Positions 1 to 64,000 of a DNA stretch of 64,000 nucleotides are shown in pieces. Every line of letters begins with the position of its first letter. Position 1 is the first letter of the stretch. The DNA is taken from contig OY970368.1 of assembly GCA_963718615.1 (NCBI GenBank), forward strand, positions 4,702,524 to 4,766,523, written 5' to 3'. Source of the DNA: an uncultured cyanobacterium (lineage in GTDB: Bacteria; Cyanobacteriota; Cyanobacteriia; PCC-9006; JAAUQQ01). The notes under the pieces were generated by a model. The model ran no database searches. It saw only the letters and a program-made list of their open reading frames with translations, and had not been told where the DNA came from. A program made the position numbers and the translations under genes.

Positions 1-394
1 CTACGACGGCTTTGAAGCTGTTGCCGGTCCAGTGGACGAGAAAGGAACAGCCGGGCATTTTCTTGATTTGGCTGGCATCAAGCCCCTGTAAGCGCTCCGG
101 CTGGCGCGATGCCCCGTAGAACGCCTCGCCATTTTCGATTTCGTAATTTTCGAGCTCGATGTCGTTTTCCCTCGGGACAAACTTAAGGATCCGCGCCCGG
201 TAGGGCAGCATCAGGTCGATATCGTAGGCCTGTTCGAGATAAAGGCTCATGCCCTCCATTAGCGCCCAGGGCAAAGGCCGCATACAAACGCGGATGTGGG
301 CAAAAAACGGGGGATTCTCAAAAGCCTGGGGCTGATTGCTAAAATCGGCGGCCATCCAGCGGGCCAGCGTTTTAATATCCGTAGAGTGAGTCAT
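1..394 (-). CDS. Chromophore lyase CpcT/CpeT-like protein (DUF1001), C-terminus beyond the window start
   Basis: Minus-strand translation from ATG at 392-394: MTHSTDIKTLARWMAADFSNQPQAFENPPFFAHIRVCMRP...LYLEQAYDIDLMLPYRAR. This resembles the CpcT/CpeT bilin lyase N-terminus. No stop occurs before position 1, so the CDS is partial. Confidence 0.5.
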   Translation of the reverse strand, partial: MTHSTDIKTLARWMAADFSNQPQAFENPPFFAHIRVCMRPLPWALMEGMSLYLEQAYDIDLMLPYRARILKFVPRENDIELENYEIENGEAFYGASRQPERLQGLDASQIKKMPGCSFLVHWTGNSFKAVV

Positions 395-440
395 CTAACC
401 TAGAGATTCGAAAATCATTGTTATGTCTCTAAAATTCTAA

Positions 441-1694
441 ATGCTTCCCAGCGACCTCCTGATCAACCGCCTCTCCGGCGAAGCCATTGTCCCCAAGCGG
501 CTGGAGATCAATGGGGAACATCGGGCGATCGCCCAAAACCTGATCGACTGCTTCGCCGAATTTCGCGGCCAACCCCAGGGAGAACTCGATCGCCGTCTGA
601 CGGAGCTAGAGGGAGACAGTCCTGACTACAAGCTCAAACGGGGGCTGGCCCATTTGCTGCGCAAAGGCTTTTGTACCTTTGAGGCGGTGAGTCCGCTGGA
701 TCCCATTGAACTGCGTCGTCGGGCCTTTGCGAGCGCTGCCCAATCCATCCCCAGCCCCAGCCAAACCGAAGTCACCCTCACCCAGTTGGCCCAGGAGCTG
801 ACCGCAGAACTCGGCCAAGAAGTCTTGGCCCAACAGCTCCGGGATGGTCTCTACGCCGACCTCCCCAGCAACCACATCCTGACGGAATACGAAGCCCCCA
901 GCGCCGAAGCGCTCCTGCACCGCTACAACCTTTCCCAGGTCCAGGGCATTTTCTACCAGGCCACCCAGGTCGTCCTCAATGCCCACCGCAACGACCCCGG
1001 CGAATACAAACTGCTGTTTCGCTATCTCAAGCTGTTTCAGCTCATGGCCTACATTGAAGGCGACGCCGACCATGGCTTTACCATCACCGTCGATGGTCCC
1101 ACCAGTTTGTTCAAAGCCAGCACCCGCTACGGCCTCTCCCTGGCCAAATTGCTCCCGGCCCTGCTCCACGTCACCCGCTGGAGCTTGACCGCCCATCTCC
1201 AACGCCGGGATTTCTACAGCCGCGAACTGCGCAAGGGTCTGTTTAGTCTTGATTCCGATTGCGGTCTGGTCAGCCACTATCCCCCCGGCAAAACCTACGA
1301 CAGTTTGTTGGAGGAGTCCTTTGTCAAGGGCTGGGAGAAACTCAAAACCGACTGGCGACTAGAGCGGGAAGTGGATTTGATTCCGATTCCGGGGTCGGTG
1401 ATGATTCCGGATTTTCGCTTGGTGCATCCGTCGGGACTGTCTTTTCTGCTGGAAATTGTCGGCTACTGGCGACCGGAATATCTCCGCAAAAAATTTTCCC
1501 AGGTCCGTCAGTCAGGGCGGGATGACTTAATTCTGGCGATTTCTGAACGGCTCAACCTCGAAAAAGCTGGGGTAAAAGCTGAGCAGATTCCCGTGCCGGT
1601 GGTTTGGTTCAAGGATCGATTGTCACCCAAGAGCGTTTTAGCTGTGTTGCCCGAGCTCGATTCTGCCCAAGCCCCTCGTACAATGGAAGACTGA
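441..1694 (+). CDS. DUF790-family (Bax1-like) predicted nuclease
   Basis: 417-aa ORF. The N-terminus MLPSDLLINRLSGEAIVPKRL and the C-terminal PD-(D/E)xK-like IPDFRLV...LEIVGYWRPEYLRKK recall DUF790/Bax1 nucleases. The family assignment is from memory. Confidence 0.45.
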   Translation: MLPSDLLINRLSGEAIVPKRLEINGEHRAIAQNLIDCFAEFRGQPQGELDRRLTELEGDSPDYKLKRGLAHLLRKGFCTFEAVSPLDPIELRRRAFASAAQSIPSPSQTEVTLTQLAQELTAELGQEVLAQQLRDGLYADLPSNHILTEYEAPSAEALLHRYNLSQVQGIFYQATQVVLNAHRNDPGEYKLLFRYLKLFQLMAYIEGDADHGFTITVDGPTSLFKASTRYGLSLAKLLPALLHVTRWSLTAHLQRRDFYSRELRKGLFSLDSDCGLVSHYPPGKTYDSLLEESFVKGWEKLKTDWRLEREVDLIPIPGSVMIPDFRLVHPSGLSFLLEIVGYWRPEYLRKKFSQVRQSGRDDLILAISERLNLEKAGVKAEQIPVPVVWFKDRLSPKSVLAVLPELDSAQAPRTMED

Positions 1695-1725
1695 TGTCTA
1701 GCAAATTGAGCAAGTCCTTATCCCT

Positions 1726-1980
1726 ATGGTCAGGCCCCAAGACGTCGAAACGATGATCCAAGCGAAATTTCCTGATGCTCAGGTTCAGGTGCAAGACCTG
1801 ACGGGCGGCGGCGATCATTATCAGGTCACCGTCGTGTCTGAAGCCTTTGCGGGCAAGTCCCTGGTTCAGCAGCACCAAATGGTCTACGGCGCGGTTAATG
1901 ATGCCATGGCCAGCGAAGCCATCCATGCCCTAGCGCTCAAAACCTATACGCCGGAGAAGTGGGCTGCTACGAATCCTTGA
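1726..1980 (+). CDS. BolA-family protein
   Basis: 84 aa with BolA-like pattern (...[31 protein letters not shown]...). It sits immediately upstream of a CGFS glutaredoxin, which is the conserved BolA-Grx neighbourhood. Confidence 0.8.
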
Positions 1981-2099
1981 GGCCGATTGTCGTCTGGCTC
2001 CTTGCGGGGCGATCGCCTAAAGTAAAATCATTGCCCATTCACCGACAGCCCATTGACCGACAGCCCATTCACTTAACGTTGATTGAACCCAAATCCCCC

Positions 2100-2423
2100 A
2101 TGAATCCAGAACTCAAAACCAAACTCGATGCCCTAGTCCAAGACAATAAGATCATGGTCTTCATGAAGGGCAATAAGCTCATGCCCCAGTGCGGCTTTTC
2201 CAACAATGTCGTGCAGATTCTGAGCACCCTCGGCATACCCTTTGAAACCGTTGATGTTCTTGCAGACCCTGACATCCGCCAAGGCATCAAAGAATATTCC
2301 AATTGGCCGACCATTCCCCAGGTCTATATCAATGGGCAATTTATCGGCGGTTCCGACATTCTCATCGAACTCTATCAAAGCGGTGAGCTACAGCAGATGG
2401 TTGAGGTAGCGCTCGCATCCTAG
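2100..2423 (+). CDS. grxD: Monothiol (CGFS) glutaredoxin, Grx4/GrxD type
   Basis: Translation from ATG 2100: [41 protein letters not shown]...[19 protein letters not shown], with the CGFS active site. The ORF track starts earlier at 1959, but conserved family length favours 2100. Confidence 0.85.
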
Positions 2424-2475
2424 ACTTCCTAGACCTCCTAGACCTCTTAGGAACGCCGTTAGGAACTCAGATTGA

Positions 2476-2511
2476 AAAAGCCTCCGCATTTCTACGGAGG
2501 CTTTTGTTTTT
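2476..2511 (+). terminator. Rho-independent terminator after grxD
   Basis: Hairpin aaaagcctccg / cggaggctttt with loop catttcta, followed by gttttt. An A-tract upstream makes it potentially bidirectional. Confidence 0.6.
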
Positions 2512-2753
2512 GAAAAAGAGAAAAGCCGTGAACCCACGGTTCTCAATTTTTTGAGAAAGGATATATCACTAGACAGAAATAACTTTTTTCAAGGAATTTA
2601 ACGAGCTAACCAGCGACCCTAAGCTTCTGGCAGACGCGCCTCTTAAGTTCGATCGCCATCAAACCCTAAACAGGACACCATTCGCTAGCTCTTTGTTGGC
2701 CAAAAAGCCTCTACTGCTTCTCCGGTTATTCTCAAGGAATAGCGAAGAAGGAA

Positions 2754-3011
2754 TTAGTAGCGAAAGTCCCGTTCTAGTTCCGGCTGGGGCATATAGGATT
2801 CGAAGTTTGAGGGATCGTAGAGAAACCTCATCGTCTCTTCTTCAAGGCGATGGACATGGAAGGTCTCGACCGTACTGGTATTGCGGAGAGCCGCCAAATA
2901 GCCATCGAGATACAGCCGAAGATCATCCAAGCGATAGCCACGCTCCCAGAGCTCTACCATCGCATCCGTGAGCTTTTGATAGTGACGAATCGCAGCGGGG
3001 TTTTGTAGCAT
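2754..3011 (-). CDS. Conserved hypothetical protein (85 aa)
   Basis: Clean ORF with typical codon usage. No family recognised. Confidence 0.35.
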   Translation of the reverse strand: MLQNPAAIRHYQKLTDAMVELWERGYRLDDLRLYLDGYLAALRNTSTVETFHVHRLEEETMRFLYDPSNFESYMPQPELERDFRY

Positions 3012-3367
3012 AGCAAAACCTTAAGTTTTGTATTCATCAAAGGGTGACAAGACCAGAGGCTTCTAGCCAATGCGGCAGAAACGGTCTGGACAACGAAACC
3101 TAAACGAAGCTTAGAAGAGAAGCCGTACTCTAAAATTGTACTGTGAATCGCTCAGTTGGTGAGTGCGGTCTACCGATTCCCGAAAAAATCATCATTTGGT
3201 CATAATTTTTCGCTTGAGCGTCAAGGTCAGTTTGTAAAACATTGCGTACTTTTATTGAAAAATCTGGCGAGAATCTTTTTCTCAGACCAAGATCAAAACC
3301 TAATAACAGGATAATGCGCTGAACTTCAAGGGAAGTAGCGGCAGTTACAAACGCTTGGGCTGGCGAT

Positions 3368-4372
3368 TTGTTAACGTTACGTTACGGTCTGAAGTGTGCT
3401 TCATCATACTGGGGCTTCCGACGAGATACGGGCAGCATTTTTTGTGAGTGTACCTCTGTGGCTTCTGTACAAATACAGCTAATAGCCGGTAATCCTCACC
3501 TTCGCTCTCTGCTAAGCTGGCATCTTCAGCAGGGCGGGTATCGGGTGTGTCAGGCTATGGGGGCACGTCAGGCGCGTGAACAACTCCAACAGCGATCGCC
3601 CATCCTCGTGGTTTTGGATTGCGAACTGGCGGATGGGGAAGGTTTAGAGCTTTGTCGCTGGATTCGAGCAAACTCTGCGGCATTGCTGATGATGCTCTCG
3701 ACCAAGGGCGCTGAGGGAGATGTAGTCGATGGGCTGCGCTCGGGAGCGGATGACTACGTCACCAAACCCTTTGGCATGCAGGAATTTTTGGCCCGAGTCG
3801 AAGCGCTGATGAGGCGAACGCGGCCTACGTCTCCCCCCGCCCTACTGCATTATGGGGATTTAGAAGTCGATTTAATCCAGCGGCGAGTCCGGCTTTTAGC
3901 GCAGCAGATTGAGCTCACCCCCCAGGAGTTTAGTCTGCTGTATGTTTTGGTGCAAGCGGGTGGTGGGGCGCTATCGCGCAGTGATATTTTGCATCGAGCT
4001 TGGCCAGACGGCATTGATAATCCGAGGACGGTAGATACCCATATTCTCTCTTTGCGTAAAAAACTAGAGGTGGATCCACGTCAGCCCAGTTTGATTCAGA
4101 CTGTCCGGAATGTGGGCTATCGGTTTAATTTGGATGTTTTGGAAAGCGGCCATCGCGCGGAAGAGGGGTCACCCGGTGGCAATCCGTCGCCGAGCGCTCT
4201 CCCGGCAAATCCGACCTTAGGCGGGCAACCGTTATCGGGTAGTGTGGCGGATCCTGATTCCGACTCCAGGGGCAGCGAGGATAGCCATGGCAATGGGCAT
4301 GGGCGGCAGCCGGGTTCGTCGCTGTCTCCGGTGAGTCAGTCGTCCATGGGTCAGTGGCGTTCCTCTCAGTAG
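3368..4372 (+). CDS. OmpR-family response regulator (receiver + winged-helix) with long C-terminal low-complexity tail
   Basis: Receiver-like segment VQIQLIAG...ILVVLDCELADGEG...DDYVTKPF and trans_reg_C segment ELTPQEFSLLYVLVQ...RTVDTHILSLRKKLE...VRNVGYRFN. The true start is uncertain: a GTG near 3459 is possible. An 80-aa Ser/Gly/Pro-rich tail follows the wHTH. Confidence 0.65.
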   Translation: MLTLRYGLKCASSYWGFRRDTGSIFCECTSVASVQIQLIAGNPHLRSLLSWHLQQGGYRVCQAMGARQAREQLQQRSPILVVLDCELADGEGLELCRWIRANSAALLMMLSTKGAEGDVVDGLRSGADDYVTKPFGMQEFLARVEALMRRTRPTSPPALLHYGDLEVDLIQRRVRLLAQQIELTPQEFSLLYVLVQAGGGALSRSDILHRAWPDGIDNPRTVDTHILSLRKKLEVDPRQPSLIQTVRNVGYRFNLDVLESGHRAEEGSPGGNPSPSALPANPTLGGQPLSGSVADPDSDSRGSEDSHGNGHGRQPGSSLSPVSQSSMGQWRSSQ

Positions 4373-4429
4373 CCTTTATTGCAGTCGTCTTTATTGCAGT
4401 CGCCTTTGTTTTATTCGGCGATCTATGTT

Positions 4430-5302
4430 CTAGGCGATATCCTCGTCGTCCCAGTCTTCTGCCTCTGCTTCAGATTGCTGGGATGGGGGGGCCAAACGGA
4501 CTTGCAAAGCTTCCCAATCCTCGATGCTCGTGGGGGCGGTGCGGGGTAAATCTTCTAGGAGTCGACCTCGCTGGAGGCCCAGCAGGCGTTGGCCGAAGAG
4601 AATGGGATAGGAGCTCAAGGATAAGCCGTGCAATCGGCTGGCCCAAACGATCGCCAGTCCTGGGGGATGGGTCTGGCTCAACGCCTCCCAGACCGCTGGG
4701 GAGAAGGGCGAAGTCTGGCGCAGCTGAGGGTCGCTGGGTTCATCCAGGAGCAGGATTTGGGGGTCTAGGACTAAGGCACGGGCGATCGCCACGCGCTGTT
4801 TTTCCAGGGGAGAGAGCTCGGTTTCAGTGCGATCGAGCTGGGCGGTAGAAATTTCTAGGCGGTCAGTCCAGGTGGCAAGCCGTTGCTGAATCGTGAGAGC
4901 GGGGAGTTTTTGGAGCTGGAGGGGATAGGCGATCGCCTCCTTCACCGTCATTCCCAACAAACGCGGCACCTCCGAGACCCAAACCACCTGACGACGTAGG
5001 GTCGGTGCATCCCACTGGTTGAGGGGCTTGCCTTGAAACAGAATGTCACCTTGGCTGGGTGAGAGTAGTCCGTTCAAAAGCCGCAGGAGCAGGGTTTTGC
5101 CGCTGCCGGATTGGCCGAGGAGGAGGAGGCGATCGCCCCCCTGCACTTCAAAGTTCAAGTCCTGCAACAAAAACAAGTTGCCCCGCCGGGGCTGCAGACT
5201 GACGCCGCGAACAGCGAGCAACGGTTGAGGCGTAGCCCCAGGCGGCATCCAGGAAGCCGTCATTAGGTCAGCCCTAGGTGGCCAGTGCTGCCAGCGGTCC
5301 AC
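4430..5302 (-). CDS. ABC transporter ATP-binding protein
   Basis: Walker A GQSGSGKT, ABC signature LSPLEKQRVAIARAL and Walker B LLLDEPS. Confidence 0.8.
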   Translation of the reverse strand: MDRWQHWPPRADLMTASWMPPGATPQPLLAVRGVSLQPRRGNLFLLQDLNFEVQGGDRLLLLGQSGSGKTLLLRLLNGLLSPSQGDILFQGKPLNQWDAPTLRRQVVWVSEVPRLLGMTVKEAIAYPLQLQKLPALTIQQRLATWTDRLEISTAQLDRTETELSPLEKQRVAIARALVLDPQILLLDEPSDPQLRQTSPFSPAVWEALSQTHPPGLAIVWASRLHGLSLSSYPILFGQRLLGLQRGRLLEDLPRTAPTSIEDWEALQVRLAPPSQQSEAEAEDWDDEDIA

Positions 5303-5871
5303 AGCACCCAGGTATCCGTGAGCAGTAACAGACCCGTTAGCCCCAAAAGGATGAAATACATCCAGGGCTGGGCCAGGGGCCGCACATCGCGGGTGTCAAT
5401 GCCTGTATGGGTTTCTACTAGTTTTACCAATCGGGCAAAGCCCGCGATCCGCATGGGCAGCAAAAAGGCCTGACCAGCTTCGTTGAGAAAATAATAGACA
5501 ATCCCGCCCTGGCCTGTGGAACGGGGTTTGAGGCTGCGGATCTCGGACCAATTGAGGGACCAGGAGCGTCGCCAAAGCCACTGAGCCCAAGGGGCGTAGG
5601 TGAGGGTGAGGCCGGTGTCGGTGACGATGACCCGTTCGGTTAAGGCGGCGTAGAGGGCGATCGCCCCCAAGGCTTGCCCCACCGTCAAGAGCAAGGGCGA
5701 AACGCCGCTCCCCGTCACCTGGGCTAATACCGGGAGTGGCAGGGTTAGCGCAGTATAAAACAGCAGCAACGTCAGCCGAATCAGCATCGAAATCCGAAAG
5801 ATTTGCTCAAAGACTGGCTCAGAGATTGGTTCAGAGATTGGTTCAGAGGCTGGTTCATTCACCATGGCCAA
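5263..5871 (-). CDS. Hypothetical membrane protein, likely co-transcribed with the ABC ATPase
   Basis: 202 aa with several hydrophobic helices, overlapping the downstream ABC ATPase by 40 nt. The N-terminus has EPISEPISEP, encoded by a tandem 12-nt repeat at 5807-5860. Confidence 0.4.
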   Translation of the reverse strand: MAMVNEPASEPISEPISEPVFEQIFRISMLIRLTLLLFYTALTLPLPVLAQVTGSGVSPLLLTVGQALGAIALYAALTERVIVTDTGLTLTYAPWAQWLWRRSWSLNWSEIRSLKPRSTGQGGIVYYFLNEAGQAFLLPMRIAGFARLVKLVETHTGIDTRDVRPLAQPWMYFILLGLTGLLLLTDTWVLWTAGSTGHLGLT

Positions 5872-6073
5872 ACACCTCCCGTTCTCGACCGACCCACCAT
5901 TCCCCTAATTTCATCAAATCCTGGTGGATGTCTTGCAGCGTGGCCATGTAATCCTCGGGGGTCATCTCCGAGCGCTGCTCCTGGAGCTTTTTGAGCCGCA
6001 ATTGCACCAGCAGCCAAGGCTTGCTGATGCCGTTGGTCTGATAGATATATTGTCCAAGCTGTTCGCTGTCCAT
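5855..6073 (-). CDS. Small hypothetical protein (72 aa)
   Basis: Translation from ATG 6073: MDSEQLGQYIYQTNGISKPWLLVQLRLKKLQEQRSEMTPEDYMATLQDIHQDLMKLGEWWVGREREVFGHGE. The longer 134-aa track ORF has a low-complexity N-terminal extension that is probably not translated. Confidence 0.3.
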   Translation of the reverse strand: MDSEQLGQYIYQTNGISKPWLLVQLRLKKLQEQRSEMTPEDYMATLQDIHQDLMKLGEWWVGREREVFGHGE

Positions 6074-6260
6074 GGATGGGGATGGATGGGGATGGATCCA
6101 GTTGAAGGGGATACGCAGTATTTTGCCGTACTTTTTAGGGTAACGCTTCGCGAGCGAGGGGGGAGGCATTGCGGGCTGAAATTCCGGGCAAGCGTCGATC
6201 CTGGGACCGACGGGAGAGATTATGATAAGTGAGATTTTTTCACCCACCTGAACCTTCACT

Positions 6261-6911
6261 ATGGCCTTGCAACTGCGTGTTTATGTCCCGCCTCATCCCC
6301 TGATTCGCCACTGGCTGGCGGTGGCTCGGGATGCGGTGACACCTTCACCCCTGTTCCGCACGGCCATGACGGAACTAGGACGCTGGTTGACCTACGAAGC
6401 TGCGCGAGAATGGCTACCCACCCTAGAGGCTCAGGTGCAAACGCCCCTGGCGGAAGCCCCGGCGACGCTGATTGACCCCAATGTGCCGGTGGTGGTGATT
6501 CCGATTTTGCGGGCGGGGCTGTCGCTGCTGGATGGGGCACAAACCCTTTTGCCCCTGGCGGCCATCTATCACTTGGGCATTGTCCGCAACGAAGAAACGC
6601 TGCAACCTTCGTTCTATTTAAACAAGTTGCCCGATCGCCTCGACCCTCAAGCCCGCATTTTGATTTTGGATCCGATGCTGGCTACCGGTGGGACACTCAC
6701 AGCGGCGCTGAATGAACTCGTGGCCCGTGGCGCAGATTTATCCTTAACCCGTGTGGTTTCCGTGGTGGCTGCACCCGTGGCGCTGCAAAGCTTGAGCGAA
6801 AACTATCCGGCGCTGACGATTTATACAGCAGCCATTGACGACGGGCTCAATCAAAGTGGCTTTATTGTTCCAGGGTTGGGAGATGCGGGCGATCGCACCT
6901 TTGGCACCTAA
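6261..6911 (+). CDS. upp: Uracil phosphoribosyltransferase
   Basis: UPRTase motifs ILRAGL, LDPMLATGGT and GLGDAGDRTFGT, at the expected length of 216 aa. Confidence 0.9.
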   Translation: MALQLRVYVPPHPLIRHWLAVARDAVTPSPLFRTAMTELGRWLTYEAAREWLPTLEAQVQTPLAEAPATLIDPNVPVVVIPILRAGLSLLDGAQTLLPLAAIYHLGIVRNEETLQPSFYLNKLPDRLDPQARILILDPMLATGGTLTAALNELVARGADLSLTRVVSVVAAPVALQSLSENYPALTIYTAAIDDGLNQSGFIVPGLGDAGDRTFGT

Positions 6912-7017
6912 TCCCCCGTCAACATCTCCTGTCAACATCCCCCGTCAGCGGATCGACTGAGCGACGGTCCTGCCCTGTAATAAACTTGAGAAAACCGTAC
7001 CGCAAAGGTAAAACGCC

Positions 7018-7374
7018 ATGAGTGAGCGCGACAATTTTGCTGGAGGCTTCATCGCAGGAGCTATTCTGGGCGGTATTTTGGGGGGTGTCTTGGGGGCAAC
7101 TCTGTCCTCCCGTTATGGTCGAGGGGAAGAAGAGGCGATCGCCAAATCCTCTGCCAAATCCTCTCAATCCTCCGCGAGTGGTCGCCGCCGCCGGGGGCAG
7201 TCGGGGGAGCGATCGCCCCTCTCGGTGCCTTCAGAAGCCCGGATCGAAGAAGCCCGCTCTAGCCTAGAAGACAAAATCGCCCAGCTCAATTCCGCTATTG
7301 ATGAAGCTCGGCTCCAGCTCAGCGAAACGGCGGTGCTCAATGCCACCAACCATCAGGCGGCGTCGGACGCTTAG
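7018..7374 (+). CDS. Hypothetical protein with N-terminal Gly-rich hydrophobic segment
   Basis: 118 aa: GGFIAGAILGGILGGVLGA, then a charged, helical C-terminus. No family recognised. Confidence 0.4.
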   Translation: MSERDNFAGGFIAGAILGGILGGVLGATLSSRYGRGEEEAIAKSSAKSSQSSASGRRRRGQSGERSPLSVPSEARIEEARSSLEDKIAQLNSAIDEARLQLSETAVLNATNHQAASDA

Positions 7375-7405
7375 GAGCTGGGGATTAGAGAGCTCAGGGT
7401 GGGGT

Positions 7406-8284
7406 TCAGGGCTCAGAGAGAATTGCTCCGCTGAGGTTCGCGCCGGTCAGGTCGGCGTTGGTGAGATTGGCGCGGCGTAGATTGGTGTCAATCAAAATGG
7501 TGTTGACCAGAATTGCCCCCGACAAATTCGACCAGGTGAGTCGGGCTCGGTAGAGGTTAGCTTCGGAAAAATCTACCTCCCGCAGACTAGACCAGTTGAG
7601 ATTGGCCCCTCGCAAATTCGCCCCTCGAAAGCTCGCCCGATACAGATTGGCCCCAATCAGGGTGACCTGGCTGAGGTCAGCCTCTTCAAAATTGCTTTGA
7701 ACCACACTGGCCCCGTTGAGCATGGCTCGGGTCAGACGGGCTTGCCTGAAATTGGCTTCATTAAGCTGGGCATTGGTCAGATTGGCTTCTTCTAGCGTCG
7801 TCTTGGCCAGATAGCTGTGCATCAGCTTGGCGCGGCTGAGATTGCTGCTCGTTAGGTCCGCATGGGAGAGATCCGCCTCTTGCAAATTGGCTTCGCTAAA
7901 GTTGGCCTGCTGAAGCTGACAGCCCCGGAGATTGGCCCGCAGCAGACAAGCGCCACGCAGGCTAGCATCCGTGAGCGTGGCCCCAGAAAGATTGGCGGCG
8001 GTGAGGTCCGCGCCAATGAAATTGGCCTCGGTGAGGTCGGCCCCCACGAGATTGGCTCCAGCAAGATTGGCATCCCGCAAATTAATGCCCTGAAGTTTAG
8101 CCCGGTTGAGATTGACGCCTCGCAGGTCCGCATCCCGCAGGCTAATTTCCTGGAGCTCGGCCCGCGAAAGCTGGCTACCTGAAAGGCTGGCATCTCGAAA
8201 AACTCGCTCACCCTCTGCATATTGCCGCAGCAACTCTGTTCCGTTCATGGCTGTCCTCGAAGTTATCCCCGAAAAAAAGATCAC
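7406..8284 (-). CDS. Pentapeptide-repeat protein
   Basis: Continuous A(D/N)LxxA(N/D)L pentapeptide repeats over about 250 aa. Confidence 0.85.
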
Positions 8285-8376
8285 CGAGGCACCCCCTAAT
8301 TACCCTGTTCGTTGTGAACCAAATGCTTCAGGATTCTGGGACAATCAGGTTCAGAGAGAATAAAGGATCAAGACCG

Positions 8377-10074
8377 ATGCCAGAAAACCGCAGAAGCCAA
8401 ATCATCACCCAGGGCGTGCAGCGATCGCCCAACCGCGCGATGCTCCGGGCCGTAGGGTTTGGCGATGAGGATTTTACCAAGCCCATCGTCGGGGTCGCCA
8501 GTGCCCACAGTACGATTACGCCCTGCAATATGGGGATTGCGCCCCTAGCGGAGCAGGCAGAAGCGGGAATCCGGCAGGCGGGGGGCATGCCCCAGATTTT
8601 TGGCACGATTACGATTAGTGACGGCATTTCCATGGGCACGGAGGGGATGAAATATTCCCTGGTGTCGCGGGATGTGATTGCGGATTCGATCGAGACGGCC
8701 TGCATGGGCCAGAGTATGGATGGGGTGTTGGCGATCGGCGGCTGCGATAAGAATATGCCCGGTGCGATGATTGCCATGGCGCGGATGAATATTCCGGCAG
8801 TCTTTGTCTATGGCGGAACAATTAAGCCCGGTCATCTGGATGGCCAAGACTTGACCGTGGTCAGTGCCTTTGAGGCGGTGGGCCAGTACAGCGCTGGACG
8901 GATCGAAGAGTCGATGCTCTATGCGGTTGAGCGCAATGCCTGTCCGGGGGCGGGATCCTGTGGGGGGATGTACACGGCGAATACGATGTCCTCGGCCTTT
9001 GAGGCGATGGGGATGAGCCTGATGTATTCGAGTACGATGTCGGCGATCGATGCAGAAAAAGCGAAGAATACGGCGCTGGCGGGTCAGGTTTTGGTGGAGG
9101 CGATTCGCAATCAGATTTTGCCGAGGGATATTATTACTCGCCAATCGATTGAGAATGCGGTGTCGGTGATTATGGCGGTGGGGGGATCGACGAATGCGGT
9201 GTTGCATTTTTTGGCGATCGCCCACGCTGCTCAAGTCGATTGGACTATCGACGATTTCGAGCGCATCCGCGCCAAGGTTCCGGTCCTCTGCGATCTCAAA
9301 CCCAGCGGTCGCTATGTTGCGACGGATTTGCATCAGGCGGGTGGTATTCCCCAGGTGATGAAAATGCTGCTCAACCATGGACTGCTCCACCCGGACTGTC
9401 TGACGGTGACTGGGGAGACGATTGCTGAGCGGCTGCGGGATGTGCCGGATGAACCGACGCCCTATGAGCCGATCGCCGGACATCCGGTGATTCGTCCCTG
9501 GGATAATCCGATGTATGCCCAGGGTCACTTGGCGATCCTTAAGGGCAATCTGGCCACGGAGGGAGCCGTGGCCAAAATCTCGGGGGTGAAAAACCCCGTG
9601 ATCACGGGACCGGCAAGGGTCTTTGAATCGGAGGAAGATTGCTTGGCGGCAGTCCTCGACAAGAAAATCAATCCCGGCGATGTGCTGGTGATTCGCTATG
9701 AAGGGCCGAAGGGTGGCCCCGGTATGCGAGAAATGCTAGCTCCGACTTCGGCGATTATCGGTGCGGGGCTTGGCGATTCTGTGGGGCTGATTACGGATGG
9801 TCGTTTCTCGGGTGGGACCTACGGGATGGTGGTGGGCCATGTTGCGCCGGAGGCTTTTGTGGGGGGAACGATTGGCTTGGTCCAGGAGGGGGATTCGATT
9901 ACGATCGATGCGCCCCAGCGGTTGCTTCAGCTCAATCTTTCCGAGGAGGAGTTGGCGCAGCGACGGGCGGCTTGGACTCAGCCGGAACCGCGTTATCAGC
10001 GGGGGGTATTGGCGAAGTATGCGAAGTTGGTTTCGACGAGTAGTTTGGGGGCGGTGACGGATCGGGATCTCTAG
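8377..10074 (+). CDS. ilvD: Dihydroxy-acid dehydratase
   Basis: 565 aa from ATG 8377 ([33 protein letters not shown]...CDKNMPG...). Full-length IlvD/EDD family. The track ORF begins 21 codons earlier. Confidence 0.95.
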
Positions 10075-10081
10075 GCAAGCC

Positions 10082-10104
10082 GGGACATGGCAATGCCATG
10101 TCCC
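10082..10104. terminator. Perfect palindromic hairpin 8 nt after the ilvD stop; member of a dispersed hairpin repeat
   Basis: gggacatggc-aat-gccatgtccc, a 10-bp stem with a 3-nt loop. A second copy at 55453-55475 carries a compensatory T/A to G/C change. There is no clear T-tract on the plus strand. Confidence 0.5.
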
Positions 10105-10575
10105 TACGGGATTCATGATGAACGTCAGTGATGCCCAAAAGTCTTCTAGCCATCTAGCGGACTGCGAACGCTTCGGCCTCCGCGATTGAGCACATGGGTG
10201 TAGATCATGGTTGTCTTGACATCTTTTTGACCCAGACGTAGACCGCTACTGTAGAGAATCTGAATCATTAGCCGATAAACCCCAGACAGGTTCTTAATGA
10301 TTGCGCAAGTCTCATCAGTCTTGTCTGAACGATAAGAATTAATGTTTGAGACGCAAGGCTTCTCGAACCCTGTCTAGAAGCTTCTTTGGAGGTTTTTGCA
10401 TGGTAGTGTGATAAATCGAATAATTCGGCAGATCACCCTAAATGGCATGATATTCAGAATAATTCTGATGTACTCCTGGGGATATAGGTCAAAATTCTGC
10501 ATATCACCCCTCAGGGAGGCAATATACGGAAAACTCTGCATACTAAATTGTTAGAATTTTTCATGACACTTTTTC

Positions 10576-11028
10576 ATGACACTCCCCATTGCCAACCTAA
10601 TCATCCCGACTTGGGCCCTCTACACTACCAGTGGGCTCTTTGGGTTCCCCGTGATGCTGATCTTGGTGTCAATAGCTGAATCTGCCATCCTCATCCGTCC
10701 CAACTACCCTCACCACTCAGTCCCTCGCATCTTGGCTATGGTAACCATCGCCAATGCCGCCTCCACCATGGTCGGGATCCTCATCCTCGCCATGGCAAAT
10801 CCTCAACCACCCAGATCAGGTGATGCCGTCCTCGTACAAATCATCACGGCACCGACCATTATGGCCATATGCGCAATGTGCCTTGCCTCCTTCATCATTG
10901 AGGCCCTTGTCCTCTTCCCCACCCTGCCCAAGGCACCCAAGCTAGACCTGATCGTCTACATACTCTTTGCCAATATTGTCTCATACTCGGCCTTCTACCT
11001 CATCGTCTTTTGGATCGAATTGTTTTGA
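10576..11028 (+). CDS. Hypothetical integral membrane protein (about 4 TM)
   Basis: 150 aa, strongly hydrophobic, with no recognised family. It abuts the recombinase fragment. Confidence 0.4.
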   Translation: MTLPIANLIIPTWALYTTSGLFGFPVMLILVSIAESAILIRPNYPHHSVPRILAMVTIANAASTMVGILILAMANPQPPRSGDAVLVQIITAPTIMAICAMCLASFIIEALVLFPTLPKAPKLDLIVYILFANIVSYSAFYLIVFWIELF

Positions 11029-11080
11029 GAAATTTTTCCCAATTGAATCCTCTCCTTATCCCTTCAACCCCGTATCCAAA

Positions 11081-11320
11081 TTAACGTGAAGGCTTTGCCC
11101 GAAGGGCCTGAACATTTTCAAGTGGCTGTTGAAAAATCTCACGATAGAGAAATAAAACTGCACTTTCGGTCACGCCCATGTCCTTGGGATGTCGCTTGTT
11201 GTGAAACAGAATGTAACGCCGAATCCACTGAACGTAAGTTTGCTCTGTTTTGTAGGAATAGTGATTGAGTCGTAGGGCTACACGGACTTGATCTAGAAGC
11301 TTGGGGGGCTGGGATTGCAT
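11081..11320 (-). pseudogene. Integron-type tyrosine recombinase (IntI-like) N-terminal fragment, internally deleted and truncated
   Basis: LLDQVRVALRLNHYSYKTEQTYVQWIRRYILFHNKRHPKDMGVTE aligns with IntI1 [45 protein letters not shown] (Phage_int_SAM_4-type N-terminal domain). ...FLYREIFQQPLENVQALRAKPSR then aligns with IntI1 ...[24 protein letters not shown], skipping about 22 residues. A stop follows PSR and the catalytic domain is absent in every frame. Confidence 0.7.
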
Positions 11321-11415
11321 GGGAGCCGAGGATGAAGCCTCTGGGTTCCCTGACTCGGTGGTGAAGATTTTGTAATTTTCTACGCTGACTCAAATGGGGT
11401 GATTATACTGAGACA

Positions 11416-11650
11416 TGCCTGATAATACCTGTGTAGGGATGTTATCCGGCAGCGGTGCCGGGATAACGCCTAGAAATGGGTTGTTATCACGCACCTTCGC
11501 CTGATAATACCCAACCAGGGATGTTATCCAGCATGATTGCCTGGATAACTGGCTAAGACTGGGGATTATACGGCGTTGGCGCTTGAGAATACCCGGAGGA
11601 GGGAGTTATCAGGCATCGTGCATGAGAATAAGTTGTTATGCCGCTGAGTT
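11416..11650. repeat. Array of structured direct and inverted repeats next to the recombinase 5' end (att-like region)
   Basis: An approximately 85-bp unit occurs twice: gcctgataatacc-N7-gggatgttatcc-N12-ggataac(g/t). Further diverged copies occur once inverted (gagttatcaggc) and once as gttgttat(c/g)(a/c)cgc. The motif TATCAGG/CCTGATA recurs at 14265-14300. Confidence 0.5.
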
Positions 11651-11819
11651 TCTGGTGGAGACATAGCCGCAATATTGCTTACTGGTGTCCGATATCAAGT
11701 TGCTTTGAGACAACGCAAATCGAGAGTTGCCTTAAAAGTAGAAAGCTCAAAAACCTTCTACATTGTCTATGCCGTTGAGTTATGTTATTACCAAGCAATT
11801 CATAAGTAATTAAAGAGAC

Positions 11820-12154
11820 ATGACAACCCTGCTTGTTCTTGGCAATATTAATCAGTTTACATTTGCAAACTCTGTAATCGCAGCTAACGCCAAGGCTGAG
11901 GAAATATTTGAGCAGGGTCTAACAAATATATTTGTTGTGCATTCAAGAGACTCCTATACCAAGCTAAAGAGTAATGAAGATTGGGTAGATCATGCAGAGG
12001 CAAATGGTGTAAGCCGAGAATTATTTGTTGATAAAATTGTTGAGATCACAGCAGAAGATGACTCAATTAAAAGATTCGTTGATTATATTGAGGGTAGTGC
12101 CTTTAGCTGGGGGATGAGTATGGTGTGGCCATTAGAGAAAGAAAAAGCAAACTG
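11820..12154 (+). pseudogene. 5' fragment of an AT-rich gene interrupted by the IS1-family element
   Basis: The ORF MTTLLVLGNINQF...SAFSWGMSMVWPLEKEKANW runs into the IS left inverted repeat. The tail after that is IS-derived sequence. It has the same strand and AT-rich composition as the ORF downstream of the IS. Confidence 0.4.
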
Positions 12155-12180
12155 GGTAAGACCCTTCTGTGCCAATTGCG

Positions 12181-12492
12181 ATGACTCAAGAGCTGCTTCA
12201 TTGTCCTAACTGTCTATCTGAAGATATCAGCCGTAACGGCTTCAACGATCGCGGTACTCAAAGCTATAAATGTCGAGATTGCCATCGCCGGTTTGTCCTG
12301 ACTCCGAAATCCCTTCCCTTGAGCGATGAAGAGATAGCCTTGCTCGAACGTTTATTGCTTGAAAGGCTAGCCATCGCTGGAATTGCTCGGGTGATGCAGC
12401 GCTCCGAGAGCTGCATTCAGACCTACGTCAACGCCAAAGCTAAAACCGTTGCTCGGGAGGTGGAAGTGACGAAGAAAGTAAAAAAGCTCTGA
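12181..12492 (+). CDS. insA: IS1-family transposase InsA (zinc-finger/HTH)
   Basis: MTQELLHCPNCLSEDISRNGFNDRGTQSYKCRDCHRRFVLTP... with a C4 zinc finger. Confidence 0.75.
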   Translation: MTQELLHCPNCLSEDISRNGFNDRGTQSYKCRDCHRRFVLTPKSLPLSDEEIALLERLLLERLAIAGIARVMQRSESCIQTYVNAKAKTVAREVEVTKKVKKL

Positions 12493-12500
12493 CGGTCCAG

Positions 12501-12941
12501 ATGGACGAACTCTGGTCGTTCGTGGACCATAAAGGAAATAAACAGTGGGTTTGGATTGCTCTAGATGCGGACACTCGCGAAATCATTGGCCTTTATATCG
12601 GGGACCGAAGTGCTAAATCTGCCGAAGCTTTATGGCGGTCTCTACCGGGAGTGTACCGCCAATGTGCAGTCATCTACACCGATTATTGGGAGAGCTATGC
12701 CTGTGTGCTTCCTAGCCAACGCCACCGAGCGGTTGGGAAAGAAAGCGGGCTGACGAGCTACATCGAGAGGTTCAACTGCACCCTGCGGCAAAGGGTGTCG
12801 CGCTTGGTCCGAAAGGCGCTCTCGTTTTCAAAGAAACAAGAGAACCACGAGGCTGCGATCTGGAATTTCGTTCACCATTACAACCAGCAATTGCGCCTTA
12901 AGCAGGCTCATACCGCTTCATTCTCTCCAGCACCCACATAA
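12501..12941 (+). CDS. insB: IS1-family transposase InsB (catalytic domain; normally made as an InsAB frameshift fusion)
   Basis: MDELWSFVDHKGNKQWVWIALDADTREIIGLYIGDRS... with the DELWSFV motif diagnostic of IS1 InsB. The frame is -1 relative to insA. Confidence 0.8.
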   Translation: MDELWSFVDHKGNKQWVWIALDADTREIIGLYIGDRSAKSAEALWRSLPGVYRQCAVIYTDYWESYACVLPSQRHRAVGKESGLTSYIERFNCTLRQRVSRLVRKALSFSKKQENHEAAIWNFVHHYNQQLRLKQAHTASFSPAPT

Positions 12942-13098
12942 TTGGACTACCTATATTGAGTTTATTTTAAAAGGTATCCCAAATGGATCAAGACTTATCG
13001 TTGATATTACAAATGGGACTTCATTACAAAAAAATCTACTCTCAATAGCTTCTTATATCCTTGACATAAAAAATCAATACACGATCGATGTTTCCAAG

Positions 13099-14145
13099 TT
13101 GTTTGAACTAACTAAAGAAAGAGGCTTTCTGCCAACTGATATTTTGCTATCCTGCTATGCCCCAGTTCCTGATAGCACTAGACTTGATGGCATCGCCTAT
13201 CTAAATCTGTCAGAAATGGTACGCTACAGGAAAATTATAGAATCTCATACTAACAAGTATGTAGCCATAGATCCAAGTTCCTCTGATAGAGAGTTTTTCA
13301 AGGATAACTTGGGTCATTCTATTCAGTTAAAGTTACAAGGAGATCAAAGCAAAGATAACGCTATATATCGCATAGCGGCTTCATCAATTTCGGCAAGCGT
13401 GGAGGATCTAATTCGTCTTCTGGTGAGCAAATTTATCCTAGCTGATACTCCTGATGGAGTAGATCGCAAAACTTTTGGGCAAAAACTCAAAATTATTCAA
13501 GCCAAAATTGAGAAAGATGCGCCGTCTGACTTTGATATAGAGTTTTTTAGCAAGTTCAATGATTTCATTTTGTACTTGAGAAATAGTTCCACACATAAAG
13601 GTAAGCTTTTAACTGACTTGGAGAAGTTCAAGGCAGAGCTTTCTGTCAAAATGGCTTTTCCCTTTATTGAATTTTATACAGATATCGTGCATCCTTTGCT
13701 ATCAAGTGGTGAGCTTTCTAGAGAGCCAAAGCATATGAAAAAATTAACGTATGCTGATATAGCACCAGGAGACACCTTGTATTATGGGTTGGACGGAGAT
13801 GATACAGGAAAGATATTAGAAGAACTTTTTCTTGCCTGTAGCGATGAATCTAGCTTTCGGAAATTGAGCAAAGATGTAGCAAATGCGATTTCAAAAATTT
13901 CTAGATTTGTTACTGATAAGCTTGGTAAGAATGCAATTGTATTTGAGGCGGGTGACGATCTTTTGTTCAAGGGAAATTTTCAAGAAGATATGCTTTTGGA
14001 AATGCAAGCTATGTATTCACAATTAACACCTGGGCTAACGTGTTCAATTGGTTATGGGCGATCATTTCAAGAGGTATATTTAGCATTAAAACTCGCAAAG
14101 ACCCAGCCAGGTAAAAATGCTATTGTTGGAATTGAGCTTTGCTGA
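13099..14145 (+). CDS. Predicted HEPN-like (Rx4H) domain fused to minimal GGDEF/Cas10-like palm cyclase (mCpol-like); N-terminus truncated by IS1
   Basis: The C-terminal 150 aa carry YYGLDGDDTG (acidic metal-binding strand), FEAGDDLLF (aligns with GGDEF RYGGEEFVV and GGDD of Cas10) and LTCSIGYG (SxG strand). The N-terminal helical part has LRNSSTHKG (R-x4-H). The track start is a TTG; the frame is open for a further 147 nt back to the IS end at 12952 with no ATG. The region is AT-rich. Confidence 0.5.
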   Translation: MFELTKERGFLPTDILLSCYAPVPDSTRLDGIAYLNLSEMVRYRKIIESHTNKYVAIDPSSSDREFFKDNLGHSIQLKLQGDQSKDNAIYRIAASSISASVEDLIRLLVSKFILADTPDGVDRKTFGQKLKIIQAKIEKDAPSDFDIEFFSKFNDFILYLRNSSTHKGKLLTDLEKFKAELSVKMAFPFIEFYTDIVHPLLSSGELSREPKHMKKLTYADIAPGDTLYYGLDGDDTGKILEELFLACSDESSFRKLSKDVANAISKISRFVTDKLGKNAIVFEAGDDLLFKGNFQEDMLLEMQAMYSQLTPGLTCSIGYGRSFQEVYLALKLAKTQPGKNAIVGIELC

Positions 14146-14389
14146 GCTTGTCGCAGCATAACATAGGCCCTGAGCCGGACGGGGTCAATAGAGAAGATAA
14201 AAAATAACTCTGATGTAATGTCTGAGCGAATTGAAGCCAGCGCAAACCACCTGATAGTCAGTTTTGAGTATCAGCCGAACTGAGCTATCAGAGCCATCTT
14301 CGTATTTTTCGTATTCGATTGGTTCAAAACCTAAAGCAGTTCAATCGAGCAACAAAATAGAGACCTAAGCCGGTAAAAGAGCGACCAAA

Positions 14390-14790
14390 GGAGAGTTTTT
14401 GCGCCGGAGAGCAGCGAGATACTTTTCCTCATCATAAGGAGTCCTATCCTGCCAACACCGCCAAAGAATCCGACCCCCTTTATACGCCAAAGCACGAATA
14501 GCCTTTTGATGGGATTTACCCGCCAGTCGTTTTTGTTGATAAAATGCCTGTGACCAGACCGAGCGAGACCGAGCATGGGTGACCCACTCGACAAAAGTTT
14601 GCCTCAGAAAGATAGGACAAGACCAACGCCAATGGACCCAACGTTGCTTGCCAATTTCCTCCGCCTGAGGGGTGGCCTGAATAGTGGATTGTGCCCAGGT
14701 CTCATTCTGGCAATCGTAGAGAGCAATATCATGTTTGCGGTCTGTCCAATCAATGCCGATATAGGCAGCATAAACGGTTGTGAAGAGATT
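14390..14790 (-). pseudogene. IS110-family (DEDD) transposase relic
   Basis: Minus-strand translation gives YIGIDWTDRKHDIALYDCQNETWAQ...FYQQKRLAGKSHQKAIRALAYKGGRILWRCWQDRTPYDEEKYLAALRR. This joins an IS110 N-terminal IGIDxxK motif to a C-terminal Transposase_20-like tail. The middle is missing and there is no start codon. Confidence 0.45.
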
Positions 14791-15430
14791 AGGTCAAAGG
14801 TCTTTCCCTGCTCCCTGAGGATTCGTTAGGCAGCGAGCGGATGGGCTGGACGGGCGATTCGATTGGTTAGTAGTCATCTTCTGACTGGCGCTGCATAGTC
14901 GTCCCGACAATCTGGCAGATGCTCTCCTTTCTTGACTTTATGCGCTTCTGTCAAATTCGCGCATGGGAGAGGGATGAGCGATTCGGTATGTTCGTAGACA
15001 TCCTCTGTGTCGTCCAATGCATAGTCGTCTCTTCCTGGTTCTTCTTCCCCGTCCCCCATAAAGTCGATGAAGCGGACGGTTGGAAGATTTATTTTTGCGG
15101 GGATGCTGAGGTTGCCTGCCGCCGCTTGTCTTGGTCGTTAGACCGACAAAGCAAGATAGAGAAACAAGCAAGAGAATTTGAGTTTTCCGGTGTTGGAGAC
15201 AGTCTTGTGGCAGAATCAGCAGAACGCAATCAAGAAACTTCACCGACAAACTTGCAACGATCGCTGAATCAGAAACATGAAAAAGCCTTAGGGGACAAGC
15301 TGTATCAGACAGAAAGAAATAGATTCTTGTCAGTTCGTTCCCTGACCTTCTCACACTGCGCGTGTTTCCGCCCATCAGCATAGTTAATTAGGGTAAAATG
15401 AGAGGGCTGAGTTGAAATGAGGTCAAGCCT

Positions 15431-15703
15431 ATGACAGTTCGCCAACGACGGTATAGCAAGGAAGAGTTAGCCCGACGCGGACAAGAACTCTATGAGTCTG
15501 GAATTCGGCAGCAGGTTGAAGCCGGTAACGATGGAAAAATTGTGGCGATCGACATTGAAACCGGAGAGTTTGAGGTTGATGAAACGGTCATGGGTGCGAC
15601 CGATCGGCTATTTGAACGCCTGCCTGATGCTCAACCTTGGACGCTGCGAATCGGACACAGCGCCGTCTATCATTTTGGAGCGAGGAGTCTGAAGAAAGAT
15701 TAA
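15431..15703 (+). CDS. Small conserved protein, upstream partner of a retropepsin-like protease
   Basis: 90 aa (...GKIVAIDIETGEFEVDETVMGATDRLFERLP...). Its stop overlaps the next start as TAATG. Confidence 0.5.
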   Translation: MTVRQRRYSKEELARRGQELYESGIRQQVEAGNDGKIVAIDIETGEFEVDETVMGATDRLFERLPDAQPWTLRIGHSAVYHFGARSLKKD

Positions 15704-16071
15704 TGATTCGTGGAGTGGTTAATTTTCGCTATGAACTCATGCTTCCCCTTGTAGTCGGGAACTCGAATGGACAACGAGAGTTCGTCAATACCGTAATCGA
15801 TACTGGATTTGATGGGTTCTTGTCCTTGCCCTCTGAAATAATTGCTCGTCTTGAATTGCCTTGGAGGACTTCCAATATCGCGACCTTGGGAGATGGTAGC
15901 AAAACCCTGTTTGACTTTTACACCGGAACCGTCATCTGGGATGGTCAATATCGCTCGATCGACATTGCTGAATCAGAGACGGAACCCCTGCTAGGACTGG
16001 CAATACTTCGCGGATATCGATTGCAGGTCGATAATGTTGAGGGAGGTATCGTCGAGATTGATGCACTGTGA
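15703..16071 (+). CDS. Retropepsin-like (clan AA) aspartic protease
   Basis: MIRGVVNFRYELMLPLVVGNSNGQREFVNTVIDTGFDGFLSLP... with the D-T-G catalytic motif and retropepsin size. The start is at the ATG of TAATG; the track ORF starts at an out-of-context upstream Met. Confidence 0.65.
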   Translation: MIRGVVNFRYELMLPLVVGNSNGQREFVNTVIDTGFDGFLSLPSEIIARLELPWRTSNIATLGDGSKTLFDFYTGTVIWDGQYRSIDIAESETEPLLGLAILRGYRLQVDNVEGGIVEIDAL

Positions 16072-16273
16072 TTGTGTGCGAGAGTGATCGGTGAGGCGCG
16101 GTCTAACAATGCGATGGAGCGGCGAATAAAGTTTTTTCGCTTCGTTTCGGTTCTACTTGTCGCTGCTCATCTTCACCGTTGTGCCGCTGGTTTAAGGTGT
16201 TACTGTTTCTGAAGATTGATCGGTCACCTGCGAGAATTAATTACACATCGTTAGCTATATTGAAAGCACTTTT

Positions 16274-16816
16274 ATGTTAAAAGCTGGAAGGCTTACGACT
16301 TGGAAGGATGATCGTGGTTTTGGGTTTATCGAACCTGAAGATGGCAGCAAAGCCGTCTTCCTTCACGTCAGCGAAGTCAAGAATTTGAGTCGTCGTCCGC
16401 AGACTGGTGACACAGTTTTTTACGAGCCACGGGTTGAGAACAATGGGAAAGTGCGTGCAACTAAGGTCTCGATTCAAGGCGTTGCACCTCGAAGCATTAC
16501 ACCTCGAAATCAGCCTGTAGGTGGTCGGTTTCAACAGCGAATTGTCGAAACTGCCATCGCACTTGCCTTACTAATAGCGATTGTGGCTGTGGGCAGCCGA
16601 TTTGTGCCAAGCCGCTCTCCATCTCCTATAGCCGCAGTGACCAAGCCGAACTGCCAGATTAAAGGAAATATTTCGGTTTCATCGGGCAACAAGATTTATC
16701 ACCTGCCAGGGATGGAAGACTATGCATCGACTGTAATTGATGAAGGCGCTGGAGAGCAGTGGTTTTGTTCTGAGTCAGAGGCGATCGCGGCAGGGTGGAA
16801 GAAGGCTCCTCGCTAG
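16274..16816 (+). CDS. Cold-shock-domain protein with TM segment and conserved Cys-containing C-terminal domain
   Basis: N-terminus WKDDRGFGFIEPEDGSKAVFLHVSEV (CSD-like), a hydrophobic helix AIALALLIAIVAVG, and C-terminus CQIKGNISVSSGNKIYHLPGMEDYASTVIDEGAGEQWFCSESEAIAAGWKKA. Confidence 0.55.
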   Translation: MLKAGRLTTWKDDRGFGFIEPEDGSKAVFLHVSEVKNLSRRPQTGDTVFYEPRVENNGKVRATKVSIQGVAPRSITPRNQPVGGRFQQRIVETAIALALLIAIVAVGSRFVPSRSPSPIAAVTKPNCQIKGNISVSSGNKIYHLPGMEDYASTVIDEGAGEQWFCSESEAIAAGWKKAPR

Positions 16817-16925
16817 TTTCCGCAGCACAACAACGTTGTACCGTTGTACCGCTTCGTTTTAGGTTGTGGCGGTAAGCTAAAAATTACCGGGTTTCTCAAA
16901 TTCGTATTGACACTGTACATACGTC

Positions 16926-17240
16926 TTGTTTAGAATTATAGGCATGGACGTTTATTGTGTGCTGAATGGCATTACATTTATCTGGAATCCAGAAAAGGCC
17001 CGGATTAATCCAGTCAATCATGATGGGATTACCTTTCAGCAAGCGGCTGAGGCATTTTTTGATCCATTCCTGATTCTGGTTGATGCCAGTCGCAACGATG
17101 AAGCAAGAGATGCCGTGATTGGCCTGGATACACGCTATAACTTGCTTTATGTCGTGCATATTGAGCAAGAGGGTGATTGTATTCGGATTATTTCTGCGCG
17201 TAAAGCAACCCGACAAGAGAGGATGAACTATGAAAGTTGA
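16926..17240 (+). CDS. brnT: BrnT-family ribonuclease toxin (DUF497)
   Basis: ITFIWNPEKARINPVNHDGITFQQAAEAFFDPF...RIISARKATRQER matches the BrnT pattern FxWDxxKAxxNxxKHGVxFxEA...RIISARKA. The start may be the internal Met at 16944. Confidence 0.7.
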   Translation: MFRIIGMDVYCVLNGITFIWNPEKARINPVNHDGITFQQAAEAFFDPFLILVDASRNDEARDAVIGLDTRYNLLYVVHIEQEGDCIRIISARKATRQERMNYES

Positions 17241-17523
17241 AGCCTTAAAGAAAAGATTGGATAAGAATCGACCTATGAGCAGCGTAACGATTCGGATGCC
17301 GGAAGATGTCGTGGAAGACTTGAAGCGAGTTGCGCCATTGTTAGGCTTTTCTGGATATCAGCCATTGATTCGGGCTTACATCGGCCAGGGATTACGTGCT
17401 GACTTGGAGCGATTTGAAGGTGAGATGGTGAGTGCGTTGATTGCCAGCTTGAAGCGACGGGGTGTGAGCGATACCGTAATTGATGAAGCGTTGAGAGAGG
17501 TTGTGCCAGCGGTAGCCAGTTAA
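17230..17523 (+). CDS. brnA: BrnA-family antitoxin
   Basis: 97 aa (MKVEALKKRLDKNRPMSSVTIRMPEDVVEDLKRVAPLLGFSGYQPLIRAYI...). It overlaps brnT by 11 nt and has the BrnA-type CopG-like fold signature. Confidence 0.7.
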   Translation: MKVEALKKRLDKNRPMSSVTIRMPEDVVEDLKRVAPLLGFSGYQPLIRAYIGQGLRADLERFEGEMVSALIASLKRRGVSDTVIDEALREVVPAVAS

Positions 17524-17749
17524 TCTGTGTTTACCAGCAGTACAACAACTTGGATGCAGCGGACTCGCAGGATTGATCACTAATGGACGTAGCGTAGCTT
17601 CGAGCCGCTGATCAAAAACGTTAGTGTTCAAAATCACGAAGCAACAACGCAAGTTTGAGCTTGTGCATGAGATTTAGATTTCACTACAATTTCCACATCT
17701 CGCCCCAAAGCATTGAGAAAGCGAAAGAATCGTGCGGTCGAAAAACCTG

Positions 17750-18001
17750 CTAGTGTTCCTTGGTTCGTTTCAGTCTTGCTTCGATCAGGTCAATATCCTG
17801 CCTAGGCGTAGCAATCCCTTGCTTTGATTTTTTCTGGAAAGCATGTAAGACGTAGACCCCTCCAGCCAGTTTTACCGTGTAGACGGCTCGATATCCCTTC
17901 CGGCTCAGGCCAGTGGAAAAGGCATGTTGCCTCGGTGTTCCCAGCTTTAACAGGTTGCTGATACGAGTCCTTGGTCTCCGCAACTGTTTCCAGTAACACA
18001 T
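17750..18001 (-). CDS. RelE/ParE-superfamily toxin (HigB/Gp49-like), apparently orphan
   Basis: ...GYRAVYTVKLAGGVYVLHAFQKKSKQGIATPRQDIDLIEARLKR matches the conserved C-terminal core of Gp49/HigB-like toxins. No HTH antitoxin ORF lies downstream; only a 15-codon remnant, MHKLKLALLLRDFEH. Confidence 0.6.
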   Translation of the reverse strand: MCYWKQLRRPRTRISNLLKLGTPRQHAFSTGLSRKGYRAVYTVKLAGGVYVLHAFQKKSKQGIATPRQDIDLIEARLKRTKEH

Positions 18002-18229
18002 CCGGATCCGTCGTCTTGAAAAATCACTCCCAGATATTCACGGTAGCGACAGACTTTTCTCTCCTTCATGATTTAATTCATTGAGCACATTGTGAAGCAG
18101 TTCGGGGGTCTTTGGTTGGCTCTGGGCAGAGAATTCGTAATTCCCGGTTCCCCCGGTGTTGATCGATAAAAGGAGGGCTGGCAGTGCATCTGTACAGCAT
18201 TCTTTCCACTTCCGCTGTCGTTCTGTCTG

Positions 18230-20209
18230 ATGAATAAAATGCTTAGGACTCTCAGTCTTACGGGGTTGGTTTCGACGCCTAATTCTTCGACGGTTGCTGA
18301 CGCAAGTTTGGCTGAAGCGTTTGCGCCGCCGCAAACCCTGTTGGAAGCTCAGTCGCTCTGTAGCCTGATCCTCACCCCCGAGAGCCGTGAACTGCTTTTG
18401 GAGGCGCTCCGTCAAGCGGATCGTCTGCCCCGCCCCGGAGAAAAAGCTCAAGCATTAATTGATTTGGCTTGGACGTACAAGCGTTTTGAGATTCCTTCTG
18501 CTCGGCTTTTGCTGATCCGTGCTGAATTCCTGGGTCAGTCAGCTCCTGTACCAGAAAGGATTGTGTTGCTACAACAGTTGATAGAAGCCTATCACTGTTT
18601 TGATGAGACAGAGACCGAGGCGCAGCGGCTGATCGAGATGGCATTACCGCTGGTTCGCACCCTAGGAGATCGCCCCTCCGCCACAGATAACGCCATCTCT
18701 GGGATCGCCATGACCTATGCACAGGCAGGTGAAATGGATTGGGCTGAGGCGATCGCCCGCGAAATTCGCGATCCCGAGATTCGCCTCACGGCCACCCGTC
18801 TGCTTGCTGAAGCAACAGAATCTGAGTTTGAGTCCGACATCTCTCTTTCTGTAGACCACCACCCAACCGCTTGGAATGCCTCCTTAACCTGGATCAGTCC
18901 TGAAGAGGCTGACACCAAAGGGTTAATCGAACAAATCGAAGCGTTGGATGAGCGACTGGGCCAAGGGGAGACCCTAACCGCAGCGGAGATCAGTCCTCTG
19001 GTTCAAGCGTTGACCGCCCTGCCTGCTTCGATGGTGCAATATCTCTACGGCCAGGAGTTGGCAGTGCGACTGGCTCAAGCCCAGCTCTTTGAACTGGCTC
19101 AGCAGGTGATCCAATCCATCCCCGTGCCTGCGGAAGTGGAACCCTTGTGGGGAGCCGCAGAACAATATTCACAACCGTTTGCCCTGGCAAAACTTGCCGG
19201 ACGCTTAGCCTTAGAAGGTCATCTTGCCCAGGCCCTGCAACTGGTTGATACCCTACCCGACACCAACGCTAACAAGCGGGCGGAACAGGCGATCACCCGT
19301 ACGGCGATCGCCAATACCCTCTTGATTCAAAACGATCTTGAATCTGCCCAAATCTGTTTGGCGGAAGCGGTTCAGCTAGCCCAGGATCTGCCCGCGACCC
19401 TGGATCAAGCCTGGGTTTTGATGTCCATTGCCACGACCTATCGGCTAAAAGGGGACCAGGAATTGGGGCAGGAATTTATAGCTCGGGCGATCGCCCTCAA
19501 TCCCAATTTAGCCGTCTATGGGGAAACCTTTGAAGCAGGAGCAGCCATGCTTCAACCTACCCAGAGCCGTCCGCTAGAGATTGATGCCATTGCGGAATTT
19601 TGGCAAGCGGTGGATCAAGGGGCTGTAGACCGGGCAGCCCATCTTCTCGACATCCTGGACGATGCCGATGAGCAGATGGACCTGCTGCCAGTGCTTGCAG
19701 CGATCCAAGAACAAGCCGGTCAAATACTACAAGCCAGGGACGCCCTCCAGCAAGCCCTACAACTCGCCCAAGCAGAACGGTATCAACGCTCTGAAACCTT
19801 TGAACAGGACTCTGAATCAGCGGTATTTGCAGAACAAATTACCCAGATTCGCTATAACTTTATGAGCAGTGGCGGCAGTTTGTCTGTCCTCCAATGGGTC
19901 TTGCAACATAGTTTGAAGGACCAGGCTGATGCAGGGCTTCGCCAACAGCTTTGGGAAGAGGCGATCGCCACCCACTTGTATCGAGTAATCTACAGTGAGG
20001 CCGCAACGGTTGAGGAGTTACAAACGCTCATTCCATTTCTGGATCAGCTTTCAATTTCAACTCAACAAACCGAACTAACCCTGGGCCTGATTTCAGCCTT
20101 CACAAAACAAGAAGATCCTGCCACCGCCAGACAACTGACTGACCGATTGTCGCCCAGTCATCAAGTTAAAGCCCTCGCCGAAATGGCACAGGTCTATGGC
20201 AGAAATTAG
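18230..20209 (+). CDS. Hypothetical alpha-helical repeat (TPR/HEAT-like) protein
   Basis: 659 aa, rich in Ala/Leu/Gln/Glu with repeated helical hairpin-like segments. No catalytic motif seen. Confidence 0.45.
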   Translation: MNKMLRTLSLTGLVSTPNSSTVADASLAEAFAPPQTLLEAQSLCSLILTPESRELLLEALRQADRLPRPGEKAQALIDLAWTYKRFEIPSARLLLIRAEFLGQSAPVPERIVLLQQLIEAYHCFDETETEAQRLIEMALPLVRTLGDRPSATDNAISGIAMTYAQAGEMDWAEAIAREIRDPEIRLTATRLLAEATESEFESDISLSVDHHPTAWNASLTWISPEEADTKGLIEQIEALDERLGQGETLTAAEISPLVQALTALPASMVQYLYGQELAVRLAQAQLFELAQQVIQSIPVPAEVEPLWGAAEQYSQPFALAKLAGRLALEGHLAQALQLVDTLPDTNANKRAEQAITRTAIANTLLIQNDLESAQICLAEAVQLAQDLPATLDQAWVLMSIATTYRLKGDQELGQEFIARAIALNPNLAVYGETFEAGAAMLQPTQSRPLEIDAIAEFWQAVDQGAVDRAAHLLDILDDADEQMDLLPVLAAIQEQAGQILQARDALQQALQLAQAERYQRSETFEQDSESAVFAEQITQIRYNFMSSGGSLSVLQWVLQHSLKDQADAGLRQQLWEEAIATHLYRVIYSEAATVEELQTLIPFLDQLSISTQQTELTLGLISAFTKQEDPATARQLTDRLSPSHQVKALAEMAQVYGRN

Positions 20210-20225
20210 CATAGGTCGCATAGTC

Positions 20226-23200
20226 TTAGAGGGTAAAATGATTGGCATGAATCGTAAAGGCATTGACATTTAGCAGTATCGCAACTTGCTGCAAGCTGCC
20301 GCCCACCTCTGCCTGAATAATCGTATTTAATCCCAATTGTTGAGCCTGAATTATTGTTCCAAAAGTGGAATTGCCATGATAGATCGCATTGAGATCTAGG
20401 CGATCGAAGAGAATTTCAAAATCCAAAATCGTATCGCCATAGTCTTGTGTTGATTCGTAGAGGAAGCGATCGCTTCCCTGTCCACCCATCAAGATATCGC
20501 TACCCAATCCCCCAACTAATAAATCATCACCATTGCCTGCCTGCAGAATGTCATTACCACTGCCACCGTAGAGACTATCATTGCCGCTGTTGCCATTTAA
20601 AATATCATTGTCATTGCCGCCATCAATCCAGTCATCACCACTGCCCCCCGTAATCAGATCTTTGCCATCTTCCCCTAGAATGCGATCGTTTCCACTCCCC
20701 CCGTTAACCACATCATCTCCGGCTCCAGCCCGAATTTGATCAACTCCGCTTCCCCCATTGTTAATATCATCGCCATTGCCCCCAGCAATTTCGTCTGCTT
20801 CACTTCCTCCATTGATAATGTCGTTGCCATGACCACCATCAAGCAAATCGTTATCGCTCAGGCCACTGAGTATATCATTGCCCTCGGTTCCCGTAATGAC
20901 ATCAGCACCACCGCCTGTGGGGCCGGAAGGAGGTTGGGGAGGATTGGGCTCAATTTGAATCGTGACCGTTGCAATTTTGCCGTTCACCCAATAGGTCAGC
21001 GTATCGGTCCCTATGAAATTCGAATTAGGGATGTATTCAAGCTGATTATTTTGATTGATTGAAACGCTGCCATGGGTCGGCGCGAGTTGAATTGAAAGGG
21101 GGCCTTCTAAGGGATCATTGGCCAGAACATCAATGATTGTTTTGGGAGAATTGGCCTTAAGCTTTGCAGTGTCGTCTTGGGGAAAAGCATCGACTGTCAA
21201 AGTGCTAATAGCCGTATTACTATTAGCTGTTCCGTCATTGAGCTTTAGGGTAAAGATGCGATCGCCTAAGGTTGGTTTTGAGGCAGTGTTACTGTAGGTA
21301 AGCGATCGCAAGAGTTCATCTACATCGGCTTGTGATAAATCACCACCACCACTTTTGGTAATCGTGATCGTTGAGCCACTATCGATCATCGAAACAGAAA
21401 AGCTGGTAGAGCGATTGGGAACCGTTACGCTTTGACTACTGTTTGTATTCAGGGGCAACTCAAGGTTGCCAATCTTGAGGATTTCATGAGGACCATTTGC
21501 CAGGCCAGAGACCGCTATTGTGATGGTTTCAATATCATCGCCGCTGGGATCTGAGCCGGTCGCTCGAAGCGGGTCAGCGATCGTTGCCGCCGCTCCCCCC
21601 GCAACGAAGGTGCTGCTGTAGTCAACGCCAGACTGACCCTCGTTGCCATTTCCATTGAGGTCAAGGATAGGTGGCTCGTTGGCATCGGGAATGCCGTTGC
21701 CATTGCCATCCTTTTGAAACGTGACAGTGAAAGTTTTGATGCCGGATGATTTTGTATCAGTTTCTTGAGGGCTATTAAAGAGCTGATCTCCATCTAAATC
21801 TGTTTGATCCAGACTTATACCCTCTAGTTCTAAACTCAATAAACCGACAAATTCTGGAGGAGGAACCAGGATTAAGCCTGCCAAGTCTTCGGGGGTAAAG
21901 ATCCAAGTATTACTGCCTTGCTTACTGCCAATTGATGTTGAATCCTTGGTAAAGGTAAAGCCATCCGGCACATTGCGAATTGTATAGATTAGGGTTTCTG
22001 AACCATCTGTATCCGCAGGGGTACTGCCCGTGAGCGATAGGGCAATCGGCTGGTTTTGAATGCCTGTTGCGCTGATTGCTGTCACGCTGGGTATTTCGGC
22101 GATGGGTAGCACTGTGACTGTGACCGTAGCAGGCTTACCGTTAACGCTATAGGTGAGACTATCTACGCCACTAAAGTGAGGATTAGGTTGATATTCAATC
22201 TCGTTATTATTGTTGACGAGAGCCGTGCCTTGGGAAGGTTCGGATTGGATAGAAACAGAGCCATTGAGTGGATCGTTAACTAATACATTGATGACGGTAC
22301 TGCTTGCATTTTCTTGAACGGTAATCGTATCGTCTTGGGGAAACGCATCGACGGTGATGGTGCTAACAGCGAGGTTACTGTCGGCTGTTCCGTCGTTGAG
22401 TTTGATTAAAAATGTGCGATCGCCCAAGGTTGGCGTAGATGCCGTATTTTTATAGGAGAGCGATCGCAGAACCGCTTCAACTTCGGATTGGCTCAGATCG
22501 CCACTGCCATCTTTGGTTATTGTAACTTTCGTTCCATTGTCTGTAATCGCAATAGAAAAAGTTGTCCCGCTATTTGGTAGTACAAAACTTTGACTGGTGT
22601 CAGCATTGAGTGGAAACTCAAGATTAGCAATCTCGAAAACTTCATTGGCTCCATCGGTAAGGTTGGTGATGGCGATCGTAATTTTTTCAATATCGGGTTC
22701 GTTAAAATCGCTGCCTGTTGCGTTCGTTGGACTGGCGATCGCAATAGCGCTGCCGCCCGCAGTAAAGGTTGTAGAATACCCATCTCCAGAATTAGCTGAG
22801 CCATTTAAATCTAGAACTGGCGCAACGTTATCAACTCCATTAATCGTAATGGTAACGGTCGCATCATCGGTGCCACCTCTGCCATCGGATACGGTATAAA
22901 TAAAGCTATCTTTTGCGGTTTGACCACTGGTCAAACCATTAAACTTGCCATTGGGATCATAACTATAAGAACCATTCGCATTGACCGTGAGCAACGCTCC
23001 TGATGACAACGTTATTTGCTGGCCAACTGCCGTAATCTGACCATTGACGGCTGCAACCGTGAGGGGATCTCCGTCAGGATCAAAGTCGTTCGCTAAAATG
23101 CCTGCGGCATTGACATTGAGCACAACATTTTCATTGGTAAGGCCCGTATCTCCGCCCGTCGTGATTAAATTGGTAAAGTTAAATTGTCGATTGCCATCAA

Positions 23201-24362
23201 AGATAAAACCTGATTGCTGAAATTCAGCAGTCAATAGGATTTCAAAAGAAGTCTTATATTCATAGTTAATTTGAAGTGCAAACTCAGGATCATTATCGTT
23301 TCCAGGGTTTTGAGAATTGTTCGGATCGTTATTTGCTGTTGAGGTAAAAACCAATTGGCCGTTGGACGGAGAGAGGAGCAGTTTAGTGGGCGCATTTATA
23401 CCGTAGGTTGATACCTCGGACTGCGATACCGTGACAGAGCCAGAAAGACTACTATCTCTTTTGTCTAAATCTTTTATAGTAAAACTAGAAGAAATCGGAA
23501 CTGAAGTTGTTGTACCAGCCTCAAAAAATTCAAACTTTAGTTTGGCTGTGGTAACCCCAGAGATTGCTGAGTTCGAAAAGTTAAATTTGGCATCATCGCC
23601 AGCAACTGTAAAACTTGTTGTTCCCGTATCTGTTGTTTCGATCAGCGTCAGGCGAACATCTACGACGGTTCCATCTTTTGTAATACCGGCATTCTTGTAG
23701 AGGGCAACTGTTCCGGCTTTACCCATTTGACCATTGCCACCGGGATGACTCAGTGTGGGTGAGGAGAAGCTGAGATTAATCGCGTTAAATGTACTCGCAT
23801 TACTGGCATCTGGAGCGATCGGTCCTGTATTTGTGGGCAGGACATGGGGATAGGCAATAATTTCTTCTTTGACAAAAGCAAACTCTTCTAGGGGATTGCC
23901 CAGATGAGTGTCTAACGTCCAATTGCCTCCTAGCTCTCCAGAACCGATTAGCGTACTAGAAGCAGAAAGACTAGCTCCGGTTAACTGATGGAGTTTTTCT
24001 AGAAACTCTGCACCGGCGTCACCGACAGCCACTCGACAGCCATATATCGAAATTGAGCTGATGGACCAACTTTCTAATACTGCTTCGTAGAAAGCAAGCG
24101 TTTCCAAATTGAGCTGACTTTTGCCTAATAGGAGAGATCCGGGTGAGCCATGGGAAATAATATAGATATGGGGTTTTGACTCAGGCGATCGCGCCTTCAA
24201 AATCTCAGTGATTTGGAAAACACCATCGTCTTCACCCTTGAGAACATGAACCTCTATATTCGGTTTGATGGCATACAGCAGTAGCTCATACTGCTCTACT
24301 GTCGAATCAAGAAAAGCAATTGATGTTTGGATAGGCATGCTAGATAGACCTCGACAATACAC
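20226..24362 (-). CDS. Giant secreted repeat protein: N-terminal DUF4347, two tandem about 330-aa cadherin-like modules, C-terminal RTX repeats
   Basis: The N-terminus IAFLDSTVEQYELLLYAIKPNIEVHVL...IYIISHGSPGSLLLGKSQLNLETL...IYGCRVAVGDAGAEFLEKLHQLTGASLSAS matches DUF4347. Internal paralogous modules are PVLDLNGSANSGDGYSTTFTAGGSAIAIA... and PILDLNGNGNEGQSGVDYSSTFVAGGAAATIA.... The C-terminus has GGSGNDRILGEDGKDLITGGSGDDWIDGGNDNDIL nonapeptide repeats. Confidence 0.8.
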   Translation of the reverse strand: MYCRGLSSMPIQTSIAFLDSTVEQYELLLYAIKPNIEVHVLKGEDDGVFQITEILKARSPESKPHIYIISHGSPGSLLLGKSQLNLETLAFYEAVLESWSISSISIYGCRVAVGDAGAEFLEKLHQLTGASLSASSTLIGSGELGGNWTLDTHLGNPLEEFAFVKEEIIAYPHVLPTNTGPIAPDASNASTFNAINLSFSSPTLSHPGGNGQMGKAGTVALYKNAGITKDGTVVDVRLTLIETTDTGTTSFTVAGDDAKFNFSNSAISGVTTAKLKFEFFEAGTTTSVPISSSFTIKDLDKRDSSLSGSVTVSQSEVSTYGINAPTKLLLSPSNGQLVFTSTANNDPNNSQNPGNDNDPEFALQINYEYKTSFEILLTAEFQQSGFIFDGNRQFNFTNLITTGGDTGLTNENVVLNVNAAGILANDFDPDGDPLTVAAVNGQITAVGQQITLSSGALLTVNANGSYSYDPNGKFNGLTSGQTAKDSFIYTVSDGRGGTDDATVTITINGVDNVAPVLDLNGSANSGDGYSTTFTAGGSAIAIASPTNATGSDFNEPDIEKITIAITNLTDGANEVFEIANLEFPLNADTSQSFVLPNSGTTFSIAITDNGTKVTITKDGSGDLSQSEVEAVLRSLSYKNTASTPTLGDRTFLIKLNDGTADSNLAVSTITVDAFPQDDTITVQENASSTVINVLVNDPLNGSVSIQSEPSQGTALVNNNNEIEYQPNPHFSGVDSLTYSVNGKPATVTVTVLPIAEIPSVTAISATGIQNQPIALSLTGSTPADTDGSETLIYTIRNVPDGFTFTKDSTSIGSKQGSNTWIFTPEDLAGLILVPPPEFVGLLSLELEGISLDQTDLDGDQLFNSPQETDTKSSGIKTFTVTFQKDGNGNGIPDANEPPILDLNGNGNEGQSGVDYSSTFVAGGAAATIADPLRATGSDPSGDDIETITIAVSGLANGPHEILKIGNLELPLNTNSSQSVTVPNRSTSFSVSMIDSGSTITITKSGGGDLSQADVDELLRSLTYSNTASKPTLGDRIFTLKLNDGTANSNTAISTLTVDAFPQDDTAKLKANSPKTIIDVLANDPLEGPLSIQLAPTHGSVSINQNNQLEYIPNSNFIGTDTLTYWVNGKIATVTIQIEPNPPQPPSGPTGGGADVITGTEGNDILSGLSDNDLLDGGHGNDIINGGSEADEIAGGNGDDINNGGSGVDQIRAGAGDDVVNGGSGNDRILGEDGKDLITGGSGDDWIDGGNDNDILNGNSGNDSLYGGSGNDILQAGNGDDLLVGGLGSDILMGGQGSDRFLYESTQDYGDTILDFEILFDRLDLNAIYHGNSTFGTIIQAQQLGLNTIIQAEVGGSLQQVAILLNVNAFTIHANHFTL

Positions 24363-24776
24363 CCCAAACCGAATGCAGACCTAGAGGGGTGCATCATCCG
24401 CGAGGTCTGTAGGAAGCAACGGAGAATTACTGTAAAATTTCCGCTATCCAGCCTCAGTATTACCAATCTTCACTGGCGTCTTAACACGGAAAACACGTAT
24501 TTTCTAGCCTTTTTGATTTTCGTCATGGGTCTTCCTTCAACCTGTAATCCTTGGGAGACACTGCACTAAATAAAAGCAAATTGTGAATGATAAACGTATT
24601 TTCAAGGATGACGACAGACAATTGCTTTAAAGCCCTAGGATCGTCCTTTGGTAGATTCTATTGGACGATCGCAAAATCACCAGCCAAAGACTCAAGTTTT
24701 TCTGCAAGATTACAGAGTTATCACCATCGGTAAATACTGAAAACAAGACTAATATCACCACGAAAAAGATATCGAC

Positions 24777-25451
24777 TCAAATATGAATTTGGCTCAGAAT
24801 AAGCCGAAGGCGGTCATAATCATCTTTTAATAAAACCGTGAGCGATCGCCCCGCCTGTACCAACCACTCCCGATCAGCCTTACGTAGCTGATACACCTCT
24901 CGCATCGTCGCTGCCAACAGGCTGTCATTGGGAGCCCCTTGAACCTGTAAAAGGGTTCGCAAAAAATCTAGCTTCTCTGTAAAGGCGAGGACTTCATGGG
25001 GCGTACACCGATACACCGCCTGATGAACCTGGGGCGGACGGGGGGGTAAATATTGGTAAAAGTCTCTGGCCTGAAAGGGTGACGCAGCGCCTCGGGCCTC
25101 CTGGGTTGGAACGTGGAATCCAACGATAACCGCCCGAAACTCCGTCTGGAGCATCGCAAAGATCTGAGGCTGCTCTTCGCGCAAATCCGCCATGCTCATA
25201 CCCAGCGCCCGCGCCCGATGCACTGAATCGACGGGAGAAGTAGTTGCGTGATAAACTACTCCATAAACTTGATTGCCGGAGGCTTCATCGAGCGATCGCA
25301 CCCAGCTGCCAAAGGGCGGCATGACCGGAAAGCTCAGATCCTCCGGCTCCAAACATTGAGCCAAAAACTCGGTCGTTGAGGTTTCAACCACTTCGGCAAA
25401 ATGACTGGGGTCGCGATCGCGACCCGTAAACTGAGGTAACGGCAAGCGCAT
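24777..25451 (-). CDS. Conserved hypothetical protein (224 aa)
   Basis: Clean ORF at the distal end of the chemotaxis-like operon. No family recognised. Confidence 0.4.
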   Translation of the reverse strand: MRLPLPQFTGRDRDPSHFAEVVETSTTEFLAQCLEPEDLSFPVMPPFGSWVRSLDEASGNQVYGVVYHATTSPVDSVHRARALGMSMADLREEQPQIFAMLQTEFRAVIVGFHVPTQEARGAASPFQARDFYQYLPPRPPQVHQAVYRCTPHEVLAFTEKLDFLRTLLQVQGAPNDSLLAATMREVYQLRKADREWLVQAGRSLTVLLKDDYDRLRLILSQIHI

Positions 25452-25452
25452 C

Positions 25453-25635
25453 CTACTTCACCGCTTCCAACTCCGAGAGTCGGAACGTCACCAGCTTATC
25501 CCAGTTGCCCCCTTCAAACAGGACAGCCGCTTTGCCATCGCTGACGCGCTGGACATAGCCTTGAAAATTGTAGTAGGTGTCGTCAACATTGATGACGCGC
25601 ACCGCTTGGCCCGGAAGAATCATTAGGTACCTCAC
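25453..25635 (-). CDS. Small SH3-like protein, possibly NdhS-like (DUF3148)
   Basis: [60 protein letters not shown] resembles the cyanobacterial NdhS (Ssl0352-type) small protein. The identification is from memory. Confidence 0.4.
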
Positions 25636-25681
25636 GCTGATCCAGCATAGAACTCCATGCTTTCTAGCTTAACGAGTTTGG

Positions 25682-28600
25682 TCACGATTCTTCCGCCTCT
25701 TTGCTGACGGTTAGGAGAACTTCTCCCTTCAGCAGGCGATCGGCAGCTTCCAATAGACTTTCTTCCAGGTAGGGCTTCGTGAAATACCCCCGAGCCCCAT
25801 ACTGGGCCGCGAGACGACGGTGGCGATCGGCTCCCCGCGAAGTCAGCATGGCAATGGGCAAGGTCTTGAGATATTCGTCCTTTTGCAGCCGTTCCAGCAA
25901 CTCCAGGCCTGTCATGCGCGGCATCTCAATGTCACAGAAGACCAAATTACAGGGCAAGCCCGAACGCAGTTTTTCCCAGGCTTCCTGGCCATCCCGTGCC
26001 TGCTCGACCCGATAGCCCGCCTTGGCAAAGCTCATGGAGAGCAGCTCTCGCACCGTAATCGAGTCATCCACGATCAGCACAAGCGGGTCGCTCGCCGGGG
26101 TTGCTGTTGGTTCTTCAAAGGCATCTTCCATTTCCCACAGGGATTGAGCTCCTTGACGAGTCCGTCCCTTTGCCAAGTCAATCAGCTCCAGAACATCCGC
26201 GATCGGCATCACCTGACCATCCGCCAAAACAGTTGCTCCAGCAATCCCTACTGGTTTAGGCACAGGACCTTCTAGCTGTTTAATGACAATATCGCGTTCA
26301 CCATCCACTCGGTCCACATGCACCGCCAGATACTCACCCGCACTGCGCAAAATCACAAGCGCCATCATGTCTTCGTCCAGCGTCCCCGCATAGACGGAAC
26401 TACGGCTGAGGGTGCGGTTATACTTGAGTAAATCGGAGAGCGCACGCACCGGCAGCATCATGTCGCGCCACTGAATACAGGCTTGTCCTTCTTCGTTGGA
26501 GAGCAACTGCTCCTTGGGAATATCGAACATGTCTTCGACCCCGTCGAGGGGGAAGGCAATTCGAGCCCGGTTGCTAATGCAGCTCAAGGCTTTGGTAATA
26601 CTCAGCGTCAGCGGCAACCGGATCGTAAAGGTCGTCCCTTCGCCAATGGTGGAGTCAATGATAACGGTCCCTCGCAGCTCCTGTAGGCGGGTCCGAACCA
26701 CATCCATACCCACTCCTCGTCCAGCAAAGGCATCCGCCTGATCTCGGGTGGAGAAGCCTGCATGGAAAAGAAAATCGTAAAGCTGGGAGACGCCTAGATT
26801 ATCCGCTTCTTCTGGACGGAGGAGTCCTTTTTCAATGGCCTTGCGCTTAATCACCTCCGGATCAATCCCTGCGCCATCATCCGAAATCGAAATCACCGTT
26901 TGGTTCCCCTGGTAGAACGCATGTAAACGAATTTGTCCTTCAGGGGATTTGCCGGAAAGAATGCGCTCCTCGGGCGTTTCAATGCCGTGAGTCACGGCGT
27001 TGTTGATCAGGTGGGTTAGGGGATCGTGAAGTTGCTCAACCAACATTTTGTCGACCAACGTTTCCCGCCCATCCACCAGCAAATTGGCTTCTTTACCGCA
27101 TTTCCGGGCAATGTCGCGGACTGCCCGAGGCAGGCGATCAGCGGTTTGTGAGAAGGGTACCATGCGAGCACGGTTGACCTGCTCTTGGAGTTGGGTGGTC
27201 GTTTGACGGAAGTTGCGAGCCACCTGATCTAAGGACTCGTTAATCAGAAAATCAATGTCATCTGTCGATTCCTTAATCCGAACAATCAGTTCAATAATGT
27301 CTTGAGAAAGGGTATGAAACGCGCTAAAACGGTCGAGTTCCAGATCGTCGAGCTCGTCAACCTGACTCCCGCTGCCCGAGCTGCCCGAATCTCCCGAACG
27401 GTTACTGCTGCTCTGTCCACCGCCGAGGAACGCGTTCAAAGGACTCGCCCCCATGACTTTCCGCCGACTGTTGAGCAGGGCGTTTTCGAGGAGCGATCGC
27501 TCATACTGATCTTGTAGCCGCTGGCCCACATCACTTAATTGCTGGGTATGGCCACCGAGCTTATCTAGGGCTTGGCGCAGACGGTCCTGATCGCCTTCGA
27601 GGGAGTTCCGGGTCACGACCATTTCCCCCACGAGGTTGCTGAGGGTATCGAGGGTCTTGATCGGTACCCGCATGCTCTGCTCAACCAGGCGCTGGGTGCG
27701 GGTGCGACTTTTAGACGGCATGGATACACCGACACCCGCTGAGGGAGAGGCTGTCTGCCCACCAATGGATTTGGCTTGCTGAAGCAGTTGCTCCATGTCG
27801 GCAAAGTCTGAATCTTCATCGGCGATCGCCAACGGCGTCGAGACTACGGGTGTGGCCACCTCACCCAGCAGACTATCAAGGTCATCAAAATCGCTGTCTG
27901 TCCCGACTTCGGCGGAAATATCATTGAGTAAGGAATCTAGATCGCCAAATCCATCGTCACGGGTCACCTCCGAACGGGTCACCTCCGATTGAGGGCCAAT
28001 CGCTTCAGGACCAGCCGCTTCAACCTCGACAATTTCAGGACTGGCTTCATCCTCCTGGGCTAAGTCCTCTTCAAAACCCAGGATAGAGTCCAATTCACTC
28101 AGGTCTGCGGCCTCAGCGGTCGGTGAACTGATAGGGGCGATCGCCTCTGCCAACACCATGGCATCTTCGGTTGCAGCCAATTGCGCCGCGTTTCCACTCT
28201 CCGCAAAGGTCAAGGTATCGTCAAAGGAAAGCGAATCATCGAAGGAAAGCGAATCATCAAGCGAGGAATCCAGTTCTGGAAATTCCGCCTCACCCATCTC
28301 TGCTTCTACTTCTACCTCTGCCTCTGCCTCTGCCTCTGGGGGGGCAGGTATAGAGTCGTCTGCGGTAGAGTCGTCTGGGATGTCTAATGCAGAGTCTAAG
28401 GAACCAAAGAGATCGGCGATCGCATCCTCGGACTCTAGCTCAGCAAACAAAGAATCCGCTGCTCCCTCATCCAAACTAGTGCTCGCAGAACTTAGCTCCA
28501 CTTCAGGTTCTGCCTCAGAAGTCGGCTCAGATTCCGCTTCAAGGGAATCGAACAAATCCTCCAAATCTGCCAGCGCAGTATCGGCAGAATTCTCTGCTGA

Positions 28601-29623
28601 TAAGGGTGCCGATGGGAGGGCTGACAAGGATTCAGGGGGTGATGCTGGCATCGCAAAGTCGTCCCAATCTGAATTCTGGAACAGCGATTCCGCTTCTAGG
28701 TCGAGTGCCGCTCCTTCAAAATCGTCCAGATCGTTGAGGTCGAAGCTATCGGTTTCGGGGGAACCCAGCAGTTCATCGCCAAACAGATCGGCCAAGGCCG
28801 ATGCGGCATCTTCGTCAGGCAAGGGCTCATCCAGGGAAGCCGCTGGCGCTTGCGAGGTTGATGCGATCGCCGCACCCGAGTTTGTTTTCCCAAAAAACTC
28901 GTCTTTCTCCAGGGGATTTTCACCAAACAGATCGGCTAATTCCTCCAATCCCTCAATGGGCATTTCATCTGCCCCCCCCAGTGCCCCCGTCAGCCAAGCT
29001 GCTGAATCGCTGCCATCGCCATTCAGGTCCGATAAATCTGACAAATCCCCGAGCTCGTCCCAGGACAAATCGTCCTCCAAATCGCTGACAAAGCTATCGG
29101 TCAAATTTGCAGTCTCCTCCCCAGGGAGCCCAACAGGTTGGCGCTGGCGCTCTAGCTCCGCCAATACCGGCAGAGGAGCAGAAGCCCCAGGGGCAACCCC
29201 AGTTTCCATTTGCGCTTGGAGCACTGTATCCAGGGCATCAAAATTGGGCTCCATCTCCGCCCAGATCGCCGCACTCTTGGCTTCATCCAGCGCCGAGGTT
29301 TCCCGCACTTCTTCCATGAGCTGCTGAAGCGCTTCAACCCCCTTGAGCAGGTGCGCTTCCATCGCGGCATCCGGCTGAACGGGATGGCCCTTGATAAACT
29401 TCAGGCTACTCTCCAGACGGTAAGCCACCTTTTGAATACCGTGGAGCTCTAACATCGCTGCCCCCCCCTTAATCGAGTGGGCTGCACGATAAAGCTCATT
29501 GATGCGTTCTGGGTCCGCCAAAGCTTCATCCAAAGCCTGGACACCAGGCTCTAGGAGCTCAAGATATTCCTGGCTTTCTTCCAAGAAGAACCCAATAATT
29601 CGCTGCCGCTGTTCTGGATCCAT
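25682..29623 (-). CDS. Hybrid CheA-like histidine kinase (Hpt, acidic low-complexity region, HATPase, CheW-like, C-terminal receiver); HmpE/PilL-like
   Basis: Hpt: YRAAHSIKGGAAMLELHGIQKVA. Kinase: HLINNAVTHGIE...DDGAGID. C-terminal receiver: LIVDDSITVRELL...VFCDIEMPRMTGLELL...YFTKPY. An acidic Asp/Glu/Ser/Leu-rich region of about 500 aa is encoded partly by short tandem DNA repeats at 28200-28380. Confidence 0.85.
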   Translation of the reverse strand: MDPEQRQRIIGFFLEESQEYLELLEPGVQALDEALADPERINELYRAAHSIKGGAAMLELHGIQKVAYRLESSLKFIKGHPVQPDAAMEAHLLKGVEALQQLMEEVRETSALDEAKSAAIWAEMEPNFDALDTVLQAQMETGVAPGASAPLPVLAELERQRQPVGLPGEETANLTDSFVSDLEDDLSWDELGDLSDLSDLNGDGSDSAAWLTGALGGADEMPIEGLEELADLFGENPLEKDEFFGKTNSGAAIASTSQAPAASLDEPLPDEDAASALADLFGDELLGSPETDSFDLNDLDDFEGAALDLEAESLFQNSDWDDFAMPASPPESLSALPSAPLSAENSADTALADLEDLFDSLEAESEPTSEAEPEVELSSASTSLDEGAADSLFAELESEDAIADLFGSLDSALDIPDDSTADDSIPAPPEAEAEAEVEVEAEMGEAEFPELDSSLDDSLSFDDSLSFDDTLTFAESGNAAQLAATEDAMVLAEAIAPISSPTAEAADLSELDSILGFEEDLAQEDEASPEIVEVEAAGPEAIGPQSEVTRSEVTRDDGFGDLDSLLNDISAEVGTDSDFDDLDSLLGEVATPVVSTPLAIADEDSDFADMEQLLQQAKSIGGQTASPSAGVGVSMPSKSRTRTQRLVEQSMRVPIKTLDTLSNLVGEMVVTRNSLEGDQDRLRQALDKLGGHTQQLSDVGQRLQDQYERSLLENALLNSRRKVMGASPLNAFLGGGQSSSNRSGDSGSSGSGSQVDELDDLELDRFSAFHTLSQDIIELIVRIKESTDDIDFLINESLDQVARNFRQTTTQLQEQVNRARMVPFSQTADRLPRAVRDIARKCGKEANLLVDGRETLVDKMLVEQLHDPLTHLINNAVTHGIETPEERILSGKSPEGQIRLHAFYQGNQTVISISDDGAGIDPEVIKRKAIEKGLLRPEEADNLGVSQLYDFLFHAGFSTRDQADAFAGRGVGMDVVRTRLQELRGTVIIDSTIGEGTTFTIRLPLTLSITKALSCISNRARIAFPLDGVEDMFDIPKEQLLSNEEGQACIQWRDMMLPVRALSDLLKYNRTLSRSSVYAGTLDEDMMALVILRSAGEYLAVHVDRVDGERDIVIKQLEGPVPKPVGIAGATVLADGQVMPIADVLELIDLAKGRTRQGAQSLWEMEDAFEEPTATPASDPLVLIVDDSITVRELLSMSFAKAGYRVEQARDGQEAWEKLRSGLPCNLVFCDIEMPRMTGLELLERLQKDEYLKTLPIAMLTSRGADRHRRLAAQYGARGYFTKPYLEESLLEAADRLLKGEVLLTVSKEAEES

Positions 29624-29708
29624 TGCAGTATGCCAACCTATCTGGACTGCGGGGCAGAGGCCGTTTTACCACGACCCCAACAATAATCTGGACGGAAACG
29701 CTTCGAGT

Positions 29709-32700
29709 CTAGCCCTCTTCAGAGCTTTCGACCCGGAATCGTTCCACCGACGTTTGCAGATCGCTGGCAACGCCCACCAGGTTTTGGAGCGATCGCGACA
29801 CCCGCTGAGCCTCCTGGGAGGTCTCTTGGGCCGTCAGTTCGACGGATTGCATCACCTGGGCTACTTGGCGGGAAGTTTCCGTTTGTTCCACCGTATCGGC
29901 GGTAATCGAACGCACAAGCTGGTCGATGCGATTGGACACCTGGATGATGTCGTCGAGCGATCGCTTCGCCTGTTCCGCCAGTTTAGTCCCCGTAATCACC
30001 TGCTGGGTGCCTTCTTCCATAGCCACCATCACGGAGCTGGTCTCACCCTGAATTTGCAGCACGATCTGTTCAATCTCTTTCGAAGATTTAGCGGCTCGAT
30101 CCGCAAGTTGTCGCACTTCATCGGCCACGATCGCAAATCCGCGACCCGCATCCCCCGCCCGAGCCGCCTCAATACTAGCGTTGAGCGCCAATAGATTCGT
30201 TCGAGACGCAATCTGGGAAATTAAGGCCACAATCTTCGAAATTTCCTGGGAGGATTCCGCCAGACGCTTCACCTTCCGCGTGGTTTCCGCCACGGTTTCT
30301 CGAATTTGCAGAATCCCCGCCACGGTTTTCTCCACCGCTTCGCCGCCTTTAAGCGCGGTCACCGACGCCGTCCGGGCCACTTCTTCCGCCTCGCGGGCGC
30401 TATCGGCCACCCGCTGAATCGAATCGGTCATCACCTGTACAGAATTCAGCGTCACGGCTAATTCTTCCGCCTGACGCAGTGCATCGGAAGACAAACTGCG
30501 GGCAAAGGTTTCATTCTCCGAGGCCGCCTTGTTCACCTGGGTCGCCGCTGTCTTCACCTGCAAGACAATTTCCCGCAGGTTCTGAATCGTCAAGTTGAAC
30601 GAGTCCGCCACCGCGCCCAGCACGTCAGCTGTGACTTCAGCCTGGACCGTCAAATCCCCTCGGGCCGCCCCTTCCACATCGTCCAGCAAACGAATCACCT
30701 GGCGCTGCAAGTCTTCCTTCTGCTGTTCCTGCTCCTCGGCCTTGCGCTGGGCGTCCTTGGTGGTTGCCAAAATCACGCGGGACATTTGGTTGAACCCCGC
30801 CGCCAATTGACCCAGCTCATCTTCAGAATAAATCGTGGCCTGAGCGTTGAAATTACCTTGGACAATCTTCGAAAACTGGGCTTGCAAATCTTCCGTCGTC
30901 CGGCGAATCTGTCGCCGCATCAGCTCACCCATGATCCCTGCCCCCGCCATGCCCGCTACCCCACCGGCCAGGGCCAAAACCAACGGTGCAGGAGAGGATT
31001 GAACCTCTGGAGCTGGGTTCGCCACCTTGTTGTACAGCACATTGGAGCCGACGACCCCCAGCGCTGCCGCTAGCCCCGCTGTGGCAGCAATGACGGTCCG
31101 TTTTGTCGTCAGCGAAGCATTTTCCAGGGGGGCTAAAATTCCCTGCTCCACCGCAACGGTGGGTTCTACCTCAGCAATTTCGGATTGGGTAAAGGAGGGC
31201 AAGTTATCTGTCCCCCAGACCGATTCTGCGGTGCCCACTTCCTCTGCACTGATGCCAAAGCTGCTGAGGTCGCTGCCATCGCTCATTTCGCCTGTGGGCA
31301 AATCAAACCCAGAGGTAGGAATCGGGCTGGTAAAACCAATCGAGTCCTCCGCTAGGTCAAACTCAGACAGGCCGCCAAAATCATCAAAGGCATCAAATTC
31401 CTCGAGAAAATCCGCATTGCTGCGTCCACCTGTATCTCCCCCCGTCGAATCGGCATCCCCGGACGGCATTTCTCCAGGTAAATGAGAAATTGAAGGCAGA
31501 TCACCGGCAAACGTATCAAATTCCCCTTGCCCCCCTAACCCAAAATCCGTTTCCGGATTGTCGTCATCCTCCAAACCTCCAAAGGCATCAAAGTTGTCAA
31601 AGGAGTCGTTCGCCAAGGAGTTGTTATCGTTGGGCGTCTCAAACGTCAGCACAGGCGCTGGCGACTCATCCTCAAAGGACATGGATTCAAAAAACGAAGC
31701 TGATTCCTCCTCCAAGGAAGGACTCGTGGGCTCTCCCGTAGATGAACGATAGTCTTCATCGTCTGGATCTGCGGCCATCGCATAGGGCGTTGCGGCGGCG
31801 GTGATGGGTGCACCCGGCTCCATCAGCGGATTCTCGGCAAAACCTGCGGCAGTTCCAGTCAGGTCAAAATCCTCATCATTCATAAAGAGAGTTGCTTCTG
31901 GTCGATCCCCTGGCGAGCCATCATCGAAGAAATCTGCCTCTGAGGTAAAGGCCGAGTCGAAGGCAAATTCGTCGGCGACCTCCTCGCCCTGGGCTGGTAC
32001 TGGATCCAAGTCGAAATTTAATTCGGAATCCTCAAAAGCGGGTTCAGCCAGACCATCCTCAGTCTCTGCACCAAAGACATCGTTAGAGAAGTCATCATCA
32101 AGGTCCGCTCCCCCATCGCTGTCCGACAACGCCTCTTCATCCACCGCTGCAAAGCCATTGGGCGATTGAGCGCCAAAGGGATTGCCAGTGGAGAAGGGAT
32201 TGTCTTCAACCAGGCCCAATGCTTCATCGCCCCCAAAGGGATTTTCTCCACTGCTATCCCCAAACGGATTGACGAAATCCGCACCCATCCCGTCATCCAT
32301 ACCCATCCCGTCATTCGCTAAGCGGCTGCCTGTTGCGCCGACGCCCTGGGCGATCGCCTCTCCAGACCCCAAACTAATCGGTTCCCCAGAGCCCAGGCTG
32401 ATGACATCCTCGTCGGAGTCAAAGCCATCGGCATCAAAACCAATCTCATCCGGCTCATCAAAGCTAAAATCAAAGGCGTCATGGGAACCATTGTGGTTTT
32501 CCTCATCCCCTTGCGGTGAGCCCAGGTCCAGGGCGATCGCCTCCTGAGGGTCCGCCATGCCGCTAGATCGAGGGGAATCAAGATCCGCAAAATTGAGCGA
32601 ATCAAAGCTCAGGGCACTGACATCGGAATCCGCCCCAAACCCCGTACCACTATCCTCCAGGTCCATCTCAGGAGACCAGCTATCCGGGCCATTATCATCG

Positions 32701-33014
32701 TCAAAATTCCCCGGCGGCTCTTCCAAGGCCACACCGGTCACCGCCCGCGTTTTGACCTGGCCGCCAAATTCTCGACAGGTTTCAATCCCCTGGCTAGCAT
32801 AGTCTAAGAACGAAGGCTCATCGGTGAGATGGGCGATCGCCTCATAATCATCCAGTGCCGTATCGTACTGCTGCAAGCCGTAACAATAAATGTGACCTCT
32901 CAGCAAGCGCACTCGCGGGTCATCCGGGGTGTGCTGCATGAGCTCATCCACAAGCTCTGCCGCCTCCCGATAGTTTCCTTGCATATAGGCCCGTTCAGCC
33001 TGCTGATATGACAT
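29709..33014 (-). CDS. Methyl-accepting chemotaxis protein (HmpD/PilJ-like) with N-terminal TPR-like segment and long acidic low-complexity region
   Basis: The C-terminal MCP signalling domain is [44 protein letters not shown], with HAMP-like and coiled-coil regions. The N-terminal 500 aa are acidic and repetitive. Confidence 0.85.
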
Positions 33015-33075
33015 CTACCTTGCTCCTAAGCTACCCTTAGCCAATCTGTTGAATCTCGTAATTGTGGTTTCGCAC

Positions 33076-33615
33076 TCACATCGCCCATCGTGCAGATCGG
33101 AGAATCGCAGACTGATCGAGCAATCGAAGATGACGGTCTCCACCTTCACTCGCTAGAATCCATTCCCCACGGACAAAAGGGGCCATATTATCAGGAATAT
33201 TCTTAGGCGTGATCAGCTGCTCAGGACTTAACCAAGCTGTATCAATAACCCGATCCACGGCAAGCCCCAAGAGCGTGTCCTGTTCTTCGATGGCAATGAC
33301 ATGGAGTTCTGGGCGATCGGTATTGAGAACCACAGAGTCCCCGAGAAATTGACCCAAATCTGCCACCCAAATCACCCGACCTCTAGCATTCAGCGTTCCG
33401 AGCATCAAGGGCGATACATTCGGAATAGGCGTGATCCCTTCCGGCGACTGAAACAGGGTTTCTCGGATGCCAATCGCCGGTAAAGCGAATTCTTCCCCTG
33501 ACGGGACATAAAAACAAAGGTGTAACTCACCTTCGGGCGTCTCCAGTTCCTGAATCTCTGAGGCTTGGTTTTGACCTACCCCCGTTAAAAAATCTGGGTT
33601 GCGATTGCCGATCAT
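33076..33615 (-). CDS. CheW-like coupling protein (HmpC/PilI-like)
   Basis: 179 aa with the CheW-domain pattern ...LCFYVPSGEEFALPAIGIRE...LGTLNARGRVIWVADLGQFLG. Confidence 0.85.
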   Translation of the reverse strand: MIGNRNPDFLTGVGQNQASEIQELETPEGELHLCFYVPSGEEFALPAIGIRETLFQSPEGITPIPNVSPLMLGTLNARGRVIWVADLGQFLGDSVVLNTDRPELHVIAIEEQDTLLGLAVDRVIDTAWLSPEQLITPKNIPDNMAPFVRGEWILASEGGDRHLRLLDQSAILRSARWAM

Positions 33616-33623
33616 GGGTGAAG

Positions 33624-33989
33624 CTAGCCCCTCAGTAACTGCTTGACGGTCCCTACAAGTTCCGTGGGTTGGAACGGCTTCGCAATGTAGGCATCTGCGC
33701 CTTGCTTGATTCCCCAGTATCGATCAAACTCCTCGCCCTTGGAGGAACACATGACCACTGGCACCCCTTGGGTTCTGGGATCATTTTTTAACCGGCGACA
33801 GAGTTCGTAACCGTTCATTCTGGGCATCACAATATCCAGGATAACGATGTCAGGCTGATGACTCTTAATGCGCTCAAGGGCCTCTACGCCGTCGGTGGCA
33901 ACGGACACATCCAGCCCACTCCCCCTCAGGAGATCGGTAATCATTTCCCGTTGAGCAGGACTATCTTCAACCACCAAGACTGTACTCAT
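33624..33989 (-). CDS. CheY-like single-domain response regulator (HmpB/PilH-like)
   Basis: From ATG 33989: MSTVLVVEDSPAQREMITDLL...DIVILDIVMPRMNGYELCRRL...YIAKPF, receiver motifs intact. The track ORF has a 22-codon upstream extension. Confidence 0.85.
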   Translation of the reverse strand: MSTVLVVEDSPAQREMITDLLRGSGLDVSVATDGVEALERIKSHQPDIVILDIVMPRMNGYELCRRLKNDPRTQGVPVVMCSSKGEEFDRYWGIKQGADAYIAKPFQPTELVGTVKQLLRG

Positions 33990-34223
33990 TGTTGACCTCT
34001 GAGATTTTCCCGTTTGGAGAGTTACTAGCATGTGCGGGAAGCAGGTGAGAAACAACTGGGTTGCACCGTTATCCAGGGCTCCAGCAGACCTGTGGCAAGC
34101 CTGAGCAATAGAGTATGCTTGGAAATCGCCCTTGGGAAAGACTCATAGCCCGCACCCTAGCAAATGCACCTAATCCCTATGCCTCCTGGGATGATTCGCC
34201 GGGAAACATAAGCAGGCCCTACG

Positions 34224-35462
34224 CTAGGTGTCGGAGCTTAATTTGGCTTCATCGTTATCATGCCCCAATTTACCCTGTAAAGCATCAGCTCCGTACTCCT
34301 CTTGTACCGCATTAAACGGCTGACCGGAGGAATTACCAGGACCAATATACTTTTCCAACAACATATGCAGCTCATCCGTGCTAAATGGTTTTGTTAAGTA
34401 ATCCGTTGCACCCACGAGACGAGCTTGGGTTCGGTCAACAAACCCTTCTTTCCCTGTCAGCATAATAATCGGTCGCTGCTGAAAACGCTGGGTCTGTCGC
34501 AGCATGGCGCAGAGTTCATAGCCGTTGAGCTTGGGCATATCAATATCACATAAGACTAAGGCCGGGGGATCACGGAGCAGTTCTCCTACCGCCTCTAGGG
34601 GGTTGTGAAAGGCGCGCACCGTATATCCCCAGGTTTGCAGCGTTTGGCGCAGAATCTCTAGGGTGGCTAGGGCATCGTCGATACAGACGATAACGTGGGA
34701 GGTGGGCTGGGGGGGAGGGGCGATCGCCTCCGAAGTCATGGCCCTAGGCAATTGCAGCCGCATCAAATGGGCTTCGACATAGGGGTAAATGGCCTGGGCC
34801 ACAGTCACAATTGAGCGGTTCAAGCGTCTGGCCATGCGCCGCAACGACAGGGTTCCATCGGCCCAGCGAGTTAAGTTTTGAAAAACCTCGTCGCCGACTT
34901 GCTTGCGGAGGGCGATCGCATCAATCACCTGAGGACATTGTTCAGGGGACACAATGGTCGGATAAAGCTGCTTCCAGCGATGCAGTTGAAACTGTAAAGC
35001 CTTTAAGCGCGGGCCAATCTCCAGCGTCGTAATGGGAGAAGCCGGAGCATTGCCCAATTCAAAGCGAAAGGCCCCCGCATGCAGACTGAGAACATCAAAC
35101 AGGGTCTCATCCACCAACCGTTGTACAAGGGCAATGCCTTGCTCACGGCTGATTTGAGCCGTTTTTAGCAATTGCCACAGAGCATCGTACTCCGGCATAT
35201 GTAGCGGGAGCTGTAATACTTCAGACCCCTCTTCTGTTCGTCCGACTTCCGAGGGTAAACGATAAAGGCAATCTTCTAGCCGTTCGCTTCTCCCCGGCAT
35301 CGAAGAGACCTGAACCGAAGAAGCATGTACAATTCGACCTTGGACGACCGAAATCAGCCAAGCCTGATGGTCAGCTTGCAACCACAACTCCCCAGTGCGC
35401 TGGCCGAGCTCGATGAGCTGCAAAATGGTATAAACATCAATTTCGTGAAGCTGGCCTTGCAT
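34224..35462 (-). CDS. PatA-type response regulator (N-terminal PATAN domain + C-terminal receiver); HmpA/PilG-like
   Basis: C-terminal receiver HVIVCIDDALATLEILRQTL...LVLCDIDMPKLNGYELCAMLRQ...YLTKPF, plus a 270-aa N-terminal domain typical of the PatA subfamily. It is the first gene of the minus-strand chemotaxis operon. Confidence 0.8.
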   Translation of the reverse strand: MQGQLHEIDVYTILQLIELGQRTGELWLQADHQAWLISVVQGRIVHASSVQVSSMPGRSERLEDCLYRLPSEVGRTEEGSEVLQLPLHMPEYDALWQLLKTAQISREQGIALVQRLVDETLFDVLSLHAGAFRFELGNAPASPITTLEIGPRLKALQFQLHRWKQLYPTIVSPEQCPQVIDAIALRKQVGDEVFQNLTRWADGTLSLRRMARRLNRSIVTVAQAIYPYVEAHLMRLQLPRAMTSEAIAPPPQPTSHVIVCIDDALATLEILRQTLQTWGYTVRAFHNPLEAVGELLRDPPALVLCDIDMPKLNGYELCAMLRQTQRFQQRPIIMLTGKEGFVDRTQARLVGATDYLTKPFSTDELHMLLEKYIGPGNSSGQPFNAVQEEYGADALQGKLGHDNDEAKLSSDT

Positions 35463-35725
35463 GAAGTCTAAAGAAAAAAGATAGAGACGGCCCAGCCAAG
35501 AGGGGATTTAGATCTGTAAGCTATATAAAATTTATACATTCGATCGGGGCACTCTAGGACTCAGTCATGCTCAGGTCAATGTCCAGTCAAGGTCAAACCG
35601 TTGCAACGATGACTGCCGGGAGCAGTTGAGCTAAGATTTAACCGAGTTTTCTAGGATGTAAGCCGGGTGGCCTACATCACGCCCCCATTTTTAGATTCTT
35701 TAAGCATTTTAAGAGGGTAATCGGC

Positions 35726-37441
35726 GTGCAGTATCTGGCAGAAGTGCAAAAGAAAAGCGGCGGCCTGCTAGGAGCCAGCAAAGCCGAGCTGCGTCTGATT
35801 GCCTGTCAACGCTCTGAAGACAATTGGCAGGCCATGGCAGGCAGTAACGTGATTTCCACGGATAAAGCCAGTGACTATGGCTCTGGCACGCTGGTGATCG
35901 CCGAAATCGCGGGCAATGACGTCAAACGCGTCAGCGCTGCAACGCAACCCGTTCTCAAAATCCTTCAGCATTATTCGCGGCTTCAGGAGAAGCTAAAGGA
36001 CAAAGACGATGATATTGAACAATGGAAGCAGTCGCTGACCTATCAAAGTCAGGAACTGAATCGCCGTGTCATGGAGGTTGAGGTTCGCGAGGAACAGCTC
36101 CAGCAAGCCAGCGAAGAACTCGCCCGACTCGAACAACAGCGTCAGGAAGTCACGGTTTTACGCGAAGAGATTCAGCGCAATCAGGCGGAGATTGAAACGA
36201 AGCAGCAGGAAATTACCGCAGCTTGGTCACAGCTAGAGACGGAGCGACATCATCTAGAACACCAGCTTCAGACCGGACAAGGTGGAGGTTCGTTGGATCC
36301 CGTGCAACTTCAGTCCCTGGCGGGACAGCTCCACCAATTGGAGGCCGCTGCGCCTGCGGTGGATGAGGTTCAGGCTCGTGTGGCTCAACTGTTTGAGCAA
36401 GTTCAACAGCAGCAGCCCATATTGGACCAGTATTGGCACCAAGCCGAAGCAGGGGGCTCGGCAGCAGACATCGATACCTCTTTGCCGACACTTCAGCAGG
36501 CTTGGGCGGCTTGGTCGGAGGGGCAAGCGGATCTAGAGCGTTTGCGGGGAGAACTGGCAGCGCTACGACGAGAGCTGAGTGTGAAGTCTCAGGCCGCAGA
36601 AACGCTTCAACGCCAGCTCAAGGCCAATAGATTGCTCAAACAGCAGTTGACCCATTTGGCGGGAGGACTGGATCCGGATATTGCCGCTCAAATTGATTTT
36701 CCAGCTCTAGAGCAAATGTCCATAGAAGAGCTAGAGAGCAAGGTTCAGGATTTGCAGACGGACTATAAGCGCATCTTTAATTTTGTTAACGACCAAGAGG
36801 AGGAGCTGCGGTTCCAGCTCCAGGCGGTCGATGAGTTAAAGCAAAAAATTGCGGAGGCGAGTGAGTTCGATCGCCTCACCCTAGAAACGGAGTTGGCCGA
36901 TGAACAGGACAGCTACCGCATCTTAGATGAGTCCATGTTTGACCAGCGTCGTACGCTCAACGAACGCAAGACGATTTTGTCTCAGTATGAATCGATTTTG
37001 GCAAAACGTCGGGGGCAGTCTGTACCAGAGGCTGAACCCAGTATTGACCTAGGTCCTCTGCTGTCCCAATTGGCTGCGGATACGGTTCAGTACAACCAAC
37101 AGCTAGAGGATCTCAAGGCACAAATTCAAACCCTCGAAGCCCAGCAACAGGATCTCGAAGTCCGGGTGAACCAGCAGACGGCGGTTCAAATGCAGAAGCG
37201 TCAGGACCTGGATCAGCTCTCCAGAACCCTTTCGGTTAGCGGCGGGGGATTGGGGGATACTTATCGAGCGGTGCTGCACCCTGTGCAGGAGCTAGTCAAT
37301 CAACTGCGGCAACAGCTTGAAGGGCTGAAGGGGGATTGCGATCGCCTCCAGGAATCCCGTCATTATCAGCATCAGCTCCTGGCAGGGCTCCAGCAAACCC
37401 TAGCGGATCTGGGAGGGACGGTCTATTCTGACGCAGCCTAA
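35726..37441 (+). CDS. Coiled-coil protein, HmpF-like, divergent from the chemotaxis operon
   Basis: 571 aa dominated by Gln/Glu/Leu heptad-like coiled coil (...EEQLQQASEELARLEQQRQEVTVLREEIQRNQAEIETKQQE...). The divergent position beside the PatA-type regulator matches the Nostoc hmpF arrangement. Confidence 0.55.
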   Translation: MQYLAEVQKKSGGLLGASKAELRLIACQRSEDNWQAMAGSNVISTDKASDYGSGTLVIAEIAGNDVKRVSAATQPVLKILQHYSRLQEKLKDKDDDIEQWKQSLTYQSQELNRRVMEVEVREEQLQQASEELARLEQQRQEVTVLREEIQRNQAEIETKQQEITAAWSQLETERHHLEHQLQTGQGGGSLDPVQLQSLAGQLHQLEAAAPAVDEVQARVAQLFEQVQQQQPILDQYWHQAEAGGSAADIDTSLPTLQQAWAAWSEGQADLERLRGELAALRRELSVKSQAAETLQRQLKANRLLKQQLTHLAGGLDPDIAAQIDFPALEQMSIEELESKVQDLQTDYKRIFNFVNDQEEELRFQLQAVDELKQKIAEASEFDRLTLETELADEQDSYRILDESMFDQRRTLNERKTILSQYESILAKRRGQSVPEAEPSIDLGPLLSQLAADTVQYNQQLEDLKAQIQTLEAQQQDLEVRVNQQTAVQMQKRQDLDQLSRTLSVSGGGLGDTYRAVLHPVQELVNQLRQQLEGLKGDCDRLQESRHYQHQLLAGLQQTLADLGGTVYSDAA

Positions 37442-37447
37442 AGCGGC

Positions 37448-38152
37448 TCAATCCCCCAGATCATCCCTAATCGACTGTCGCAGCAGCAGTCGGCTGGGTC
37501 GTTTCCAGAAGAATTCTTCCCAGGACGGGTCGACCCGCTGAAAGCGATAGCCGAGCTGGGTGTAGAGTTGTCGCGCCGGTTGATTATTTTCCAGCACATG
37601 CAGGTATAAATCCTGATAGCCCTGGGTCTGGGCAAAGGTCCGGCAGGTAGTGAGCAACCGCCGAGCAATCCCCTGGCGTCGAACCGTGCGACAAACGGCC
37701 AGATTAGAGAGATAGGGTGAGCCGCTGGGGCCGGACACCGCCCATTGCAGCATCGCTTGTGAAAAGCAATCTGTCCCGCCTAGACCTGCTAGCCAGCGCT
37801 GGGCGCGCACGGTCAGCTCTACGGTTCCCACCAAGGTTTCTTCAAGTAAGGTTTCTTCAAATTTGGCTGGGCGCATTTCCCCTGGGGGCGAGGCGGTTCC
37901 TGCAGCTCGAACTTGCACGGCAACCCAGCAGGCATAATCCTGTGAGGGCTGTTTTAAGCGCAAACGCAGATCTTCTTGAATACTGAACCGCATCAAGGGA
38001 TAAAGCCAGTCCCAGGGCATCTCCAAGGGATTGAAGCATTGAGCCAAGAGCGTCGCTAGAGCGGGCAAATCCTCGATAACGGCTCGACGAATCTGGATGT
38101 CACCGACCTGTACGCTCGGCCTTGGCAATGAAGCTCCCTTGTCACTGGCCAT
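37448..38152 (-). CDS. GNAT-family N-acetyltransferase
   Basis: Acetyl-CoA-binding motif VRRQGIARRLL and the GNAT core ...YLHVLENNQPARQLYTQLGYRF. The start is taken as the internal Met (MASDKG...); the track ORF extends further 5'. Confidence 0.55.
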   Translation of the reverse strand: MASDKGASLPRPSVQVGDIQIRRAVIEDLPALATLLAQCFNPLEMPWDWLYPLMRFSIQEDLRLRLKQPSQDYACWVAVQVRAAGTASPPGEMRPAKFEETLLEETLVGTVELTVRAQRWLAGLGGTDCFSQAMLQWAVSGPSGSPYLSNLAVCRTVRRQGIARRLLTTCRTFAQTQGYQDLYLHVLENNQPARQLYTQLGYRFQRVDPSWEEFFWKRPSRLLLRQSIRDDLGD

Positions 38153-38156
38153 CAGA

Positions 38157-38990
38157 CTAATCCTGCTGGTGAGAGAACTGATAGGCCCCGGCGGCGGAGA
38201 GGGCGATCGCCAATACCAACAGCACAACCCCATTCACCCAGGGAAACTGACTCCAGGGCTGATAGGCCGCCGCCCGCAGTCCGGTTGTGGCGTAGGTCAG
38301 GGGCAGGCAATAGACAACGATTTTGAGCAGGGGGGGCAGCGTCGAGGGGTCAAAGAATGTTGCGCCCAGAAAGGACATCGGCACAATCAAAAAGTTGTTA
38401 TAGAGGCCGACGCTCTCTAGGGACTTCACCCGCAACCCAGTCAGGACGCCAATTCCCGCAAAGACGGCGCAGTTCAAAATCAGAATCAGCCAGAACAGCG
38501 GATTGAGGAAACTCCAGGGCTGGCCGGTAAACAGGATGGCGACAAAAATAACTGAAGCGGACGTGAGCAACCCCCGCAAAATCCCGGCCATCATCTTGCC
38601 CAAATGCAAAGCCAAGGGATGAACCGGCAGGAGCAGCATTTCCTCGAAGGTTTTGGAAAACAGCCGCTCGCCACAGATGGAAAACGTCGTGCCACCAAAG
38701 CTAATGGCCATGGAGGACAGGGCCACCATCCCCGGCAAAATAAATTCCAGGTAGCTGCCGTAGTCTGTACTGATGCTGGTGCCGGGACGAATCGAATTCC
38801 CTAACCCTAAGCCAAAGGCCACGATGTAAATCAACGGTGAAATCAGTCCTGAAGAAATCACTTGGGTAATGCGGGCACGCAGATCCAACCAATCTCCCCA
38901 GAAGACGGTGAGGCTATCTTGCCAGAGGTATTTCAAGGGATTGCGGGGCGATCGCCCCAATTCAGCAGCATTCACAGGGGCAGAAGTCAT
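38157..38990 (-). CDS. ABC-2-type transporter permease
   Basis: 277 aa with 6 predicted TM helices and an ABC-2-like topology. No ATPase lies adjacent in this window. Confidence 0.6.
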   Translation of the reverse strand: MTSAPVNAAELGRSPRNPLKYLWQDSLTVFWGDWLDLRARITQVISSGLISPLIYIVAFGLGLGNSIRPGTSISTDYGSYLEFILPGMVALSSMAISFGGTTFSICGERLFSKTFEEMLLLPVHPLALHLGKMMAGILRGLLTSASVIFVAILFTGQPWSFLNPLFWLILILNCAVFAGIGVLTGLRVKSLESVGLYNNFLIVPMSFLGATFFDPSTLPPLLKIVVYCLPLTYATTGLRAAAYQPWSQFPWVNGVVLLVLAIALSAAGAYQFSHQQD

Positions 38991-39057
38991 GGCAAGGTAG
39001 GCAGCACGGACTGAAGAAAATTGTACATGGCCCGTCGTCGCGGGATGGGATCAATCT

Positions 39058-39120
39058 AGAGTCACGCACCAGAGTCACGCACCAGAGTCACGCACCAGAG
39101 TCACGCACCAGAGTCACGCA
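39058..39120. repeat. Tandem 13-mer repeat (agagtcacgcacc, about 4.8 copies)
   Basis: Perfect head-to-tail copies between the ABC-2 permease start and the surE stop. Confidence 0.85.
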
Positions 39121-39124
39121 AGGT

Positions 39125-39910
39125 TTACGGGTGAAACGCCGGAAGTTGGGCAAAGCTATCGTAGGCCGTCCAGTCGTAATGGAGGGGGGTGAGGGTGATG
39201 TAGTTCTCCCGAATCGCTTGGACATCCGGGGGCGCCAGATCCGGGCGGGGCGGGTTAAAGGCTTCTACGTCTTCTAGAACTTCGCCTGCCAGCCAAAAAT
39301 AGGTTTTGCCCCGAGGATCGACCCGGCGTTCAAAGACATCAATATAGCGGCGAATGCCCTGGCGGGTGAGCTTGACCCCGGCGATCGCCTCTTTCCCCAC
39401 CGCCGGAACATTGACATTCAGCAACACCCCTGGGGGCAACGGATTTTCCTTGAGCTGGTCCACCAGGGTGCAGGCAAAATCAGCGGCCACCTGAAACTGC
39501 TGGGATTTGTAGCTCGCCAAACTAAACGCCACACTGGGAACCCCTTCGATGTTGCCCTCCATGGCGGCGGATACCGTCCCAGAGTAAATGACATCGGTGC
39601 CCAGATTAGGACCATGGTTAATCCCAGACAGGACCAAATCCGGTTTGTCCTCCAGCATGGCTCCCAGGGCTAATTTGATACAGTCGGAGGGGGTGCCGGA
39701 ACAGGCCCAAGCTTCAATGCCTTCTGCAAAAATGGCACTGACTTGCTCGGCCCGGATGGGGTCATGGATAGTGAGGCCGTGGCCCGTGGCGGAGCGTTCG
39801 CGATCGGGACAGACCACTGTGACCTGGTGACCGGCAGCGGCTAGGGTATTGGCGAGGGTGCGGATGCCGAGGGCGAAGATGCCGTCGTCGTTGCTGATCA
39901 GGAGTCGCAT
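39125..39910 (-). CDS. surE: 5'/3'-nucleotidase SurE
   Basis: [47 protein letters not shown]..., typical SurE. Confidence 0.9.
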
Positions 39911-40056
39911 GGGGGAAGAGAGGGGTAGGAGGTGATGGGTTGGGGGGTGATGGGTGATGGGTGATGGGGTGGGGCGTTTGGATTTTAGCTTGCAGCTTTG
40001 GGGTTTGGGGGTGCTGCGATCGGGTTTGTTTGCCGTGTAGGATGGTTTTGGCTTAA

Positions 40057-41073
40057 GTGGACAAGATTATGACGACGATTTCGGTGAGTGATCTAGAGGC
40101 TCAGCTCGATACGCTTCAGTCTGAGGCCCAGGGGGCGATCGCCGCTGCGGAATCCCTGGAGGATCTAGAAAAGTTGCGGGTTCGGTTCCTGGGGAAGAAG
40201 GGAGAACTCTCGAAGGTGTTGGGGGGGATGGGGAAGCTGGATGCGGGCGATCGCCCTCGTATCGGTAGCCGCGCCAATGAGATTAAAACAGAACTGCAGG
40301 ACGGCCTAGACGGCAAACGCGAGGCGCTCCAAGGGGCACAGCTAGCGGCCCAACTCCAGGCAGAGGTGTTGGATGTGACGATGCCGGGGCAATATCAGCC
40401 CCAGGGACGGCGGCATCCCTTGAATAGCACCATCGATCGCATTCTCGATATCCTCGTGGGTCTGGGTTACACGGTGGCCTCGGGTCCGGAAATGGAGTCG
40501 GATTACTACAACTTCGAGGCGCTGAATACGCCCCAGGACCATCCGGCGCGGGATATGCAGGATACGTTTTACCTGCCCGATGGTAATCTGCTGCGGACCC
40601 ACACTTCGTCGGTGCAAATCCGCTATATGGAAAACCATGCGCCGCCCATTCGGGTCGTGGCTCCAGGACGGGTTTATCGCCGGGATACGGTGGATGCGAC
40701 CCACTCGGCGGTGTTTCACCAGATTGAGTTGCTGGCGGTGGACCGCAATTTGACGTTCGGCGATTTGAAAGGGACCGTCAAGACGTTTCTCCAGGAGATT
40801 TTTGGAGATTTGCCGATTCGGTTCCGAGCCAGCTATTTCCCGTTCACAGAGCCCTCGGCGGAGGTGGATGTGCAGTGGCAGGGCCAGTGGCTGGAGGTCA
40901 TGGGCTGCGGCATGGTGGACCCGAATGTGTTCAAATCCGTGGGCTACGACGGCGAAGAATACACAGGCTTTGCGGCGGGGATCGGGGTCGAGCGCTTCGC
41001 CATGGTCCTACACCAACTGGACGACATTCGGCGGCTCTATAGCAGTGACCTGCGCTTTCTCAAACAGTTCTAG
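40057..41073 (+). CDS. pheS: Phenylalanine--tRNA ligase alpha subunit
   Basis: Class II aaRS motifs ...[11 protein letters not shown]..., ...[10 protein letters not shown]... and ...FHQIE.... The 338-aa length fits PheS. Confidence 0.9.
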
Positions 41074-43076
41074 GAATGGGAATGCAACAGAACTTGCCCC
41101 CCATTGGCCAAAAAGCCGGTAGTAGCTTCGGCAGACAGGGGCGGACAGAGATAATCCCCTTGGCCTTTGGTGCAGTTGAGCTCGCGCAAAATCGCGAGCT
41201 GCTTCGCCGTTTCAATCCCCTGGGCTACGCCCATCAGGCCAAGCCCCTGGCTCAAGGCTAAGAGGGAGGAGACGATCGCCCGGTCCTGTTGGCCGGAACG
41301 GCCCGACATTAGCAAACCTTGAATCAGCCGCCGATCGATCTTGAGCATCTGAACGGGCCACTGCTTAAGATGCTCAAGACTCATACTCCCGCGACCAAAA
41401 CGGTCTAAGACCAGCGGCGTCCCATGGCTGCGTAGGGCTTGCAACAGACTAATCATTTGTTGGGGATGCTTGCGCAGAGAGCTTTCGGTGACCTCTAGGG
41501 CCAACTGCTGGGGATGGATCTGGGCGATCGCCAGCGTCTGTTGAAACCGCTCCAAAAACCCTGAGGCTTGCACCTGACGCGGCGACAAATTCACCGCAAC
41601 CTGCTGAACGGAAAAACCCGCCCTTTGCCATTGCTGCAATTGATCACAGGCCGATTGCAAAATCCACTCCCCTAAACCCACGATCATCGTGGTCGACTCG
41701 GCAAAGGAGAGAAACTGCTCCGCTGTCAATAGGCCACGACTGGGATGCTGCCAGCGGAGCAGCGCTTCCAGGCTGCACAGTTGGCCGCTGAGTAAGTCCA
41801 CACAGGGCTGGTAATAGAGCTGAAACTCTTGCTCATCCAGCGCGCGTCGCAGTTCCTTTTCCCAGGTCAACCGCTCGGACATGAGGGAGTTCATCTCAGG
41901 CCGAAAAAACTGATAATGATTGCGACCCGATTCCTTCACCCGATAGAGCGCCGTATCCGCGTTGCGCAAGAGGGTTTGTAAATCGGTGCCGTCTTGGGGA
42001 TAAATGGCGATGCCAATACTGCCGGAGATTTCTAGGGTTTGATCGGCGATGGCAAAGGGCTGACGTAGCGCCGCTAACAGCCGCTGGCAAATTTGAATCA
42101 CATCTTGGCTGGATTGCAAGCTGGGTAGACAGAGCGTAAATTCGTCCCCACCCCACCGGGCCAAAATGTCCTCTTCCCGTAAACATTCCTGGAGACGCTT
42201 TGTGGCTTCGATCAAGAGCTGATCGCCCACATCATGGCCCAAGGAATCGTTGATCCCTTTGAAGCGATCGAGATCCAAAAACATCACCGCCAACTGCTCT
42301 CCCGCCCGTCGGGCATGGGCGATCGCCAAGGGCAACCGATGGTGAAACAGCATCCGATTGGGCAACCCCGTGAGCAAATCGTGAAAGGCTTGATGCTGAA
42401 TTTTTTGCTCCGTGCGCTGTCGATGAATGGCGCTTCCCAGATTTTGGGCCAACGAAGCCAGCACCGTCCGCTCTGTCATGGACCAAACTCGAGGCTGTTG
42501 GTAGTCTTCACAGCCGATGTATCCCCACAATTCCTGCTGGTCCACCCAGATGGGCAAGAGGAGGGTGGATTGCACCCCGGCTTTTTGCAGCAGCTTCTGT
42601 TCCTCGGGGGGAAATTCGGTGGAGAGTCCGGCGATCGCCTCCTGGGCCAGAAAGCTCTCGTACCAGCGGCTTAGACCCAATTGACCATAGGACTGGGGTT
42701 TCTCCAGGCCCACGGTGGGTGCAATGCGCAGCGCAGGACCAGCAGCGGCGGACAAGCCACTATCATCAATCTGCTCGCAGCGCAGACAAAAGCCCACCTC
42801 AGACTGACCGCCCTCGTCAGACCGGACCACCCACTGATGCTCACACAAATACAGCCGCTCCACCTCTAGGGCCTGCCGCAATGACTCCAGCGCGCGGGGA
42901 AATGCCGCTGCTAGATTGGGCTGCTGCAACAATACGCAGGTTGCGTCTGCAAGCCCCTGTAAATACCGCTCTCGCCGAAGCATCATCGCCATAGTATCTT
43001 GCTTCACCTCAGGATATCCGGGAGGGGATGACTCAGGATTGGGGGATTGGTGGGTATACAGGGAAAACAAAGGCAT
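41070..43076 (-). CDS. GAF-GGDEF-EAL signalling protein (c-di-GMP turnover)
   Basis: GGDEF: [15 protein letters not shown]: [11 protein letters not shown]...[29 protein letters not shown]. An N-terminal GAF-like region is present. The ORF converges on pheS with a 4-nt overlap. Confidence 0.85.
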
Positions 43077-43772
43077 AATCCCAAACGCTCAAAGGCGTTT
43101 CTAGGGGAGACGCGCGATTAAATCATGCAACCATGGACCGAGGTAATTATTTACCCGAGGGGGAATCAAACTTATAACCGTCAATAATGGCAGAGAAAGA
43201 CTTCTGTGATCCCTACCAGAGGGACACAGCAATTCACCAGTAATTTGACAATCGCAAGGTCTTCATCAGATCCATCAAAATTACGCTCCTACCCCTGACT
43301 CTCATTCATTAAATCATTTAGAGCCTAACTTCCAGCAAAACCTCCAGCCCTTTTTGCAATCCTCATCAATCCTGATTTCCGCTCAAGTCTGTGGTCCCGG
43401 ATCAAGATCGATACCAAGCCCCTAGAAAGCCCTTGCGGTTTCTACAAATTCCAAAGGTACTTGAAGCCCTGATTAATTGATGTTTTATGGTAATGAATCT
43501 TCCCACGACTATTTTTCGCTGCAAAGATTTTTATTACTTTAAGCGATCAATTTTACATAGACAAAGTTCCTGGCATAAGTCTTGAAATGCTTAACATTTC
43601 TACCGATCTTCCCCTCTTTTTAGAGTTTTTAAGCCTAAAGCTCCATGGGAAAGAGAAGGCTTTCTCCTAGATTCATGGAAAATGATCATGGGAAAAGAGC
43701 CCCCAATAGCCATAGCGATTAGAGACTCTTTTAGCCTTAAGATTTGTATCAGAAACAGAGTCTAAAAGCTGC

Positions 43773-45077
<1,305 letters not shown>

Positions 45078-45220
45078 TCATAGCCCCTTGGCTGCTGCGG
45101 TAGCGTACCTGGGGAACATCGCAATGGTTGTTTACGTTTTTTTAAGCAAATGATGCCTAATCTGGCGATCTTAAAATCAAGACATGGAAAATCAAGACAG
45201 GGCTCAATGAGGACGAAACT

Positions 45221-45616
45221 ATGCGAATGCTACACACGATGCTGCGAGTCGGGGATCTCGAGAAGTCCCTCCAGTTCTATTGCGAGGTCCTGGGGATGCA
45301 GAAGCTGCGCCAGAAGGACTATCCCGATGGGCGGTTTACGCTGGCGTTTGTGGGCTATGGGGAGGAAGCTAGCCATACGGTGATTGAGCTGACACACAAT
45401 TGGGATACGGATCACTACGACCTCGGCGATGGCTATGGTCACATTGCCTTGGGGGTTGAGGATATCTACGGGACCTGCGAGGCCATCAAGCAGCGTGGGG
45501 GCCAGGTGACGCGGGAGCCGGGGCCAATGAAACATGGCTCGACAGTAATTGCGTTTGTAGCGGATCCGGATGGCTACAAGATTGAGTTGATTCAGTTAGG
45601 GAGTCGGCAGGGGTAA
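45221..45616 (+). CDS. gloA: Lactoylglutathione lyase (glyoxalase I)
   Basis: [26 protein letters not shown]...[36 protein letters not shown]...GYKIELIQ. Confidence 0.85.
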
Positions 45617-46013
45617 GTTTTTAATCGAGGAGGGGGGCAGACACCGGGTGTTTTCTCTCGGCGAGACCGACTGGCTGGCCAGTGAGCAAAACACCCGATT
45701 TTTTTAAGTGCTAATCGTTATACTTATCAACTGGGCACTTCAATGGGACCACACAGAAATGGAGGGCTCACCAAATCGGGTATAACCAGCCTAAAACCCT
45801 GATTCTTTCGTTGATTTTTGGAATTTATGCAAAATTCTGATCACTCTCGTTATCGTAATAGCCAATTCAATCTTTTTTATATTTCTAGCTTTTCATAAAG
45901 GCATATACAACCTCACTCAAGCGTGAGCACCATTGAGTCACCACTAAGGGCGGAATGCTCCGCCAACAAGCTCTAGGCTACGTCTCCACAGAGCACTAAA
46001 GTTATATAACGCA

Positions 46014-46499
46014 TTAGGCTTTTCTTCCGGCTTCGGGCTCAGAAATATTTTCAATTTCGACAATATTCCATTTAAGCCCCTTATTTCTATAGATTCTTTT
46101 CCTTTGCAAGGGATAGTCACCCACGTCGTGGTCGAGACGCTGCCCAACGACGATGCATTTAAGAATGCGTTCACCGGTATTCTTCAATAGGTGTGCTTCG
46201 CCGCCAGCACGATAGCCAATGAAGTCACCGGCTTTTACTTGGTGTGTGGTTTCGCCAATAATTGCTTCTGCTTCGCCTTCTAAGATATATACACATTCGT
46301 CCTCGTGATAGTGCTTATGCAGCTCAGTTGATTCGTAGCCTGGCTCAATCTCTATGACGTGAAATCCAAATCCGTTCAGGCCAGTCATATCACCTAGGGA
46401 TTTGTTCACTCGTCTCGCATTGGGATTAAGGAAATGAGTCTTTCGCAGACCCTCATAAGCGTCGATTTCTTCCTTCGTGACGATGTACTTTTCCATCAC
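46014..46499 (-). CDS. Cupin-domain protein
   Basis: 161 aa with a cupin two-His motif region: ...HKHYHEDECVYILEGEAEAII...AGDFIGYRAGGEAHLLKNTG. Confidence 0.55.
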   Translation of the reverse strand: MMEKYIVTKEEIDAYEGLRKTHFLNPNARRVNKSLGDMTGLNGFGFHVIEIEPGYESTELHKHYHEDECVYILEGEAEAIIGETTHQVKAGDFIGYRAGGEAHLLKNTGERILKCIVVGQRLDHDVGDYPLQRKRIYRNKGLKWNIVEIENISEPEAGRKA

Positions 46500-47408
46500 A
46501 TTCCCTAAACAGTCTAACGAATGCAGACTAATGCAGAAAAACCAAAACCTTTAAAAGCAGAAACACCAAGCCAGGGTTGAAACTAACCATTTCCCATAAA
46601 TTTATCCAGTTAAAGTGGAGATTCAAATCAACGATTTCGGGTTAATACTGCGAAATCCTGATTAGTTTGCTCCCTCGGCACTATGGATGGGAAATCCGCC
46701 GTTTCGGGCTTGGTGCTACTGCGATCGAACGAGACAGAGTCAAAATCAACAGCGCGTTTACCTCTCTGAGTAGTAACTGTTTACGAGCTTGGCTGTTGGT
46801 ATCTGCCAGACGAGGTCTTTGCCTCATGTCATTACTATAGCGCGATCGCCCCCCTCCCCTTCCCTTCGACATGAAGCGTAAACTTCAATCCACTCCCTAC
46901 TCTCTGCAATATTTTCTTTCTTTAACTATCGAAACTTGTTGGTTTAGTCCCTCAGCCTTTTGGCGGAGCCCTTCCGTCTTTTCGCTGAGCTTAATTCGGC
47001 TAAGTCGTGCAAACTTAGTTGGAATTCAAACGATACTTCATCAAAAACCTATTTTGTCCATATAAATGTCTTTTTCTTGTAAAGCCTCTTGAGCCGAATT
47101 ACGGTTATGTTCTATGGTCATTTCAGTGACTTCACCGATCATTTGGGTTCATCCGCAGGAGACCCTAAGGGACGTTTTTCCCTTGGCTAAGTCGGTTTTT
47201 GCGATCGACAGCTCTATCCTTTCGGCTATGACAAGCTCCCGTTGTAGCCTGATTGATAGCGTCGGTGCGATCGCAGTTTGAGTTGGGGGTTTTGCATCTG
47301 CCGGATAACAGCTTCAAGCGAAGCATGAGTGATGTTCAGTGCTCCTCCGGTTATTTGCAAAAGCTATACATTGGGCCTTCTCCTGGGGGAGAGGGCTTTT
47401 TATTTGCT

Positions 47409-47456
47409 CCAGTCTGATGGTCCCAGTCTGATGGTCCCAGTCTGATGGCTCTAGTC
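47409..47456. repeat. Tandem 14-mer repeat (cagtctgatggtcc, 3 copies) just downstream of the permease stop
   Basis: ccagtctgatggtcccagtctgatggtcccagtctgatggctct. Confidence 0.7.
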
Positions 47457-48521
47457 TTAGCTCCAATAGAAATTGATCAACAGCGCCCCCAAAAATACGA
47501 GCTGACTAATCAGCACCACCATATAGAAAACAGGACGCGGCTTAAAGACCGATAGCAACAGTCCGACTGCTTTCAGGTCAATCATCGGCCCATAGATCAA
47601 AAAGGCCAGGAGGGAACCGCTGGTGAATGTCCCTGCAAAGGTCAGCACAAAAAAGGCATCTACCGTCGAACAAATCGAGACGATCGCCGCTAGCAGCATC
47701 ATCGCCACAATCGAGAGCACCGGACCTTGGCCCAGGCCCAAAATCAGTTCACGGGGGGCAAAAACTTGGATGGAGGCGGCGATCGCACTCCCCAAGACCA
47801 AAATAGACCCCAACTCCCGTAGCTCCTGGATCGTATTGTCCAGAAATAAACTTAGGCGATCGCCCCAGTTTTTAGGCAGGGTCATCTCGGCGGCAATGAC
47901 CGACTGATAGGCCAAGGCTTCAAACCGCTGAGCCGAGCTTGCATTGCCCTTGCCTCGACTACCCAGCATGAACGTTCCCGACTGGAGCAGTGTTGAACTG
48001 CCCCCTAAATTCAGGTCACTCGGGCCACCGGCCACAGCTAGGCGACGGCTCGGTTGGGGCTCCGGTAGGGCATTGGCCAGGGTGGGTTGCAGCAGGGGGC
48101 GGAGGTCACGCTGGACACTGAAAAGCCAGCCCAAGAGGGTGGCGATCACCAACGAGCCAAGCACCCGCAACACCACAATTTCTGGCTGATCGCGAAAGGC
48201 GGTCCAGGTGGCCCAAATCACAATAGGATTCACCGTCGGTGCGGCAAACAAAAAGCCGATCGCCACCGCTGGCGGGGCACCTTGGATCAGCAGCCGCCTA
48301 GCCACGGGGATATTGCCACATTCACAGGCGGGGAATAAAAAACCAACTAAACTTCCCGTTAAGGCTCCGAGCAAGGGATTTTTGGGGAACCAGCGCAGGA
48401 GCTTGTCCTCATCCACAAAAAACATTAGTGCACTGGAGAACAGCACACCAATGAGCAAAAACGGAAAGGCTTCCACCAGCAAGCTCATAAAGAGGGTGAA
48501 AGCACGGGTAAGTTGTGCCAT
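47457..48521 (-). CDS. Predicted permease (DUF318/COG0701-like)
   Basis: 354 aa polytopic membrane protein with an FPACECGNIPVARRL motif in a two-repeat architecture. Confidence 0.55.
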   Translation of the reverse strand: MAQLTRAFTLFMSLLVEAFPFLLIGVLFSSALMFFVDEDKLLRWFPKNPLLGALTGSLVGFLFPACECGNIPVARRLLIQGAPPAVAIGFLFAAPTVNPIVIWATWTAFRDQPEIVVLRVLGSLVIATLLGWLFSVQRDLRPLLQPTLANALPEPQPSRRLAVAGGPSDLNLGGSSTLLQSGTFMLGSRGKGNASSAQRFEALAYQSVIAAEMTLPKNWGDRLSLFLDNTIQELRELGSILVLGSAIAASIQVFAPRELILGLGQGPVLSIVAMMLLAAIVSICSTVDAFFVLTFAGTFTSGSLLAFLIYGPMIDLKAVGLLLSVFKPRPVFYMVVLISQLVFLGALLINFYWS

Positions 48522-48564
48522 AAAAACGAACTGTTAGAGCCGAGACGCGGGCCTCAAAGATAAC

Positions 48565-49668
48565 CTAGAAGCCCATGGCTTTGGCGACAGCCCCCAGGTC
48601 AGATTCGAGACCCGTATGGAAATTAGCCTGATTATAGTCAATGGCCGTGGTCGGATCCTTGAGACCATTGCCCGTGAGGACGCAGACGATGGTGGATTCG
48701 GTAGGAACGCGATCGCGCAGTTTCATCAATCCGGCCACGGAAGCGGCACTGGCAGGCTCACAGAACACCCCTTCTTTGCTAGCCAACCAGCGATAGGCCT
48801 CAATGATTTCGGCATCGGTAACCGCATTAAATTCCCCACTACTTGCCTTGCGGGCCGCGTGGGCCTGGTCCCAGCTTGCAGGATTACCAATGCGAATGGC
48901 CGTTGCCAGCGTATCCGGATTTTGGACCGGACCACCGTGGATAAATGGCGCGGCTCCAGCGGCCTGGAACCCCATCATCTGGGGCAATTTCTGGCTGCGG
49001 CCCTGCTGATGATATTCGCTGAACCCCATCCAGTAGGCAGTAATGTTACCTGCGTTGCCCACGGGAATACAGAGCCAGTCCGGGGCCTCGCCGAGGGTAT
49101 CCATAATTTCAAAGGCCCCGGTTTTTTGACCTTGAATCCGGAAGGGATTGACCGAATTGACCAGCGTCACAGGATATTGGTCCGCCACGGCGCGAACAAT
49201 GTTGAGGGCATCGTCAAAGTTCCCCTTAATCGCCAAAACCTCAGCCCCATACATCAACGCCTGGGCGAGCTTGCCCTGGGCCACATAGCCGTCGGGAATT
49301 ACCACGTAGGCTCGCATGCCCCCCCGGCAGGCATAGGCCGCAGCGGCGGCGGAGGTATTGCCCGTGCTAGCGCAGATGACGGCTGTTGCTCCGGCTTCCT
49401 TGGCCTTTGTCACCGCCATAGTCATGCCCCGATCCTTGAAGCTGCCGGTGGGGTTGAGACCGTCATACTTGACATAAACCTGAACCCCACGACCGATGTA
49501 GGCTGAAATCGTCGGCACCGGAATCAGCGGTGTGTTGCCTTCATGGAGCGTGACCACAGGCGTGGTGTCGGTCACAGGAAGATAGGAGCGATAGGCTTCG
49601 ATCAGACCAGGCCAGCCCTGATAGGTTGACTGAGCTTGGGTGCCGGGGGTGGGGAGCGTTGCAGTCAC
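48565..49668 (-). CDS. thrC: Threonine synthase
   Basis: PLP-lysine motif ...[12 protein letters not shown]... in a 367-aa ThrC family protein. Confidence 0.9.
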
Positions 49669-49781
49669 GGGATAGGGATAGAAGATACAGGGTTAATGCA
49701 TCTTTCAGTTTAACCTGGCGGGTGTGAGGACAAGCGCAGTCCATGCGAGGAATCCAACGAGGCAAAACGAGGCAAACAGAT

Positions 49782-50657
49782 ATGAATTCTGGGGCGATCG
49801 CCTACTTACTCATCACCCACGGCAGCCGCGATCCGCGCCCTCAGCAAGCGGTTCAGGCCCTAGCGCAAGCCTTGGCCCCCCTGCCCGTTGGGACTGCTGT
49901 CCTAGAACTGGGCGAGGCTCCGCTGCATCAGCAAATTCTGGCGTTTGTTGCCCAGGCTCAGCTTGGCTCGGGAGATACCTTGAAACTGCTGCCGCTGTTT
50001 TTGTTACCGGGGGTGCATGTCATGGAGGACATCCCTGCCGAAGTGGCGATGGCGCGGCAAAGGATAGCGGGTTTGTTACCCCAGGAACTCAAGTTGGCAT
50101 GCCCGCTGGAACTCAAGTTGGAGATTTTGCCCTTTTTGGGGGAGAACCTGGAGGCCATGGCCCAGCTACTCCGGCAAAGTCAGCGTCGTCTGGCCAGACA
50201 AGCGAGTCACAAACAGCGTCCACCCGAGCCGCTGAGCGGCCCTTGGCAATGGCTCTTGGTGGCCCACGGTAGTCGCCGACCGGGAAGCCATCACCCTCTG
50301 GCAACCCTGGCGCGATCGCTCCCAGCCCCCGTAGCCTATTGGGCACAATCTCCTAATCTGGCGGAGCAGATGGATGGGCTGTGGCGATCGCGCCCAAACA
50401 AATCCTCCTCGCTTCCCAGGCCAATTCCCGTGGGCATTTTGCCCTACTTTTTATTTCCTGGGGGCATTACCGATGCCCTCGCTGACCAAATCCTGGCCCT
50501 GGCCCCCCAATATCCCCAATTCTCCTTGGTCCTCGGAGACCCCCTCGGCACTCAACCGGGGTTTGTCGACCTCGTGGCCCAGCGCCTTAGACCCGCTCCC
50601 CCGAGGATTGCGATCGCTGAGTCAGCAAATCAATCGTGTCCCCCAGGGCAATGCTGA
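49782..50657 (+). CDS. CbiX-like (two-domain) sirohydrochlorin chelatase
   Basis: Two repeats of the CbiX pattern: LLITHGSRDPRPQQAVQALAQAL and LLVAHGSRRPGSHHPLATLARSL. The start is taken at the second Met (MNSGAIAYLL...). Confidence 0.55.
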   Translation: MNSGAIAYLLITHGSRDPRPQQAVQALAQALAPLPVGTAVLELGEAPLHQQILAFVAQAQLGSGDTLKLLPLFLLPGVHVMEDIPAEVAMARQRIAGLLPQELKLACPLELKLEILPFLGENLEAMAQLLRQSQRRLARQASHKQRPPEPLSGPWQWLLVAHGSRRPGSHHPLATLARSLPAPVAYWAQSPNLAEQMDGLWRSRPNKSSSLPRPIPVGILPYFLFPGGITDALADQILALAPQYPQFSLVLGDPLGTQPGFVDLVAQRLRPAPPRIAIAESANQSCPPGQC

Positions 50658-51051
50658 GGTTTTCGCGGGTATCTTGATGGGCCTGGCGTTCTTCCTGGAG
50701 GGCTTGGCGCAGGCGATCGCGCTCCTGGAGCAGATTTCCCAGAAACTGTTTGAGCGCCTCAGGGGTAGTCAAGGGACTGAGCATGTCAAGCAATTCCGCC
50801 TCTGTCTGTTCCTGTGTGGGCGTTGCGAGGCCCTGGGTCCCATAGGCTGCGTGGGCTTGGGCATCTTCGAGGGTTTCGATTTGCTGTTTGAGGAGCAGGC
50901 TTTCTCGCACCCGTAGCTGTCGCTCCGCTTCGTAGCGATCGCGCCAACTGGCGGACTCCCCGTAGGCATCATCGCGCTCCCGTTGCAGTTCGGCCATCTG
51001 GGCGCGAAGGGTTTTAATTTCGTCTAACCACTGGGTAATGTCTGAGCTCAT
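50587..51051 (-). CDS. Hypothetical coiled-coil protein
   Basis: 154 aa, Glu/Gln/Arg/Leu-rich helical. The ORF converges on the preceding gene with a 71-nt overlap and is a weak call. Confidence 0.35.
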   Translation of the reverse strand: MSSDITQWLDEIKTLRAQMAELQRERDDAYGESASWRDRYEAERQLRVRESLLLKQQIETLEDAQAHAAYGTQGLATPTQEQTEAELLDMLSPLTTPEALKQFLGNLLQERDRLRQALQEERQAHQDTRENLSIALGDTIDLLTQRSQSSGERV

Positions 51052-52571
51052 AGGAAAAGATTGGCGAGCACTGGTGGCATGGGTAACACAATCAACAGCA
51101 GCAGTGCCAGGGTCAGTAGCCCCAACCCATCGCGAGCGTTATTGAGTTCGCTGACATCGTTGAGCGCAGGCTCGTCCACTGCTGGAATAAAAAATAGCAA
51201 AATTGCCCAGACCAGCAGCTCTTTTTGCACAAAGGACAGCATCAAAACCAGTAGCCGAGCCACTTGACCAATGATTGCGCCGGTTTTTTGACCAAACATG
51301 GCGTGGACCATGTGGCCGCCGTCGAGCTGGCCAATGGGCATGAGATTGAGGGCGGTGACAATCAGTCCGAGGTAGCCGGCGATCGCCACTGGGTGCATGG
51401 CGATCGCCGCGTTCCAGGTCACATCACTCCCCAGCAGCCAACGGCTCAGGAGCATCAGCAAAATCGAAATTTGGGGATTGAGAGCATCGAACTGGAGCAA
51501 CCCCGCTTCTGTGTCTGCGGGGACCACCTGGGAATGGGCCAACCCCCAAAGTAAAAAGGGCACCGTCACCACCAAACCGGCCAGCGGACCGGCAATCCCC
51601 ACATCAAACAGAATTTTGCGGTTGGGCATGGGGGAGCGAATCTGAATAAACGCCCCAAAGGTCCCCAAGAAAGCGGGAATCGGGATGAAATAGGGCAACG
51701 AAGTCTTGAGTCGATAGCGACGCGCGGCCAGGAAATGACCCCCTTCATGAATGCCCAAAATGATCAGCAGCGGTAGGGCATAGGGCAATCCCTTCAACAG
51801 CAGGTCGGGCTGCTGGGTCAGCTCCGTCAGCGAGGTAATGGGAGATCCCACGAACCCCAACCCCACTAGCGTCGTCGTCAGCAGGGTCAGCCCCAGGAGT
51901 CCTAGGGCCAATCCATAGCGATAGGGTTGTGAATCCTCTGCCAGTTGACTTTCCAGACGTTTGGCCTGGGGATTGGGGACGAGGGCGAAAAAGGGCTTGC
52001 CGCTGAGGTCTTCTTGTAGAAGGAGGAGGAAGCGATCGCCAAAGGTGCGCTGAACATTTTGCTCGATAGCACCATAGGCTTGCTCAGGACTGGTTTTCAA
52101 TTGCCCTTGGCAAATCACCGCCTGCAGTCGATATTCAATTTTGTTAAGGAAGTAGGTTGACCAAGAAAAACACTGGCGAAGCTGTGCCTCTTCCTCGGAA
52201 TTGAGCGGAGGCTTGGGGGGCGTGATCTCCGGTCGTCGTTGGGGCAGCTCACCGCGCGATGTTTCCGTCTCTCTCGCATTAACCGCAGGGAGAGGAGCCG
52301 CCGAGGATGTGTTTGGATCCTTGGGGGTTGGACGCCAGAGCGCCAGCAGGACCAAATAAATCAAGGGGCAAACCAAAAAGGGACCCAAGATCAGTAGAGG
52401 TGGAATTTGCTGCTCTCCCTGGTGAAACAGGCTCCACCCTGTCCAGATGAGGGCGGGCGTCATCATCACCAGCCAAAGCACCCAAATTCGACCCCCGACA
52501 AGCGATGGAACGCTGCGCTTCAAAATGATGTATGTCAGCCATCCCAAGACAGCTAGCCAGAACAGTGTCAT
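51048..52571 (-). CDS. Site-2 protease family zinc metalloprotease (M50)
   Basis: HExxH motif IILGIHEGGHFLAARRY and a downstream LDGG motif in a polytopic membrane protein. Confidence 0.75.
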   Translation of the reverse strand: MTLFWLAVLGWLTYIILKRSVPSLVGGRIWVLWLVMMTPALIWTGWSLFHQGEQQIPPLLILGPFLVCPLIYLVLLALWRPTPKDPNTSSAAPLPAVNARETETSRGELPQRRPEITPPKPPLNSEEEAQLRQCFSWSTYFLNKIEYRLQAVICQGQLKTSPEQAYGAIEQNVQRTFGDRFLLLLQEDLSGKPFFALVPNPQAKRLESQLAEDSQPYRYGLALGLLGLTLLTTTLVGLGFVGSPITSLTELTQQPDLLLKGLPYALPLLIILGIHEGGHFLAARRYRLKTSLPYFIPIPAFLGTFGAFIQIRSPMPNRKILFDVGIAGPLAGLVVTVPFLLWGLAHSQVVPADTEAGLLQFDALNPQISILLMLLSRWLLGSDVTWNAAIAMHPVAIAGYLGLIVTALNLMPIGQLDGGHMVHAMFGQKTGAIIGQVARLLVLMLSFVQKELLVWAILLFFIPAVDEPALNDVSELNNARDGLGLLTLALLLLIVLPMPPVLANLFL

Positions 52572-52694
52572 TCTTGATAGGTTGAAATAATTGCTAAAGC
52601 GCTGTGCTTTTCTCCCATTGTCTCATTTTCAATCGGGAACAGGCATCTGCCATTAAGCCGTGTAACAAGTTCATCCTATCCCTCGCTACCGGAT

Positions 52695-53399
52695 TTGCCC
52701 GTGCCTTTTGAGTCTCCTGATGATTTCACTCTTGCGATCGCCTCAGGCAAGCCGCCACAATTAGTATTCCCAGGCTTAATGGCATTTCCGCCGAATCGCG
52801 ACACCCTCGGCGGTACAGCCTATGTGGTCGAGACCACCGCAGGTAACCTCTTAGTTGATAGTCCGCCCTGGACGGAGACCACCCAAGCTCACCTCAAAGC
52901 CTGCGGCGTTCGCTGGTTTTTTTTGACGCAACGCAACGCTATGGCCCAGGTTAAGGCGATTCAGCAAGCCTTAGATTGCGAAGTCGTGGTGCAGGAGCAA
53001 GAAGCCTACCTACTCCCCCAGGTTACGGTGACGACCTTTGGCAGCGGCATCTCTCTCTCGGATGATTTGGAAGGCATTTGGACCAGTGGCTATTCTCCCG
53101 GAGCGGCCTGTCTCTATTGGCGGAGTCCGGCAGGGGGCGTGCTGTTGAGCGGTCGGCATCTGCTGCCGACGGCCCAGGGCGACATCGGGCCGCTGCGGAC
53201 GGCGAAGACGTTTCACTGGCCGCGCCAATTGAGGGCGGTGGGGGCGTTGCGCGATCGCTTCGCCCCAGAGACCCTACGCTGGGTTTGCCCCGGTGCAAGC
53301 ATCGGATTTTTACGGGGTCAATATGCGGTCGACCACGCCTATGAAAAACTCTTGGCCTTGGATCTCGAAGCTCTCAAAGGTCAGGAACCTGGTGTTTAG
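52695..53399 (+). CDS. MBL-fold-like hypothetical protein with degenerate metal-binding motif
   Basis: A beta-lactamase-fold-like pattern (...GGTAYVVETTAGNLLVDSPPW...) but with FFLTQRNAM at the position of the HxHxDH motif, so it is probably non-catalytic. Confidence 0.35.
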   Translation: MPVPFESPDDFTLAIASGKPPQLVFPGLMAFPPNRDTLGGTAYVVETTAGNLLVDSPPWTETTQAHLKACGVRWFFLTQRNAMAQVKAIQQALDCEVVVQEQEAYLLPQVTVTTFGSGISLSDDLEGIWTSGYSPGAACLYWRSPAGGVLLSGRHLLPTAQGDIGPLRTAKTFHWPRQLRAVGALRDRFAPETLRWVCPGASIGFLRGQYAVDHAYEKLLALDLEALKGQEPGV

Positions 53400-54886
53400 C
53401 GAGAGAGCAGCGGGGAGCTTGGCTCAACTTGGATGGATTGGGCGATCGCCTGCATTGAGACTTCGCTCAGCGACATAAATCCCTGGGGCATAATGCCCAA
53501 AAGTACAATCAGCAGTGACAAAGCCGCCGCTGGGACATATTCCCGCAGGGCGACGCCAGGTAGGTCAGAGAACGCTTCGGGCAGCCGACCAAAGAAGGCT
53601 CGGTTGACCAAAAGCAAAAAATAAACCGAAGTTAAACCCGTTCCCACAATGCACAGCAGGGTTTGTAAGGGAAAAACCAAAAAACTACCCCGGAAAATGC
53701 TGAACTCGGCAACAAAGCCAATTAAACCGGGCAAACCGCTGCTGGCCATGACCCCCAAAATCATAAACGAGCCCACCAGGGGCAAACCTCGCTCTGGGGT
53801 GAGCAATCCCCGCAGAACCGATAGATCCCGCGTTCCGGTACGGCTATAGACAAAGCCCACCATCAAGAACAGCAGCGCTGAAATCAAGCCGTGGCTGACC
53901 ATCTGGGCCACCGCCCCCACCAAACTCAAGGGCGTCGCCGCTGCCAAGGCCAGCAAAATATAGCCCATGTGGCCAATCGAGCTATAGGCCACGAGCTTCT
54001 TCATGTCCTGCTGGACGATGGCATTGAGCGAGCCATAGAGCGTGCTCACCACCGCCAAAATCGCCAAAATTGGTGCAAAGACTTCCCAGGCCTGGGGCAA
54101 CAGACCTAGCCCAAACCGCAACAAGCCATAGGTCCCGAGTTTGAGCAAAACCCCCGCCAGCAGCATAGAAACCGGTGTAGAGGCTTCGACGTGGGCATCG
54201 GGCAGCCAAGTGTGCAGCGGCACCATCGGAATCTTGATGCCAAACGCCACCACCAGGAGGCCCAGGAGAATCAACTGCTGCCCCAGAGTCAAGGCTTGGC
54301 CCAGGGACGAATCATAGGCAAAGGAGCCGGTGCCGCTGAGAGCAACAATTCCTAAAAAACCGAGGAGCAAAAAGATCCCAGAAACAGCGGTATAGATCAA
54401 AAACTTGGTGGCGGCGTAGCCTCGCCGCTTGCCGCCCCAAATGGCGATCAGCAAATAGAGCGGAATCAGTTCCACCTCGTAAAACAGGAAAAACAGGAGA
54501 AGATCCTGGGCGAGAAAAGCTCCGGTAACACCGCCGCTGATCAATAGCATCAAGCTGTAGTAGAGGCGGGTTCGGGGAAGGGCGCGATCGCTCGCATAAA
54601 TCACCAACACCATCAGCAGTTGATTAAGCAGCACGAGGGGGAGGGATAACCCATCCACCCCCAAGCGATAGCCCAACCCCAGGGCATCGAGCCAGGGTAA
54701 CGTTTCGGTGAGCTGAAAGCCTGGATTGGACCAATCAAATTGCCAAAGCACGATCAACGCCAACCCCAAACCTAGCCCCGCTGTAATGCCAGCCCAAATC
54801 CGAGGCTGCTGAGAATCGGCGCGATCAGGCAAAAACGCAATCACTGCTGCCGCGATGATGGGAACCCAAACCAGGGCGCTGAGCAT
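53396..54886 (-). CDS. ndhD: NAD(P)H-quinone oxidoreductase subunit 4 (NdhD; complex I chain M family)
   Basis: ...MVPLHTWLPDAHVEASTPVSMLLAGVLLKLGTYGLLRF..., 496 aa, closer in size to NdhD3/D4-type paralogues. Confidence 0.85.
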   Translation of the reverse strand: MLSALVWVPIIAAAVIAFLPDRADSQQPRIWAGITAGLGLGLALIVLWQFDWSNPGFQLTETLPWLDALGLGYRLGVDGLSLPLVLLNQLLMVLVIYASDRALPRTRLYYSLMLLISGGVTGAFLAQDLLLFFLFYEVELIPLYLLIAIWGGKRRGYAATKFLIYTAVSGIFLLLGFLGIVALSGTGSFAYDSSLGQALTLGQQLILLGLLVVAFGIKIPMVPLHTWLPDAHVEASTPVSMLLAGVLLKLGTYGLLRFGLGLLPQAWEVFAPILAILAVVSTLYGSLNAIVQQDMKKLVAYSSIGHMGYILLALAAATPLSLVGAVAQMVSHGLISALLFLMVGFVYSRTGTRDLSVLRGLLTPERGLPLVGSFMILGVMASSGLPGLIGFVAEFSIFRGSFLVFPLQTLLCIVGTGLTSVYFLLLVNRAFFGRLPEAFSDLPGVALREYVPAAALSLLIVLLGIMPQGFMSLSEVSMQAIAQSIQVEPSSPLLSR

Positions 54887-55116
54887 AATCCCTCCCTAAG
54901 GATTGCATTGGAAAAGGCGTTTATCCATCGACCCTACCGTGAAACGGGACCCAGCAAAACCCAAACCGCCATCCCCCAAGAGAATCTACCGCAAGATTCA
55001 CCGCAAGATTCACCGAAAAATGGACAAATATCCCCACCCAACCCATGAAAAAGCCCTGCAATGCAGGGCCTATCAAAAATCTGTCTATTCCAAAAACTGT
55101 CGGTTAAGCCCAAAAA

Positions 55117-55260
55117 TTACATCAGGCCAAGCTGAGACAGAATACCTTGACCGGTCAGCAGTTCAGTCGCGAGACCGATGATGAAGCCCAACATGGCGAG
55201 ACGACCATTCCAAGTCTCAGCGAAGTTGGTGAAACCGAATTTAGTACCTTGACCTTCCAT
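55117..55260 (-). CDS. hli: High-light-inducible protein (Hlip/Scp, one-helix CAB-like)
   Basis: MEGQGTKFGFTNFAETWNGRLAMLGFIIGLATELLTGQGILSQLGLM, 47 aa, the canonical Hlip sequence. It is below the track's ORF size cut-off. Confidence 0.85.
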   Translation of the reverse strand: MEGQGTKFGFTNFAETWNGRLAMLGFIIGLATELLTGQGILSQLGLM

Positions 55261-55301
55261 TGCAGTGTCCTCCTGTGGGAATGAACAAATGAGCGTCTTG
55301 C

Positions 55302-55319
55302 TTTGTAAATAAATGTAAC
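55302..55319 (-). promoter_or_regulatory. HLR1 element (RpaB-type direct repeat) upstream of hli
   Basis: The minus strand reads GTTACATT-TA-TTTACAAA, two (G/T)TTACA(T/A)(T/A) repeats separated by 2 nt, 42 nt upstream of the hli ATG. Confidence 0.6.
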
Positions 55320-55452
55320 CTATCTGACGTCGACCTGCAATATAACTTTAGGGTGAGAAAACCGAACCTAAAACCTTGTCCTGTCAGGGCTTGAAGACTT
55401 TGGCAGGGGGATCGCTTCGTTTTAATGGCTGCAATGGAACAAAACTATGGTA

Positions 55453-55475
55453 GGGACAGGGCAATGCCCTGTCCC
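55453..55475. terminator. Second copy of the palindromic hairpin repeat, followed by TTTTT; downstream of glgP and upstream of hli
   Basis: gggacagggc-aat-gccctgtccc, then tacgttttt. It differs from the 10082 copy by a paired T:A to G:C change. Confidence 0.5.
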
Positions 55476-55503
55476 TACGTTTTTGCAGCGATCGAGGGTG
55501 AGC

Positions 55504-58104
55504 TTAGAGATTCGGCATGGGGACCCGGAGCCCTAGGGTTGCAATATCCCCGGAATAGGAGCTGTCCGCTTCAATCGTCACGGGTTGGACCTGCCAAATC
55601 TCGTCGCAGTATTCCTGGATGGTGCGATCGGACGAGAACTTTGCCATCCGCAAAGCATTCAGGATCGACATGTGGGTCCATTTGTCGCGATCGCGATAGG
55701 TCTCACTCACCCGATCCTGACAGTCGATATAGTCCTGATAATCCGCTAGGAGCATATAAGTGTCGTCATAGACCAAGGAATCCACCAGCGGACGGAAGAG
55801 CTCCGGCTCACCTGGTGAGAACAACCCTGAGCCAATTTGATCTAGGACCAGCTTGAGGCGAGGGTTGGCTTCGTAGTAGTCGCGAGGGCAATAGCCCTGG
55901 TGCTTGAGCTTATCCACACCTTCGGCGGTGAGGCCAAACAGGAAGAAGTTTTCTTCGCCGACCTCTTCGCGGATTTCGATATTGGCTCCATCCAGGGTGC
56001 CAATGGTGAGGGCTCCATTCATCGAAAACTTCATGTTGCCTGTACCGGAGGCTTCCTTACCTGCGGTGGAAATTTGCTCCGACAGATCCGCTGCGGGGTA
56101 AATGCGGTGACCTTGGGAGACGCTAAAGTTGGGCAAAAAGACAACCTTGAGTCGTCCTCGCACATCGGGATCGCTGTTGACTAGGGCGGCGATCGCGTTA
56201 ATCAGCTTAATCTGCAACTTCGCCATGAAGTAACCCGGCGCGGCTTTGCCGCTAAAGATAAATGTCCGGGGGACAATATCTAGCTCAGGGGTTTGCTTGA
56301 GGCGGTTGTAGAGCGTGACGATGTGAAGCGCTGCCAGGAGCTGGCGCTTGTATTCGTGAATTCGCTTGACTTGAACATCGAACAGGGAGTTGGGATCAAC
56401 TTCGATGCCGGTGTTCTTACAAATGTGTTCGGCGAGGAGCTGCTTGTTGTAGTGCTTGATCTGCCGCCAGCGATCGCAAAACGCCGAATCATCCACCATC
56501 GGCTCTAGGGCCCGCAGTTTATCCAAGTCCCGTAGCCAAGCTTCACTGCCCAGATGTTCGGTATAGAGCTGCGACAGCTCCGGATTGCTCAGGAGCAGCC
56601 AGCGGCGGGGCGTCACGCCATTGGTTTTGTTGAAGAATTTTTCGGGCCAGAGATCGTAAAAATCCTTGAGCGTAGATTGTTTCAGTAGCTCCGTATGCAG
56701 GGCTGCCACGCCATTGATGGCATGACTCCCCACACAGGCCAAATGGGCCATCCGAATGGATTGATTCGCCCCTTCTTGGATAATCGATAGCCGAGACACG
56801 CGCTCGTCATCACCGGGATACCAGTGGCGCACATCTTCCAGGAAGCGATGGTTGATTTCGTAGACGATTTCTAGAATGCGCGGCAGCACCCGGCCAAACA
56901 GCTCCACTGGCCAACGCTCCAGGGCTTCAGGCATCAAGGTGTGGTTGGTGTAGGCAAAGGTTTTCTGGGTGATTTTCCAGGCTTGATCCCAGTCGATGCC
57001 GTGTTCATCCACCAGCAACCGCATTAGTTCCGCGACGCCGACGGTGGGGTGCGTGTCATTGAGCTGAACCGCAAAATGCTCGTGGAAATTGCTGAGATTG
57101 GCATTCACCTTGAGGTGGTTCCGAACCATGTCCTGCAACGAAGCCGACACAAAGAAATATTGCTGCTCTAAACGCAGTTCTCGTCCCTGGGGGGTGTTGT
57201 CGTTGGGATAAAGAACCTTGGAGATATTTTCGGAGACGAGCTTATCTTGGACGGCGCGATCGTAATTGCCCGCATTAAACGCGTCAAAATTGAATTCGTC
57301 GCTGGCTTCCGCCTTCCAGAGCCGTAGGGTGTTCACCGTATTGGTGCGATAGCCAGGCACTGCCGTATCGTAGGGAACCGCCACGACCGTCCGTCCGGGG
57401 ATCCAGGACACATGCAGCTCGCCCTTGGCATTCCGATGGACCTCGGTATAGCCCCCCAGCTTGACTCCCACCCGCTCCTCATGGCGCATCAGCTCCCAGG
57501 GGTTGCCAAACTTAAGCCATTGGTCAGGGATTTCTACCTGCCAGCCATTGCGAATAATCTGATGGAAAATCCCAAACTCGTAGCGAATGCCATAGCCAAT
57601 GGCGGGGATCTCCAGCGTTGCCAAGGAATCTAAAAAGCAAGCGGCCAACCGTCCCAAACCGCCATTGCCTAAGCCGGGATCGGCCTCCGTTTCCAGCAAA
57701 TCATCAAGTTCCAGACCAGAGGCTTCTAGGGCTTGCTGAACCGTGTCATACAACCCTAGGTTGATCAGGTTATTGCCGAGATAGCGCCCCATCAAAAATT
57801 CTGCTGAAAGGTAGCAGACCACTTTGTGTTGGCTATCGATATAGACCTTTTGGGTTTTGAGCCAGCGCCGTAGGAGGCGATCGCGCACCGTATAGGCCAA
57901 AGACTCATAATAATCCGATGCCGTGGCCGTCTCTTCCGACCGACCAATCAAGAAAAACAAATGATCGACAAAGGCCCGCCGCAGCGCCTCAACGCTGGTC
58001 CCGGTGCGATCGTCCTCCACCTGAATTTGCACAGTGTTGCCCTTAGAGTCGCAAGCACCCACAGTGGTCAATTCAGTTCCGTTCGGGAAAGGGGTCTGAG
58101 TCAT
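55504..58104 (-). CDS. glgP: Glycogen phosphorylase
   Basis: 866 aa with PLP site EASGTGNMKF and full-length GT35 family similarity. Confidence 0.95.
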   Translation of the reverse strand: MTQTPFPNGTELTTVGACDSKGNTVQIQVEDDRTGTSVEALRRAFVDHLFFLIGRSEETATASDYYESLAYTVRDRLLRRWLKTQKVYIDSQHKVVCYLSAEFLMGRYLGNNLINLGLYDTVQQALEASGLELDDLLETEADPGLGNGGLGRLAACFLDSLATLEIPAIGYGIRYEFGIFHQIIRNGWQVEIPDQWLKFGNPWELMRHEERVGVKLGGYTEVHRNAKGELHVSWIPGRTVVAVPYDTAVPGYRTNTVNTLRLWKAEASDEFNFDAFNAGNYDRAVQDKLVSENISKVLYPNDNTPQGRELRLEQQYFFVSASLQDMVRNHLKVNANLSNFHEHFAVQLNDTHPTVGVAELMRLLVDEHGIDWDQAWKITQKTFAYTNHTLMPEALERWPVELFGRVLPRILEIVYEINHRFLEDVRHWYPGDDERVSRLSIIQEGANQSIRMAHLACVGSHAINGVAALHTELLKQSTLKDFYDLWPEKFFNKTNGVTPRRWLLLSNPELSQLYTEHLGSEAWLRDLDKLRALEPMVDDSAFCDRWRQIKHYNKQLLAEHICKNTGIEVDPNSLFDVQVKRIHEYKRQLLAALHIVTLYNRLKQTPELDIVPRTFIFSGKAAPGYFMAKLQIKLINAIAALVNSDPDVRGRLKVVFLPNFSVSQGHRIYPAADLSEQISTAGKEASGTGNMKFSMNGALTIGTLDGANIEIREEVGEENFFLFGLTAEGVDKLKHQGYCPRDYYEANPRLKLVLDQIGSGLFSPGEPELFRPLVDSLVYDDTYMLLADYQDYIDCQDRVSETYRDRDKWTHMSILNALRMAKFSSDRTIQEYCDEIWQVQPVTIEADSSYSGDIATLGLRVPMPNL

Positions 58105-58213
58105 AATTCCTCATCAAATGCAGTAGATACGGTAACCGGCGGCCAAGCCTGAGCTTTAACCGCCGGACAGATCTAGAGAGCAATCAAAGCAGCAAAAGCG
58201 AAAAATACAGTCG

Positions 58214-59254
58214 TTAGGCTAGGGCTAACGGAAGCTCTGCTTCGCGGGCTGCCATGCTCAACAACAGATCGATCATTCGGTTAGAGTACCCCCACTCATT
58301 GTCATACCAGGCCAATACCTTGAAAAACTGCTCATTTAAGGCCAAACCGGCCCCGGCATCAAAGATGCTGGAATGGGGATCGGAGGTAAAGTCAGTGGAG
58401 ACAACTGGCTCATCGGTATAGCCCAGAATGCCTAAGAGTGGGCCTTCAGCTGCTTGGCGCATCGCTGCACAGATGTCTTCATAGCGCGTCGAGCGCGTCG
58501 TTCTAAAGGTCAGATCGACCACCGAAACATCCGGCGTGGGCACACGCAGAGCCATTCCTGTTAACCGACCTTTGAGCTCCGGCAATACCAGCGTAACGGC
58601 TTTGGCGGCTCCCGTCGACGCCGGAATAATATTCTGACCAGCCCCGCGTCCCCCGCGCAGATCCTTCTTAGAAGGACCATCCACCGTCGGCTGAGTCGCG
58701 GTTGCCGCATGGACTGTGGTCATCAGCCCCTCTTCTAGACCAAAGTTCTCCTGAATGACTTTGGCGATGGGAGCTAGACAATTTGTCGTACAACTCGCAT
58801 TGGAGACAATCCGATGGATACGGGGATCAAAATTTTGATGGTTAACCCCCATGACAAACGTGGGAATTTTCTCCGGCTCCTTCGTGGGAGCAGACAGCAG
58901 AACGCGCTGGGCCCCAGCCTTGAGATGCTGCGATGCCCCTTCATAGTCCGTAAATAATCCAGTTGCTTCAATGACGTAATCAACGCCCAAGTCACCCCAA
59001 GGAATATGGACAGGATGACGATGATCGCAACAGGTAATGAAGCGATCGTTCACCACGATTCCGTTGGGAAGCACTTCAACTTTTCCCTTAAAACGTCCGT
59101 GAGTTGAGTCGTATTTCAGGAGATAGGCAAGATTCGCGGGAGGATAGAGGTCATTAATTGCAACAAACTCAATGTCGGGGTTTTGAATACCGGCCCGAAA
59201 GACTAGTCGTCCGATCCGGCCAAAACCATTGATGCCTACCTTGACAGCGGCCAT
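58214..59254 (-). CDS. gap1: Glyceraldehyde-3-phosphate dehydrogenase (glycolytic Gap1-type)
   Basis: [16 protein letters not shown]...[12 protein letters not shown].... [11 protein letters not shown] resembles the NAD-specific Gap1 class. Confidence 0.9.
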
Positions 59255-59380
59255 GGACTGAACTCCGTAGAAAAAATAATGGAACGTATGGAAAAAACGC
59301 GGGATTTGGAGTCAGTGTATCCAGGGTCACGATGGGGATCGCAGGTCGCTCTATGTTTCTTTGGATTAGTTAGGAATTAG

Positions 59381-60820
59381 TTAGAAATTCTCTGGGTTTT
59401 GTTTACGTGCTTGAAGTTTGAGCACGACCTCGGCATGCACTTCGCGGGTAATAGGATAAAAGTAGGCCAAAACGATCCCACAAAGCAACGAAAGCGTTGG
59501 TAATGGACCAATAGCCATGCGAATGGCCTGGAGTGCAGAGTCCGGCTGGACGGGTAGGGCCTCGCCAGGACCTGCTTTGAGAAAGCCTGCGCTCTGAAGG
59601 GAGAGACCCACGAGAAAAAGCCCTAGGGCAAGACCAAACTTTTGCAACAAAACCATAAAGCCATAGAAAACCCCTTCCCGCCGTTGCCCCGTTTTGAGTT
59701 CATCTAACTCAATAATGTCAGGAATCATGGACCAGGGCACTAAGTAAGCCGTTGAAACGCCAAACCCGGCCATCACCGCTAAGGCATACATCAGTCCCAC
59801 CTGGCCAGGGCGCAATAAAAACAAACCAATTTGGGCAATAATCCACAGCCCCATCCCCATGAAATAGACCACTTTTTTGCCCAGCCGTTTGCTGACTTGG
59901 CTCCAAACAAACAGCATGAGCAAGGCTGTTCCTTGCACCGCGATCATCACAGTGGCAAAGTCCGCCTGCCGAAGACCCATGCAATTCACCACAAAATAGG
60001 GAATGATGCTAGCGGTGATCTGTACGGCGAGCCAGGAGCAAAGGTAGATGCCAATGACATAAAGAAATGGCACATTGCTAAAGGCGATTTTGAATTGCTG
60101 AAACAGGGGAATTTCCGTGTCCTGATTGGCTTGAATGCGTTTGGCCTCAAAGGCAAGCGCCCGTTTGCGAACCCCAAAGACACACCAGTAAAGGGCTAGG
60201 GTGGAGATGACACTGGCGATCGCCGCCAACACCAAATATTGCAACTCGCGCTGCTCTTCAGGTATGACGATAAAGATGACTTGAACCAGCAGTAGAGATA
60301 AAATACTCCCCCCAATCGAAAACGCAAACCGAAAACTATTTAATTGAGTGCGCTCGTCGTAATCCTGGGTCAACTCCGGCGTCATGGCCGTATAGGGCAG
60401 GTTCACAACGGTGTAAAACGCCTGGGAAATTGCTCCGACGATCACGTAGTACCAGAACAATGCCCAAAGATTAGGCGTTCCTCCCCCAAAACGGGGCACG
60501 ATCCAGAGCAAAAAAGCAGAAAAGCCAAAGGGAATGGCTCCATAGAAAAGCCATGGTAATCGTCGTCCCCATCGCCGCGACTGCGTTTTGTCTGTCAAGA
60601 CCCCCACGATGGGATCATTGACGGCATCCCAGATTTTACTGATTAAAAGGATGCTGCCTGCCAATCCCGGTGGAATACCTGCCACATTGGTAAAAAACAC
60701 CAACTGCAAGAAAATGATGATGTTGGCGGTAATGGCAGGACCCAGGTCTCCAGCCCCAAAGGCCAGTTTGGTCCACAAACTGAGGGGAGGATCTATGGAA
60801 TGAGAAGCAGGCTGCGTCAT
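59381..60820 (-). CDS. MFS transporter, glycoside-pentoside-hexuronide:cation symporter-like
   Basis: 479 aa with 12 predicted TM helices and GPH-family-like motifs (...DPIVGVLTDKTQSRRWGRRLPW...). Confidence 0.7.
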   Translation of the reverse strand: MTQPASHSIDPPLSLWTKLAFGAGDLGPAITANIIIFLQLVFFTNVAGIPPGLAGSILLISKIWDAVNDPIVGVLTDKTQSRRWGRRLPWLFYGAIPFGFSAFLLWIVPRFGGGTPNLWALFWYYVIVGAISQAFYTVVNLPYTAMTPELTQDYDERTQLNSFRFAFSIGGSILSLLLVQVIFIVIPEEQRELQYLVLAAIASVISTLALYWCVFGVRKRALAFEAKRIQANQDTEIPLFQQFKIAFSNVPFLYVIGIYLCSWLAVQITASIIPYFVVNCMGLRQADFATVMIAVQGTALLMLFVWSQVSKRLGKKVVYFMGMGLWIIAQIGLFLLRPGQVGLMYALAVMAGFGVSTAYLVPWSMIPDIIELDELKTGQRREGVFYGFMVLLQKFGLALGLFLVGLSLQSAGFLKAGPGEALPVQPDSALQAIRMAIGPLPTLSLLCGIVLAYFYPITREVHAEVVLKLQARKQNPENF

Positions 60821-60839
60821 CGAAACCTCCGAGAGACCC

Positions 60840-62250
60840 CGCGCCTTCAGGCCGGGGAGGGATAGGAGCGCGACCGTGAGGGAGCAATAATTTAGCGGCT
60901 CTCACAGTCAATGTACTATAATGTGAGAATGACACAAAAGGCATTCCGATACCGCTTTTATCCAACCGCTGAGCAGGAAGATTTGCTCAGACGGACGATG
61001 GGTTGCGCTCGTCTGGTCTACAATCGCGCCTTGGCTGAAAGAACTCAAGCTTGGTACGAACGACAGGCGCGGGTGGGGTATGCGGAAACCTCTGTCATGT
61101 TGACCCTGTGGAAGAAAGAAGAGGAACTCTCCTTTCTCAATGAGGTCAGTTGTGTGCCCCTGCAACAAGGGCTGCGGCATCTCCAGAAAGCGTTTACCAA
61201 CTTCTTTGCGGGTCGGGCAAAGTACCCAAAGTTCAAAAAGAAGCGGAATGGTGGCAGTGCTGAGTTTACCAAGTCGGCGTTTAAGTTCAAGGAGGGTCAG
61301 GTGTTTCTGGCCAAATGTTCTGAACCCTTGCCGATTCGGTGGAGCAGGCAGCTTCCAGAGGGTGCTGAACCCTCTAGCATCACGGTAAAGTTGACGCCCT
61401 CGGGGAAGTGGTTTGTCAGTCTGTTGGTGGACGTGGATATTGAGCCATGGCCGGTTAGTCTCCTGAAAGTGGGGATTGATTTGGGCATCAACAGCCTGAT
61501 AGCCCTGAGCACGGGTGAAAAGGTGAACAATCCCAAGTCGTTTAGAGCTAAGCACAAACGACTGAAGAAGGCTCAGAAAGCGTTGGCACGAAAGGAGAAG
61601 GGCTCGAACAACCGTTACAAAGCGCGGTTGAAAGTTGCCCAAATCCATGAAGAGATTGCTAATGCCCGCAAGGATTTCCTTCACAAGCTGACGACGCGAT
61701 TGGTGCGCGAGAACCAAACGATCGCCATCGAAGACTTGGCTGTGAAGAACATGGTGAAAAACCCCAAGCTGGCGTTGTCGATTAGTGACGCGAGTTGGGG
61801 AGAATTGGTCAGGCAGCTTGAATACAAGTGCGAATGGTACGGCAGGGAACTGGTCAAGATTGACCGTTGGTTCCCCAGTTCTAAACGCTGCTCCAACTGT
61901 GGGCACGTCGTCGAAAAACTGCCGTTGAATATTCGTGCTTGGGATTGTCCGAACTGTGGTGAACATCACGACCGGGATATCAATGCTGCTGTGAACGTAT
62001 TGGCCGCAGGACTTGCGGTGTCAGTCTGTGGAGCGACTGTAAGACCCGAACAGAGTAAGTCTGTGAGGGCAGGTGCTATGAAGCAGAAAGCCTCCTGAGT
62101 GATCCGGAGAATCCCCCTCCTTCAGGTGGGGGAGTAGTCAAAGGAGATCCCAATTCGCTAGGGGGGAGTAAAAAAGATGACTCGTCTCAAACAAGCCCCC
62201 TCATCGTCATTCTTCGGGCTTTGCCCCCTGTCAAGTGGCCTTAAAGTAGC
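60840..62250 (+). mobile_element. IS200/IS605-family element carrying only tnpB (IS1341/IS607-like non-autonomous)
   Basis: tnpB is flanked by similar subterminal sequences ccttcaggccggggagg (60846-60862) and ccttcaggtgggggag (62118-62133). No tnpA is present. The boundaries are approximate. Confidence 0.5.
60929..62098 (+). CDS. tnpB: TnpB (IS200/IS605 OrfB; RuvC-like RNA-guided nuclease family)
   Basis: MTQKAFRYRFYPTAEQEDLLRRTMGCARLVYNRALAER... and a C-terminal zinc finger/RuvC-III CSNCGHVVEKLPLNIRAWDCPNCGEHHDRDINAAVNV. A TATAAT at 60915-60920 lies just upstream. Confidence 0.85.
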   Translation: MTQKAFRYRFYPTAEQEDLLRRTMGCARLVYNRALAERTQAWYERQARVGYAETSVMLTLWKKEEELSFLNEVSCVPLQQGLRHLQKAFTNFFAGRAKYPKFKKKRNGGSAEFTKSAFKFKEGQVFLAKCSEPLPIRWSRQLPEGAEPSSITVKLTPSGKWFVSLLVDVDIEPWPVSLLKVGIDLGINSLIALSTGEKVNNPKSFRAKHKRLKKAQKALARKEKGSNNRYKARLKVAQIHEEIANARKDFLHKLTTRLVRENQTIAIEDLAVKNMVKNPKLALSISDASWGELVRQLEYKCEWYGRELVKIDRWFPSSKRCSNCGHVVEKLPLNIRAWDCPNCGEHHDRDINAAVNVLAAGLAVSVCGATVRPEQSKSVRAGAMKQKAS

Positions 62251-62277
62251 CCTGAAAAAGCGTTCTCAGCGCAGCAA

Positions 62278-62718
62278 CTAACTGGGGTCACAGCGAATTT
62301 CTAACAAAAAGCCATCCGGATCATAGAAATAGATGCCGCGTCCCGTTGGTCGAGTGACTGGTCCGTGGTCGATGGGCACTTGATTGGCTTGAAGAACGGC
62401 AACGGCTTGATCAAAGAGGGTAGGGTCAATGTCAAAAGCCAGATGATTGGCTCTTGTAAATTGTTGTGTCGGATCGGGGTGGGGAGGGTGTAAATCGGGC
62501 TCCGCAAACAGGTCTAGGATTGCACCATTGGGCAATCGAAAATTGCTGACTTTGCCCGCTGCCACTAGTGATTTAAGGGTTTCTGGGACCTCGTCTCCTT
62601 GCAGCTCATGGAGCCCCAGTAGGTCACCATAAAAGGCGCGCGAGTCATCTAGATTCGCCACATTAAGAGCCACATGGTGGAAACTGCGGAGGATTCCGGC
62701 TGCAAGGGTCGGGACCAT
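62278..62718 (-). CDS. VOC-family (glyoxalase/bleomycin-resistance/dioxygenase fold) protein
   Basis: HHVALNVANLDDSRAFYGDLLGLHE... in a 146-aa VOC fold. Confidence 0.6.
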   Translation of the reverse strand: MVPTLAAGILRSFHHVALNVANLDDSRAFYGDLLGLHELQGDEVPETLKSLVAAGKVSNFRLPNGAILDLFAEPDLHPPHPDPTQQFTRANHLAFDIDPTLFDQAVAVLQANQVPIDHGPVTRPTGRGIYFYDPDGFLLEIRCDPS

Positions 62719-62743
62719 GACGGTTTGCTGGAGATTGAAACAA

Positions 62744-63157
62744 CTAGCGGGGGATTTCTAAAACCCAATTGCGATAGCTTACCCCTCGGACATTGAAATC
62801 CTCGGCTTTGGGGGTATAGCCCGGTTGGAACTCTAGCACCACTCGCGCTGTTCCGGGTTCGAACTGGCCTAGACGAATTTCCTTCAGCCTGCCACTAGTT
62901 TGGGGTTCGGTTCGGGGGTTTTGGATCCGAATTCCTGGCAAATCCAACACAACCCGTGTGGGGTTTTGTAGGAGCATGGCCTTGGGAATGACGTCCTTGC
63001 TGGTTTCGACCTGAAAGGTATTAGAAGCAGGGTTAAATCGATATTGGGTCACAAAATTGGCTAAGGCGGGGCCGGACACCGTTATTCCTGCGGTCATCAT
63101 TCCGATGCCTAGAGCACCTATTAGCGATCGCTGTAGCTGCATGGTCATATTCCTCAA
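62744..63157 (-). CDS. Secreted AMIN-domain protein
   Basis: An N-terminal signal-like hydrophobic segment, then ...PTRVVLDLPGIRIQNP...ARVVLEFQPGY..., characteristic of AMIN domains. Confidence 0.5.
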   Translation of the reverse strand: MRNMTMQLQRSLIGALGIGMMTAGITVSGPALANFVTQYRFNPASNTFQVETSKDVIPKAMLLQNPTRVVLDLPGIRIQNPRTEPQTSGRLKEIRLGQFEPGTARVVLEFQPGYTPKAEDFNVRGVSYRNWVLEIPR

Positions 63158-63395
63158 TCGCTCAATCAGCTTCTTTCAAGGCGGTTATAGTCTCACAAAA
63201 GTTCCCGCACAAGGGGGAATGGAACCCATTTTGGTGAGAAAATTTTCAGTAGTTTCAGGGGTTTTGATCCTCCCATAAAGCCGCAGAATAAACAGAAAGT
63301 TACGGAGAATCCGTAAAGAATGCTCTTTATGGTCTCTTGTCCTGACCGCCCCCCCTTCTGGATGGAAGGAATTGTTTAGACAAGACAGCCCCCTA

Positions 63396-64000
63396 TGATG
63401 ACCTTCACACTTCCTGCTGGCAAACTTCCCGCTGGCAAACTTCCTGTTGCTGGCACCTCCTCCTGGGTCTTCACCCCGACTCTTGCCCTTTGCACCCTTT
63501 GCTCTGTCTTCCTGATGACGGCTGGGCCGACGCTGGCCCAAACTCGTTTGCCTCGCCCGACCCCTGCGGGGGCTCAAACCACCCCGCGAACGACGAATCT
63601 GACCCTGGAACAGTATTTTGTCCGGGGTTTTGAACGGGCCAATCAAGGGGATTATGCCGGGGCGATCGCCGATTTTTCGTCGGTGGTCGAAATTGTACCC
63701 CAGTTTCCCGAAGCCTATTTTAATCGCGGCTTGGCACGGGAGCTGAGTGGAAATCCTATGGGGGCGATCGCCGACTATTCTCAAACCCTAACCCTCAACC
63801 CCCGCTACGTCCGGGCCTATGTGAATCGAGGCGCGATTTATCTGGATGAAAATAAACTGCGTCAGGCGTTGGCCGATTTTGATCAAGCCCTGAAGCTCGA
63901 CCCTGCCAGCGCCTTAGCGTTGAATAACCGGGGAAATACGTACATGGCACTGAATCGCTATGCGGAAGCCCTCGGGGACTACAATCGGGCGATCGCCCTC
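63396..64000 (+). CDS. TPR-repeat protein (N-terminal part; continues beyond the window end)
   Basis: MMTFTLPAGKLPAGKLPVAG..., then consecutive TPR motifs (...AYFNRGLARELSGNPMGAIADYSQTLTLNPRYVRAYVNRGAIYL...). Confidence 0.6.

Follow-up and report, generated by a model that had tools for sequence, protein, structure and literature searches.

A probable decayed chromosomal integron next to ilvD in an uncultured cyanobacterium

The 64-kb stretch of cyanobacterial DNA analysed here (the window) carries, immediately 3' of ilvD, a run of small defence and toxin-antitoxin genes on the strand opposite to recombinase remnants. The question raised by this locus is whether these genes were gathered by an integron. 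Recombination by the integron integrase IntI takes place between the folded strand of a cassette attC hairpin and an attI site located beside the intI gene, and promoterless cassettes therefore accumulate in a single orientation, opposite to intI. A reading made from the sequence only had proposed a decayed, integron-like island, described as possibly atypical for want of canonical attC sites. The proposal was upheld, on firmer grounds than that reading had assumed, by attC sites, by attI regions homologous to those of relatives, and by best matches to integron integrases; the qualifier "atypical" lost its ground, since attC sites are present. We are highly confident that a decayed chromosomal integron, convergent with ilvD and comprising an attC cluster (CALIN) and two intI pseudogenes, occupies the region. 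Integrons, intI pseudogenes, and integrase-less attC clusters are documented, Cyanobacteria included (PMC4889954, PMC2426708), and the ilvD-side integron is unexceptional among elements of a known type.

Flanks and accessory status of the region

The housekeeping left flank is ilvD, encoding dihydroxy-acid dehydratase (8377 to 10074, plus strand; gene call and homology), followed on its 3' side by a terminator-like hairpin read from the sequence, GGGACATGGCAATGCCATGTCCC (10082 to 10104). The GC content falls from 0.558 upstream to 0.459 across positions 10105 to 18001, with AT-rich stretches at 10200 to 10600 (GC 0.39 to 0.43) and at 11600 to 12200 and 13000 to 14300 (GC 0.35 to 0.42). This profile bears out the switch from housekeeping ilvD to DNA of heterogeneous composition that had been noted earlier. 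The genes of the island were found at none of 83 other ilvD loci (L001 to L080 and L092 to L094), and the synteny comparison proposed by the sequence-only reading revealed no conserved core order: in L004, the closest among relatives whose upstream synteny is conserved, the genes 3' of ilvD are unrelated to those of the island. The closest related IlvD has 89% identity, the other assemblies of the species at hand being of the same strain only. Three observations mark the region as accessory: its lower GC content, the presence of IS elements, and the lack of its genes beside ilvD in other genomes.

The right limit previously placed at 18001 had to be abandoned. Accessory DNA continues past this position, outside the integron, with an orphan TPR-like gene (18230-20209, plus strand, GC 0.537), whose product has no homologue at an E value of ≤1e-10 apart from itself, and a gene for a giant DUF4347/cadherin/RTX protein identified by domain matches (20226-24362, minus strand, GC 0.459).

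An integrative island or ICE targeted to a tRNA gene was considered and rejected. The 64-kb window contains no tRNA or tmRNA gene, a search for flanking direct repeats returned none above chance, and the recombinase is both of the integron type and broken.

Integrase remnants and attI-type regions

Two tandem platforms, each consisting of an intI pseudogene and an attI-type region, occupy positions 10146-10556 (platform 1) and 11081-11641 (platform 2). The recombinase fragment reported earlier is thus present, but as two remnants rather than one. Pseudogene 1 (10146 to 10402, minus strand), identified by translation, profile match, and tblastn, retains integrase residues ~1-20, ~100-145, and ~300 to the end, joined by two internal deletions, and has kept the catalytic-Tyr motif MIYTHV. 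Its best match is the integron integrase profile TIGR02249 (E = 7.7e-15, profile positions 286-313 of 315). Pseudogene 2 (11081 to 11320, minus strand), recognized by PF13495, TIGR02249, alignment, and tblastn, is limited to the N-terminal SAM-like domain (PF13495, E = 8e-15), with an internal deletion and the end ...RAKPSR. Both integrases were destroyed by internal deletions, and the window contains no intact intI.

The integron integrase profiles TIGR02249 and NF011946 score best with both remnants, ahead of the Xer families, with 52 to 55 bits against cut-offs of at least 265, far under the family thresholds. The IntI-specific extra domain is not demonstrable in either remnant because the corresponding segment is deleted in both; two full-length proteins of the same N-domain family, P0122 and P0232, have this domain. 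As judged from these profile matches, the recombinase remnants are probably integron integrases.

Each remnant adjoins an attI-type repeat region that is homologous to those of relatives and terminates in a GTT crossover box; both regions align with the attI regions of L092, L082, L086, and L081. Region 1 (10403 to 10556, plus strand) is made of inverted-repeat units of ~40 nt and ends with ...CTAAATT-GTTAGAA (R box, 10550-10556). Region 2 (11392 to 11641, plus strand; repeat family D1), whose repeat array reaches 11650, consists of three 82-nt units with two hairpins apiece, GATTATAC...GATAATAC and GTTATCC...GGATAAC, and terminates with ...GAATAAGTT-GTTATGC (R box, 11635-11641). The DNA-fold z-score of region 2 is -5.2, and the repeat array described by the sequence-only reading was recovered in these 82-nt units. 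A single-strand fold of region 1 gave a z-score of -1.4, which is not significant alone.

These arrays might instead be unrelated repeats (miniature transposable elements or regulatory iterons, for example) with a chance location upstream of the intI remnants. Hairpin arrays of three to six units indeed differ from textbook attI sites, and region 1 folds no better than shuffled sequence. We nevertheless regard this explanation as improbable, since six loci of different genera share this unit architecture and the terminal TAA-N-T-GTT box, at an equal position relative to the intI start. In relatives, moreover, three platforms are identical over 235 nt to ...AATAGTT and completely divergent beyond; an identity that stops exactly at the terminal GTT matches the expected attI crossover. 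By homology and position, both repeat regions of the window are putative attI sites.

The attI1 site of class 1 integrons comprises four IntI1 binding sites, DR1, DR2, L, and R. The window regions likewise present repeated integrase-box-like elements followed by a terminal GTT crossover box beside the intI start. Unlike attI1, they contain three to six units of ~40 nt, each a hairpin-capable inverted repeat, and they have neither sequence similarity to attI1 nor a transposon context. A consensus scan of the platform regions for a cassette promoter (Pc) returned nothing above chance; the conserved GATTATACTGAG at the attI start, found in the window and in L082, contains a TATACT that may correspond to a -10 box, which it resembles.

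attC sites and cassette genes

The attC sites were searched with a covariance model (R1) built from 11 canonical sites of related cyanobacterial arrays, a small and lineage-specific set, and the E values of R1 are only roughly calibrated. These 11 sites share a consensus hairpin of 18 pairs, with compensatory changes in 12 pairs and an invariant unpaired G. The arrays from relatives (L081, L082, L086, L090, and L091) adjoin homologous truncated intI genes, and their small toxin-antitoxin or defence genes alternate with sites that have R'' boxes such as GTCTAAC and GCCCAAC and R' boxes such as GTTAGAC and GTTAGGC.

R1 detected three significant matches in the window, all on the plus strand, inside 15053-17628, and each directly after a cassette ORF. 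The strongest, at 16098-16186 (59.1 bits, E = 8.2e-12), has a perfect R'' box (GTCTAAC), an R' box GTTGTGC, paired L arms, and the unpaired G. The site at 17537-17628 (44.7 bits, E = 2.1e-8; R'' GTACAAC, R' GTTAGTG) is the last significant one, and the site at 15053-15145 (32.6 bits, E = 1.5e-5) combines a degenerate R'' box with R' GTTAGAC; two of the R boxes deviate from the strict RYYYAAC/GTTRRRY consensus. The earlier statement that there were no canonical attC sites is contradicted by these three sites, one with a perfect R'' box, and by two remnants. No further significant R1 match was found in the 64 kb (next-best E values, 0.09-0.26), and 45 control ilvD loci (~0.9 Mb) gave no match at E ≤ 1. 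In a 17-site alignment including the window sites, 92.7% of the cells are paired and 12 of the 18 pairs show compensatory changes, a covariation reached by none of 500 shuffles. From this alignment, the window attC sites are assigned to the same family as those of related cyanobacterial integrons.

The two remnants are less certain. A plus-strand match at 16822 to 16851 (16.7 bits, E = 0.09), with an R''-like CACAAC box and an R'-like GTTGTAC box separated by a missing middle, is weakly assigned as an internally deleted attC, mainly from its position right after the stop codon of the cold-shock-domain gene. The other remnant is an orphan attC 5' half at 14156 to 14189 (plus strand), recognized by eye against the R1 consensus and without a significant R1 match alone; it has an R''-like GCATAAC box and an L'' arm, CCCTGAGCCGGACGGGG, directly 3' of the mCpol stop codon. 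A candidate 3' half for this split site lies at 17895 to 17932 (plus strand), and the chimera of the two segments folds at -21.2 kcal/mol. This candidate ranks second among the plus-strand complements in the 64 kb, the top one falling by chance within coding sequence. It is tentatively the missing 3' half and, if real, the right end of the array.

We also considered a generic island built by IS elements and a phage- or Xer-type tyrosine recombinase, the hairpins being terminators or REP-like repeats. In its favour are the two IS elements, recombinase fragments whose shortness keeps them under every family cut-off, and several intergenic hairpins that could act as terminators. Against this, the hairpins fit a structure-plus-sequence model derived from attC sites of integrons in other genomes, have AAC...GTT boxes and the unpaired G, and occur on one strand, after cassette ORFs, and in this region only. 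The integron-integrase model outscores the Xer models for the recombinase fragments, and the tRNA gene and flanking direct repeat are missing. This explanation, to which we assign a very low probability, is already largely refuted.

In the integron that we favour, orientation follows the expected pattern: the plus strand carries every attC site and seven cassette genes out of eight, and the minus strand carries both intI remnants. Every array ORF is on the plus strand except the IS110 and HigB remnants, as the claim of genes lying mostly opposite to the recombinase had implied. Platform 1 has a single cassette-like ORF behind it (10576 to 11028, plus strand; gene call), encoding a 150-aa hydrophobic protein; profile searches returned no family match, and no attC was found after the ORF. 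Platform 2 is followed by an array of ~5 cassettes delimited by the three attC sites and remnants, in the order CARF-HEPN-mCpol, a short ORF-less unit, the 90-aa protein plus aspartic protease, the CSD-sunset protein, and BrnTA. A complete attC is missing from the platform 1 cassette and from the first cassette of this array.

The first cassette gene of the array, encoding CARF-HEPN-mCpol (11820 to 14145, plus strand; reconstruction), is split by an IS1-family element. Removal of the IS in silico restored a 485-aa ORF that matches PADLOC PDLC01967 (CARF_HEPN_mCpol) from end to end (residues 1-485 versus 1-471 of 471, E = 5e-219) and includes the mCpol domain PF18182, in agreement with the split HEPN/mCpol gene proposed earlier. 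The protein is a candidate anti-phage effector, and phage-defence cassettes have been described in integrons (bioRxiv 10.1101/2024.07.02.601719). The IS1 element (12093 to 12951, plus strand) contains insA (12169-12492) and insB (12501-12941), both matching NF033558 (E = 9e-16 and 2.9e-32, respectively), has terminal inverted repeats starting with GGTAGT, and is flanked by a perfect 9-bp target duplication, TATATTGAG, at 12084-12092 and 12952-12960; its insertion is recent. The second of the two IS elements that had been announced is an IS110-family transposase remnant with an internal deletion (14365 to 14793, minus strand), identified by translation and by a match to C-terminal positions 282-343 of 343 of NF033542 (E = 5.8e-7, under the curated cut-off). 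It follows the half attC of the mCpol cassette and precedes an R'-like GTTAGGC at 14824-14830. The family is known for attC targeting, and IS1111-type elements with this specificity have been described (PMC11187229).

An attC site lies within the 154-aa ORF at 14919-15383, which is probably spurious. The next cassette contains two plus-strand genes found by gene calling, the first (15431-15703) encoding a 90-aa protein and the second (15703-16071) a clan-AA aspartic protease-like protein (TIGR03698, 53.5 bits for a cut-off of 57.35). It is followed by a gene for a protein combining a cold-shock domain, a transmembrane segment, and a sunset domain (16274 to 16816, plus strand; PF00313 and NF051437), with a weak match to PADLOC CSD_V, and by a BrnT/BrnA toxin-antitoxin cassette (16944 to 17523, plus strand), in which BrnT matches PF04365 (75.9 bits) and the BrnA match is weak. 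The protease pair, the CSD membrane protein, and BrnTA of the sequence-only reading were all recovered. The BrnTA cassette has its own near-consensus promoter at 16907-16936 (TTGACA, 18 nt, TAGAAT), and toxin-antitoxin cassettes of this kind probably aid retention of the array. The orphan HigB-like toxin reported beyond BrnTA does match HigB(Gp49) but is a 5'-truncated pseudogene (17680 to 17896, minus strand; PF05973 and translations) that covers only positions 51-90 of 90 of PF05973 (the C-terminal 40), the N-terminal half being gone. The translations suggest that a HigA part is included, and this HigBA-like module is inverted and truncated.

Activity in trans and comparison with known integrons

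The array is presumably frozen, barring an integrase provided in trans from elsewhere. Were a full-length integrase supplied from another part of the 6.1-Mb genome, it could act on the attI and attC sites, and the platform would then still be in use. In Elainella, L090 and L091 agree completely in their internally deleted intI and over the 235 nt of the attI region, and carry different cassettes past the GTT; the deletion allele recurs in Leptolyngbya sp. NK1-12 (L081). Since these loci share a deleted intI and differ in their cassettes, cassette content changed after integrase inactivation. Pairing is also retained in the three window attC sites, and the use of attC clusters in trans has been discussed by Cury et al. 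(PMC4889954). We nonetheless consider continued use of the window platform rather unlikely: the window lacks an intact intI, and its array is decaying rather than turning over: one attC has an internal deletion, another survives as a half, IS elements have inserted, and HigB is truncated. Duplication followed by homologous exchange is another possible origin of the Elainella pattern.

By analogy of position and fate rather than sequence comparison, the decayed integron of the window is like the integrons that Xanthomonas carries beside ilvD, most of which are inactivated (Gillings et al. 2005; bioRxiv 10.1101/2025.06.18.660453). In both, intI lies directly 3' of ilvD, and short-to-medium arrays of non-resistance cassettes would be frozen once inactivated. 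The window element differs from them in its host, which belongs to another phylum, and in its two tandem intI/attI platforms; in L092, its nearest relative, the remnant beside ilvD is inverted and devoid of intI, unlike in Xanthomonas. With three attC sites in 2.6 kb, the element falls within the IntegronFinder definition of a CALIN (at least two attC sites within 4 kb and no functional intI), and it shares with CALINs cassettes mostly of unknown or non-resistance function and associated IS elements. Recognizable intI pseudogenes and attI regions, still joined to it, set it apart from a typical CALIN; among 279 CALIN elements, Cury et al. counted just 15 with an intI pseudogene nearby (PMC4889954). 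Sedentary chromosomal integrons are defined by presence in all genomes of a species or by more than 19 attC sites (Cury et al. 2016), and the window element has three to five. It differs from the Vibrio cholerae superintegron by ~5 cassettes versus tens to hundreds and by a dead integrase. The two have in common a chromosomal location, toxin-antitoxin cassettes with their own promoters, defence-type cassettes, and attC sites that are alike among themselves, those of the window being also like the sites of related genomes.

attC sites identified with a lineage-specific model

Positions 10105 to 18001 had been described, in a sequence-only reading, as an integron-like island in which no canonical attC sites were recognized. 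Homologues of the second integron-integrase (intI) remnant of this region (remnant 2) led to six loci from related genomes, namely, L081 (Leptolyngbya sp. NK1-12), L082 (Phormidesmis priestleyi Ana), L086, L089, and both L090 and L091, which belong to a single Elainella assembly (GCA_015272495). At the six loci, a truncated intI gene is divergent from a row of small genes on the opposite strand, which include PIN/HicB, DUF433/DUF5615, BrnT, HigB/HTH, and acetyltransferase genes. The spacers of five of the six loci (L081, L082, L086, L090, and L091) contain textbook attC sites, with R'' boxes such as GTCTAAC and GCCCAAC and R' boxes such as GTTAGAC, GTTAGGC, and GTTGGGC. Eleven of these sites aligned as a hairpin of 18 pairs, with compensatory changes in 12 of the 18 and an invariant unpaired G.

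The covariance model derived from these 11 sites (R1) was run unfiltered over the whole window and revealed three significant matches on the plus strand, at 16098 to 16186 (59.1 bits, E = 8e-12), 17537 to 17628 (44.7 bits, E = 2e-8), and 15053 to 15145 (32.6 bits, E = 1.5e-5). An internally deleted attC remnant was detected on the same strand at 16822 to 16851 (16.7 bits, E = 0.09). Thus, an attC covariance model, as suggested in the sequence-only reading itself, retrieved sites that inspection for consensus motifs had overlooked. There was no match better than E = 0.26 in the remainder of the 64-kb window and 45 unrelated ilvD loci (~0.9 Mb) yielded none at E ≤ 1; in integron loci, R1 retrieved three sites outside its training set. 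In a 17-site alignment including the window sites, 92.7% of the pair cells were standard pairs, the observed covariation was reached by none of 500 shuffles, and a shift of one to three columns in the 3' partners decreased pairing to ≤55%. Every attC of the window is located just 3' of the stop codon of a plus-strand open reading frame (ORF) or operon. An attC site lies within the 154-aa ORF at 14919 to 15383, which is probably not a gene.

On the array side of L089 (4733 to 6811), heptamers (CCAGTGA/CCAGTTA) are repeated in tandem over a long tract, and ~1 kb of non-coding sequence appears to be structured.

Integrase remnants and attI-type regions

Two recombinase remnants, rather than the single fragment previously noted, are present on the minus strand, opposite to the attC sites. 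In remnant 1 (10146 to 10402), residues ~1 to 20, ~100 to 145, and ~300 to the end are fused, with conservation of the catalytic-tyrosine motif. Remnant 2 (11081 to 11320) harbors the N-terminal SAM-like domain (PF13495, E = 8e-15) and an internal deletion. For both, the integron-integrase model TIGR02249 scored best, above the Xer models, with scores far below the cut-off because both are fragments. On the basis of these profile matches, the remnants are assigned to the integron integrases. Residues ~1 to 20 and ~100 to 110 occur in both remnants, indicating that they derive from two gene copies and excluding a single intI gene split by an insertion. A conserved stand-alone family of integrases reduced to the N-terminal domain was also considered and rejected based on the variable end points of the fragments, on the internal deletions, frameshifts, and downstream catalytic-domain fragments found in the genes of relatives, and on the retrieval of full-length and tandem-N-domain integrases by the same profile. 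No exact match to the 79-aa intI stub is on record. Many of the integron-integrase relatives among proteins P0122 to P0144 contain two tandem N-terminal SAM-like domains; P0122 (459 aa), for example, is a full-length protein that includes both the catalytic domain and the extra domain of IntI. These proteins probably represent the clade of elongated IntI to which Nemergut et al. (2008) refer.

Each remnant is adjoined by an attI-type region. Region 2 (11392 to 11641) comprises three 82-nt units of two hairpins each (DNA-fold z-score of -5.2). Region 1 (10403 to 10556) is AT-rich and contains similar units, with a fold that is not significant. Both regions aligned with the spans that separate intI from the first cassette in L081, L082, and L086 and with the corresponding region of L092, the locus of the nearest IlvD relative. 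The aligned regions share units of ~40 nt (TTAKRCGGAAA...GYCTAW) and a terminal TAA-N-T-GTT box, this multi-hairpin architecture being kept across genera. The hairpins of region 2 were rejected as miniature attC sites, as their GTT/AAC boxes are wrongly oriented relative to the loop. L090, L091, and L081 have an identical 235-nt stretch, up to ...TCTATTAATAGTT, past which they are unrelated. Identity ends at GTT, as would be expected of a crossover at the G/TT of attI. On the basis of homology, the putative crossover boxes of the window are GTTAGAA (10550 to 10556) and GTTATGC (11635 to 11641).

The three loci L090 (7765 to 8318), L091 (7765 to 8318), and L081 (5765 to 6360) carry the same internally deleted intI gene next to the identical 235-nt attI and differ in their cassettes past the GTT crossover. 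This suggests that cassettes were exchanged after inactivation of the integrase in the Elainella and Leptolyngbya sp. NK1-12 loci, and hints at integrase activity provided in trans. Retention of the 5' part of intI together with attI in the window might be due to expression signals carried by these sequences; a consensus scan of this segment did not demonstrate any promoter.

Cassettes and insertion sequences

Apart from the number of recombinases, the 154-aa ORF, and the HigB-like gene, the gene inventory of the sequence-only reading was essentially correct, and ~8 kb of hypothetical, insertion sequence (IS), and toxin-antitoxin (TA) genes can now be described as a defined element with mapped attI, attC, and cassette boundaries. 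Downstream from platform 1 (remnant 1 and attI-type region 1), a cassette-like ORF encoding a 150-aa membrane protein (10576 to 11028) lacks an attC site and directly adjoins intI remnant 2 at its truncated 3' end. The remainder of the first array was probably lost in a deletion, together with the catalytic part of the second integrase.

The first cassette after platform 2 (remnant 2 and attI-type region 2) encodes a CARF-HEPN-mCpol protein (11820 to 14145) and is split by an IS1-family element (12093 to 12951) flanked by a perfect 9-bp duplication, TATATTGAG. In silico removal of the element and of one duplicate restored a 485-aa ORF matching the PADLOC CARF_HEPN_mCpol model end to end (E = 5e-219), indicating that the insertion is recent. 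Defense genes have been described as cassettes (bioRxiv 10.1101/2024.07.02.601719), and the presence of this gene fits the recent idea that integrons store phage defense genes. The gene is followed by an orphan 5' half of an attC site (14156 to 14189), consisting of GCATAAC and the L'' arm, then by an internally deleted remnant of an IS110-family transposase gene on the minus strand (14365 to 14793) and by an R'-like GTTAGGC (14824 to 14830). Targeting of attC by IS1111/IS110 elements is documented (PMC11187229), and the IS110-family element of the window may likewise have targeted an attC site. At the Elainella locus L091, an IS110-family element (1934 to 4561) directly adjoins an attC site (4545 to 4635), an arrangement that parallels that of the window.

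The next units are a short one ending in the attC at 15053 to 15145, a 90-aa protein gene with a clan-AA protease gene (attC at 16098 to 16186), a gene for a CSD-TM-sunset protein (deleted attC at 16822 to 16851), and the BrnT/BrnA pair (attC at 17537 to 17628). A near-consensus sigma-70-type promoter (TTGACA, 18 nt, TAGAAT; 11 of 12 matches) is predicted at 16907 to 16936, just upstream of the BrnT gene, which fits with TA cassettes having promoters of their own; promoter and terminator scans revealed no enrichment over shuffled sequence. The last gene, previously considered an orphan HigB-like toxin gene, is an inverted and 5'-truncated HigB/HigA-like remnant (17680 to 17896). The best plus-strand complement of the half attC is found at 17895 to 17911, leaving aside an equally good match that occurs by chance within a coding region at ~30950. 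The chimera of the two half-sites (14156 to 14189 plus 17895 to 17932) folds at -21.2 kcal/mol, and the complementary segment, 3.7 kb downstream of the half attC, is located exactly where Gp49/HigB homology stops. This pairing is tentative; if real, it would place the end of the array near 17932.

As in all integrons, the array would have been built by IntI-mediated attI × attC recombination. It would now be frozen, barring an integrase encoded elsewhere and acting in trans, and may be stabilized by its TA cassettes. Cyanobacterial integrons, attC clusters lacking an integrase, and frequent intI pseudogenes, which make up roughly a third of the intI genes found on chromosomes, are already documented (PMC2426708, PMC4889954). 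The element is thus of a known kind; with two platforms in tandem, intI pseudogenes of the deletion type, and IS insertions, it is a clear case of integron decay in this phylum.

Borders of the element and linkage to ilvD

No other protein on record is more than 89% identical to the window IlvD; among named relatives, the best are those from Thermoleptolyngbya, Alkalinema, and Phormidesmis. The host is a filamentous, Leptolyngbya-like cyanobacterium, and the contig containing the window measures 6.10 Mb. The ilvD gene (8377 to 10074, plus strand) ends with a perfect hairpin (10082 to 10104). Composition shifts directly 3' of the gene, from a GC content of 0.558 (1 to 10074) to 0.459 (10105 to 18001), with AT-rich minima of 0.35 to 0.43 at 10200 to 10600, 11600 to 12200, and 13000 to 14300. 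On the left, the integron is sharply delimited, between 10105 and 10146. Its right border is located at about 17630 to 17930, and accessory DNA extends beyond the end initially placed at 18001. The array is adjoined by a TPR-like gene (18230 to 20209) that is an orphan, the 659-aa product having no homologue other than itself at E ≤ 1e-10 in a set of 5.8 billion clustered proteins. The next gene (20226 to 24362; GC content of 0.459), for a 1,378-aa protein containing a DUF4347 domain, cadherin/Big_9 repeats, and RTX nonapeptide repeats, is probably additional accessory DNA that does not belong to the integron. From near 24.8 kb, composition and gene content are core-like again, with NdhS among the genes. 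Neither a tRNA nor an Rfam family reaching its gathering threshold was detected in the window, and a tRNA-linked island was dismissed on the former ground.

No integrase fragment occurs in any of 80 other ilvD loci. One of them, L004, has the 10 kb preceding ilvD in common with the window and unrelated genes downstream. Since neither L004 nor the other ilvD loci examined have the island genes downstream, these genes are not part of a conserved core synteny, in keeping with the island initially proposed. Synteny, suggested as a means of fixing the right border, failed to do so, as L004 differs after ilvD and the TPR-like gene is an orphan. The closest IlvD relatives (89% and 87% identity) have different neighborhoods on both sides of ilvD. 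In assemblies of the same strain from short reads (Logan), the sequence is interrupted at ~10221, ~147 nt past ilvD, and resumes near 15007, indicating that the intI/attI/IS segment is repeated in, or unresolved from, the remaining genome. A metagenome scan for the 3' end of ilvD returned no match.

The locus encoding the 89% identical IlvD (L092; Logan SRR27957352) carries an integron remnant right after ilvD (7990 to 9470), with an attC site (8187 to 8278, minus strand; 64.5 bits, E = 2e-13), a single cassette gene (8248 to 9222, minus strand; 324 aa), and an attI-type end, ...TATATTAAGTT-GTTAGG, near 9330. In comparison to the window element, this remnant is inverted and lacks intI, and the two loci have no other flanking gene in common. 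Linkage to ilvD is either ancestral in a small lineage comprising the window and L092 or recurrent. The closest analogue of the window element is the Xanthomonas chromosomal integron, which is also linked to ilvD (Gillings et al. 2005; bioRxiv 10.1101/2025.06.18.660453). Neither the L092 linkage, the dead platforms, nor the multi-hairpin attI modifies the assignment of the window element to a known kind.

A broader reading, which we regard as unlikely, is that the intI 5' stub and attI (three to six hairpin units of ~40 nt) act in the Leptolyngbya-like group as a landing pad for an integrase supplied in trans, and that the downstream side of ilvD has repeatedly hosted integrons in two phyla that are not related, represented by the window lineage with its nearest relative and by Xanthomonas. 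If the landing-pad part were true, platforms with a dead integrase of their own would still exchange cassettes.

On its other side, ilvD is preceded by a divergent gene encoding a pentapeptide-repeat protein (7406 to 8284). This pairing is kept in many cyanobacterial loci (L007, L010, L018, L021 to L023, and L025), unlike the downstream side.

Follow-up and report, generated by a model that had tools for sequence, protein, structure and literature searches.

Organization of the locus

The window, by which we mean the whole stretch of 64,000 nucleotides (64 kb) that was analysed, belongs to a 6.10-Mb contig of a Leptolyngbya-like cyanobacterium. Two damaged integron integrase (intI) genes, intI-A and intI-B, lie on the minus strand next to the host gene ilvD, each with an attI-like region upstream and with a hydrophobic reading frame between them. 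Between about 10.1 and 18.2 kb, GC drops from ~58% to 37-50%. The features of this part of the locus are as follows.

8314-10074, plus strand: ilvD (dihydroxy-acid dehydratase), which belongs to the host and is convergent with intI-B; collinearity with the relative L004 reaches as far as this gene
10146-10401, minus strand: intI-B remnant, recognized by six-frame translation of 10050-11420, the TIGR02249 profile and tblastn
10402-10556, plus strand: attI-B-like region, ~150 bp, likewise recognized by similarity and position; its putative core GTTAGAA occupies 10550-10556 within AAATTGTTAGAA (10545-10556)
10576-11028, plus strand: hydrophobic open reading frame of 150 aa without a family match (ORFan)
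11081-11320, minus strand: intI-A remnant, a reading frame of 79 aa (MQSQPPKLLDQVRVALRLNHYSYKTEQTYVQWIRRYILFHNKRHPKDMGVTESAVLFLYREIFQQPLENVQALRAKPSR)
11321-11641, plus strand: attI-A-like region, ~315 bp, recognized by similarity and position, with a putative core GTTATGC at 11635-11641

The two integrase remnants

The 79-codon reading frame, ORF A, was mapped with tblastn using the IntI references P0160 and P0126; the latter is a bona fide IntI, scoring 496 bits on TIGR02249 against a cut-off of 265. A single alignment ran from 11320 to 11093, interrupted only by one in-frame gap of 23 residues after 'GVTE'. Past the gap the sequence realigned through LFLYREIFQQPLENVQALRAK ('...ALRAK') to reference residue ~100. 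Homology ended at 'RAKPSR', and a TAA stop stood three codons past the aligned part. The remnant consists of codons 1-52, an in-frame deletion of 23 codons with its junction between 11165 and 11164, the equivalents of IntI residues ~76-103, and the stop codon. The alignment with the structure of Vibrio cholerae IntI4 (PDB 2a3v) had the same form, with query residues 9-58 on chain residues 6-55 and query residues 53-68 on chain residues 73-88, so that ~22 chain residues were skipped. An earlier note on this DNA, made from the letters alone, had described a match of ~45 residues, a skip of ~22, a realignment and a termination, and both alignments bore this out.

The tyrosine-recombinase catalytic domain (R-K-H-R-H/W-Y) is absent from ORF A, which stops at about residue 103. 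The same note had taken the whole catalytic domain to be missing from the site. This was correct for ORF A, but scraps of the domain, with box I and with box II and the catalytic Tyr, survive in intI-B. This second remnant, which the note had overlooked, lies 680 bp from intI-A on the same strand, its pieces 0.7-0.9 kb away, and ends 71 bp from the stop codon of the convergent ilvD. Its pieces are the following.

10401-10342, minus strand: B1, codons 1-20 from an ATG at 10401, 80% identical to P0160 residues 1-20
10316-10233, minus strand: B2, IntI residues ~112-139 with box I 'YSSGLRL'
10235-10152, minus strand: B3, IntI residues ~290-317 with box II '...MIYTHVL' and the catalytic Tyr

The tblastn matches of the intI-B pieces had E values of 1.8e-6, 7.4e-7 and 1.8e-8. 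An insertion of one nucleotide after B1 creates a TAA codon at 10341-10339, and the frame-shifted 'YSYRSDKT' that follows corresponds to IntI residues 21-28. The stop codon of the remnant is at 10148-10146. About 25% and 27% of an intI gene is left in the two wrecks. Where their N-termini could be compared, 18 of 28 residues were identical, and the DNA was ~73% identical over 50 nt. The two are therefore not recent duplicates.

Cassette array and attC sites

Beyond the attI-A-like region follows a low-GC array, the reading frames of which lie on the strand opposite to intI.

11820-12209, plus strand: ORF of 129 aa without a family match, the first cassette behind the attI-A-like region, its 3' end overlapped by the IS1-family element
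12169-12941, plus strand: IS1-family insertion sequence (Pfam PF03811 at 1.1e-8, PF03400 at 3.2e-21)
12169-12492, plus strand: InsA-like Zn-ribbon ORF, part of the IS1-family element
12501-12941, plus strand: DDE_Tnp_IS1 ORF, part of the IS1-family element
13099-14145, plus strand: mCpol-domain gene (PF18182 at 3e-38; NF033576 at 134 bits against a cut-off of 40), in a segment of 37.5% GC
15058-15138, plus strand: doubtful, degenerate attC-like site (13.1 bits, E=1.3), within the control background
16101-16184, plus strand: attC site (43.3 bits, E=2.2e-7), matched over its full length and the best of a heuristic scan of the whole window
16274-16816, plus strand: cold-shock-domain protein gene (PF00313 at 9e-12)
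16926-17240, plus strand: BrnT toxin gene (PF04365 at 3e-21)
17230-17523, plus strand: BrnA-like antitoxin gene (PF14384, a weak match)
17540-17627, plus strand: borderline, probable attC site (16.5 bits, E=0.23), matched over its full length

The bit scores of the attC sites are those of R2, a covariance model built from 13 attC sites that came only from other loci and genomes. These were canonical sites of arrays beside intI in other genomes, and their covariation was confirmed on a larger, trimmed set. The window was scored with filters off. In calibration, genuine attC sites that had been held out scored 16-28 bits, and the maximum in 96 kb of control DNA, also with filters off, was 14.9 bits. 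The three best R2 matches of the window all lay on the cassette strand and inside the low-GC island, between 11 and 18 kb. The sites for the model had been collected with a heuristic based on arm pairing, which in 179 kb upstream of other intI genes found 32 matches on the strand expected and 5 on the opposite one.

On these scores the site at 16101-16184 is secure, that at 17540-17627 borderline and that at 15058-15138 doubtful. The first of these looks intact. It starts 30 nt past the stop codon (TGA at 16069-16071) of an ORF at 15637-16071 and is composed of R'' GTCTAAC, a spacer AATGC, L'' GATG[G]AGCGGCG, in which the bracketed G is extrahelical, L' GTCGCTGCTCATC and R' GTTGTGC. The borderline site lies 17 nt past the brnA stop codon and comprises R'' GTACAAC, a spacer AACTT, L'' GGAT[G]CAGCGG[A]CTCG, L' CGAGCCGCTGATC and R' GTTAGTG. 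All 13 of its 13 arm pairs are formed, and two bases on the R''-L'' arm are extrahelical. The cargo of the island, with its ORFans, a BrnT/BrnA toxin-antitoxin pair and an insertion sequence, is typical of cassettes. An ORF resembling clan-AA aspartic proteases was also seen within the array, and a truncated Gp49/HigB-like toxin lies in the array region on the other strand.

Several other candidates were rejected. A scan for attC that combined the pattern RYYYAAC...GTTRRRY with folding gave an equal density of matches all over the window. R1, a model with trimmed arms, could not span the variable centre of attC and returned only noise. The inverted repeat formed by 14169-14183 and 17895-17909, considered as a 'split attC', was no better than chance would give in so large a region, and its spacing was wrong. 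Minus-strand ORFs at 14331-14800 had been likened to the C-terminus of a transposase, and neither Pfam nor NCBIfam supported this. Scans of the window for Rfam families and for tRNA genes were empty.

Regions upstream of the remnants and the reading frame between them

The regions upstream of intI-A and intI-B aligned with the upstream regions of intI at four other loci (L082, L083, L084 and L086). They had in common the motif GGGRTGATTATACTGA, TATAAT when read on the intI strand, and TTAT.CGG-type repeats. The corresponding motif GGGGTGATTATACTGAG of the attI-A-like region has its TATAAT at 11407-11402 of that strand. Another common feature was an A/T-rich run that ended in a GTTA-type core immediately ahead of the first cassette ORF, AATAAATAGTTAGCC in L083, AAATTGTTAGAA at intI-B and AATAAGTTGTTATGCC at intI-A. 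Such likenesses suggest that both regions are attI sites and that their cores lie at the putative positions given above.

The attI-A-like region is ~315 bp long, as against ~150 bp at intI-B and in L083, a difference that matches two additional copies of an 82-bp unit. The region contains five direct repeats of the GGGWTGTTATCMNGCA type and two short palindromes, which form about three such units with a repeat spacing of 82 nt. The palindromes are GTTATCC at 11441-11447 with GGATAAC at 11461-11467, and GTTATCC at 11523-11529 with GGATAAC at 11543-11549. Repeats of the GGGATGTTATCC type within the 82-bp unit were enriched (5 matches against 0.78 expected), and the folding z-scores of the region were -4.0 and -4.4. 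We take these repeats to be reminiscent of the integrase-binding direct repeats of attI1. Three 69-bp palindromes of the form GGATAAC...GTTATCC beside intI-A had been considered as empty attC sites. They scored 12.2 bits with R2, their spacers measured 10 nt instead of 5, and the region aligned with the attI regions of the relatives, so the palindromes are better interpreted as parts of an amplified attI.

The 150-aa ORFan between the remnants had no Pfam or NCBIfam match, and a search among 5.8 billion proteins returned only itself. A perfect 13-bp tandem duplication (TTTTTCATGACAC twice, 10557-10583) spans its start codon. The reading frame begins 21 nt behind the putative attI-B core and is therefore probably the first cassette of integron B. 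R2 gave no attC match between 10556 and 11320; since the ORFan has no attC behind it, a deletion junction would lie between 11029 and about 11090. The earlier note had placed a membrane-protein ORF where the catalytic domain should be. It does lie just beyond the end of ORF A, but its position there is better explained by its being the first cassette of intI-B.

One integrase gene or two

We consider it very probable that ORF A is a pseudogene, the 5' third of intI-A, in a fossil chromosomal integron downstream of ilvD. Within this reading, two histories of the remnants can be considered. In IntI coordinates ORF A and B2 are nearly contiguous, with the end of the former at about residue 103 and the start of the latter at about residue 112. 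It is conceivable that A, B2 and B3 once formed a single intI gene, which was split by a segment of ~760 bp (10317-11080) bringing in codons 1-28 of a different intI along with the attI of that gene and a single cassette. The divergence of B1 from A would fit such an origin for the segment. However, past the insertion of one nucleotide B1 shares the frame of B2 and B3, as one gene with in-frame deletions would, and no repeats or insertion scars flank 10317-11080. Side-by-side integrase genes are also not exceptional, as other loci (L152, L149) show intI genes in tandem and stray C-terminal pieces of intI. A single split gene is thus unlikely, and it would be a variant of the fossil integron that concerns the history of the locus alone.

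Predicted fold of the 79-residue product

ORF A keeps its ATG and an open frame, and the public annotation calls it a gene (P0001). Many ORFs that resemble only the N-terminus of IntI are likewise annotated in filamentous cyanobacteria (P0049, P0057, P0095, P0015). These facts would be expected if the 79-aa ORF were a functional, domesticated protein made of the IntI N-terminal domain, for example a regulator that binds attI or attC. We therefore compared the AlphaFold2 model of ORF A with that of its undeleted relative P0003, which was modelled with an alignment of 24 sequences, that of ORF A being comparable.

The P0003 model had a mean pLDDT of 81.7, with values of ~90 across the domain, and showed four helices (8-18, 23-39, 50-62 and 68-85). 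In contrast, the ORF A model had a mean pLDDT of 55 and a pTM of 0.35, and contained only the helices 8-18 and 23-39 and a short one at 55-62. The comparison showed that the N-terminal DNA-binding domain had lost helix 3 and the first half of helix 4 through the intI-A deletion. Because these elements are gone, ORF A is unlikely to fold as a SAM-like domain according to the models. A stand-alone short form should have a foldable four-helix domain and be conserved as a short form; ORF A had neither.

The relatives argued in the same direction. Truncated intI remnants head small-gene arrays rich in toxin-antitoxin pairs at loci of other filamentous cyanobacteria, but the lesions differ, with a 19-residue deletion in L081, a frameshift in L083 and a fusion to a C-terminal scrap in L082. 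Breaks at different points and by different lesions imply neutral decay rather than a conserved short form. P0001 formed a singleton cluster, and no protein with the same architecture was found; a search of contigs for carriers of the 79-aa ORF retrieved none. We had also considered a family of truncated IntI proteins, since all first homology matches were of 140 aa or less. This was rejected as a bias of retrieval and of partial contigs, because a metagenome scan at the DNA level found mostly full-length intI genes and intact relatives were abundant. ORF A could still be expressed as a small peptide, but a functional domesticated protein is very improbable.

Affiliation with the integron integrases

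Because PF13495 (Phage_int_SAM_4) describes a general SAM-like N-terminal domain common to many tyrosine recombinases, the match of ORF A to this profile (E=8.4e-15, residues 8-51 on profile positions 1-44) would also be compatible with a fragment of a generic XerC/D-type or phage recombinase. The IntI-specific additional domain, a patch within the catalytic domain, is the usual diagnostic for IntI, and it is deleted in both remnants, which leaves some room for such an origin. The other searches were more specific. In NCBIfam, ORF A matched two families only, the integron integrase models TIGR02249 (E=8.2e-14, 51.7 bits, residues 8-52 on profile positions 1-45) and NF011946 (E=2.1e-12), and no Xer model matched it at E<=1. 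Among all PDB chains its sole match at E<=1 was IntI4 (2a3v, E=1.4e-9). The C-terminal ORF of intI-B also had TIGR02249 as its top NCBIfam match (E=3e-11, profile positions 285-313), and no Xer model did better than 5e-3. In addition, an attC site and attI-like repeats adjoin the fragment. The matches of ORF A to IntI are far beyond chance, and the N- and C-terminal signatures together with the attC and attI context support a derivation of this sequence from IntI. A generic recombinase is therefore an extremely doubtful source, and the IntI type assigned to ORF A in the earlier note, in preference to a generic XerC/D type, was upheld.

Derivation from IntI does not make ORF A an IntI protein. 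It scored 51.7 bits and the intI-B C-terminal ORF 43.2 bits, both below the curated TIGR02249 cut-off of 265 bits, and the catalytic domain and the IntI patch are missing. IntI4, also called VchIntIA, is the only solved structure with detectable similarity and illustrates the difference. It is a complete, active recombinase of 320 residues, whereas ORF A lacks the equivalents of residues 51-72 and of everything from ~100 on.

We found nothing in favour of a sequencing or assembly artefact that hides an intact integrase at the site, which is scarcely credible: the contig of origin measures 6.10 Mb, the defect is a loss of ~650 bp of coding sequence and not a single frameshift, and IntI residues ~140-289, which include most of the catalytic residues and the IntI-specific patch, had no tblastn match in any frame of the whole 64 kb. 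For this last reason no frameshift correction can rescue a recombinase here; an intact recombinase nearby, which the earlier note had named as a refutation of its reading, was not found in the 64 kb.

Genomic neighborhood

A scan of genome contigs with the ilvD of the window gave 80 loci, a set in which the source genome and close strains are absent. The best matches came from Leptolyngbyaceae and Elainellaceae metagenome-assembled genomes (MAGs) at 82-83% identity. Only one of the 80 loci was collinear with the window, that of the relative L004, in which the collinearity extended over eight upstream genes up to the ilvD stop codon. There was no integron at the ilvD flank in L004. Every window protein that was looked up was a singleton at 90% identity, so that the databases offered no sister strain of this cyanobacterium.

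Integrons immediately downstream of ilvD are known from Xanthomonas, in which the chromosomal integrons have been described as lying at this place with an inactivated intI (Gillings et al. 2005, as cited in bioRxiv 10.1101/2025.06.18.660453). Most Xanthomonas intI genes are pseudogenes, and a replacement of intI at the ilvD locus has been inferred in some strains of Xanthomonas arboricola (bioRxiv 10.1101/2025.06.18.660453). As far as these integrons are portrayed in that account, they resemble the present locus in their position and in the occurrence of different intI lineages at the same site. They differ in that Xanthomonas is a gammaproteobacterium and not a cyanobacterium, and in that two diverged wrecks lie in tandem here and erosion has gone much further. 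The common neighbour is probably a coincidence, because ilvD was present at none of the 83 other intI loci and intI at none of the 80 other ilvD loci.

State of the integron and comparison with known systems

Returning to the fossil chromosomal integron, which we prefer, intI-A has lost 23 codons in frame and everything past codon ~103, every catalytic residue included. Given what we infer of the attI cores, of the membrane ORF as a cassette and of the order in which decay proceeded, the locus would read along the plus strand as ilvD, the intI-B wreck (minus strand), attI-B, the ORFan cassette, the intI-A wreck (minus strand), attI-A and the cassette array. attI-A would have been enlarged by the extra 82-bp units, and the array, of low GC and with co-oriented genes, carries an IS1-family insertion and at least one intact attC. 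A fossil recombination module, as the earlier note had called it, is well supported, since the fragment heads a real cassette array with an attC site of 43.3 bits at 16101-16184.

A live IntI would recombine a folded attC with attI and so insert and excise cassettes. Neither remnant can do so now, and the local platform is thus dead. The cassettes are fixed, unless the attC sites that survive are used by an integrase from another part of the genome. The earlier note had concluded that the adjacent cassettes are immobile. This can be kept for recombination in cis, but immobility as such does not follow, because the loss of the local integrase stops only recombination in cis; at least one attC looks intact, and an IntI elsewhere in the 6.1-Mb genome could act on it.

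The tandem, diverged intI-attI modules directly behind ilvD might also record a repeated seeding of one chromosomal site by one integron platform after another, or the uptake of a second platform by the array of an earlier one, so that one integron came to lie inside another. If this quite improbable scenario were true, it would have a parallel in the intI replacement inferred for Xanthomonas arboricola, and the 3' flank of ilvD or the resident array would be a landing site for whole integron platforms.

Decayed integrons of this kind are common and have already been described. Clusters of attC sites lacking an integrase (CALINs) occasionally have intI pseudogenes and IS elements as neighbours, and for 95% of them no intI pseudogene was recognised in the vicinity (Cury et al. 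2016, PMC4889954). The present locus is like a CALIN in the IntegronFinder sense in that it has a cluster of attC cassettes without a working integrase, integrase debris within a few kb and an IS inside. However, a CALIN needs at least two attC sites, and here one is secure, one is borderline and one lies within the background. The pseudogene screen in that study requires coverage of more than 50% of the IntI C-terminal profile (PMC4889954). It would probably miss remnants such as intI-A and intI-B, because these keep mainly the N-terminus and a C-terminal scrap of ~30 residues.

In another survey, about one in three intI genes was a pseudogene, and a fifth of the lineages had more than one intI (Nemergut et al. 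2008, PMC2426708). In those pseudogenes, as here, a stop codon, frameshift or major deletion had put the integrase out of action. However, that survey had selected sequences that retain the IntI additional domain, which both of our remnants lack.

For annotation, the 79-aa 'gene' should become a pseudogene fragment, and 10146-10401 a second one. The significance of the locus is limited. It shows clearly and in anatomical detail the late decay of an integron, in a lineage of cyanobacteria that has been sampled poorly. Searches that use the N-terminal domain may reveal where further orphan cassette clusters came from.

Genomic context of the integrase remnants

The integron remnants of the window lie directly 3' of ilvD, in convergent orientation (8314-10401). 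The same gene is reported as the neighbor of nearly all Xanthomonas integrons (bioRxiv 10.1101/2025.06.18.660453). Among 83 other intI loci and 80 other ilvD loci, not one pairs ilvD with intI, and the shared neighbor is therefore probably a coincidence.

A perfect 13-bp tandem duplication, two copies of TTTTTCATGACAC, occupies 10557-10583. It is located directly 3' of the putative core of attI-B, the attI-like region upstream of the second intI remnant, and covers the ATG start codon of the gene for the ORFan membrane protein.

Cassette cargo and the far end of the array

The following features were located within the low-GC cassette array and beyond it.

Features of the cassette array and its downstream flank
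12169-12941, IS1-family element, composed of an InsA-like ORF and a DDE ORF in the adjacent frame
13099-14145, mCpol protein of 348 aa; C-terminal domain mCpol (minimal CRISPR polymerase), N-terminal region uncharacterised
17750-18001, minus strand, fragment of a truncated Gp49/HigB-like toxin, matching only positions 51-90 of the PF05973 profile
20226-24362, minus strand, DUF4347/cadherin-like/RTX-repeat protein of 1378 aa

The IS1-family element sits within the first cassette behind attI-A, the attI-like region of the first remnant, and overlaps the 3' end of ORF 11820-12209. The mCpol gene lies where the array is most GC-poor (37.5%) and is possibly a defence-type cassette. The Gp49/HigB-like fragment lies just past the last attC-like site, on the strand opposite to the cassettes, and suggests that more decayed cassette material extends to about 18.2 kb. 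The 1378-aa DUF4347 protein fills a second low-GC stretch (~44-48%, 20-25 kb), apart from the integron island.

In a related cyanobacterial contig (L083, 5187-7288, minus strand), cassettes follow a truncated intI; the cargo comprises pEK499_p136-like, PIN/HicB and DUF433/DUF5615 cassettes. The three canonical attC sites of L083 and the attC at 16101-16184 in the window have the pattern 'TGGAGCGGCG...GCTTCGTTT' in common.

Integrase loci elsewhere

The window is not the sole case of tandem or fragmentary intI copies, since both occur elsewhere. The metagenomic locus L152 (2096-4051) carries a direct tandem pair of full-length intI genes, separated by 13 nt, and in a second such locus, L149 (2484-4513), an intact intI is followed about 1 kb downstream by a stray IntI C-terminal fragment. 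In six IntI homologues (P0126, P0128, P0134, P0141, P0148 and P0150) the N-terminal SAM-like domain is repeated in tandem, with two or three copies before the catalytic domain. These proteins probably correspond to the fused clade, '~120 aa longer', mentioned by Nemergut et al. 2008 (PMC2426708).

Alignment of the upstream regions revealed a palindrome between the intI start and attI in two related loci, TACTGTGTATCTAATAGTAC in L082 and TACTGTGTATTTAATAGTAC in L084; no counterpart was seen upstream of the intI remnants in the window. The palindrome resembles a CTGT-N8-ACAG LexA box, which would be consistent with intI being under SOS control in L082 and L084.

Follow-up and report, generated by a model that had tools for sequence, protein, structure and literature searches.

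A phased array of alternating half-sites as the probable attI region of a decayed cyanobacterial integron

Textbook attI sites contain two to four integrase sites, and an attC site is an imperfect palindrome of the order R''-L''-L'-R', about 57-141 nt long. In attI1, a simple site is accompanied by two accessory IntI1-binding direct repeats (DR1 and DR2), which favor recombination between attI and attC; attI sites and the integrases that use them evolve together (PMC8946536, PMC3146285). Other described attI sites are made of two inverted boxes 4-5 bp apart, most of them without extra repeats (PMC12614218, PMC3146285, PMC8946536). For most integrons the attI site is unknown, and it is currently not searchable (Cury et al. 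2016, PMC4889954). Integrons in cyanobacteria, with frequent integrase pseudogenes, are already known (PMC4889954, PMC2426708).

Here we describe a region, attI-A, within a 64-kb stretch of DNA (the window). It fills the interval from the 5' end of a dead integrase gene to a putative cassette-insertion box, GTTATGC. How does it compare with the systems above? Like attI1 of class 1 integrons, attI-A lies between the 5' end of the integrase and the first cassette, has at its end a putative box of the G|TTRRRY type with an inverted L box before it, and carries extra GTTA-containing elements about 19-20 bp apart on the integrase side. It differs from attI1 in the number of putative accessory elements (about 11 versus 2), in length (about 245 bp versus about 65 bp) and in their alternating orientation with a tight 40-41-bp period, whereas DR1 and DR2 are direct repeats. 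This last difference makes the analogy with DR1/DR2 a loose one. Moreover, attI-A has no sequence homology to attI1 and its cognate integrase is a pseudogene; any likeness to DR1/DR2 would be functional only. With the attI sites of sedentary chromosomal integrons (attIA of Vibrio cholerae and environmental families), the region shares a chromosomal location, a lineage-specific sequence that co-varies with the integrase, a putative terminal simple site with a crossover box, and toxin-antitoxin cassettes (BrnT here), but the cyanobacterial sites add a long phased array. The arm sites of lambda attP and the att sites of Tn916/ICE also set several recombinase-binding sites (putative here) around a core and give rise to a higher-order complex. 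Those systems use a separate arm-binding domain, host bending proteins and irregular spacing, whereas the sites described here resemble the core boxes themselves. To our knowledge, IntI has no arm-binding domain.

The half-site array and the integrase remnants

An unsupervised motif finder combined with a PWM scan resolved 12 half-sites in attI-A, and a 13th, the weaker L box, was recognized by eye (Table 1). Neighboring half-sites alternate strictly in orientation at a spacing of about 20.5 bp, that is, two helical turns, which gives a 40-41-bp period. The R and L boxes make up a putative simple site, and an element of roughly 13 bp recurs beyond them in about 11 further copies. The array is of the CCTGATAAYACC type, with GATAAYACC as the motif in the window.

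Table 1 Features of the decayed integron in the window
Feature	Position	Strand	Description
psi-intI-B	10149-10401	-	Heavily deleted integron-integrase remnant; pieces correspond to aa 1-27, about 115-140 and 294-322 (tblastn)
attI-B	10402-10556	.	More decayed alternating half-site array, motif TTCTGAATATCATGCC / GGTGATATGCAGAA; R box GTTAGAA at 10550-10556
psi-intI-A	11084-11320	-	N-terminal integron-integrase remnant, aa 1-103 of relatives, with internal deletion; 79-aa ORF at 11320-11081
attI-A	11398-11643	.	13 half-sites, consensus about CCKGATAAYACCC / GGGTRTTATCMGG; repeat and motif evidence
attI-A half-sites 1-6	11398(-), 11418(+), 11437(-), 11459(+), 11479(-), 11500(+)		Starts of 13-mers
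attI-A half-sites 7-11	11519(-), 11541(+), 11561(-), 11582(+), 11601(-)		Starts of 13-mers
attI-A half-sites 12-13	about 11619(+), 11631(-)		Starts of 13-mers; weak L box and R box
TATAAT	11402-11407	-	In the gene-proximal half-site (CAGTATAATCACC); possible -10 element of an integrase promoter (speculative)
Putative attI simple site	11619-11641	+	L box GCATGAGAATAAG at 11619-11631; R box GTTATGC at 11635-11641
IS1-family transposase genes InsA, InsB	12169-12941	+	Pfam PF03811, PF03400; between attI-A and the intact cassettes
mCpol-domain gene	13099-14145	+	Pfam PF18182, E 3e-38; between attI-A and the first recognizable attC; 'HEPN-mCpol' in the original prediction
attC site	15053-15143	+	Ends in GTTAGAC; R1 44.6 bits, E 1.8e-10
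attC site	16101-16184	+	R1 32.6 bits, E 6.5e-7
Center-deleted attC	16825-16849	+	GCACAAC AAC GTTGTAC CGTTGTACC; R1 15.3 bits, E 0.02-0.09
attC site closing the BrnT toxin cassette	17540-17626	+	R1 35.6 bits, E 8e-8

The original prediction, made from the sequence of this stretch, had placed a repeat array just beyond the point where a recombinase gene has its 5' end. This was borne out, as attI-A starts 78 bp upstream of the psi-intI-A start codon. The predicted extent of the array, 11416-11650, was right in its coordinates apart from the start, which lies about 18 bp further to the left. The same prediction described a unit of approximately 85 bp present twice, with diverged and inverted copies; the duplication and the diverged and inverted copies are there, with a unit length of 82 bp (11417-11498 and 11499-11580) and a degenerate third unit. 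In a repeat search, a 51-nt direct repeat (11417-11467 versus 11499-11549) showed 78% identity between copies 82 bp apart, a 26-nt sub-repeat recurred at spacings of 42 and 40 bp, and a perfect 11-nt inverted pair, ATGCCTGATAA/TTATCAGGCAT, was located at 11415 and 11606. Tandem Repeats Finder did not report the 82-bp repeat, because its copies are too diverged. The 82-bp harmonic of attI-A (0.55) is stronger than the 41-bp harmonic (0.35), which is unusual among the arrays and indicates a recent duplication of a four-site unit.

Quantification of these patterns set attI-A apart from the rest of the window. Inverted 9-mer pairs at 14-27 bp numbered 36, compared to 3.8 ± 3.0 in shuffled sequence, and none of 500 shuffles reached 36. 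When the 64 kb were divided into 637 sliding 300-bp segments, an alternating run of at least four half-sites was observed in one, at 11401-11700, with a run of 10. The array also holds 11 of the 17 top PWM scores of the window, and nothing else resembling it was found within the 64 kb. The proposed refutation of the original prediction was a motif at random frequency with no association with cassette boundaries; what we found is a motif above background and tied to a cassette boundary. The TATAAT of the gene-proximal element is common to 8 of 34 arrays, all from one lineage, and a consensus promoter scan did not call it at 11402-11407, leaving an integrase promoter there unsupported.

We mapped the extent of both integrase remnants by tblastn with full-length relatives. 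psi-intI-A matches the N-terminal SAM-like domain of phage-type integrases (Pfam PF13495, E 8e-15), and its match to TIGR02249 is N-terminal only, covering the first 45 positions (51.7 bits; cutoff 265). Both intI copies in the window lack aa ~141-293, and an intact catalytic core and the IntI-specific additional domain occur only in the relatives. Since both copies are remnants, the element in the window is a relic rather than a working integron. The best 120 protein-database matches to the 79-aa ORF are all short and limited to the N-terminal domain. These short homologues have differing end points and unrelated tails; they therefore do not constitute a small-protein family but are pseudogene fragments that arose independently of one another.

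The second array, attI-B, has a significant 39-42-bp periodicity (3 of 500 shuffles reach it), and its inverted-pair count is not significant (86 of 500 shuffles reach it). The pairs psi-intI-A/attI-A and psi-intI-B/attI-B form two tandem platform relics about 1 kb apart. A tandem repeat of TTTTTCATGACAC (2.1 copies, 10557-10583) spans the attI-B box and the start codon of the ORF at 10576-11028.

Related loci and the terminal box

A scan for relatives, limited to one genome per species, returned 80 loci. Intact integrase genes of ~320 aa were present in 19 of the 33 cyanobacterial loci; intact relatives include Leptolyngbya sp. PCC 7375 (L013, JH993797.1), Leptolyngbya sp. JSC-1 (L011) and Egbenema (L025). 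Two full-length relatives tested on TIGR02249 scored 464 and 473 bits, well over the cutoff, and these two are therefore bona fide integron integrases. In the 400 bp upstream of intI, most cyanobacterial loci carry at the equivalent place an alternating array with a 40-41-bp period and lineage-specific motifs, as in locus L007 (TCTGCCTAATCACCC-TATATG-TCAGATTAGGTAGA-AATTCG-...). The longest alternating run had a median of 5 among the 33 cyanobacterial loci and reached at least 6 in 13 of them, compared to a median of 2 among 39 loci of other phyla, of which one (L085, Anaerolineae) reached at least 6; in shuffled sequences it never exceeded 4. With a run of 11, the array in the window was second to that of L026 (14). 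The period between half-sites of the same orientation was 40 or 41 bp, equal to four helical turns, in 88 of 126 intervals.

The half-site motif itself varies by lineage (CTAATCACC, CTAAGATCCC, CTAACACCCC and TATATCTACC in relatives, compared to GATAAYACC in the window), and it also differs between attI-A and attI-B, 1 kb apart in one genome. In many loci, the motif finder grouped the L box with the half-sites of the array in one motif family. Together, the lineage-varying motif and the membership of the L box in the array's family suggest a binding protein encoded by the element rather than a host factor. When the simple site of each locus was ranked for its match to its own array, the mean rank was 4.8 of 20 versus 10.5 expected, a positive trend in a comparison confounded by related loci and by imperfect definition of the regions. 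The arrays also persist beside integrase pseudogenes in relatives. Alternating arrays of 4-9 sites were also seen upstream of non-cyanobacterial integron integrases (L085 of the Anaerolineae, L040 and L053 of the Chloroflexi); thus, the architecture is not restricted to cyanobacteria.

At each well-preserved related locus, the gene-distal end of the array is a RYYYAAC box with an inverted partner, for example, GGTCTAAC-TATTTA-TTAGAC. Read on the cassette strand, this example gives GTTAGAC, the canonical integron crossover box. Five pairs of related loci (L014/L015, L016/L030, L016/L001, L027/L036 and L007/L038) are 75-97% homologous across intI and the complete array. In each pair the homology breaks off precisely at the terminal (A)TAAC box, at a distance of 221-291 bp upstream from the ATG, and the sequences past the box are unrelated. 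This stop identifies the box as the platform/cassette junction, the behavior expected of attI and its cassettes.

In the window, the L box agrees only weakly with the consensus of the array (at about 8 of 13 positions), and GTTATGC deviates from GTTRRRY at one position. The crossover in the window (G|TT) would fall between 11635 and 11636. We infer this position from positional homology only, because no close relative of attI-A was found; two metagenome pattern scans returned no match to a sister locus. The sequence past the putative crossover, TTGT-TATGCCGCTGAGTT (11637-11650), recurs 131 bp downstream at 11768-11781 (TTGTCTATGCCGTTGAGTT). This recurrence, at which the attC model has no match, could be a small ORF-less cassette, a duplicated attI flank or chance. 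On the same side of the box, in L008, L010, L012, L013 and L028, a conserved stretch (...TAGTGTTCCCAACNGGTAACATTTCTAYC...) lies about 60-110 bp past the attI R box, between the first attC and attI. These loci come from several genera, and the stretch may be a conserved ORF-less first cassette or an outward promoter.

Cassettes and layout of the decayed integron

On the cassette side of the relatives, a crude scan picked up imperfect palindromes of about 87 nt with the pattern GCTAAC...GCAGCGGAC...GCCGCTG...GTTAGCC. This manual scan, which combined AAC...GTT with folding energy, lacked specificity in the window and gave good attC seeds in related loci. An alignment of 11 cyanobacterial attC sites revealed compensatory changes in 12 of 19 pairs, and we built the covariance model R1 from these 11 sites. 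R1 finds 36 sites in cyanobacterial loci. Of these, 34 have the placement that integron organization requires, upstream of intI and on the strand opposite to it. In the window, all attC sites found are on the plus strand and oriented away from the integrase remnants. The first of them is 3.4 kb from the GTTATGC box, and R1 found no attC between 11636 and 15053. The center-deleted attC lies between a cold-shock-domain cassette and the BrnT cassette; the latter, the last of the series, has a Pfam match to BrnT with an E value of 3e-21.

Read in order, the locus begins with psi-intI-B and attI-B, the ORF at 10576-11028, and psi-intI-A and attI-A. A disturbed stretch follows, with an IS1-family element, the mCpol gene and a transposase remnant, and then three or four intact cassettes. 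What could have been labeled an orphan recombinase fragment with odd repeats thus becomes two tandem decayed integron platforms and a surviving cassette array that includes a BrnT toxin, with an mCpol gene nearby. The IS1-family element overlaps the 3' end of an ORF at 11820-12209, and no inverted repeats bounding the element were found. The transposase-like remnant is on the minus strand within the stretch 12169-14830. The mCpol gene is a defense-type gene inside the integron footprint, without a recognizable attC of its own: R1 had no match beside it, in 14146-14330.

The original prediction had also linked the array to a TATCAGG/CCTGATA motif at 14265-14300, downstream of the mCpol gene. 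This link did not hold, as the motif occurs there at chance level. The best PWM score at 14250-14310 is 6.3 bits, which 128 positions in the window equal or exceed, and there is no significant half-site match. The hexamers CTGATA and TATCAG occur 23 and 13 times, respectively, in the window. In addition, 14140-14330 folds no better than shuffled sequence (z of -1.85) and has no match to the attC model.

Putative accessory integrase sites and alternative explanations

These data are probably best explained by a degenerate sedentary chromosomal integron whose attI region is attI-A, with putative accessory integrase-binding sites, present here as a relic. An attI-like array of recombinase sites at the place where attI would be expected, as originally predicted, is thus supported at the level of sequence by the integrase remnant, the architecture of relatives, the end of homology at the box and the downstream attC sites. 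The repeated elements are putative accessory IntI-binding sites, a reading to which four features point: a motif family that includes the L box, variation of the motif with the integrase lineage, phasing on one face of the DNA, and occupation of the whole interval from box to promoter. Each element would bind its cognate IntI, in the manner of the DR1/DR2 accessory sites of attI1 but in far greater number. Cooperative loading of IntI on one DNA face would then gather the integrase at the simple site and position it there to recombine attI with attC. Such binding would probably also feed back on transcription of the integrase and the cassettes, since the array extends over the DNA directly upstream of intI. 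In the window, the integrase gene has been destroyed and attI-A is therefore a relic; to act at all, it would need an IntI with the matching specificity to be encoded elsewhere in the genome.

The same position directly upstream of intI would also suit an operator array bound by some regulator that is not full-length IntI, such as a host transcription factor or a free N-terminal SAM-like domain derived from truncated genes, which would control divergent integrase and cassette promoters and have no direct role in recombination. The proximal TATAAT of one lineage, the short N-terminal-domain proteins that make up all of the best 120 database matches to the ORF in the window, and the persistence of arrays beside pseudogenes agree with such a regulator. 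However, a single host factor is made unlikely by motifs that differ between lineages and between the two arrays of this genome, the short proteins are independent pseudogene fragments with no coherent family among them, and the boxes of the simple site belong to the motif family of the array; we consider this explanation unlikely. We find it quite improbable that the array units are attC-like sites, whether several empty cassettes in a row or, as the original prediction had suggested, folded single-stranded recombination substrates in the form of hairpins. The units do share RYYYAAC/GTTRRRY-like boxes and imperfect inverted repeats with attC sites (59-base elements), 11461-11529 can be drawn as an R''-L''-L'-R' hairpin, and R1 gives a weak partial match to the terminal box at 11461-11489 (16.5 bits). 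Over the full 11461-11529, however, the R1 score is 6.4 bits, compared to 33-45 bits for true attC sites in the window; R1 thus detects terminal boxes only in the array, whose units fail the model as attC sites. An attC of about 87 nt would not fit within the 40-41-bp period, and in relatives the arrays are part of the conserved platform on one side of the junction rather than of the variable cassettes on the other.

Folding bears both on attC-like hairpins and on a structured RNA, such as the cassette transcript's leader or some small RNA. The strand-by-strand prediction that had been proposed as a check indeed showed strong folding of the attI-A region as single-stranded DNA, with z scores of -4.5 and -5.5, but it did so equally on both strands, as expected of plain DNA palindromes. 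In 15 arrays, the identity between adjacent half-sites of opposite orientation (0.678) was no higher than that between non-adjacent ones (0.686 and 0.667), and half-sites of the same orientation were slightly more alike (0.72-0.73). Half-sites are therefore conserved toward a consensus and not toward a pairing partner, and the partner-specific covariation expected of attC or of a structured RNA is absent, the motif being conserved per half-site and not per pair. Rfam 15 gave no match at the gathering threshold in the whole window and only chance-level matches at 10800-12000 with E values up to 10. We accordingly give a structured RNA very little credence. Just as little falls to the view of the array as a functionless product of local duplication or slippage, or as the end of another mobile element. 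The 82-bp unit is clearly duplicated, and the locus is a decaying one with an IS1-family element and a transposase remnant, but the phased architecture recurs at the equivalent position in dozens of species despite diverged sequence, and no associated transposase or terminal inverted repeats mark the array as an element end. Readings of the repeats as DnaA boxes, NtcA sites or dif-like half-sites were dropped, as the comparative data place the array in integron platforms.

Beyond this locus, we tentatively propose a more general form, with clearly less confidence than the attI assignment itself. Cyanobacterial and some Chloroflexi integrons may have a poly-site attI, with 6-14 alternating, two-turn-phased putative integrase elements on which IntI would assemble as a filament or a wrapped nucleoprotein complex; this assembly would drive the capture of cassettes at the terminal simple site and autoregulate the integrase and cassette promoters. 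If this is true, the poly-site attI would be an architecture qualitatively more elaborate than any characterized attI, and the window would hold one of its longest examples, fossilized beside a dead integrase. A full-text literature search returned no description of long phased alternating arrays at attI. The signature of a phased array ending in a crossover box could serve for attI annotation in cyanobacterial and some Chloroflexi integrons, and would also fix the exact boundary between platform and cassettes. If the elements bind IntI, they would imply that integrase and DNA form a higher-order assembly at attI that far exceeds what the two accessory sites in attI1 offer, and would bear on the coupling of cassette capture and integrase expression outside Proteobacteria.

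Two further observations concern the surroundings of intI. Between the array and intI, at 20-50 bp from the ATG on its upstream side, the palindrome TGTA(C/T)-N8-(G/A)TACA is present in L008, L009, L011, L014, L015, L019, L022, L024 and L025, and attI-A is without it. We take this palindrome to be reminiscent of an E. coli-type LexA box. On the upstream side, the integrase gene lies 0-750 bp from the contig end in many MAG contigs (L007-L010, L016-L019, L031-L033, L041, L043, L047, L052, L053, L058, L074, L076, L078 and L081), as if assembly tended to break off at attI or shortly past it, probably from variation in cassette content within populations.

Follow-up and report, generated by a model that had tools for sequence, protein, structure and literature searches.

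What gene did an insertion sequence cut in two between positions 11820 and 14145 of this cyanobacterial DNA, and what would the intact protein have done? The window, by which is meant the whole stretch of 64,000 nucleotides analysed here, carries at this place a copy of a known stand-alone gene encoding a CARF-HEPN-mCpol protein of 485 aa, which was recently inactivated and is now broken by an IS1-family element. The first-pass annotation, made from the sequence alone, had proposed a HEPN-like domain fused to a palm-type nucleotide cyclase in a gene of about 500 aa split by IS1. In the following, the gene is reconstructed, its domains and relatives are described, its mobility is considered, and the possible workings of the intact protein are weighed.

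Reconstruction of the interrupted gene

The largest surviving piece is the open reading frame at 13099-14145, which has a TTG start, encodes 348 aa, includes the motifs YYGLDGDDTG, FEAGDDLLF, LTCSIGYG and LRNSSTHKG just as the first-pass annotation had listed them, and stays open upstream of the TTG as far as 12952. Upstream, the ORF at 11820-12209 is a composite, its codons 92-129 deriving from the insertion sequence. The parts of the interrupted gene are the following.

11820-12092, plus strand: 5' gene segment with codons 1-91, covering the first half of CARF (ORF list, reconstruction; blastn alignments to orthologues end at 12092)
12084-12092 and 12952-12960, plus strand: perfect 9-bp target-site duplication, TATATTGAG (reconstruction and orthologue alignments)
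12093-12951, plus strand: IS1-family insertion sequence, 859 bp, the sole copy in the window (inverted repeats, Pfam, NCBIfam)
12093-12116 and 12928-12951: inverted repeats IRL (GGTAGTGCC...) and IRR (...GGACTACC) (inverted-repeat search)
12169-12492, plus strand: insA (Pfam Zn_ribbon_InsA)
12501-12941, plus strand: insB' (Pfam DDE_Tnp_IS1; NCBIfam transpos_IS1 at 112 bits, cut-off 100)
12961-14145, plus strand: 3' gene segment with codons 92-485 and stop (reconstruction, identity to P0001, PADLOC match, AF2 domain boundaries)

The suspected IS1-family element is genuine. It shares with the family an InsA zinc ribbon/HTH protein, an InsB' DDE protein in the -1 frame, a slippery A-run (A6G at 12480-12486) in frames arranged for a -1 frameshift, terminal inverted repeats of the GGTA... 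type and a 9-bp target duplication, here in AT-rich DNA; it is somewhat longer than IS1 of E. coli, which measures 768 bp.

The exact boundaries come from intact orthologues. By blastn, positions 11707-12092 of the window align with 1685-2068 of the orthologous locus L003 and positions 12952-14163 with 2060-3271, the two alignments sharing exactly the 9 duplicated nucleotides, and the same holds in L010-L018. Because the alignments overlap by those 9 nucleotides, the left end of the element at 12093 and the duplication are proven, and the 5' gene fragment therefore stops at 12092; the left end first given as 12155 was 62 nt off, as the inverted repeats also show. Alignment to the intact orthologues likewise proves that a single gene was split, the insertion point lying at codon 91/92 within the CARF domain. 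Excision of 12093-12960 restores one clean ORF of 485 aa (11820-12092 joined to 12961-14145), close to the length that had been guessed, and the reconstructed protein is 97% identical at 100% coverage to the intact protein P0001, the kind of uninterrupted orthologue that the annotation had suggested seeking. The excision proposed earlier, 12155-12951, gives an open frame only when an extra 2, 5, 8 or 11 nt are removed; with a further 8 bp excised the open frame is spurious, retaining about 21 codons derived from the element, and the orthologues confirm 12093-12960 instead.

The gene is AT-rich foreign DNA, and the low GC content remarked on at first sight was borne out, with 36.6% in the gene against 57.9% in the upstream ilvD and 52.8% in the whole window. 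The insertion is judged to be recent because the gene has no other defect and dN/dS against six intact orthologues is 0.08-0.11. In the source genome the circuit is thereby disrupted and inert.

Domain architecture of the reconstructed protein

The protein consists of three domains, in the order CARF sensor, HEPN RNase and mCpol, a minimal Cas10 palm cyclase; the HEPN and palm domains of the first-pass annotation were thus supported, whereas the CARF domain had been missed. The PADLOC model CARF_HEPN_mCpol (PDLC01967) matches residues 1-485 over profile positions 1-471 of 471 with an E value of 5.3e-219 and 726 bits. In the full-length AF2 model (pLDDT 82) the three domains fill all 485 residues, and the monomer pTM of 0.41 leaves their relative placement unfixed. 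The features of the 3' part, with domain boundaries taken from the AF2 model, are as follows.

To about 13167, plus strand: rest of the CARF domain
About 13174-13707, plus strand: HEPN domain
13579-13596, plus strand: HEPN catalytic motif R298-N-S-S-T-H303 (RNxxxH)
About 13777-14142, plus strand: mCpol domain
13792-13803, plus strand: palm metal-binding strand 1, D369-G-D-D372, with D369 equivalent to OptS D6 (HMM alignment to 9mnr/9nwn)
13951-13959, plus strand: GGDD-equivalent hairpin, G422-D423-D424, with D423 equivalent to OptS D57

The mCpol domain is recognised by Pfam PF18182 (131.1 bits, cut-off 26.4; residues 365-482, profile 1-114 of 114) and by NCBIfam NF033576 (134.1 bits, cut-off 40). 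Its fold is one minimal palm, which can be superposed on solved mCpol structures (TM score 0.8 for OptS in Foldseek) and, at greater distance, on the palms of Cas10 and GGDEF proteins. Residues D369, G370, D371 and D423 are invariant among 25 homologues, and the OptS counterparts D6 and D57 are catalytic in KpOptS (PMC12657218); both the palm fold and the conserved acidic residues expected of a cyclase were recovered. The domain probably makes a cyclic oligonucleotide, most likely an oligoadenylate. OptS of type I Panoptes (KpOptS, PDB 9mnr/9pd0/9nwn; PMC12657218, PMC12657230) is different: a separate protein of about 120 aa, it acts together with a 2TM-beta membrane effector and makes cyclic dinucleotides, and its GGDD motif is for the most part gone (AADG), while the CARF-HEPN-mCpol family retains AGDD.

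The HEPN domain is an all-alpha helical bundle in the predicted fold, and its R298, N299 and H303 are invariant in the family, in agreement with the Rx4-6H spacing and with the Rx4H motif noticed at the outset. Sequence profiles contribute little: 22 members of the CARF-HEPN-mCpol family compared with Pfam at E <= 10 gave a single match, to Abi_2 (E 0.013), and no HEPN match came from the PDB when it was searched by profile. As HEPN families are highly divergent, this weakens the assignment and does not exclude it; the assignment rests on predicted fold, motif and PADLOC model name, and is settled by modelled structure rather than by sequence profiles.

The CARF domain has a Rossmann-like fold. 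Its conserved motif after strand 1 comprises invariant G8-N9 and T14-F-A-N17, and the DxTHG-type motif after strand 4 reads D106-x-T108-N109-G-T, in which D and N are invariant, T is found in at least 90% of sequences, and asparagine (N109) stands in place of the usual histidine. The CARF-HEPN part is structurally nearest to Csm6, Csm6' and Csx1, with a Foldseek match to Csm6' across 410 columns, and the whole protein can be described as a Csx1/Csm6-like ribonuclease joined to a minimal palm cyclase of the Cas10 type. In the intact protein the CARF domain is likely to sense the mCpol product. Since the closest structures comprise binders of cA6 and of cA4 alike, no call is made between cA3, cA4 and cA6 as the ligand.

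A rare family without a conserved partner

The architecture is already known and catalogued in PADLOC, and its description by Burroughs et al. (2015, NAR 43:10633) and Makarova et al. (2020, NAR 48:8828) is cited here as relayed by PMC6452270 and PMC13577387; with these precedents, as far as they are relayed, the novelty implied by the first-pass annotation was overstated. The protein shares with the PDLC01967 proteins the same three domains, order and length and differs from them in nothing, the copy here being set apart by the IS1-family element that splits it. There are 186 homologues, mostly of 480-495 aa, the best of them being P0001. The family is nonetheless rare, with 212 matches in 1.84 billion cluster representatives, and orthologues in Nostoc, Anabaena, Crocosphaera and Kouleothrix carry the annotation 'mCpol domain-containing protein'. 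No experimental study of a CARF-HEPN-mCpol fusion was found in the literature searched. As to carriage by phages, no relative was found in IMG/VR contigs.

The gene stands alone, without a conserved partner. When 389 neighbouring ORFs from 24 loci were compared all against all, no family of neighbours occurred at more than 3 of the loci; the cassette of Kouleothrix (L007) also contains a 125-aa ORF, which is present at 3 loci only and has no Pfam match. The Panoptes operon, defined by mCpol together with a separate 2TM-beta or CARF-TM membrane effector, is accordingly absent, which places the gene outside Panoptes by operon definition, though it may work alike. Nor is it an ancillary effector of type III CRISPR, in or next to a cas10 locus, as the 24 loci share no conserved gene and no cas families occur among the called genes of L001-L009. 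Csm6 and Csx1 differ in that their ligand is supplied in trans by the Cas10 of a crRNA-guided complex and that they are encoded in CRISPR-cas loci, whereas here synthase and RNase form one protein and no neighbour, cas genes included, is conserved across the loci. Within the window, no Rfam family was found in 9-19 kb.

Probable mobility as an integron cassette

The gene appears to be the first cassette of a chromosomal integron with a decayed integrase. The features of this context are as follows.

10146-10268, minus strand: C-terminal remnant of the integrase gene (TIGR02249 positions 285-313 of 315, E 3e-11)
11081-11320, minus strand: N-terminal remnant of that integron integrase gene, which is oriented divergently to the cassette (Pfam Phage_int_SAM_4, E 8e-15; NCBIfam TIGR02249 positions 1-45)
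11635-11641, plus strand: GTTATGC at the 5' junction of the cassette, a putative recombination core of attI/R' type (read from sequences)
11707-11819, plus strand: conserved untranslated stretch on the 5' side of the mobile unit (blastn, upstream sequence comparison)
14156-14184, plus strand: GCATAAC and ATAGGCCCTGAGCCGGACGGGG, an R''-L''-like attC half directly after the stop codon (orthologous cassettes)

An adjacent, divergent integron integrase is thus present in the window as fragments only, its middle part being missing or replaced, and larger intI fragments adjoin the orthologous gene in L003 and L022. Homology to cassettes in Nostoc, Phormidesmis, Rivularia and metagenome contigs begins at about 11627-11739, depending on the locus; the GTTATGC core, one position off GTTRRRY, recurs in the corresponding position of L003 and L010. 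For the attC half of the window no L'-R' partner was found by mismatch search or local alignment, and the site appears truncated. Full attC-like sites lie at the equivalent position in L003 (3264-3350), L011 and L017, the latter two recognised by eye and by folding, and a scan detected attC-like sites 3' of the gene in L003, L007 and L022, those of L007 numbering 12 with a length of about 127 nt. The scan is a crude, home-made one that gave 0 matches in 439 kb of shuffled sequence. Further attC-like sites of the window lie at 16101-16184 and 17540-17626. The host is a HIP1-rich cyanobacterium with 77 HIP1 sites in the window, none of them between 9221 and 16781. An integron-cassette context of CARF-HEPN-mCpol was not found in the literature searched, and integron cassettes are known as reservoirs of streamlined defence systems (bioRxiv 10.1101/2024.07.02.601686).

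Proposed mechanism of the intact protein

Taken together, the locus is probably a recently inactivated CARF-HEPN-mCpol cassette whose intact form would be a self-contained circuit of cyclase, sensor and RNase, leaning towards a guard of the Panoptes kind. Because all three domain families act as homodimers, one homodimer could assemble the full circuit. Paired mCpol palms would synthesise a cyclic oligonucleotide, probably an oligoadenylate, which the CARF dimer would take up, and its binding state would govern the composite HEPN RNase site (R298/H303), whose activity would degrade RNA and stop growth. Under guard logic, the self-made nucleotide would hold the RNase off until phage sponges or ring nucleases deplete it and so release the RNase. 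We lean towards this sign of regulation because CARF is the only sensor domain in the protein and the mCpol enzymes investigated to date work constitutively. The mCpols of type I and type II Panoptes make their product constitutively, which keeps the effector off, and a CARF domain can serve as the inhibitory sensor (PMC13577387, PMC12657218).

Type II Panoptes (mCpol with CARF-TM, a cA3 guard; PMC13577387) is a parallel to the favoured logic, in that an mCpol cyclase works with a CARF sensor, an infection-sensing domain is absent, a constitutive product holds the effector off, and the system is found in cyanobacteria too (Cylindrospermum). It differs in using two genes and a membrane effector where there is here one polypeptide with a soluble HEPN RNase and no conserved partner gene. 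That the intact protein was a guard in one polypeptide, a third Panoptes type in which its own cyclase loads its own CARF domain and silences the HEPN RNase, is quite possible, and we put it forward tentatively.

The opposite sign, positive signalling akin to type III CRISPR in one polypeptide, would have a silent mCpol respond to an infection cue by making cyclic oligoadenylate, which through CARF would switch on the HEPN RNase and lead to abortive infection. The structural neighbours of the CARF-HEPN part, Csm6, Csm6' and Csx1, are ligand-activated, the characterised CARF-HEPN RNases (Csm6, Csx1) are all switched on rather than off by their ligand, and the authors of Panoptes leave the sign open for mCpol-HEPN combinations (PMC12657218). 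However, with CARF, HEPN and mCpol occupying the whole protein, no domain is left for sensing infection or gating the cyclase, every mCpol assayed so far is constitutive, a tethered 1:1 synthase and sensor would forfeit the amplification that justifies a positive second messenger, and the tethered protein would activate itself unless gated tightly. We consider this sign unlikely.

It is improbable, further, that the gene is not primarily directed against phage and is instead an addiction or stabilisation module, or one for stress-triggered growth arrest, persisting through cassette mobility like the toxin-antitoxin cassettes that adjoin it. In cassette arrays the gene does lie beside BrnT/BrnA and PIN cassettes, a stress-response or programmed-cell-death ancestor with the same domain set has been proposed by Koonin and Makarova (PMC6452270), and several copies are damaged (the insertion here, an internal deletion in L031, the N-terminally short P0024), which would fit a costly gene. 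Against this, whichever domain combination is considered, its characterised relatives (Panoptes, Csm6/Csx1, HEPN toxins, AbiA) all act in phage defence or conflict, a dN/dS of about 0.1 across hosts indicates selection on the protein itself, and the role of integron cassettes as defence reservoirs points the same way.

Finally, it is very hard to believe that the 348-aa ORF is still expressed as a HEPN-mCpol protein functional without CARF, since, although the ORF is intact, its frame is open from the end of the element and a called gene in the records (P0163) corresponds exactly to the truncated upstream product of 129 aa, its TTG is residue 138 of the conserved protein and lies inside the CARF fold, the promoter and terminator scan gave nothing above shuffled background and no promoter-like site standing out, the 348-aa form is absent from the records, and nearly all full-length family members retain CARF.

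Implications for the family

The locus itself, as a dead copy of a catalogued family, leaves existing knowledge unchanged. The analysis supplies a corrected gene reconstruction and a set of invariant residues for mutation (D369, D423, R298, H303, D106/N109), and adds evidence for working without a partner and for movement as an integron cassette. One proposal sees in the family a relic of the ancestor from which type III CRISPR-Cas signalling arose (PMC6452270), and after the Panoptes papers of 2025-2026 the fusion is an obvious case for deciding between inhibitory and activating mCpol signalling. Because it fits a whole cyclic-nucleotide pathway, from synthase through sensor to effector, into 485 residues, the family is worth experiment. 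If the favoured guard in one polypeptide is true, any phage deploying a cyclic-nucleotide sponge or ring nuclease would trigger RNA degradation, and the gene, needing no partner, could pass as one integron cassette among cyanobacteria, Chloroflexia, Bacteroidota and further phyla; among living models of the stand-alone ancestor proposed for type III CRISPR signalling, it would then be the closest.

Reconstruction of the interrupted gene

The 348-aa open reading frame (ORF) at 13099-14145, which begins at a TTG codon, carries the motifs LRNSSTHKG, YYGLDGDDTG, FEAGDDLLF and LTCSIGYG that the first-pass annotation had reported. Its proposal that an IS1-family element had entered the gene also holds, the element separating two AT-rich ORF pieces:

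12093-12116, terminal inverted repeat, first copy
12169-12492, InsA, matching Zn_ribbon_InsA
12501-12941, InsB', matching DDE_Tnp_IS1 and NCBIfam transpos_IS1 (112 bits, cut-off 100)
12928-12951, terminal inverted repeat, second copy

The InsA and InsB' frames stand in a -1 relation, with an A6G run at 12480. Because the inverted repeats, located by a repeat search, mark its ends, the element measures 859 bp; its left end lies at 12093, 62 nt upstream of the 12155 first proposed. A perfect 9-bp direct repeat, TATATTGAG, borders the element on both sides (12084-12092 and 12952-12960), and excision of 12093-12960 restores the predicted single frame, an uninterrupted ORF of 1458 nt and 485 codons. 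That the two pieces form one gene is borne out by blastn against L003, a locus with an intact orthologue, in which window positions 11707-12092 align with 1685-2068 and positions 12952-14163 with 2060-3271, overlapping by 9 nt; the break has the same pattern against nine further loci. The low GC content noted earlier is likewise real, being 36.6% in the gene, 50.8% in the insertion sequence, 57.9% in the adjoining ilvD and 52.8% in the window. The insertion falls between codons 91 and 92, within a helix of the CARF domain in the AlphaFold2 model.

The window copy is an inactivated gene, a pseudogene, and its exact 129-aa truncated product is on record as protein P0163. As the gene is otherwise undamaged and dN/dS against six intact orthologues is 0.08-0.11, the insertion is recent. 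Other copies are also damaged: locus L031 (4581-5152) has an internal deletion leaving only the first ~70 and last ~110 codons, and the called protein P0024, from Nostoc edaphicum, begins at residue 177. Taken with the insertion in the window, these defects suggest that the gene is often lost or costly.

Domain architecture and conserved residues

The reconstructed protein matches PADLOC-DB PDLC01967 (CARF_HEPN_mCpol) over its entire length (E 5.3e-219), Pfam mCpol PF18182 above cut-off over residues 365-482 (E 3e-38), and NCBIfam NF033576 above cut-off. Among the 5.8 billion clusters searched there are 186 homologues, mostly of 480-495 aa, the best with 97% identity over 100% of the length; homologues in Nostoc, Anabaena, Crocosphaera, Aulosira and Kouleothrix are annotated as 'mCpol domain-containing protein'. 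The AlphaFold2 model (pLDDT 82) comprises an alpha/beta domain (1-~160), an all-helical domain (~163-340) and a small beta-alpha-beta-beta-alpha-beta domain (~350-485), and Foldseek matches it to Csm6' and Csm6 over ~410 columns and to the Panoptes protein OptS with a TM of 0.78-0.82.

In an alignment of 25 sequences with identity down to 47%, the invariant residues of the CARF part are G8, N9, T14-F-A-N17, D106 and N109, the last two forming D-x-T-N-G at the position of the CARF 'DxTHG'. R298, N299 and H303 (RNxxxH) are invariant in the HEPN part, and G367, D369, G370, D371, T373, G374, G422 and D423 in the mCpol part, with D424 kept in at least 90% of sequences. Profile alignment places D369 and D423 at D6 and D57 of OptS, which hold the catalytic metals (PMC12657218). 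On this profile, conservation, structural and alignment evidence, the palm cyclase and HEPN nuclease recognised from sequence motifs were correctly called, and the motifs persist in homologues; the two-domain reading was nonetheless incomplete, having missed the CARF sensor, half of which is encoded upstream of the insertion.

The CARF-HEPN-mCpol architecture is already known and catalogued. A passage of PMC6452270 cites a 2015 description of the fusion and draws on it to argue that type III effector modules descend from a signalling system that stood alone, while a passage of Gruschow et al. (PMC13577387) points to a description from 2020. Sullivan et al. 2025 (PMC12657218) noted mCpol fusions to HEPN, for which negative versus positive regulation 'remains to be seen'. 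A literature search found no paper with an experimental test of the CARF-HEPN-mCpol fusion.

Integron cassette context

Identity to the closest relatives (90-95% of nucleotides) is restricted to 11627/11739-14163, with unrelated flanks, and the unit is therefore mobile. Its surroundings point to an integron, a setting known to carry compact defence systems in cassettes (bioRxiv 10.1101/2024.07.02.601686):

10146-10268, strand opposite to the cassette, integron integrase (intI) fragment, NCBIfam TIGR02249 positions 285-313
11081-11320, strand opposite to the cassette, intI fragment, TIGR02249 positions 1-45
15431-16071, two overlapping ORFs, no Pfam match
16101-16184, attC-like site
16274-16816, cold-shock-domain protein
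16926-17523, BrnT/BrnA toxin-antitoxin pair
17540-17626, attC-like site

The features from 15431 to 17626 form a run of further small same-strand cassettes downstream of the mCpol cassette. Fragments of intI occupy the equivalent position in L003 and L022. The window intI is cut down to its two ends, and the interval between them (10268-11081) holds an unrelated 150-aa hydrophobic ORF at 10576-11028, on the strand opposite to intI and with no Pfam match, and a stretch at ~10340-10400 that reads like a second short integrase N-terminus.

A simple home-made attC scan, which gave 0 matches in 439 kb of shuffled sequence, found attC-like sites directly 3' of the stop codon in L003, L007 and L022; in L011 and L017 the R''-L''...L'-R' layout was recognised by eye and folding. 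L007, from Kouleothrix sp. GCA_016722075.1, has 12 highly similar attC-like sites of ~127 nt around small same-strand ORFs (964-16560), a large, typical sedentary chromosomal integron in a Chloroflexota genome. Its mCpol cassette (7487-9733) also holds an uncharacterised 125-aa ORF (7581-7958), found near the mCpol gene elsewhere only in L019 and L030.

After the stop codon of the window gene only the 5' half-site is present, GCATAAC plus L'' at 14156-14184; a search for the partner half found none. Short minus-strand ORFs at 14190-14650 (e.g. 14365-14490, '...RCWQDRTPYDEEKYLAAL...'), where this attC breaks off, resemble a transposase C-terminal remnant and have no Pfam match. The orthologous cassettes of the window (to 14163), L003, L010, L011, L012, L013 and L017 share 88-95% DNA identity as far as the R'' heptamer GCATAAC, immediately 3' of the stop codon. 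Beyond it the attC-like sequences differ considerably between hosts, and none is present in L012 or L013, so that here a cassette seems to move independently of its attC.

Between the intI remnant and the cassette, 11400-11660 (261 nt) contains nested imperfect palindromes with GTTATC...GATAAC stems, folding as ssDNA at -48.4 kcal/mol versus -29 for shuffles (z = -6.0). Neither Tandem Repeats Finder nor Rfam returned anything for this stretch, for which a binding array of the attI region and a small MITE are candidate explanations; L003 has another repeat set, GTAGATCTAC / GCTGCTGATCCA, at the equivalent position. The window has 77 copies of the HIP1 octamer GCGATCGC against 1.8 expected, which identifies the host as a cyanobacterium. 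They lie about 830 bp apart except in a 7.5-kb HIP1-free gap (9221-16781) that adjoins ilvD and takes in what is left of intI, the insertion sequence, the mCpol cassette and the cassettes that follow; the gap marks this island as foreign.

Distribution and neighbours

The family is rare: 1.84 billion representatives at 50% identity, scanned in full, contain only 212 matches at E <= 1e-3 and ~45 full-length clusters; a search of viral contigs found none. Among species-representative genomes, carriers include the cyanobacteria Nostoc, Phormidesmis, Rivularia, Anabaena, Crocosphaera, Richelia, Geitlerinema and Fischerella as well as Chloroflexia, Saprospiraceae, Trueperaceae, Acidobacteriota and Chlorobium. 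No partner gene emerged, neighbouring gene families recurring in at most 3 of 24 loci, and the system therefore consists of a single gene.

Possible mechanism and significance

Csm6 and Csx1 are dimeric. The active site of OptS, the mCpol of type I Panoptes, is a composite of two protomers (PMC12657218). Judging from their families, mCpol, CARF and HEPN would each act as homodimers, and a single homodimer could thus combine synthesis of a cyclic oligonucleotide with its sensing and with RNA cleavage. As to the sign of regulation, we tentatively lean towards a guard in which the nucleotide holds the RNase off, since an infection sensor would not fit into the polypeptide and since in both studied mCpol systems, type I and type II Panoptes, synthesis is constitutive and the nucleotide keeps the effector inactive, the inhibitory sensor of type II being a CARF domain. 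The main rival, Csm6-like switching-on of the RNase by its ligand, has in its favour that all characterised CARF-HEPN RNases are ligand-activated; it appears the less likely of the two.

The kind of gene is already catalogued, the window copy is a pseudogene, and the locus itself has modest significance. It is of value because it draws attention to a timely member of the mCpol/Panoptes family and because of the integron-cassette context.
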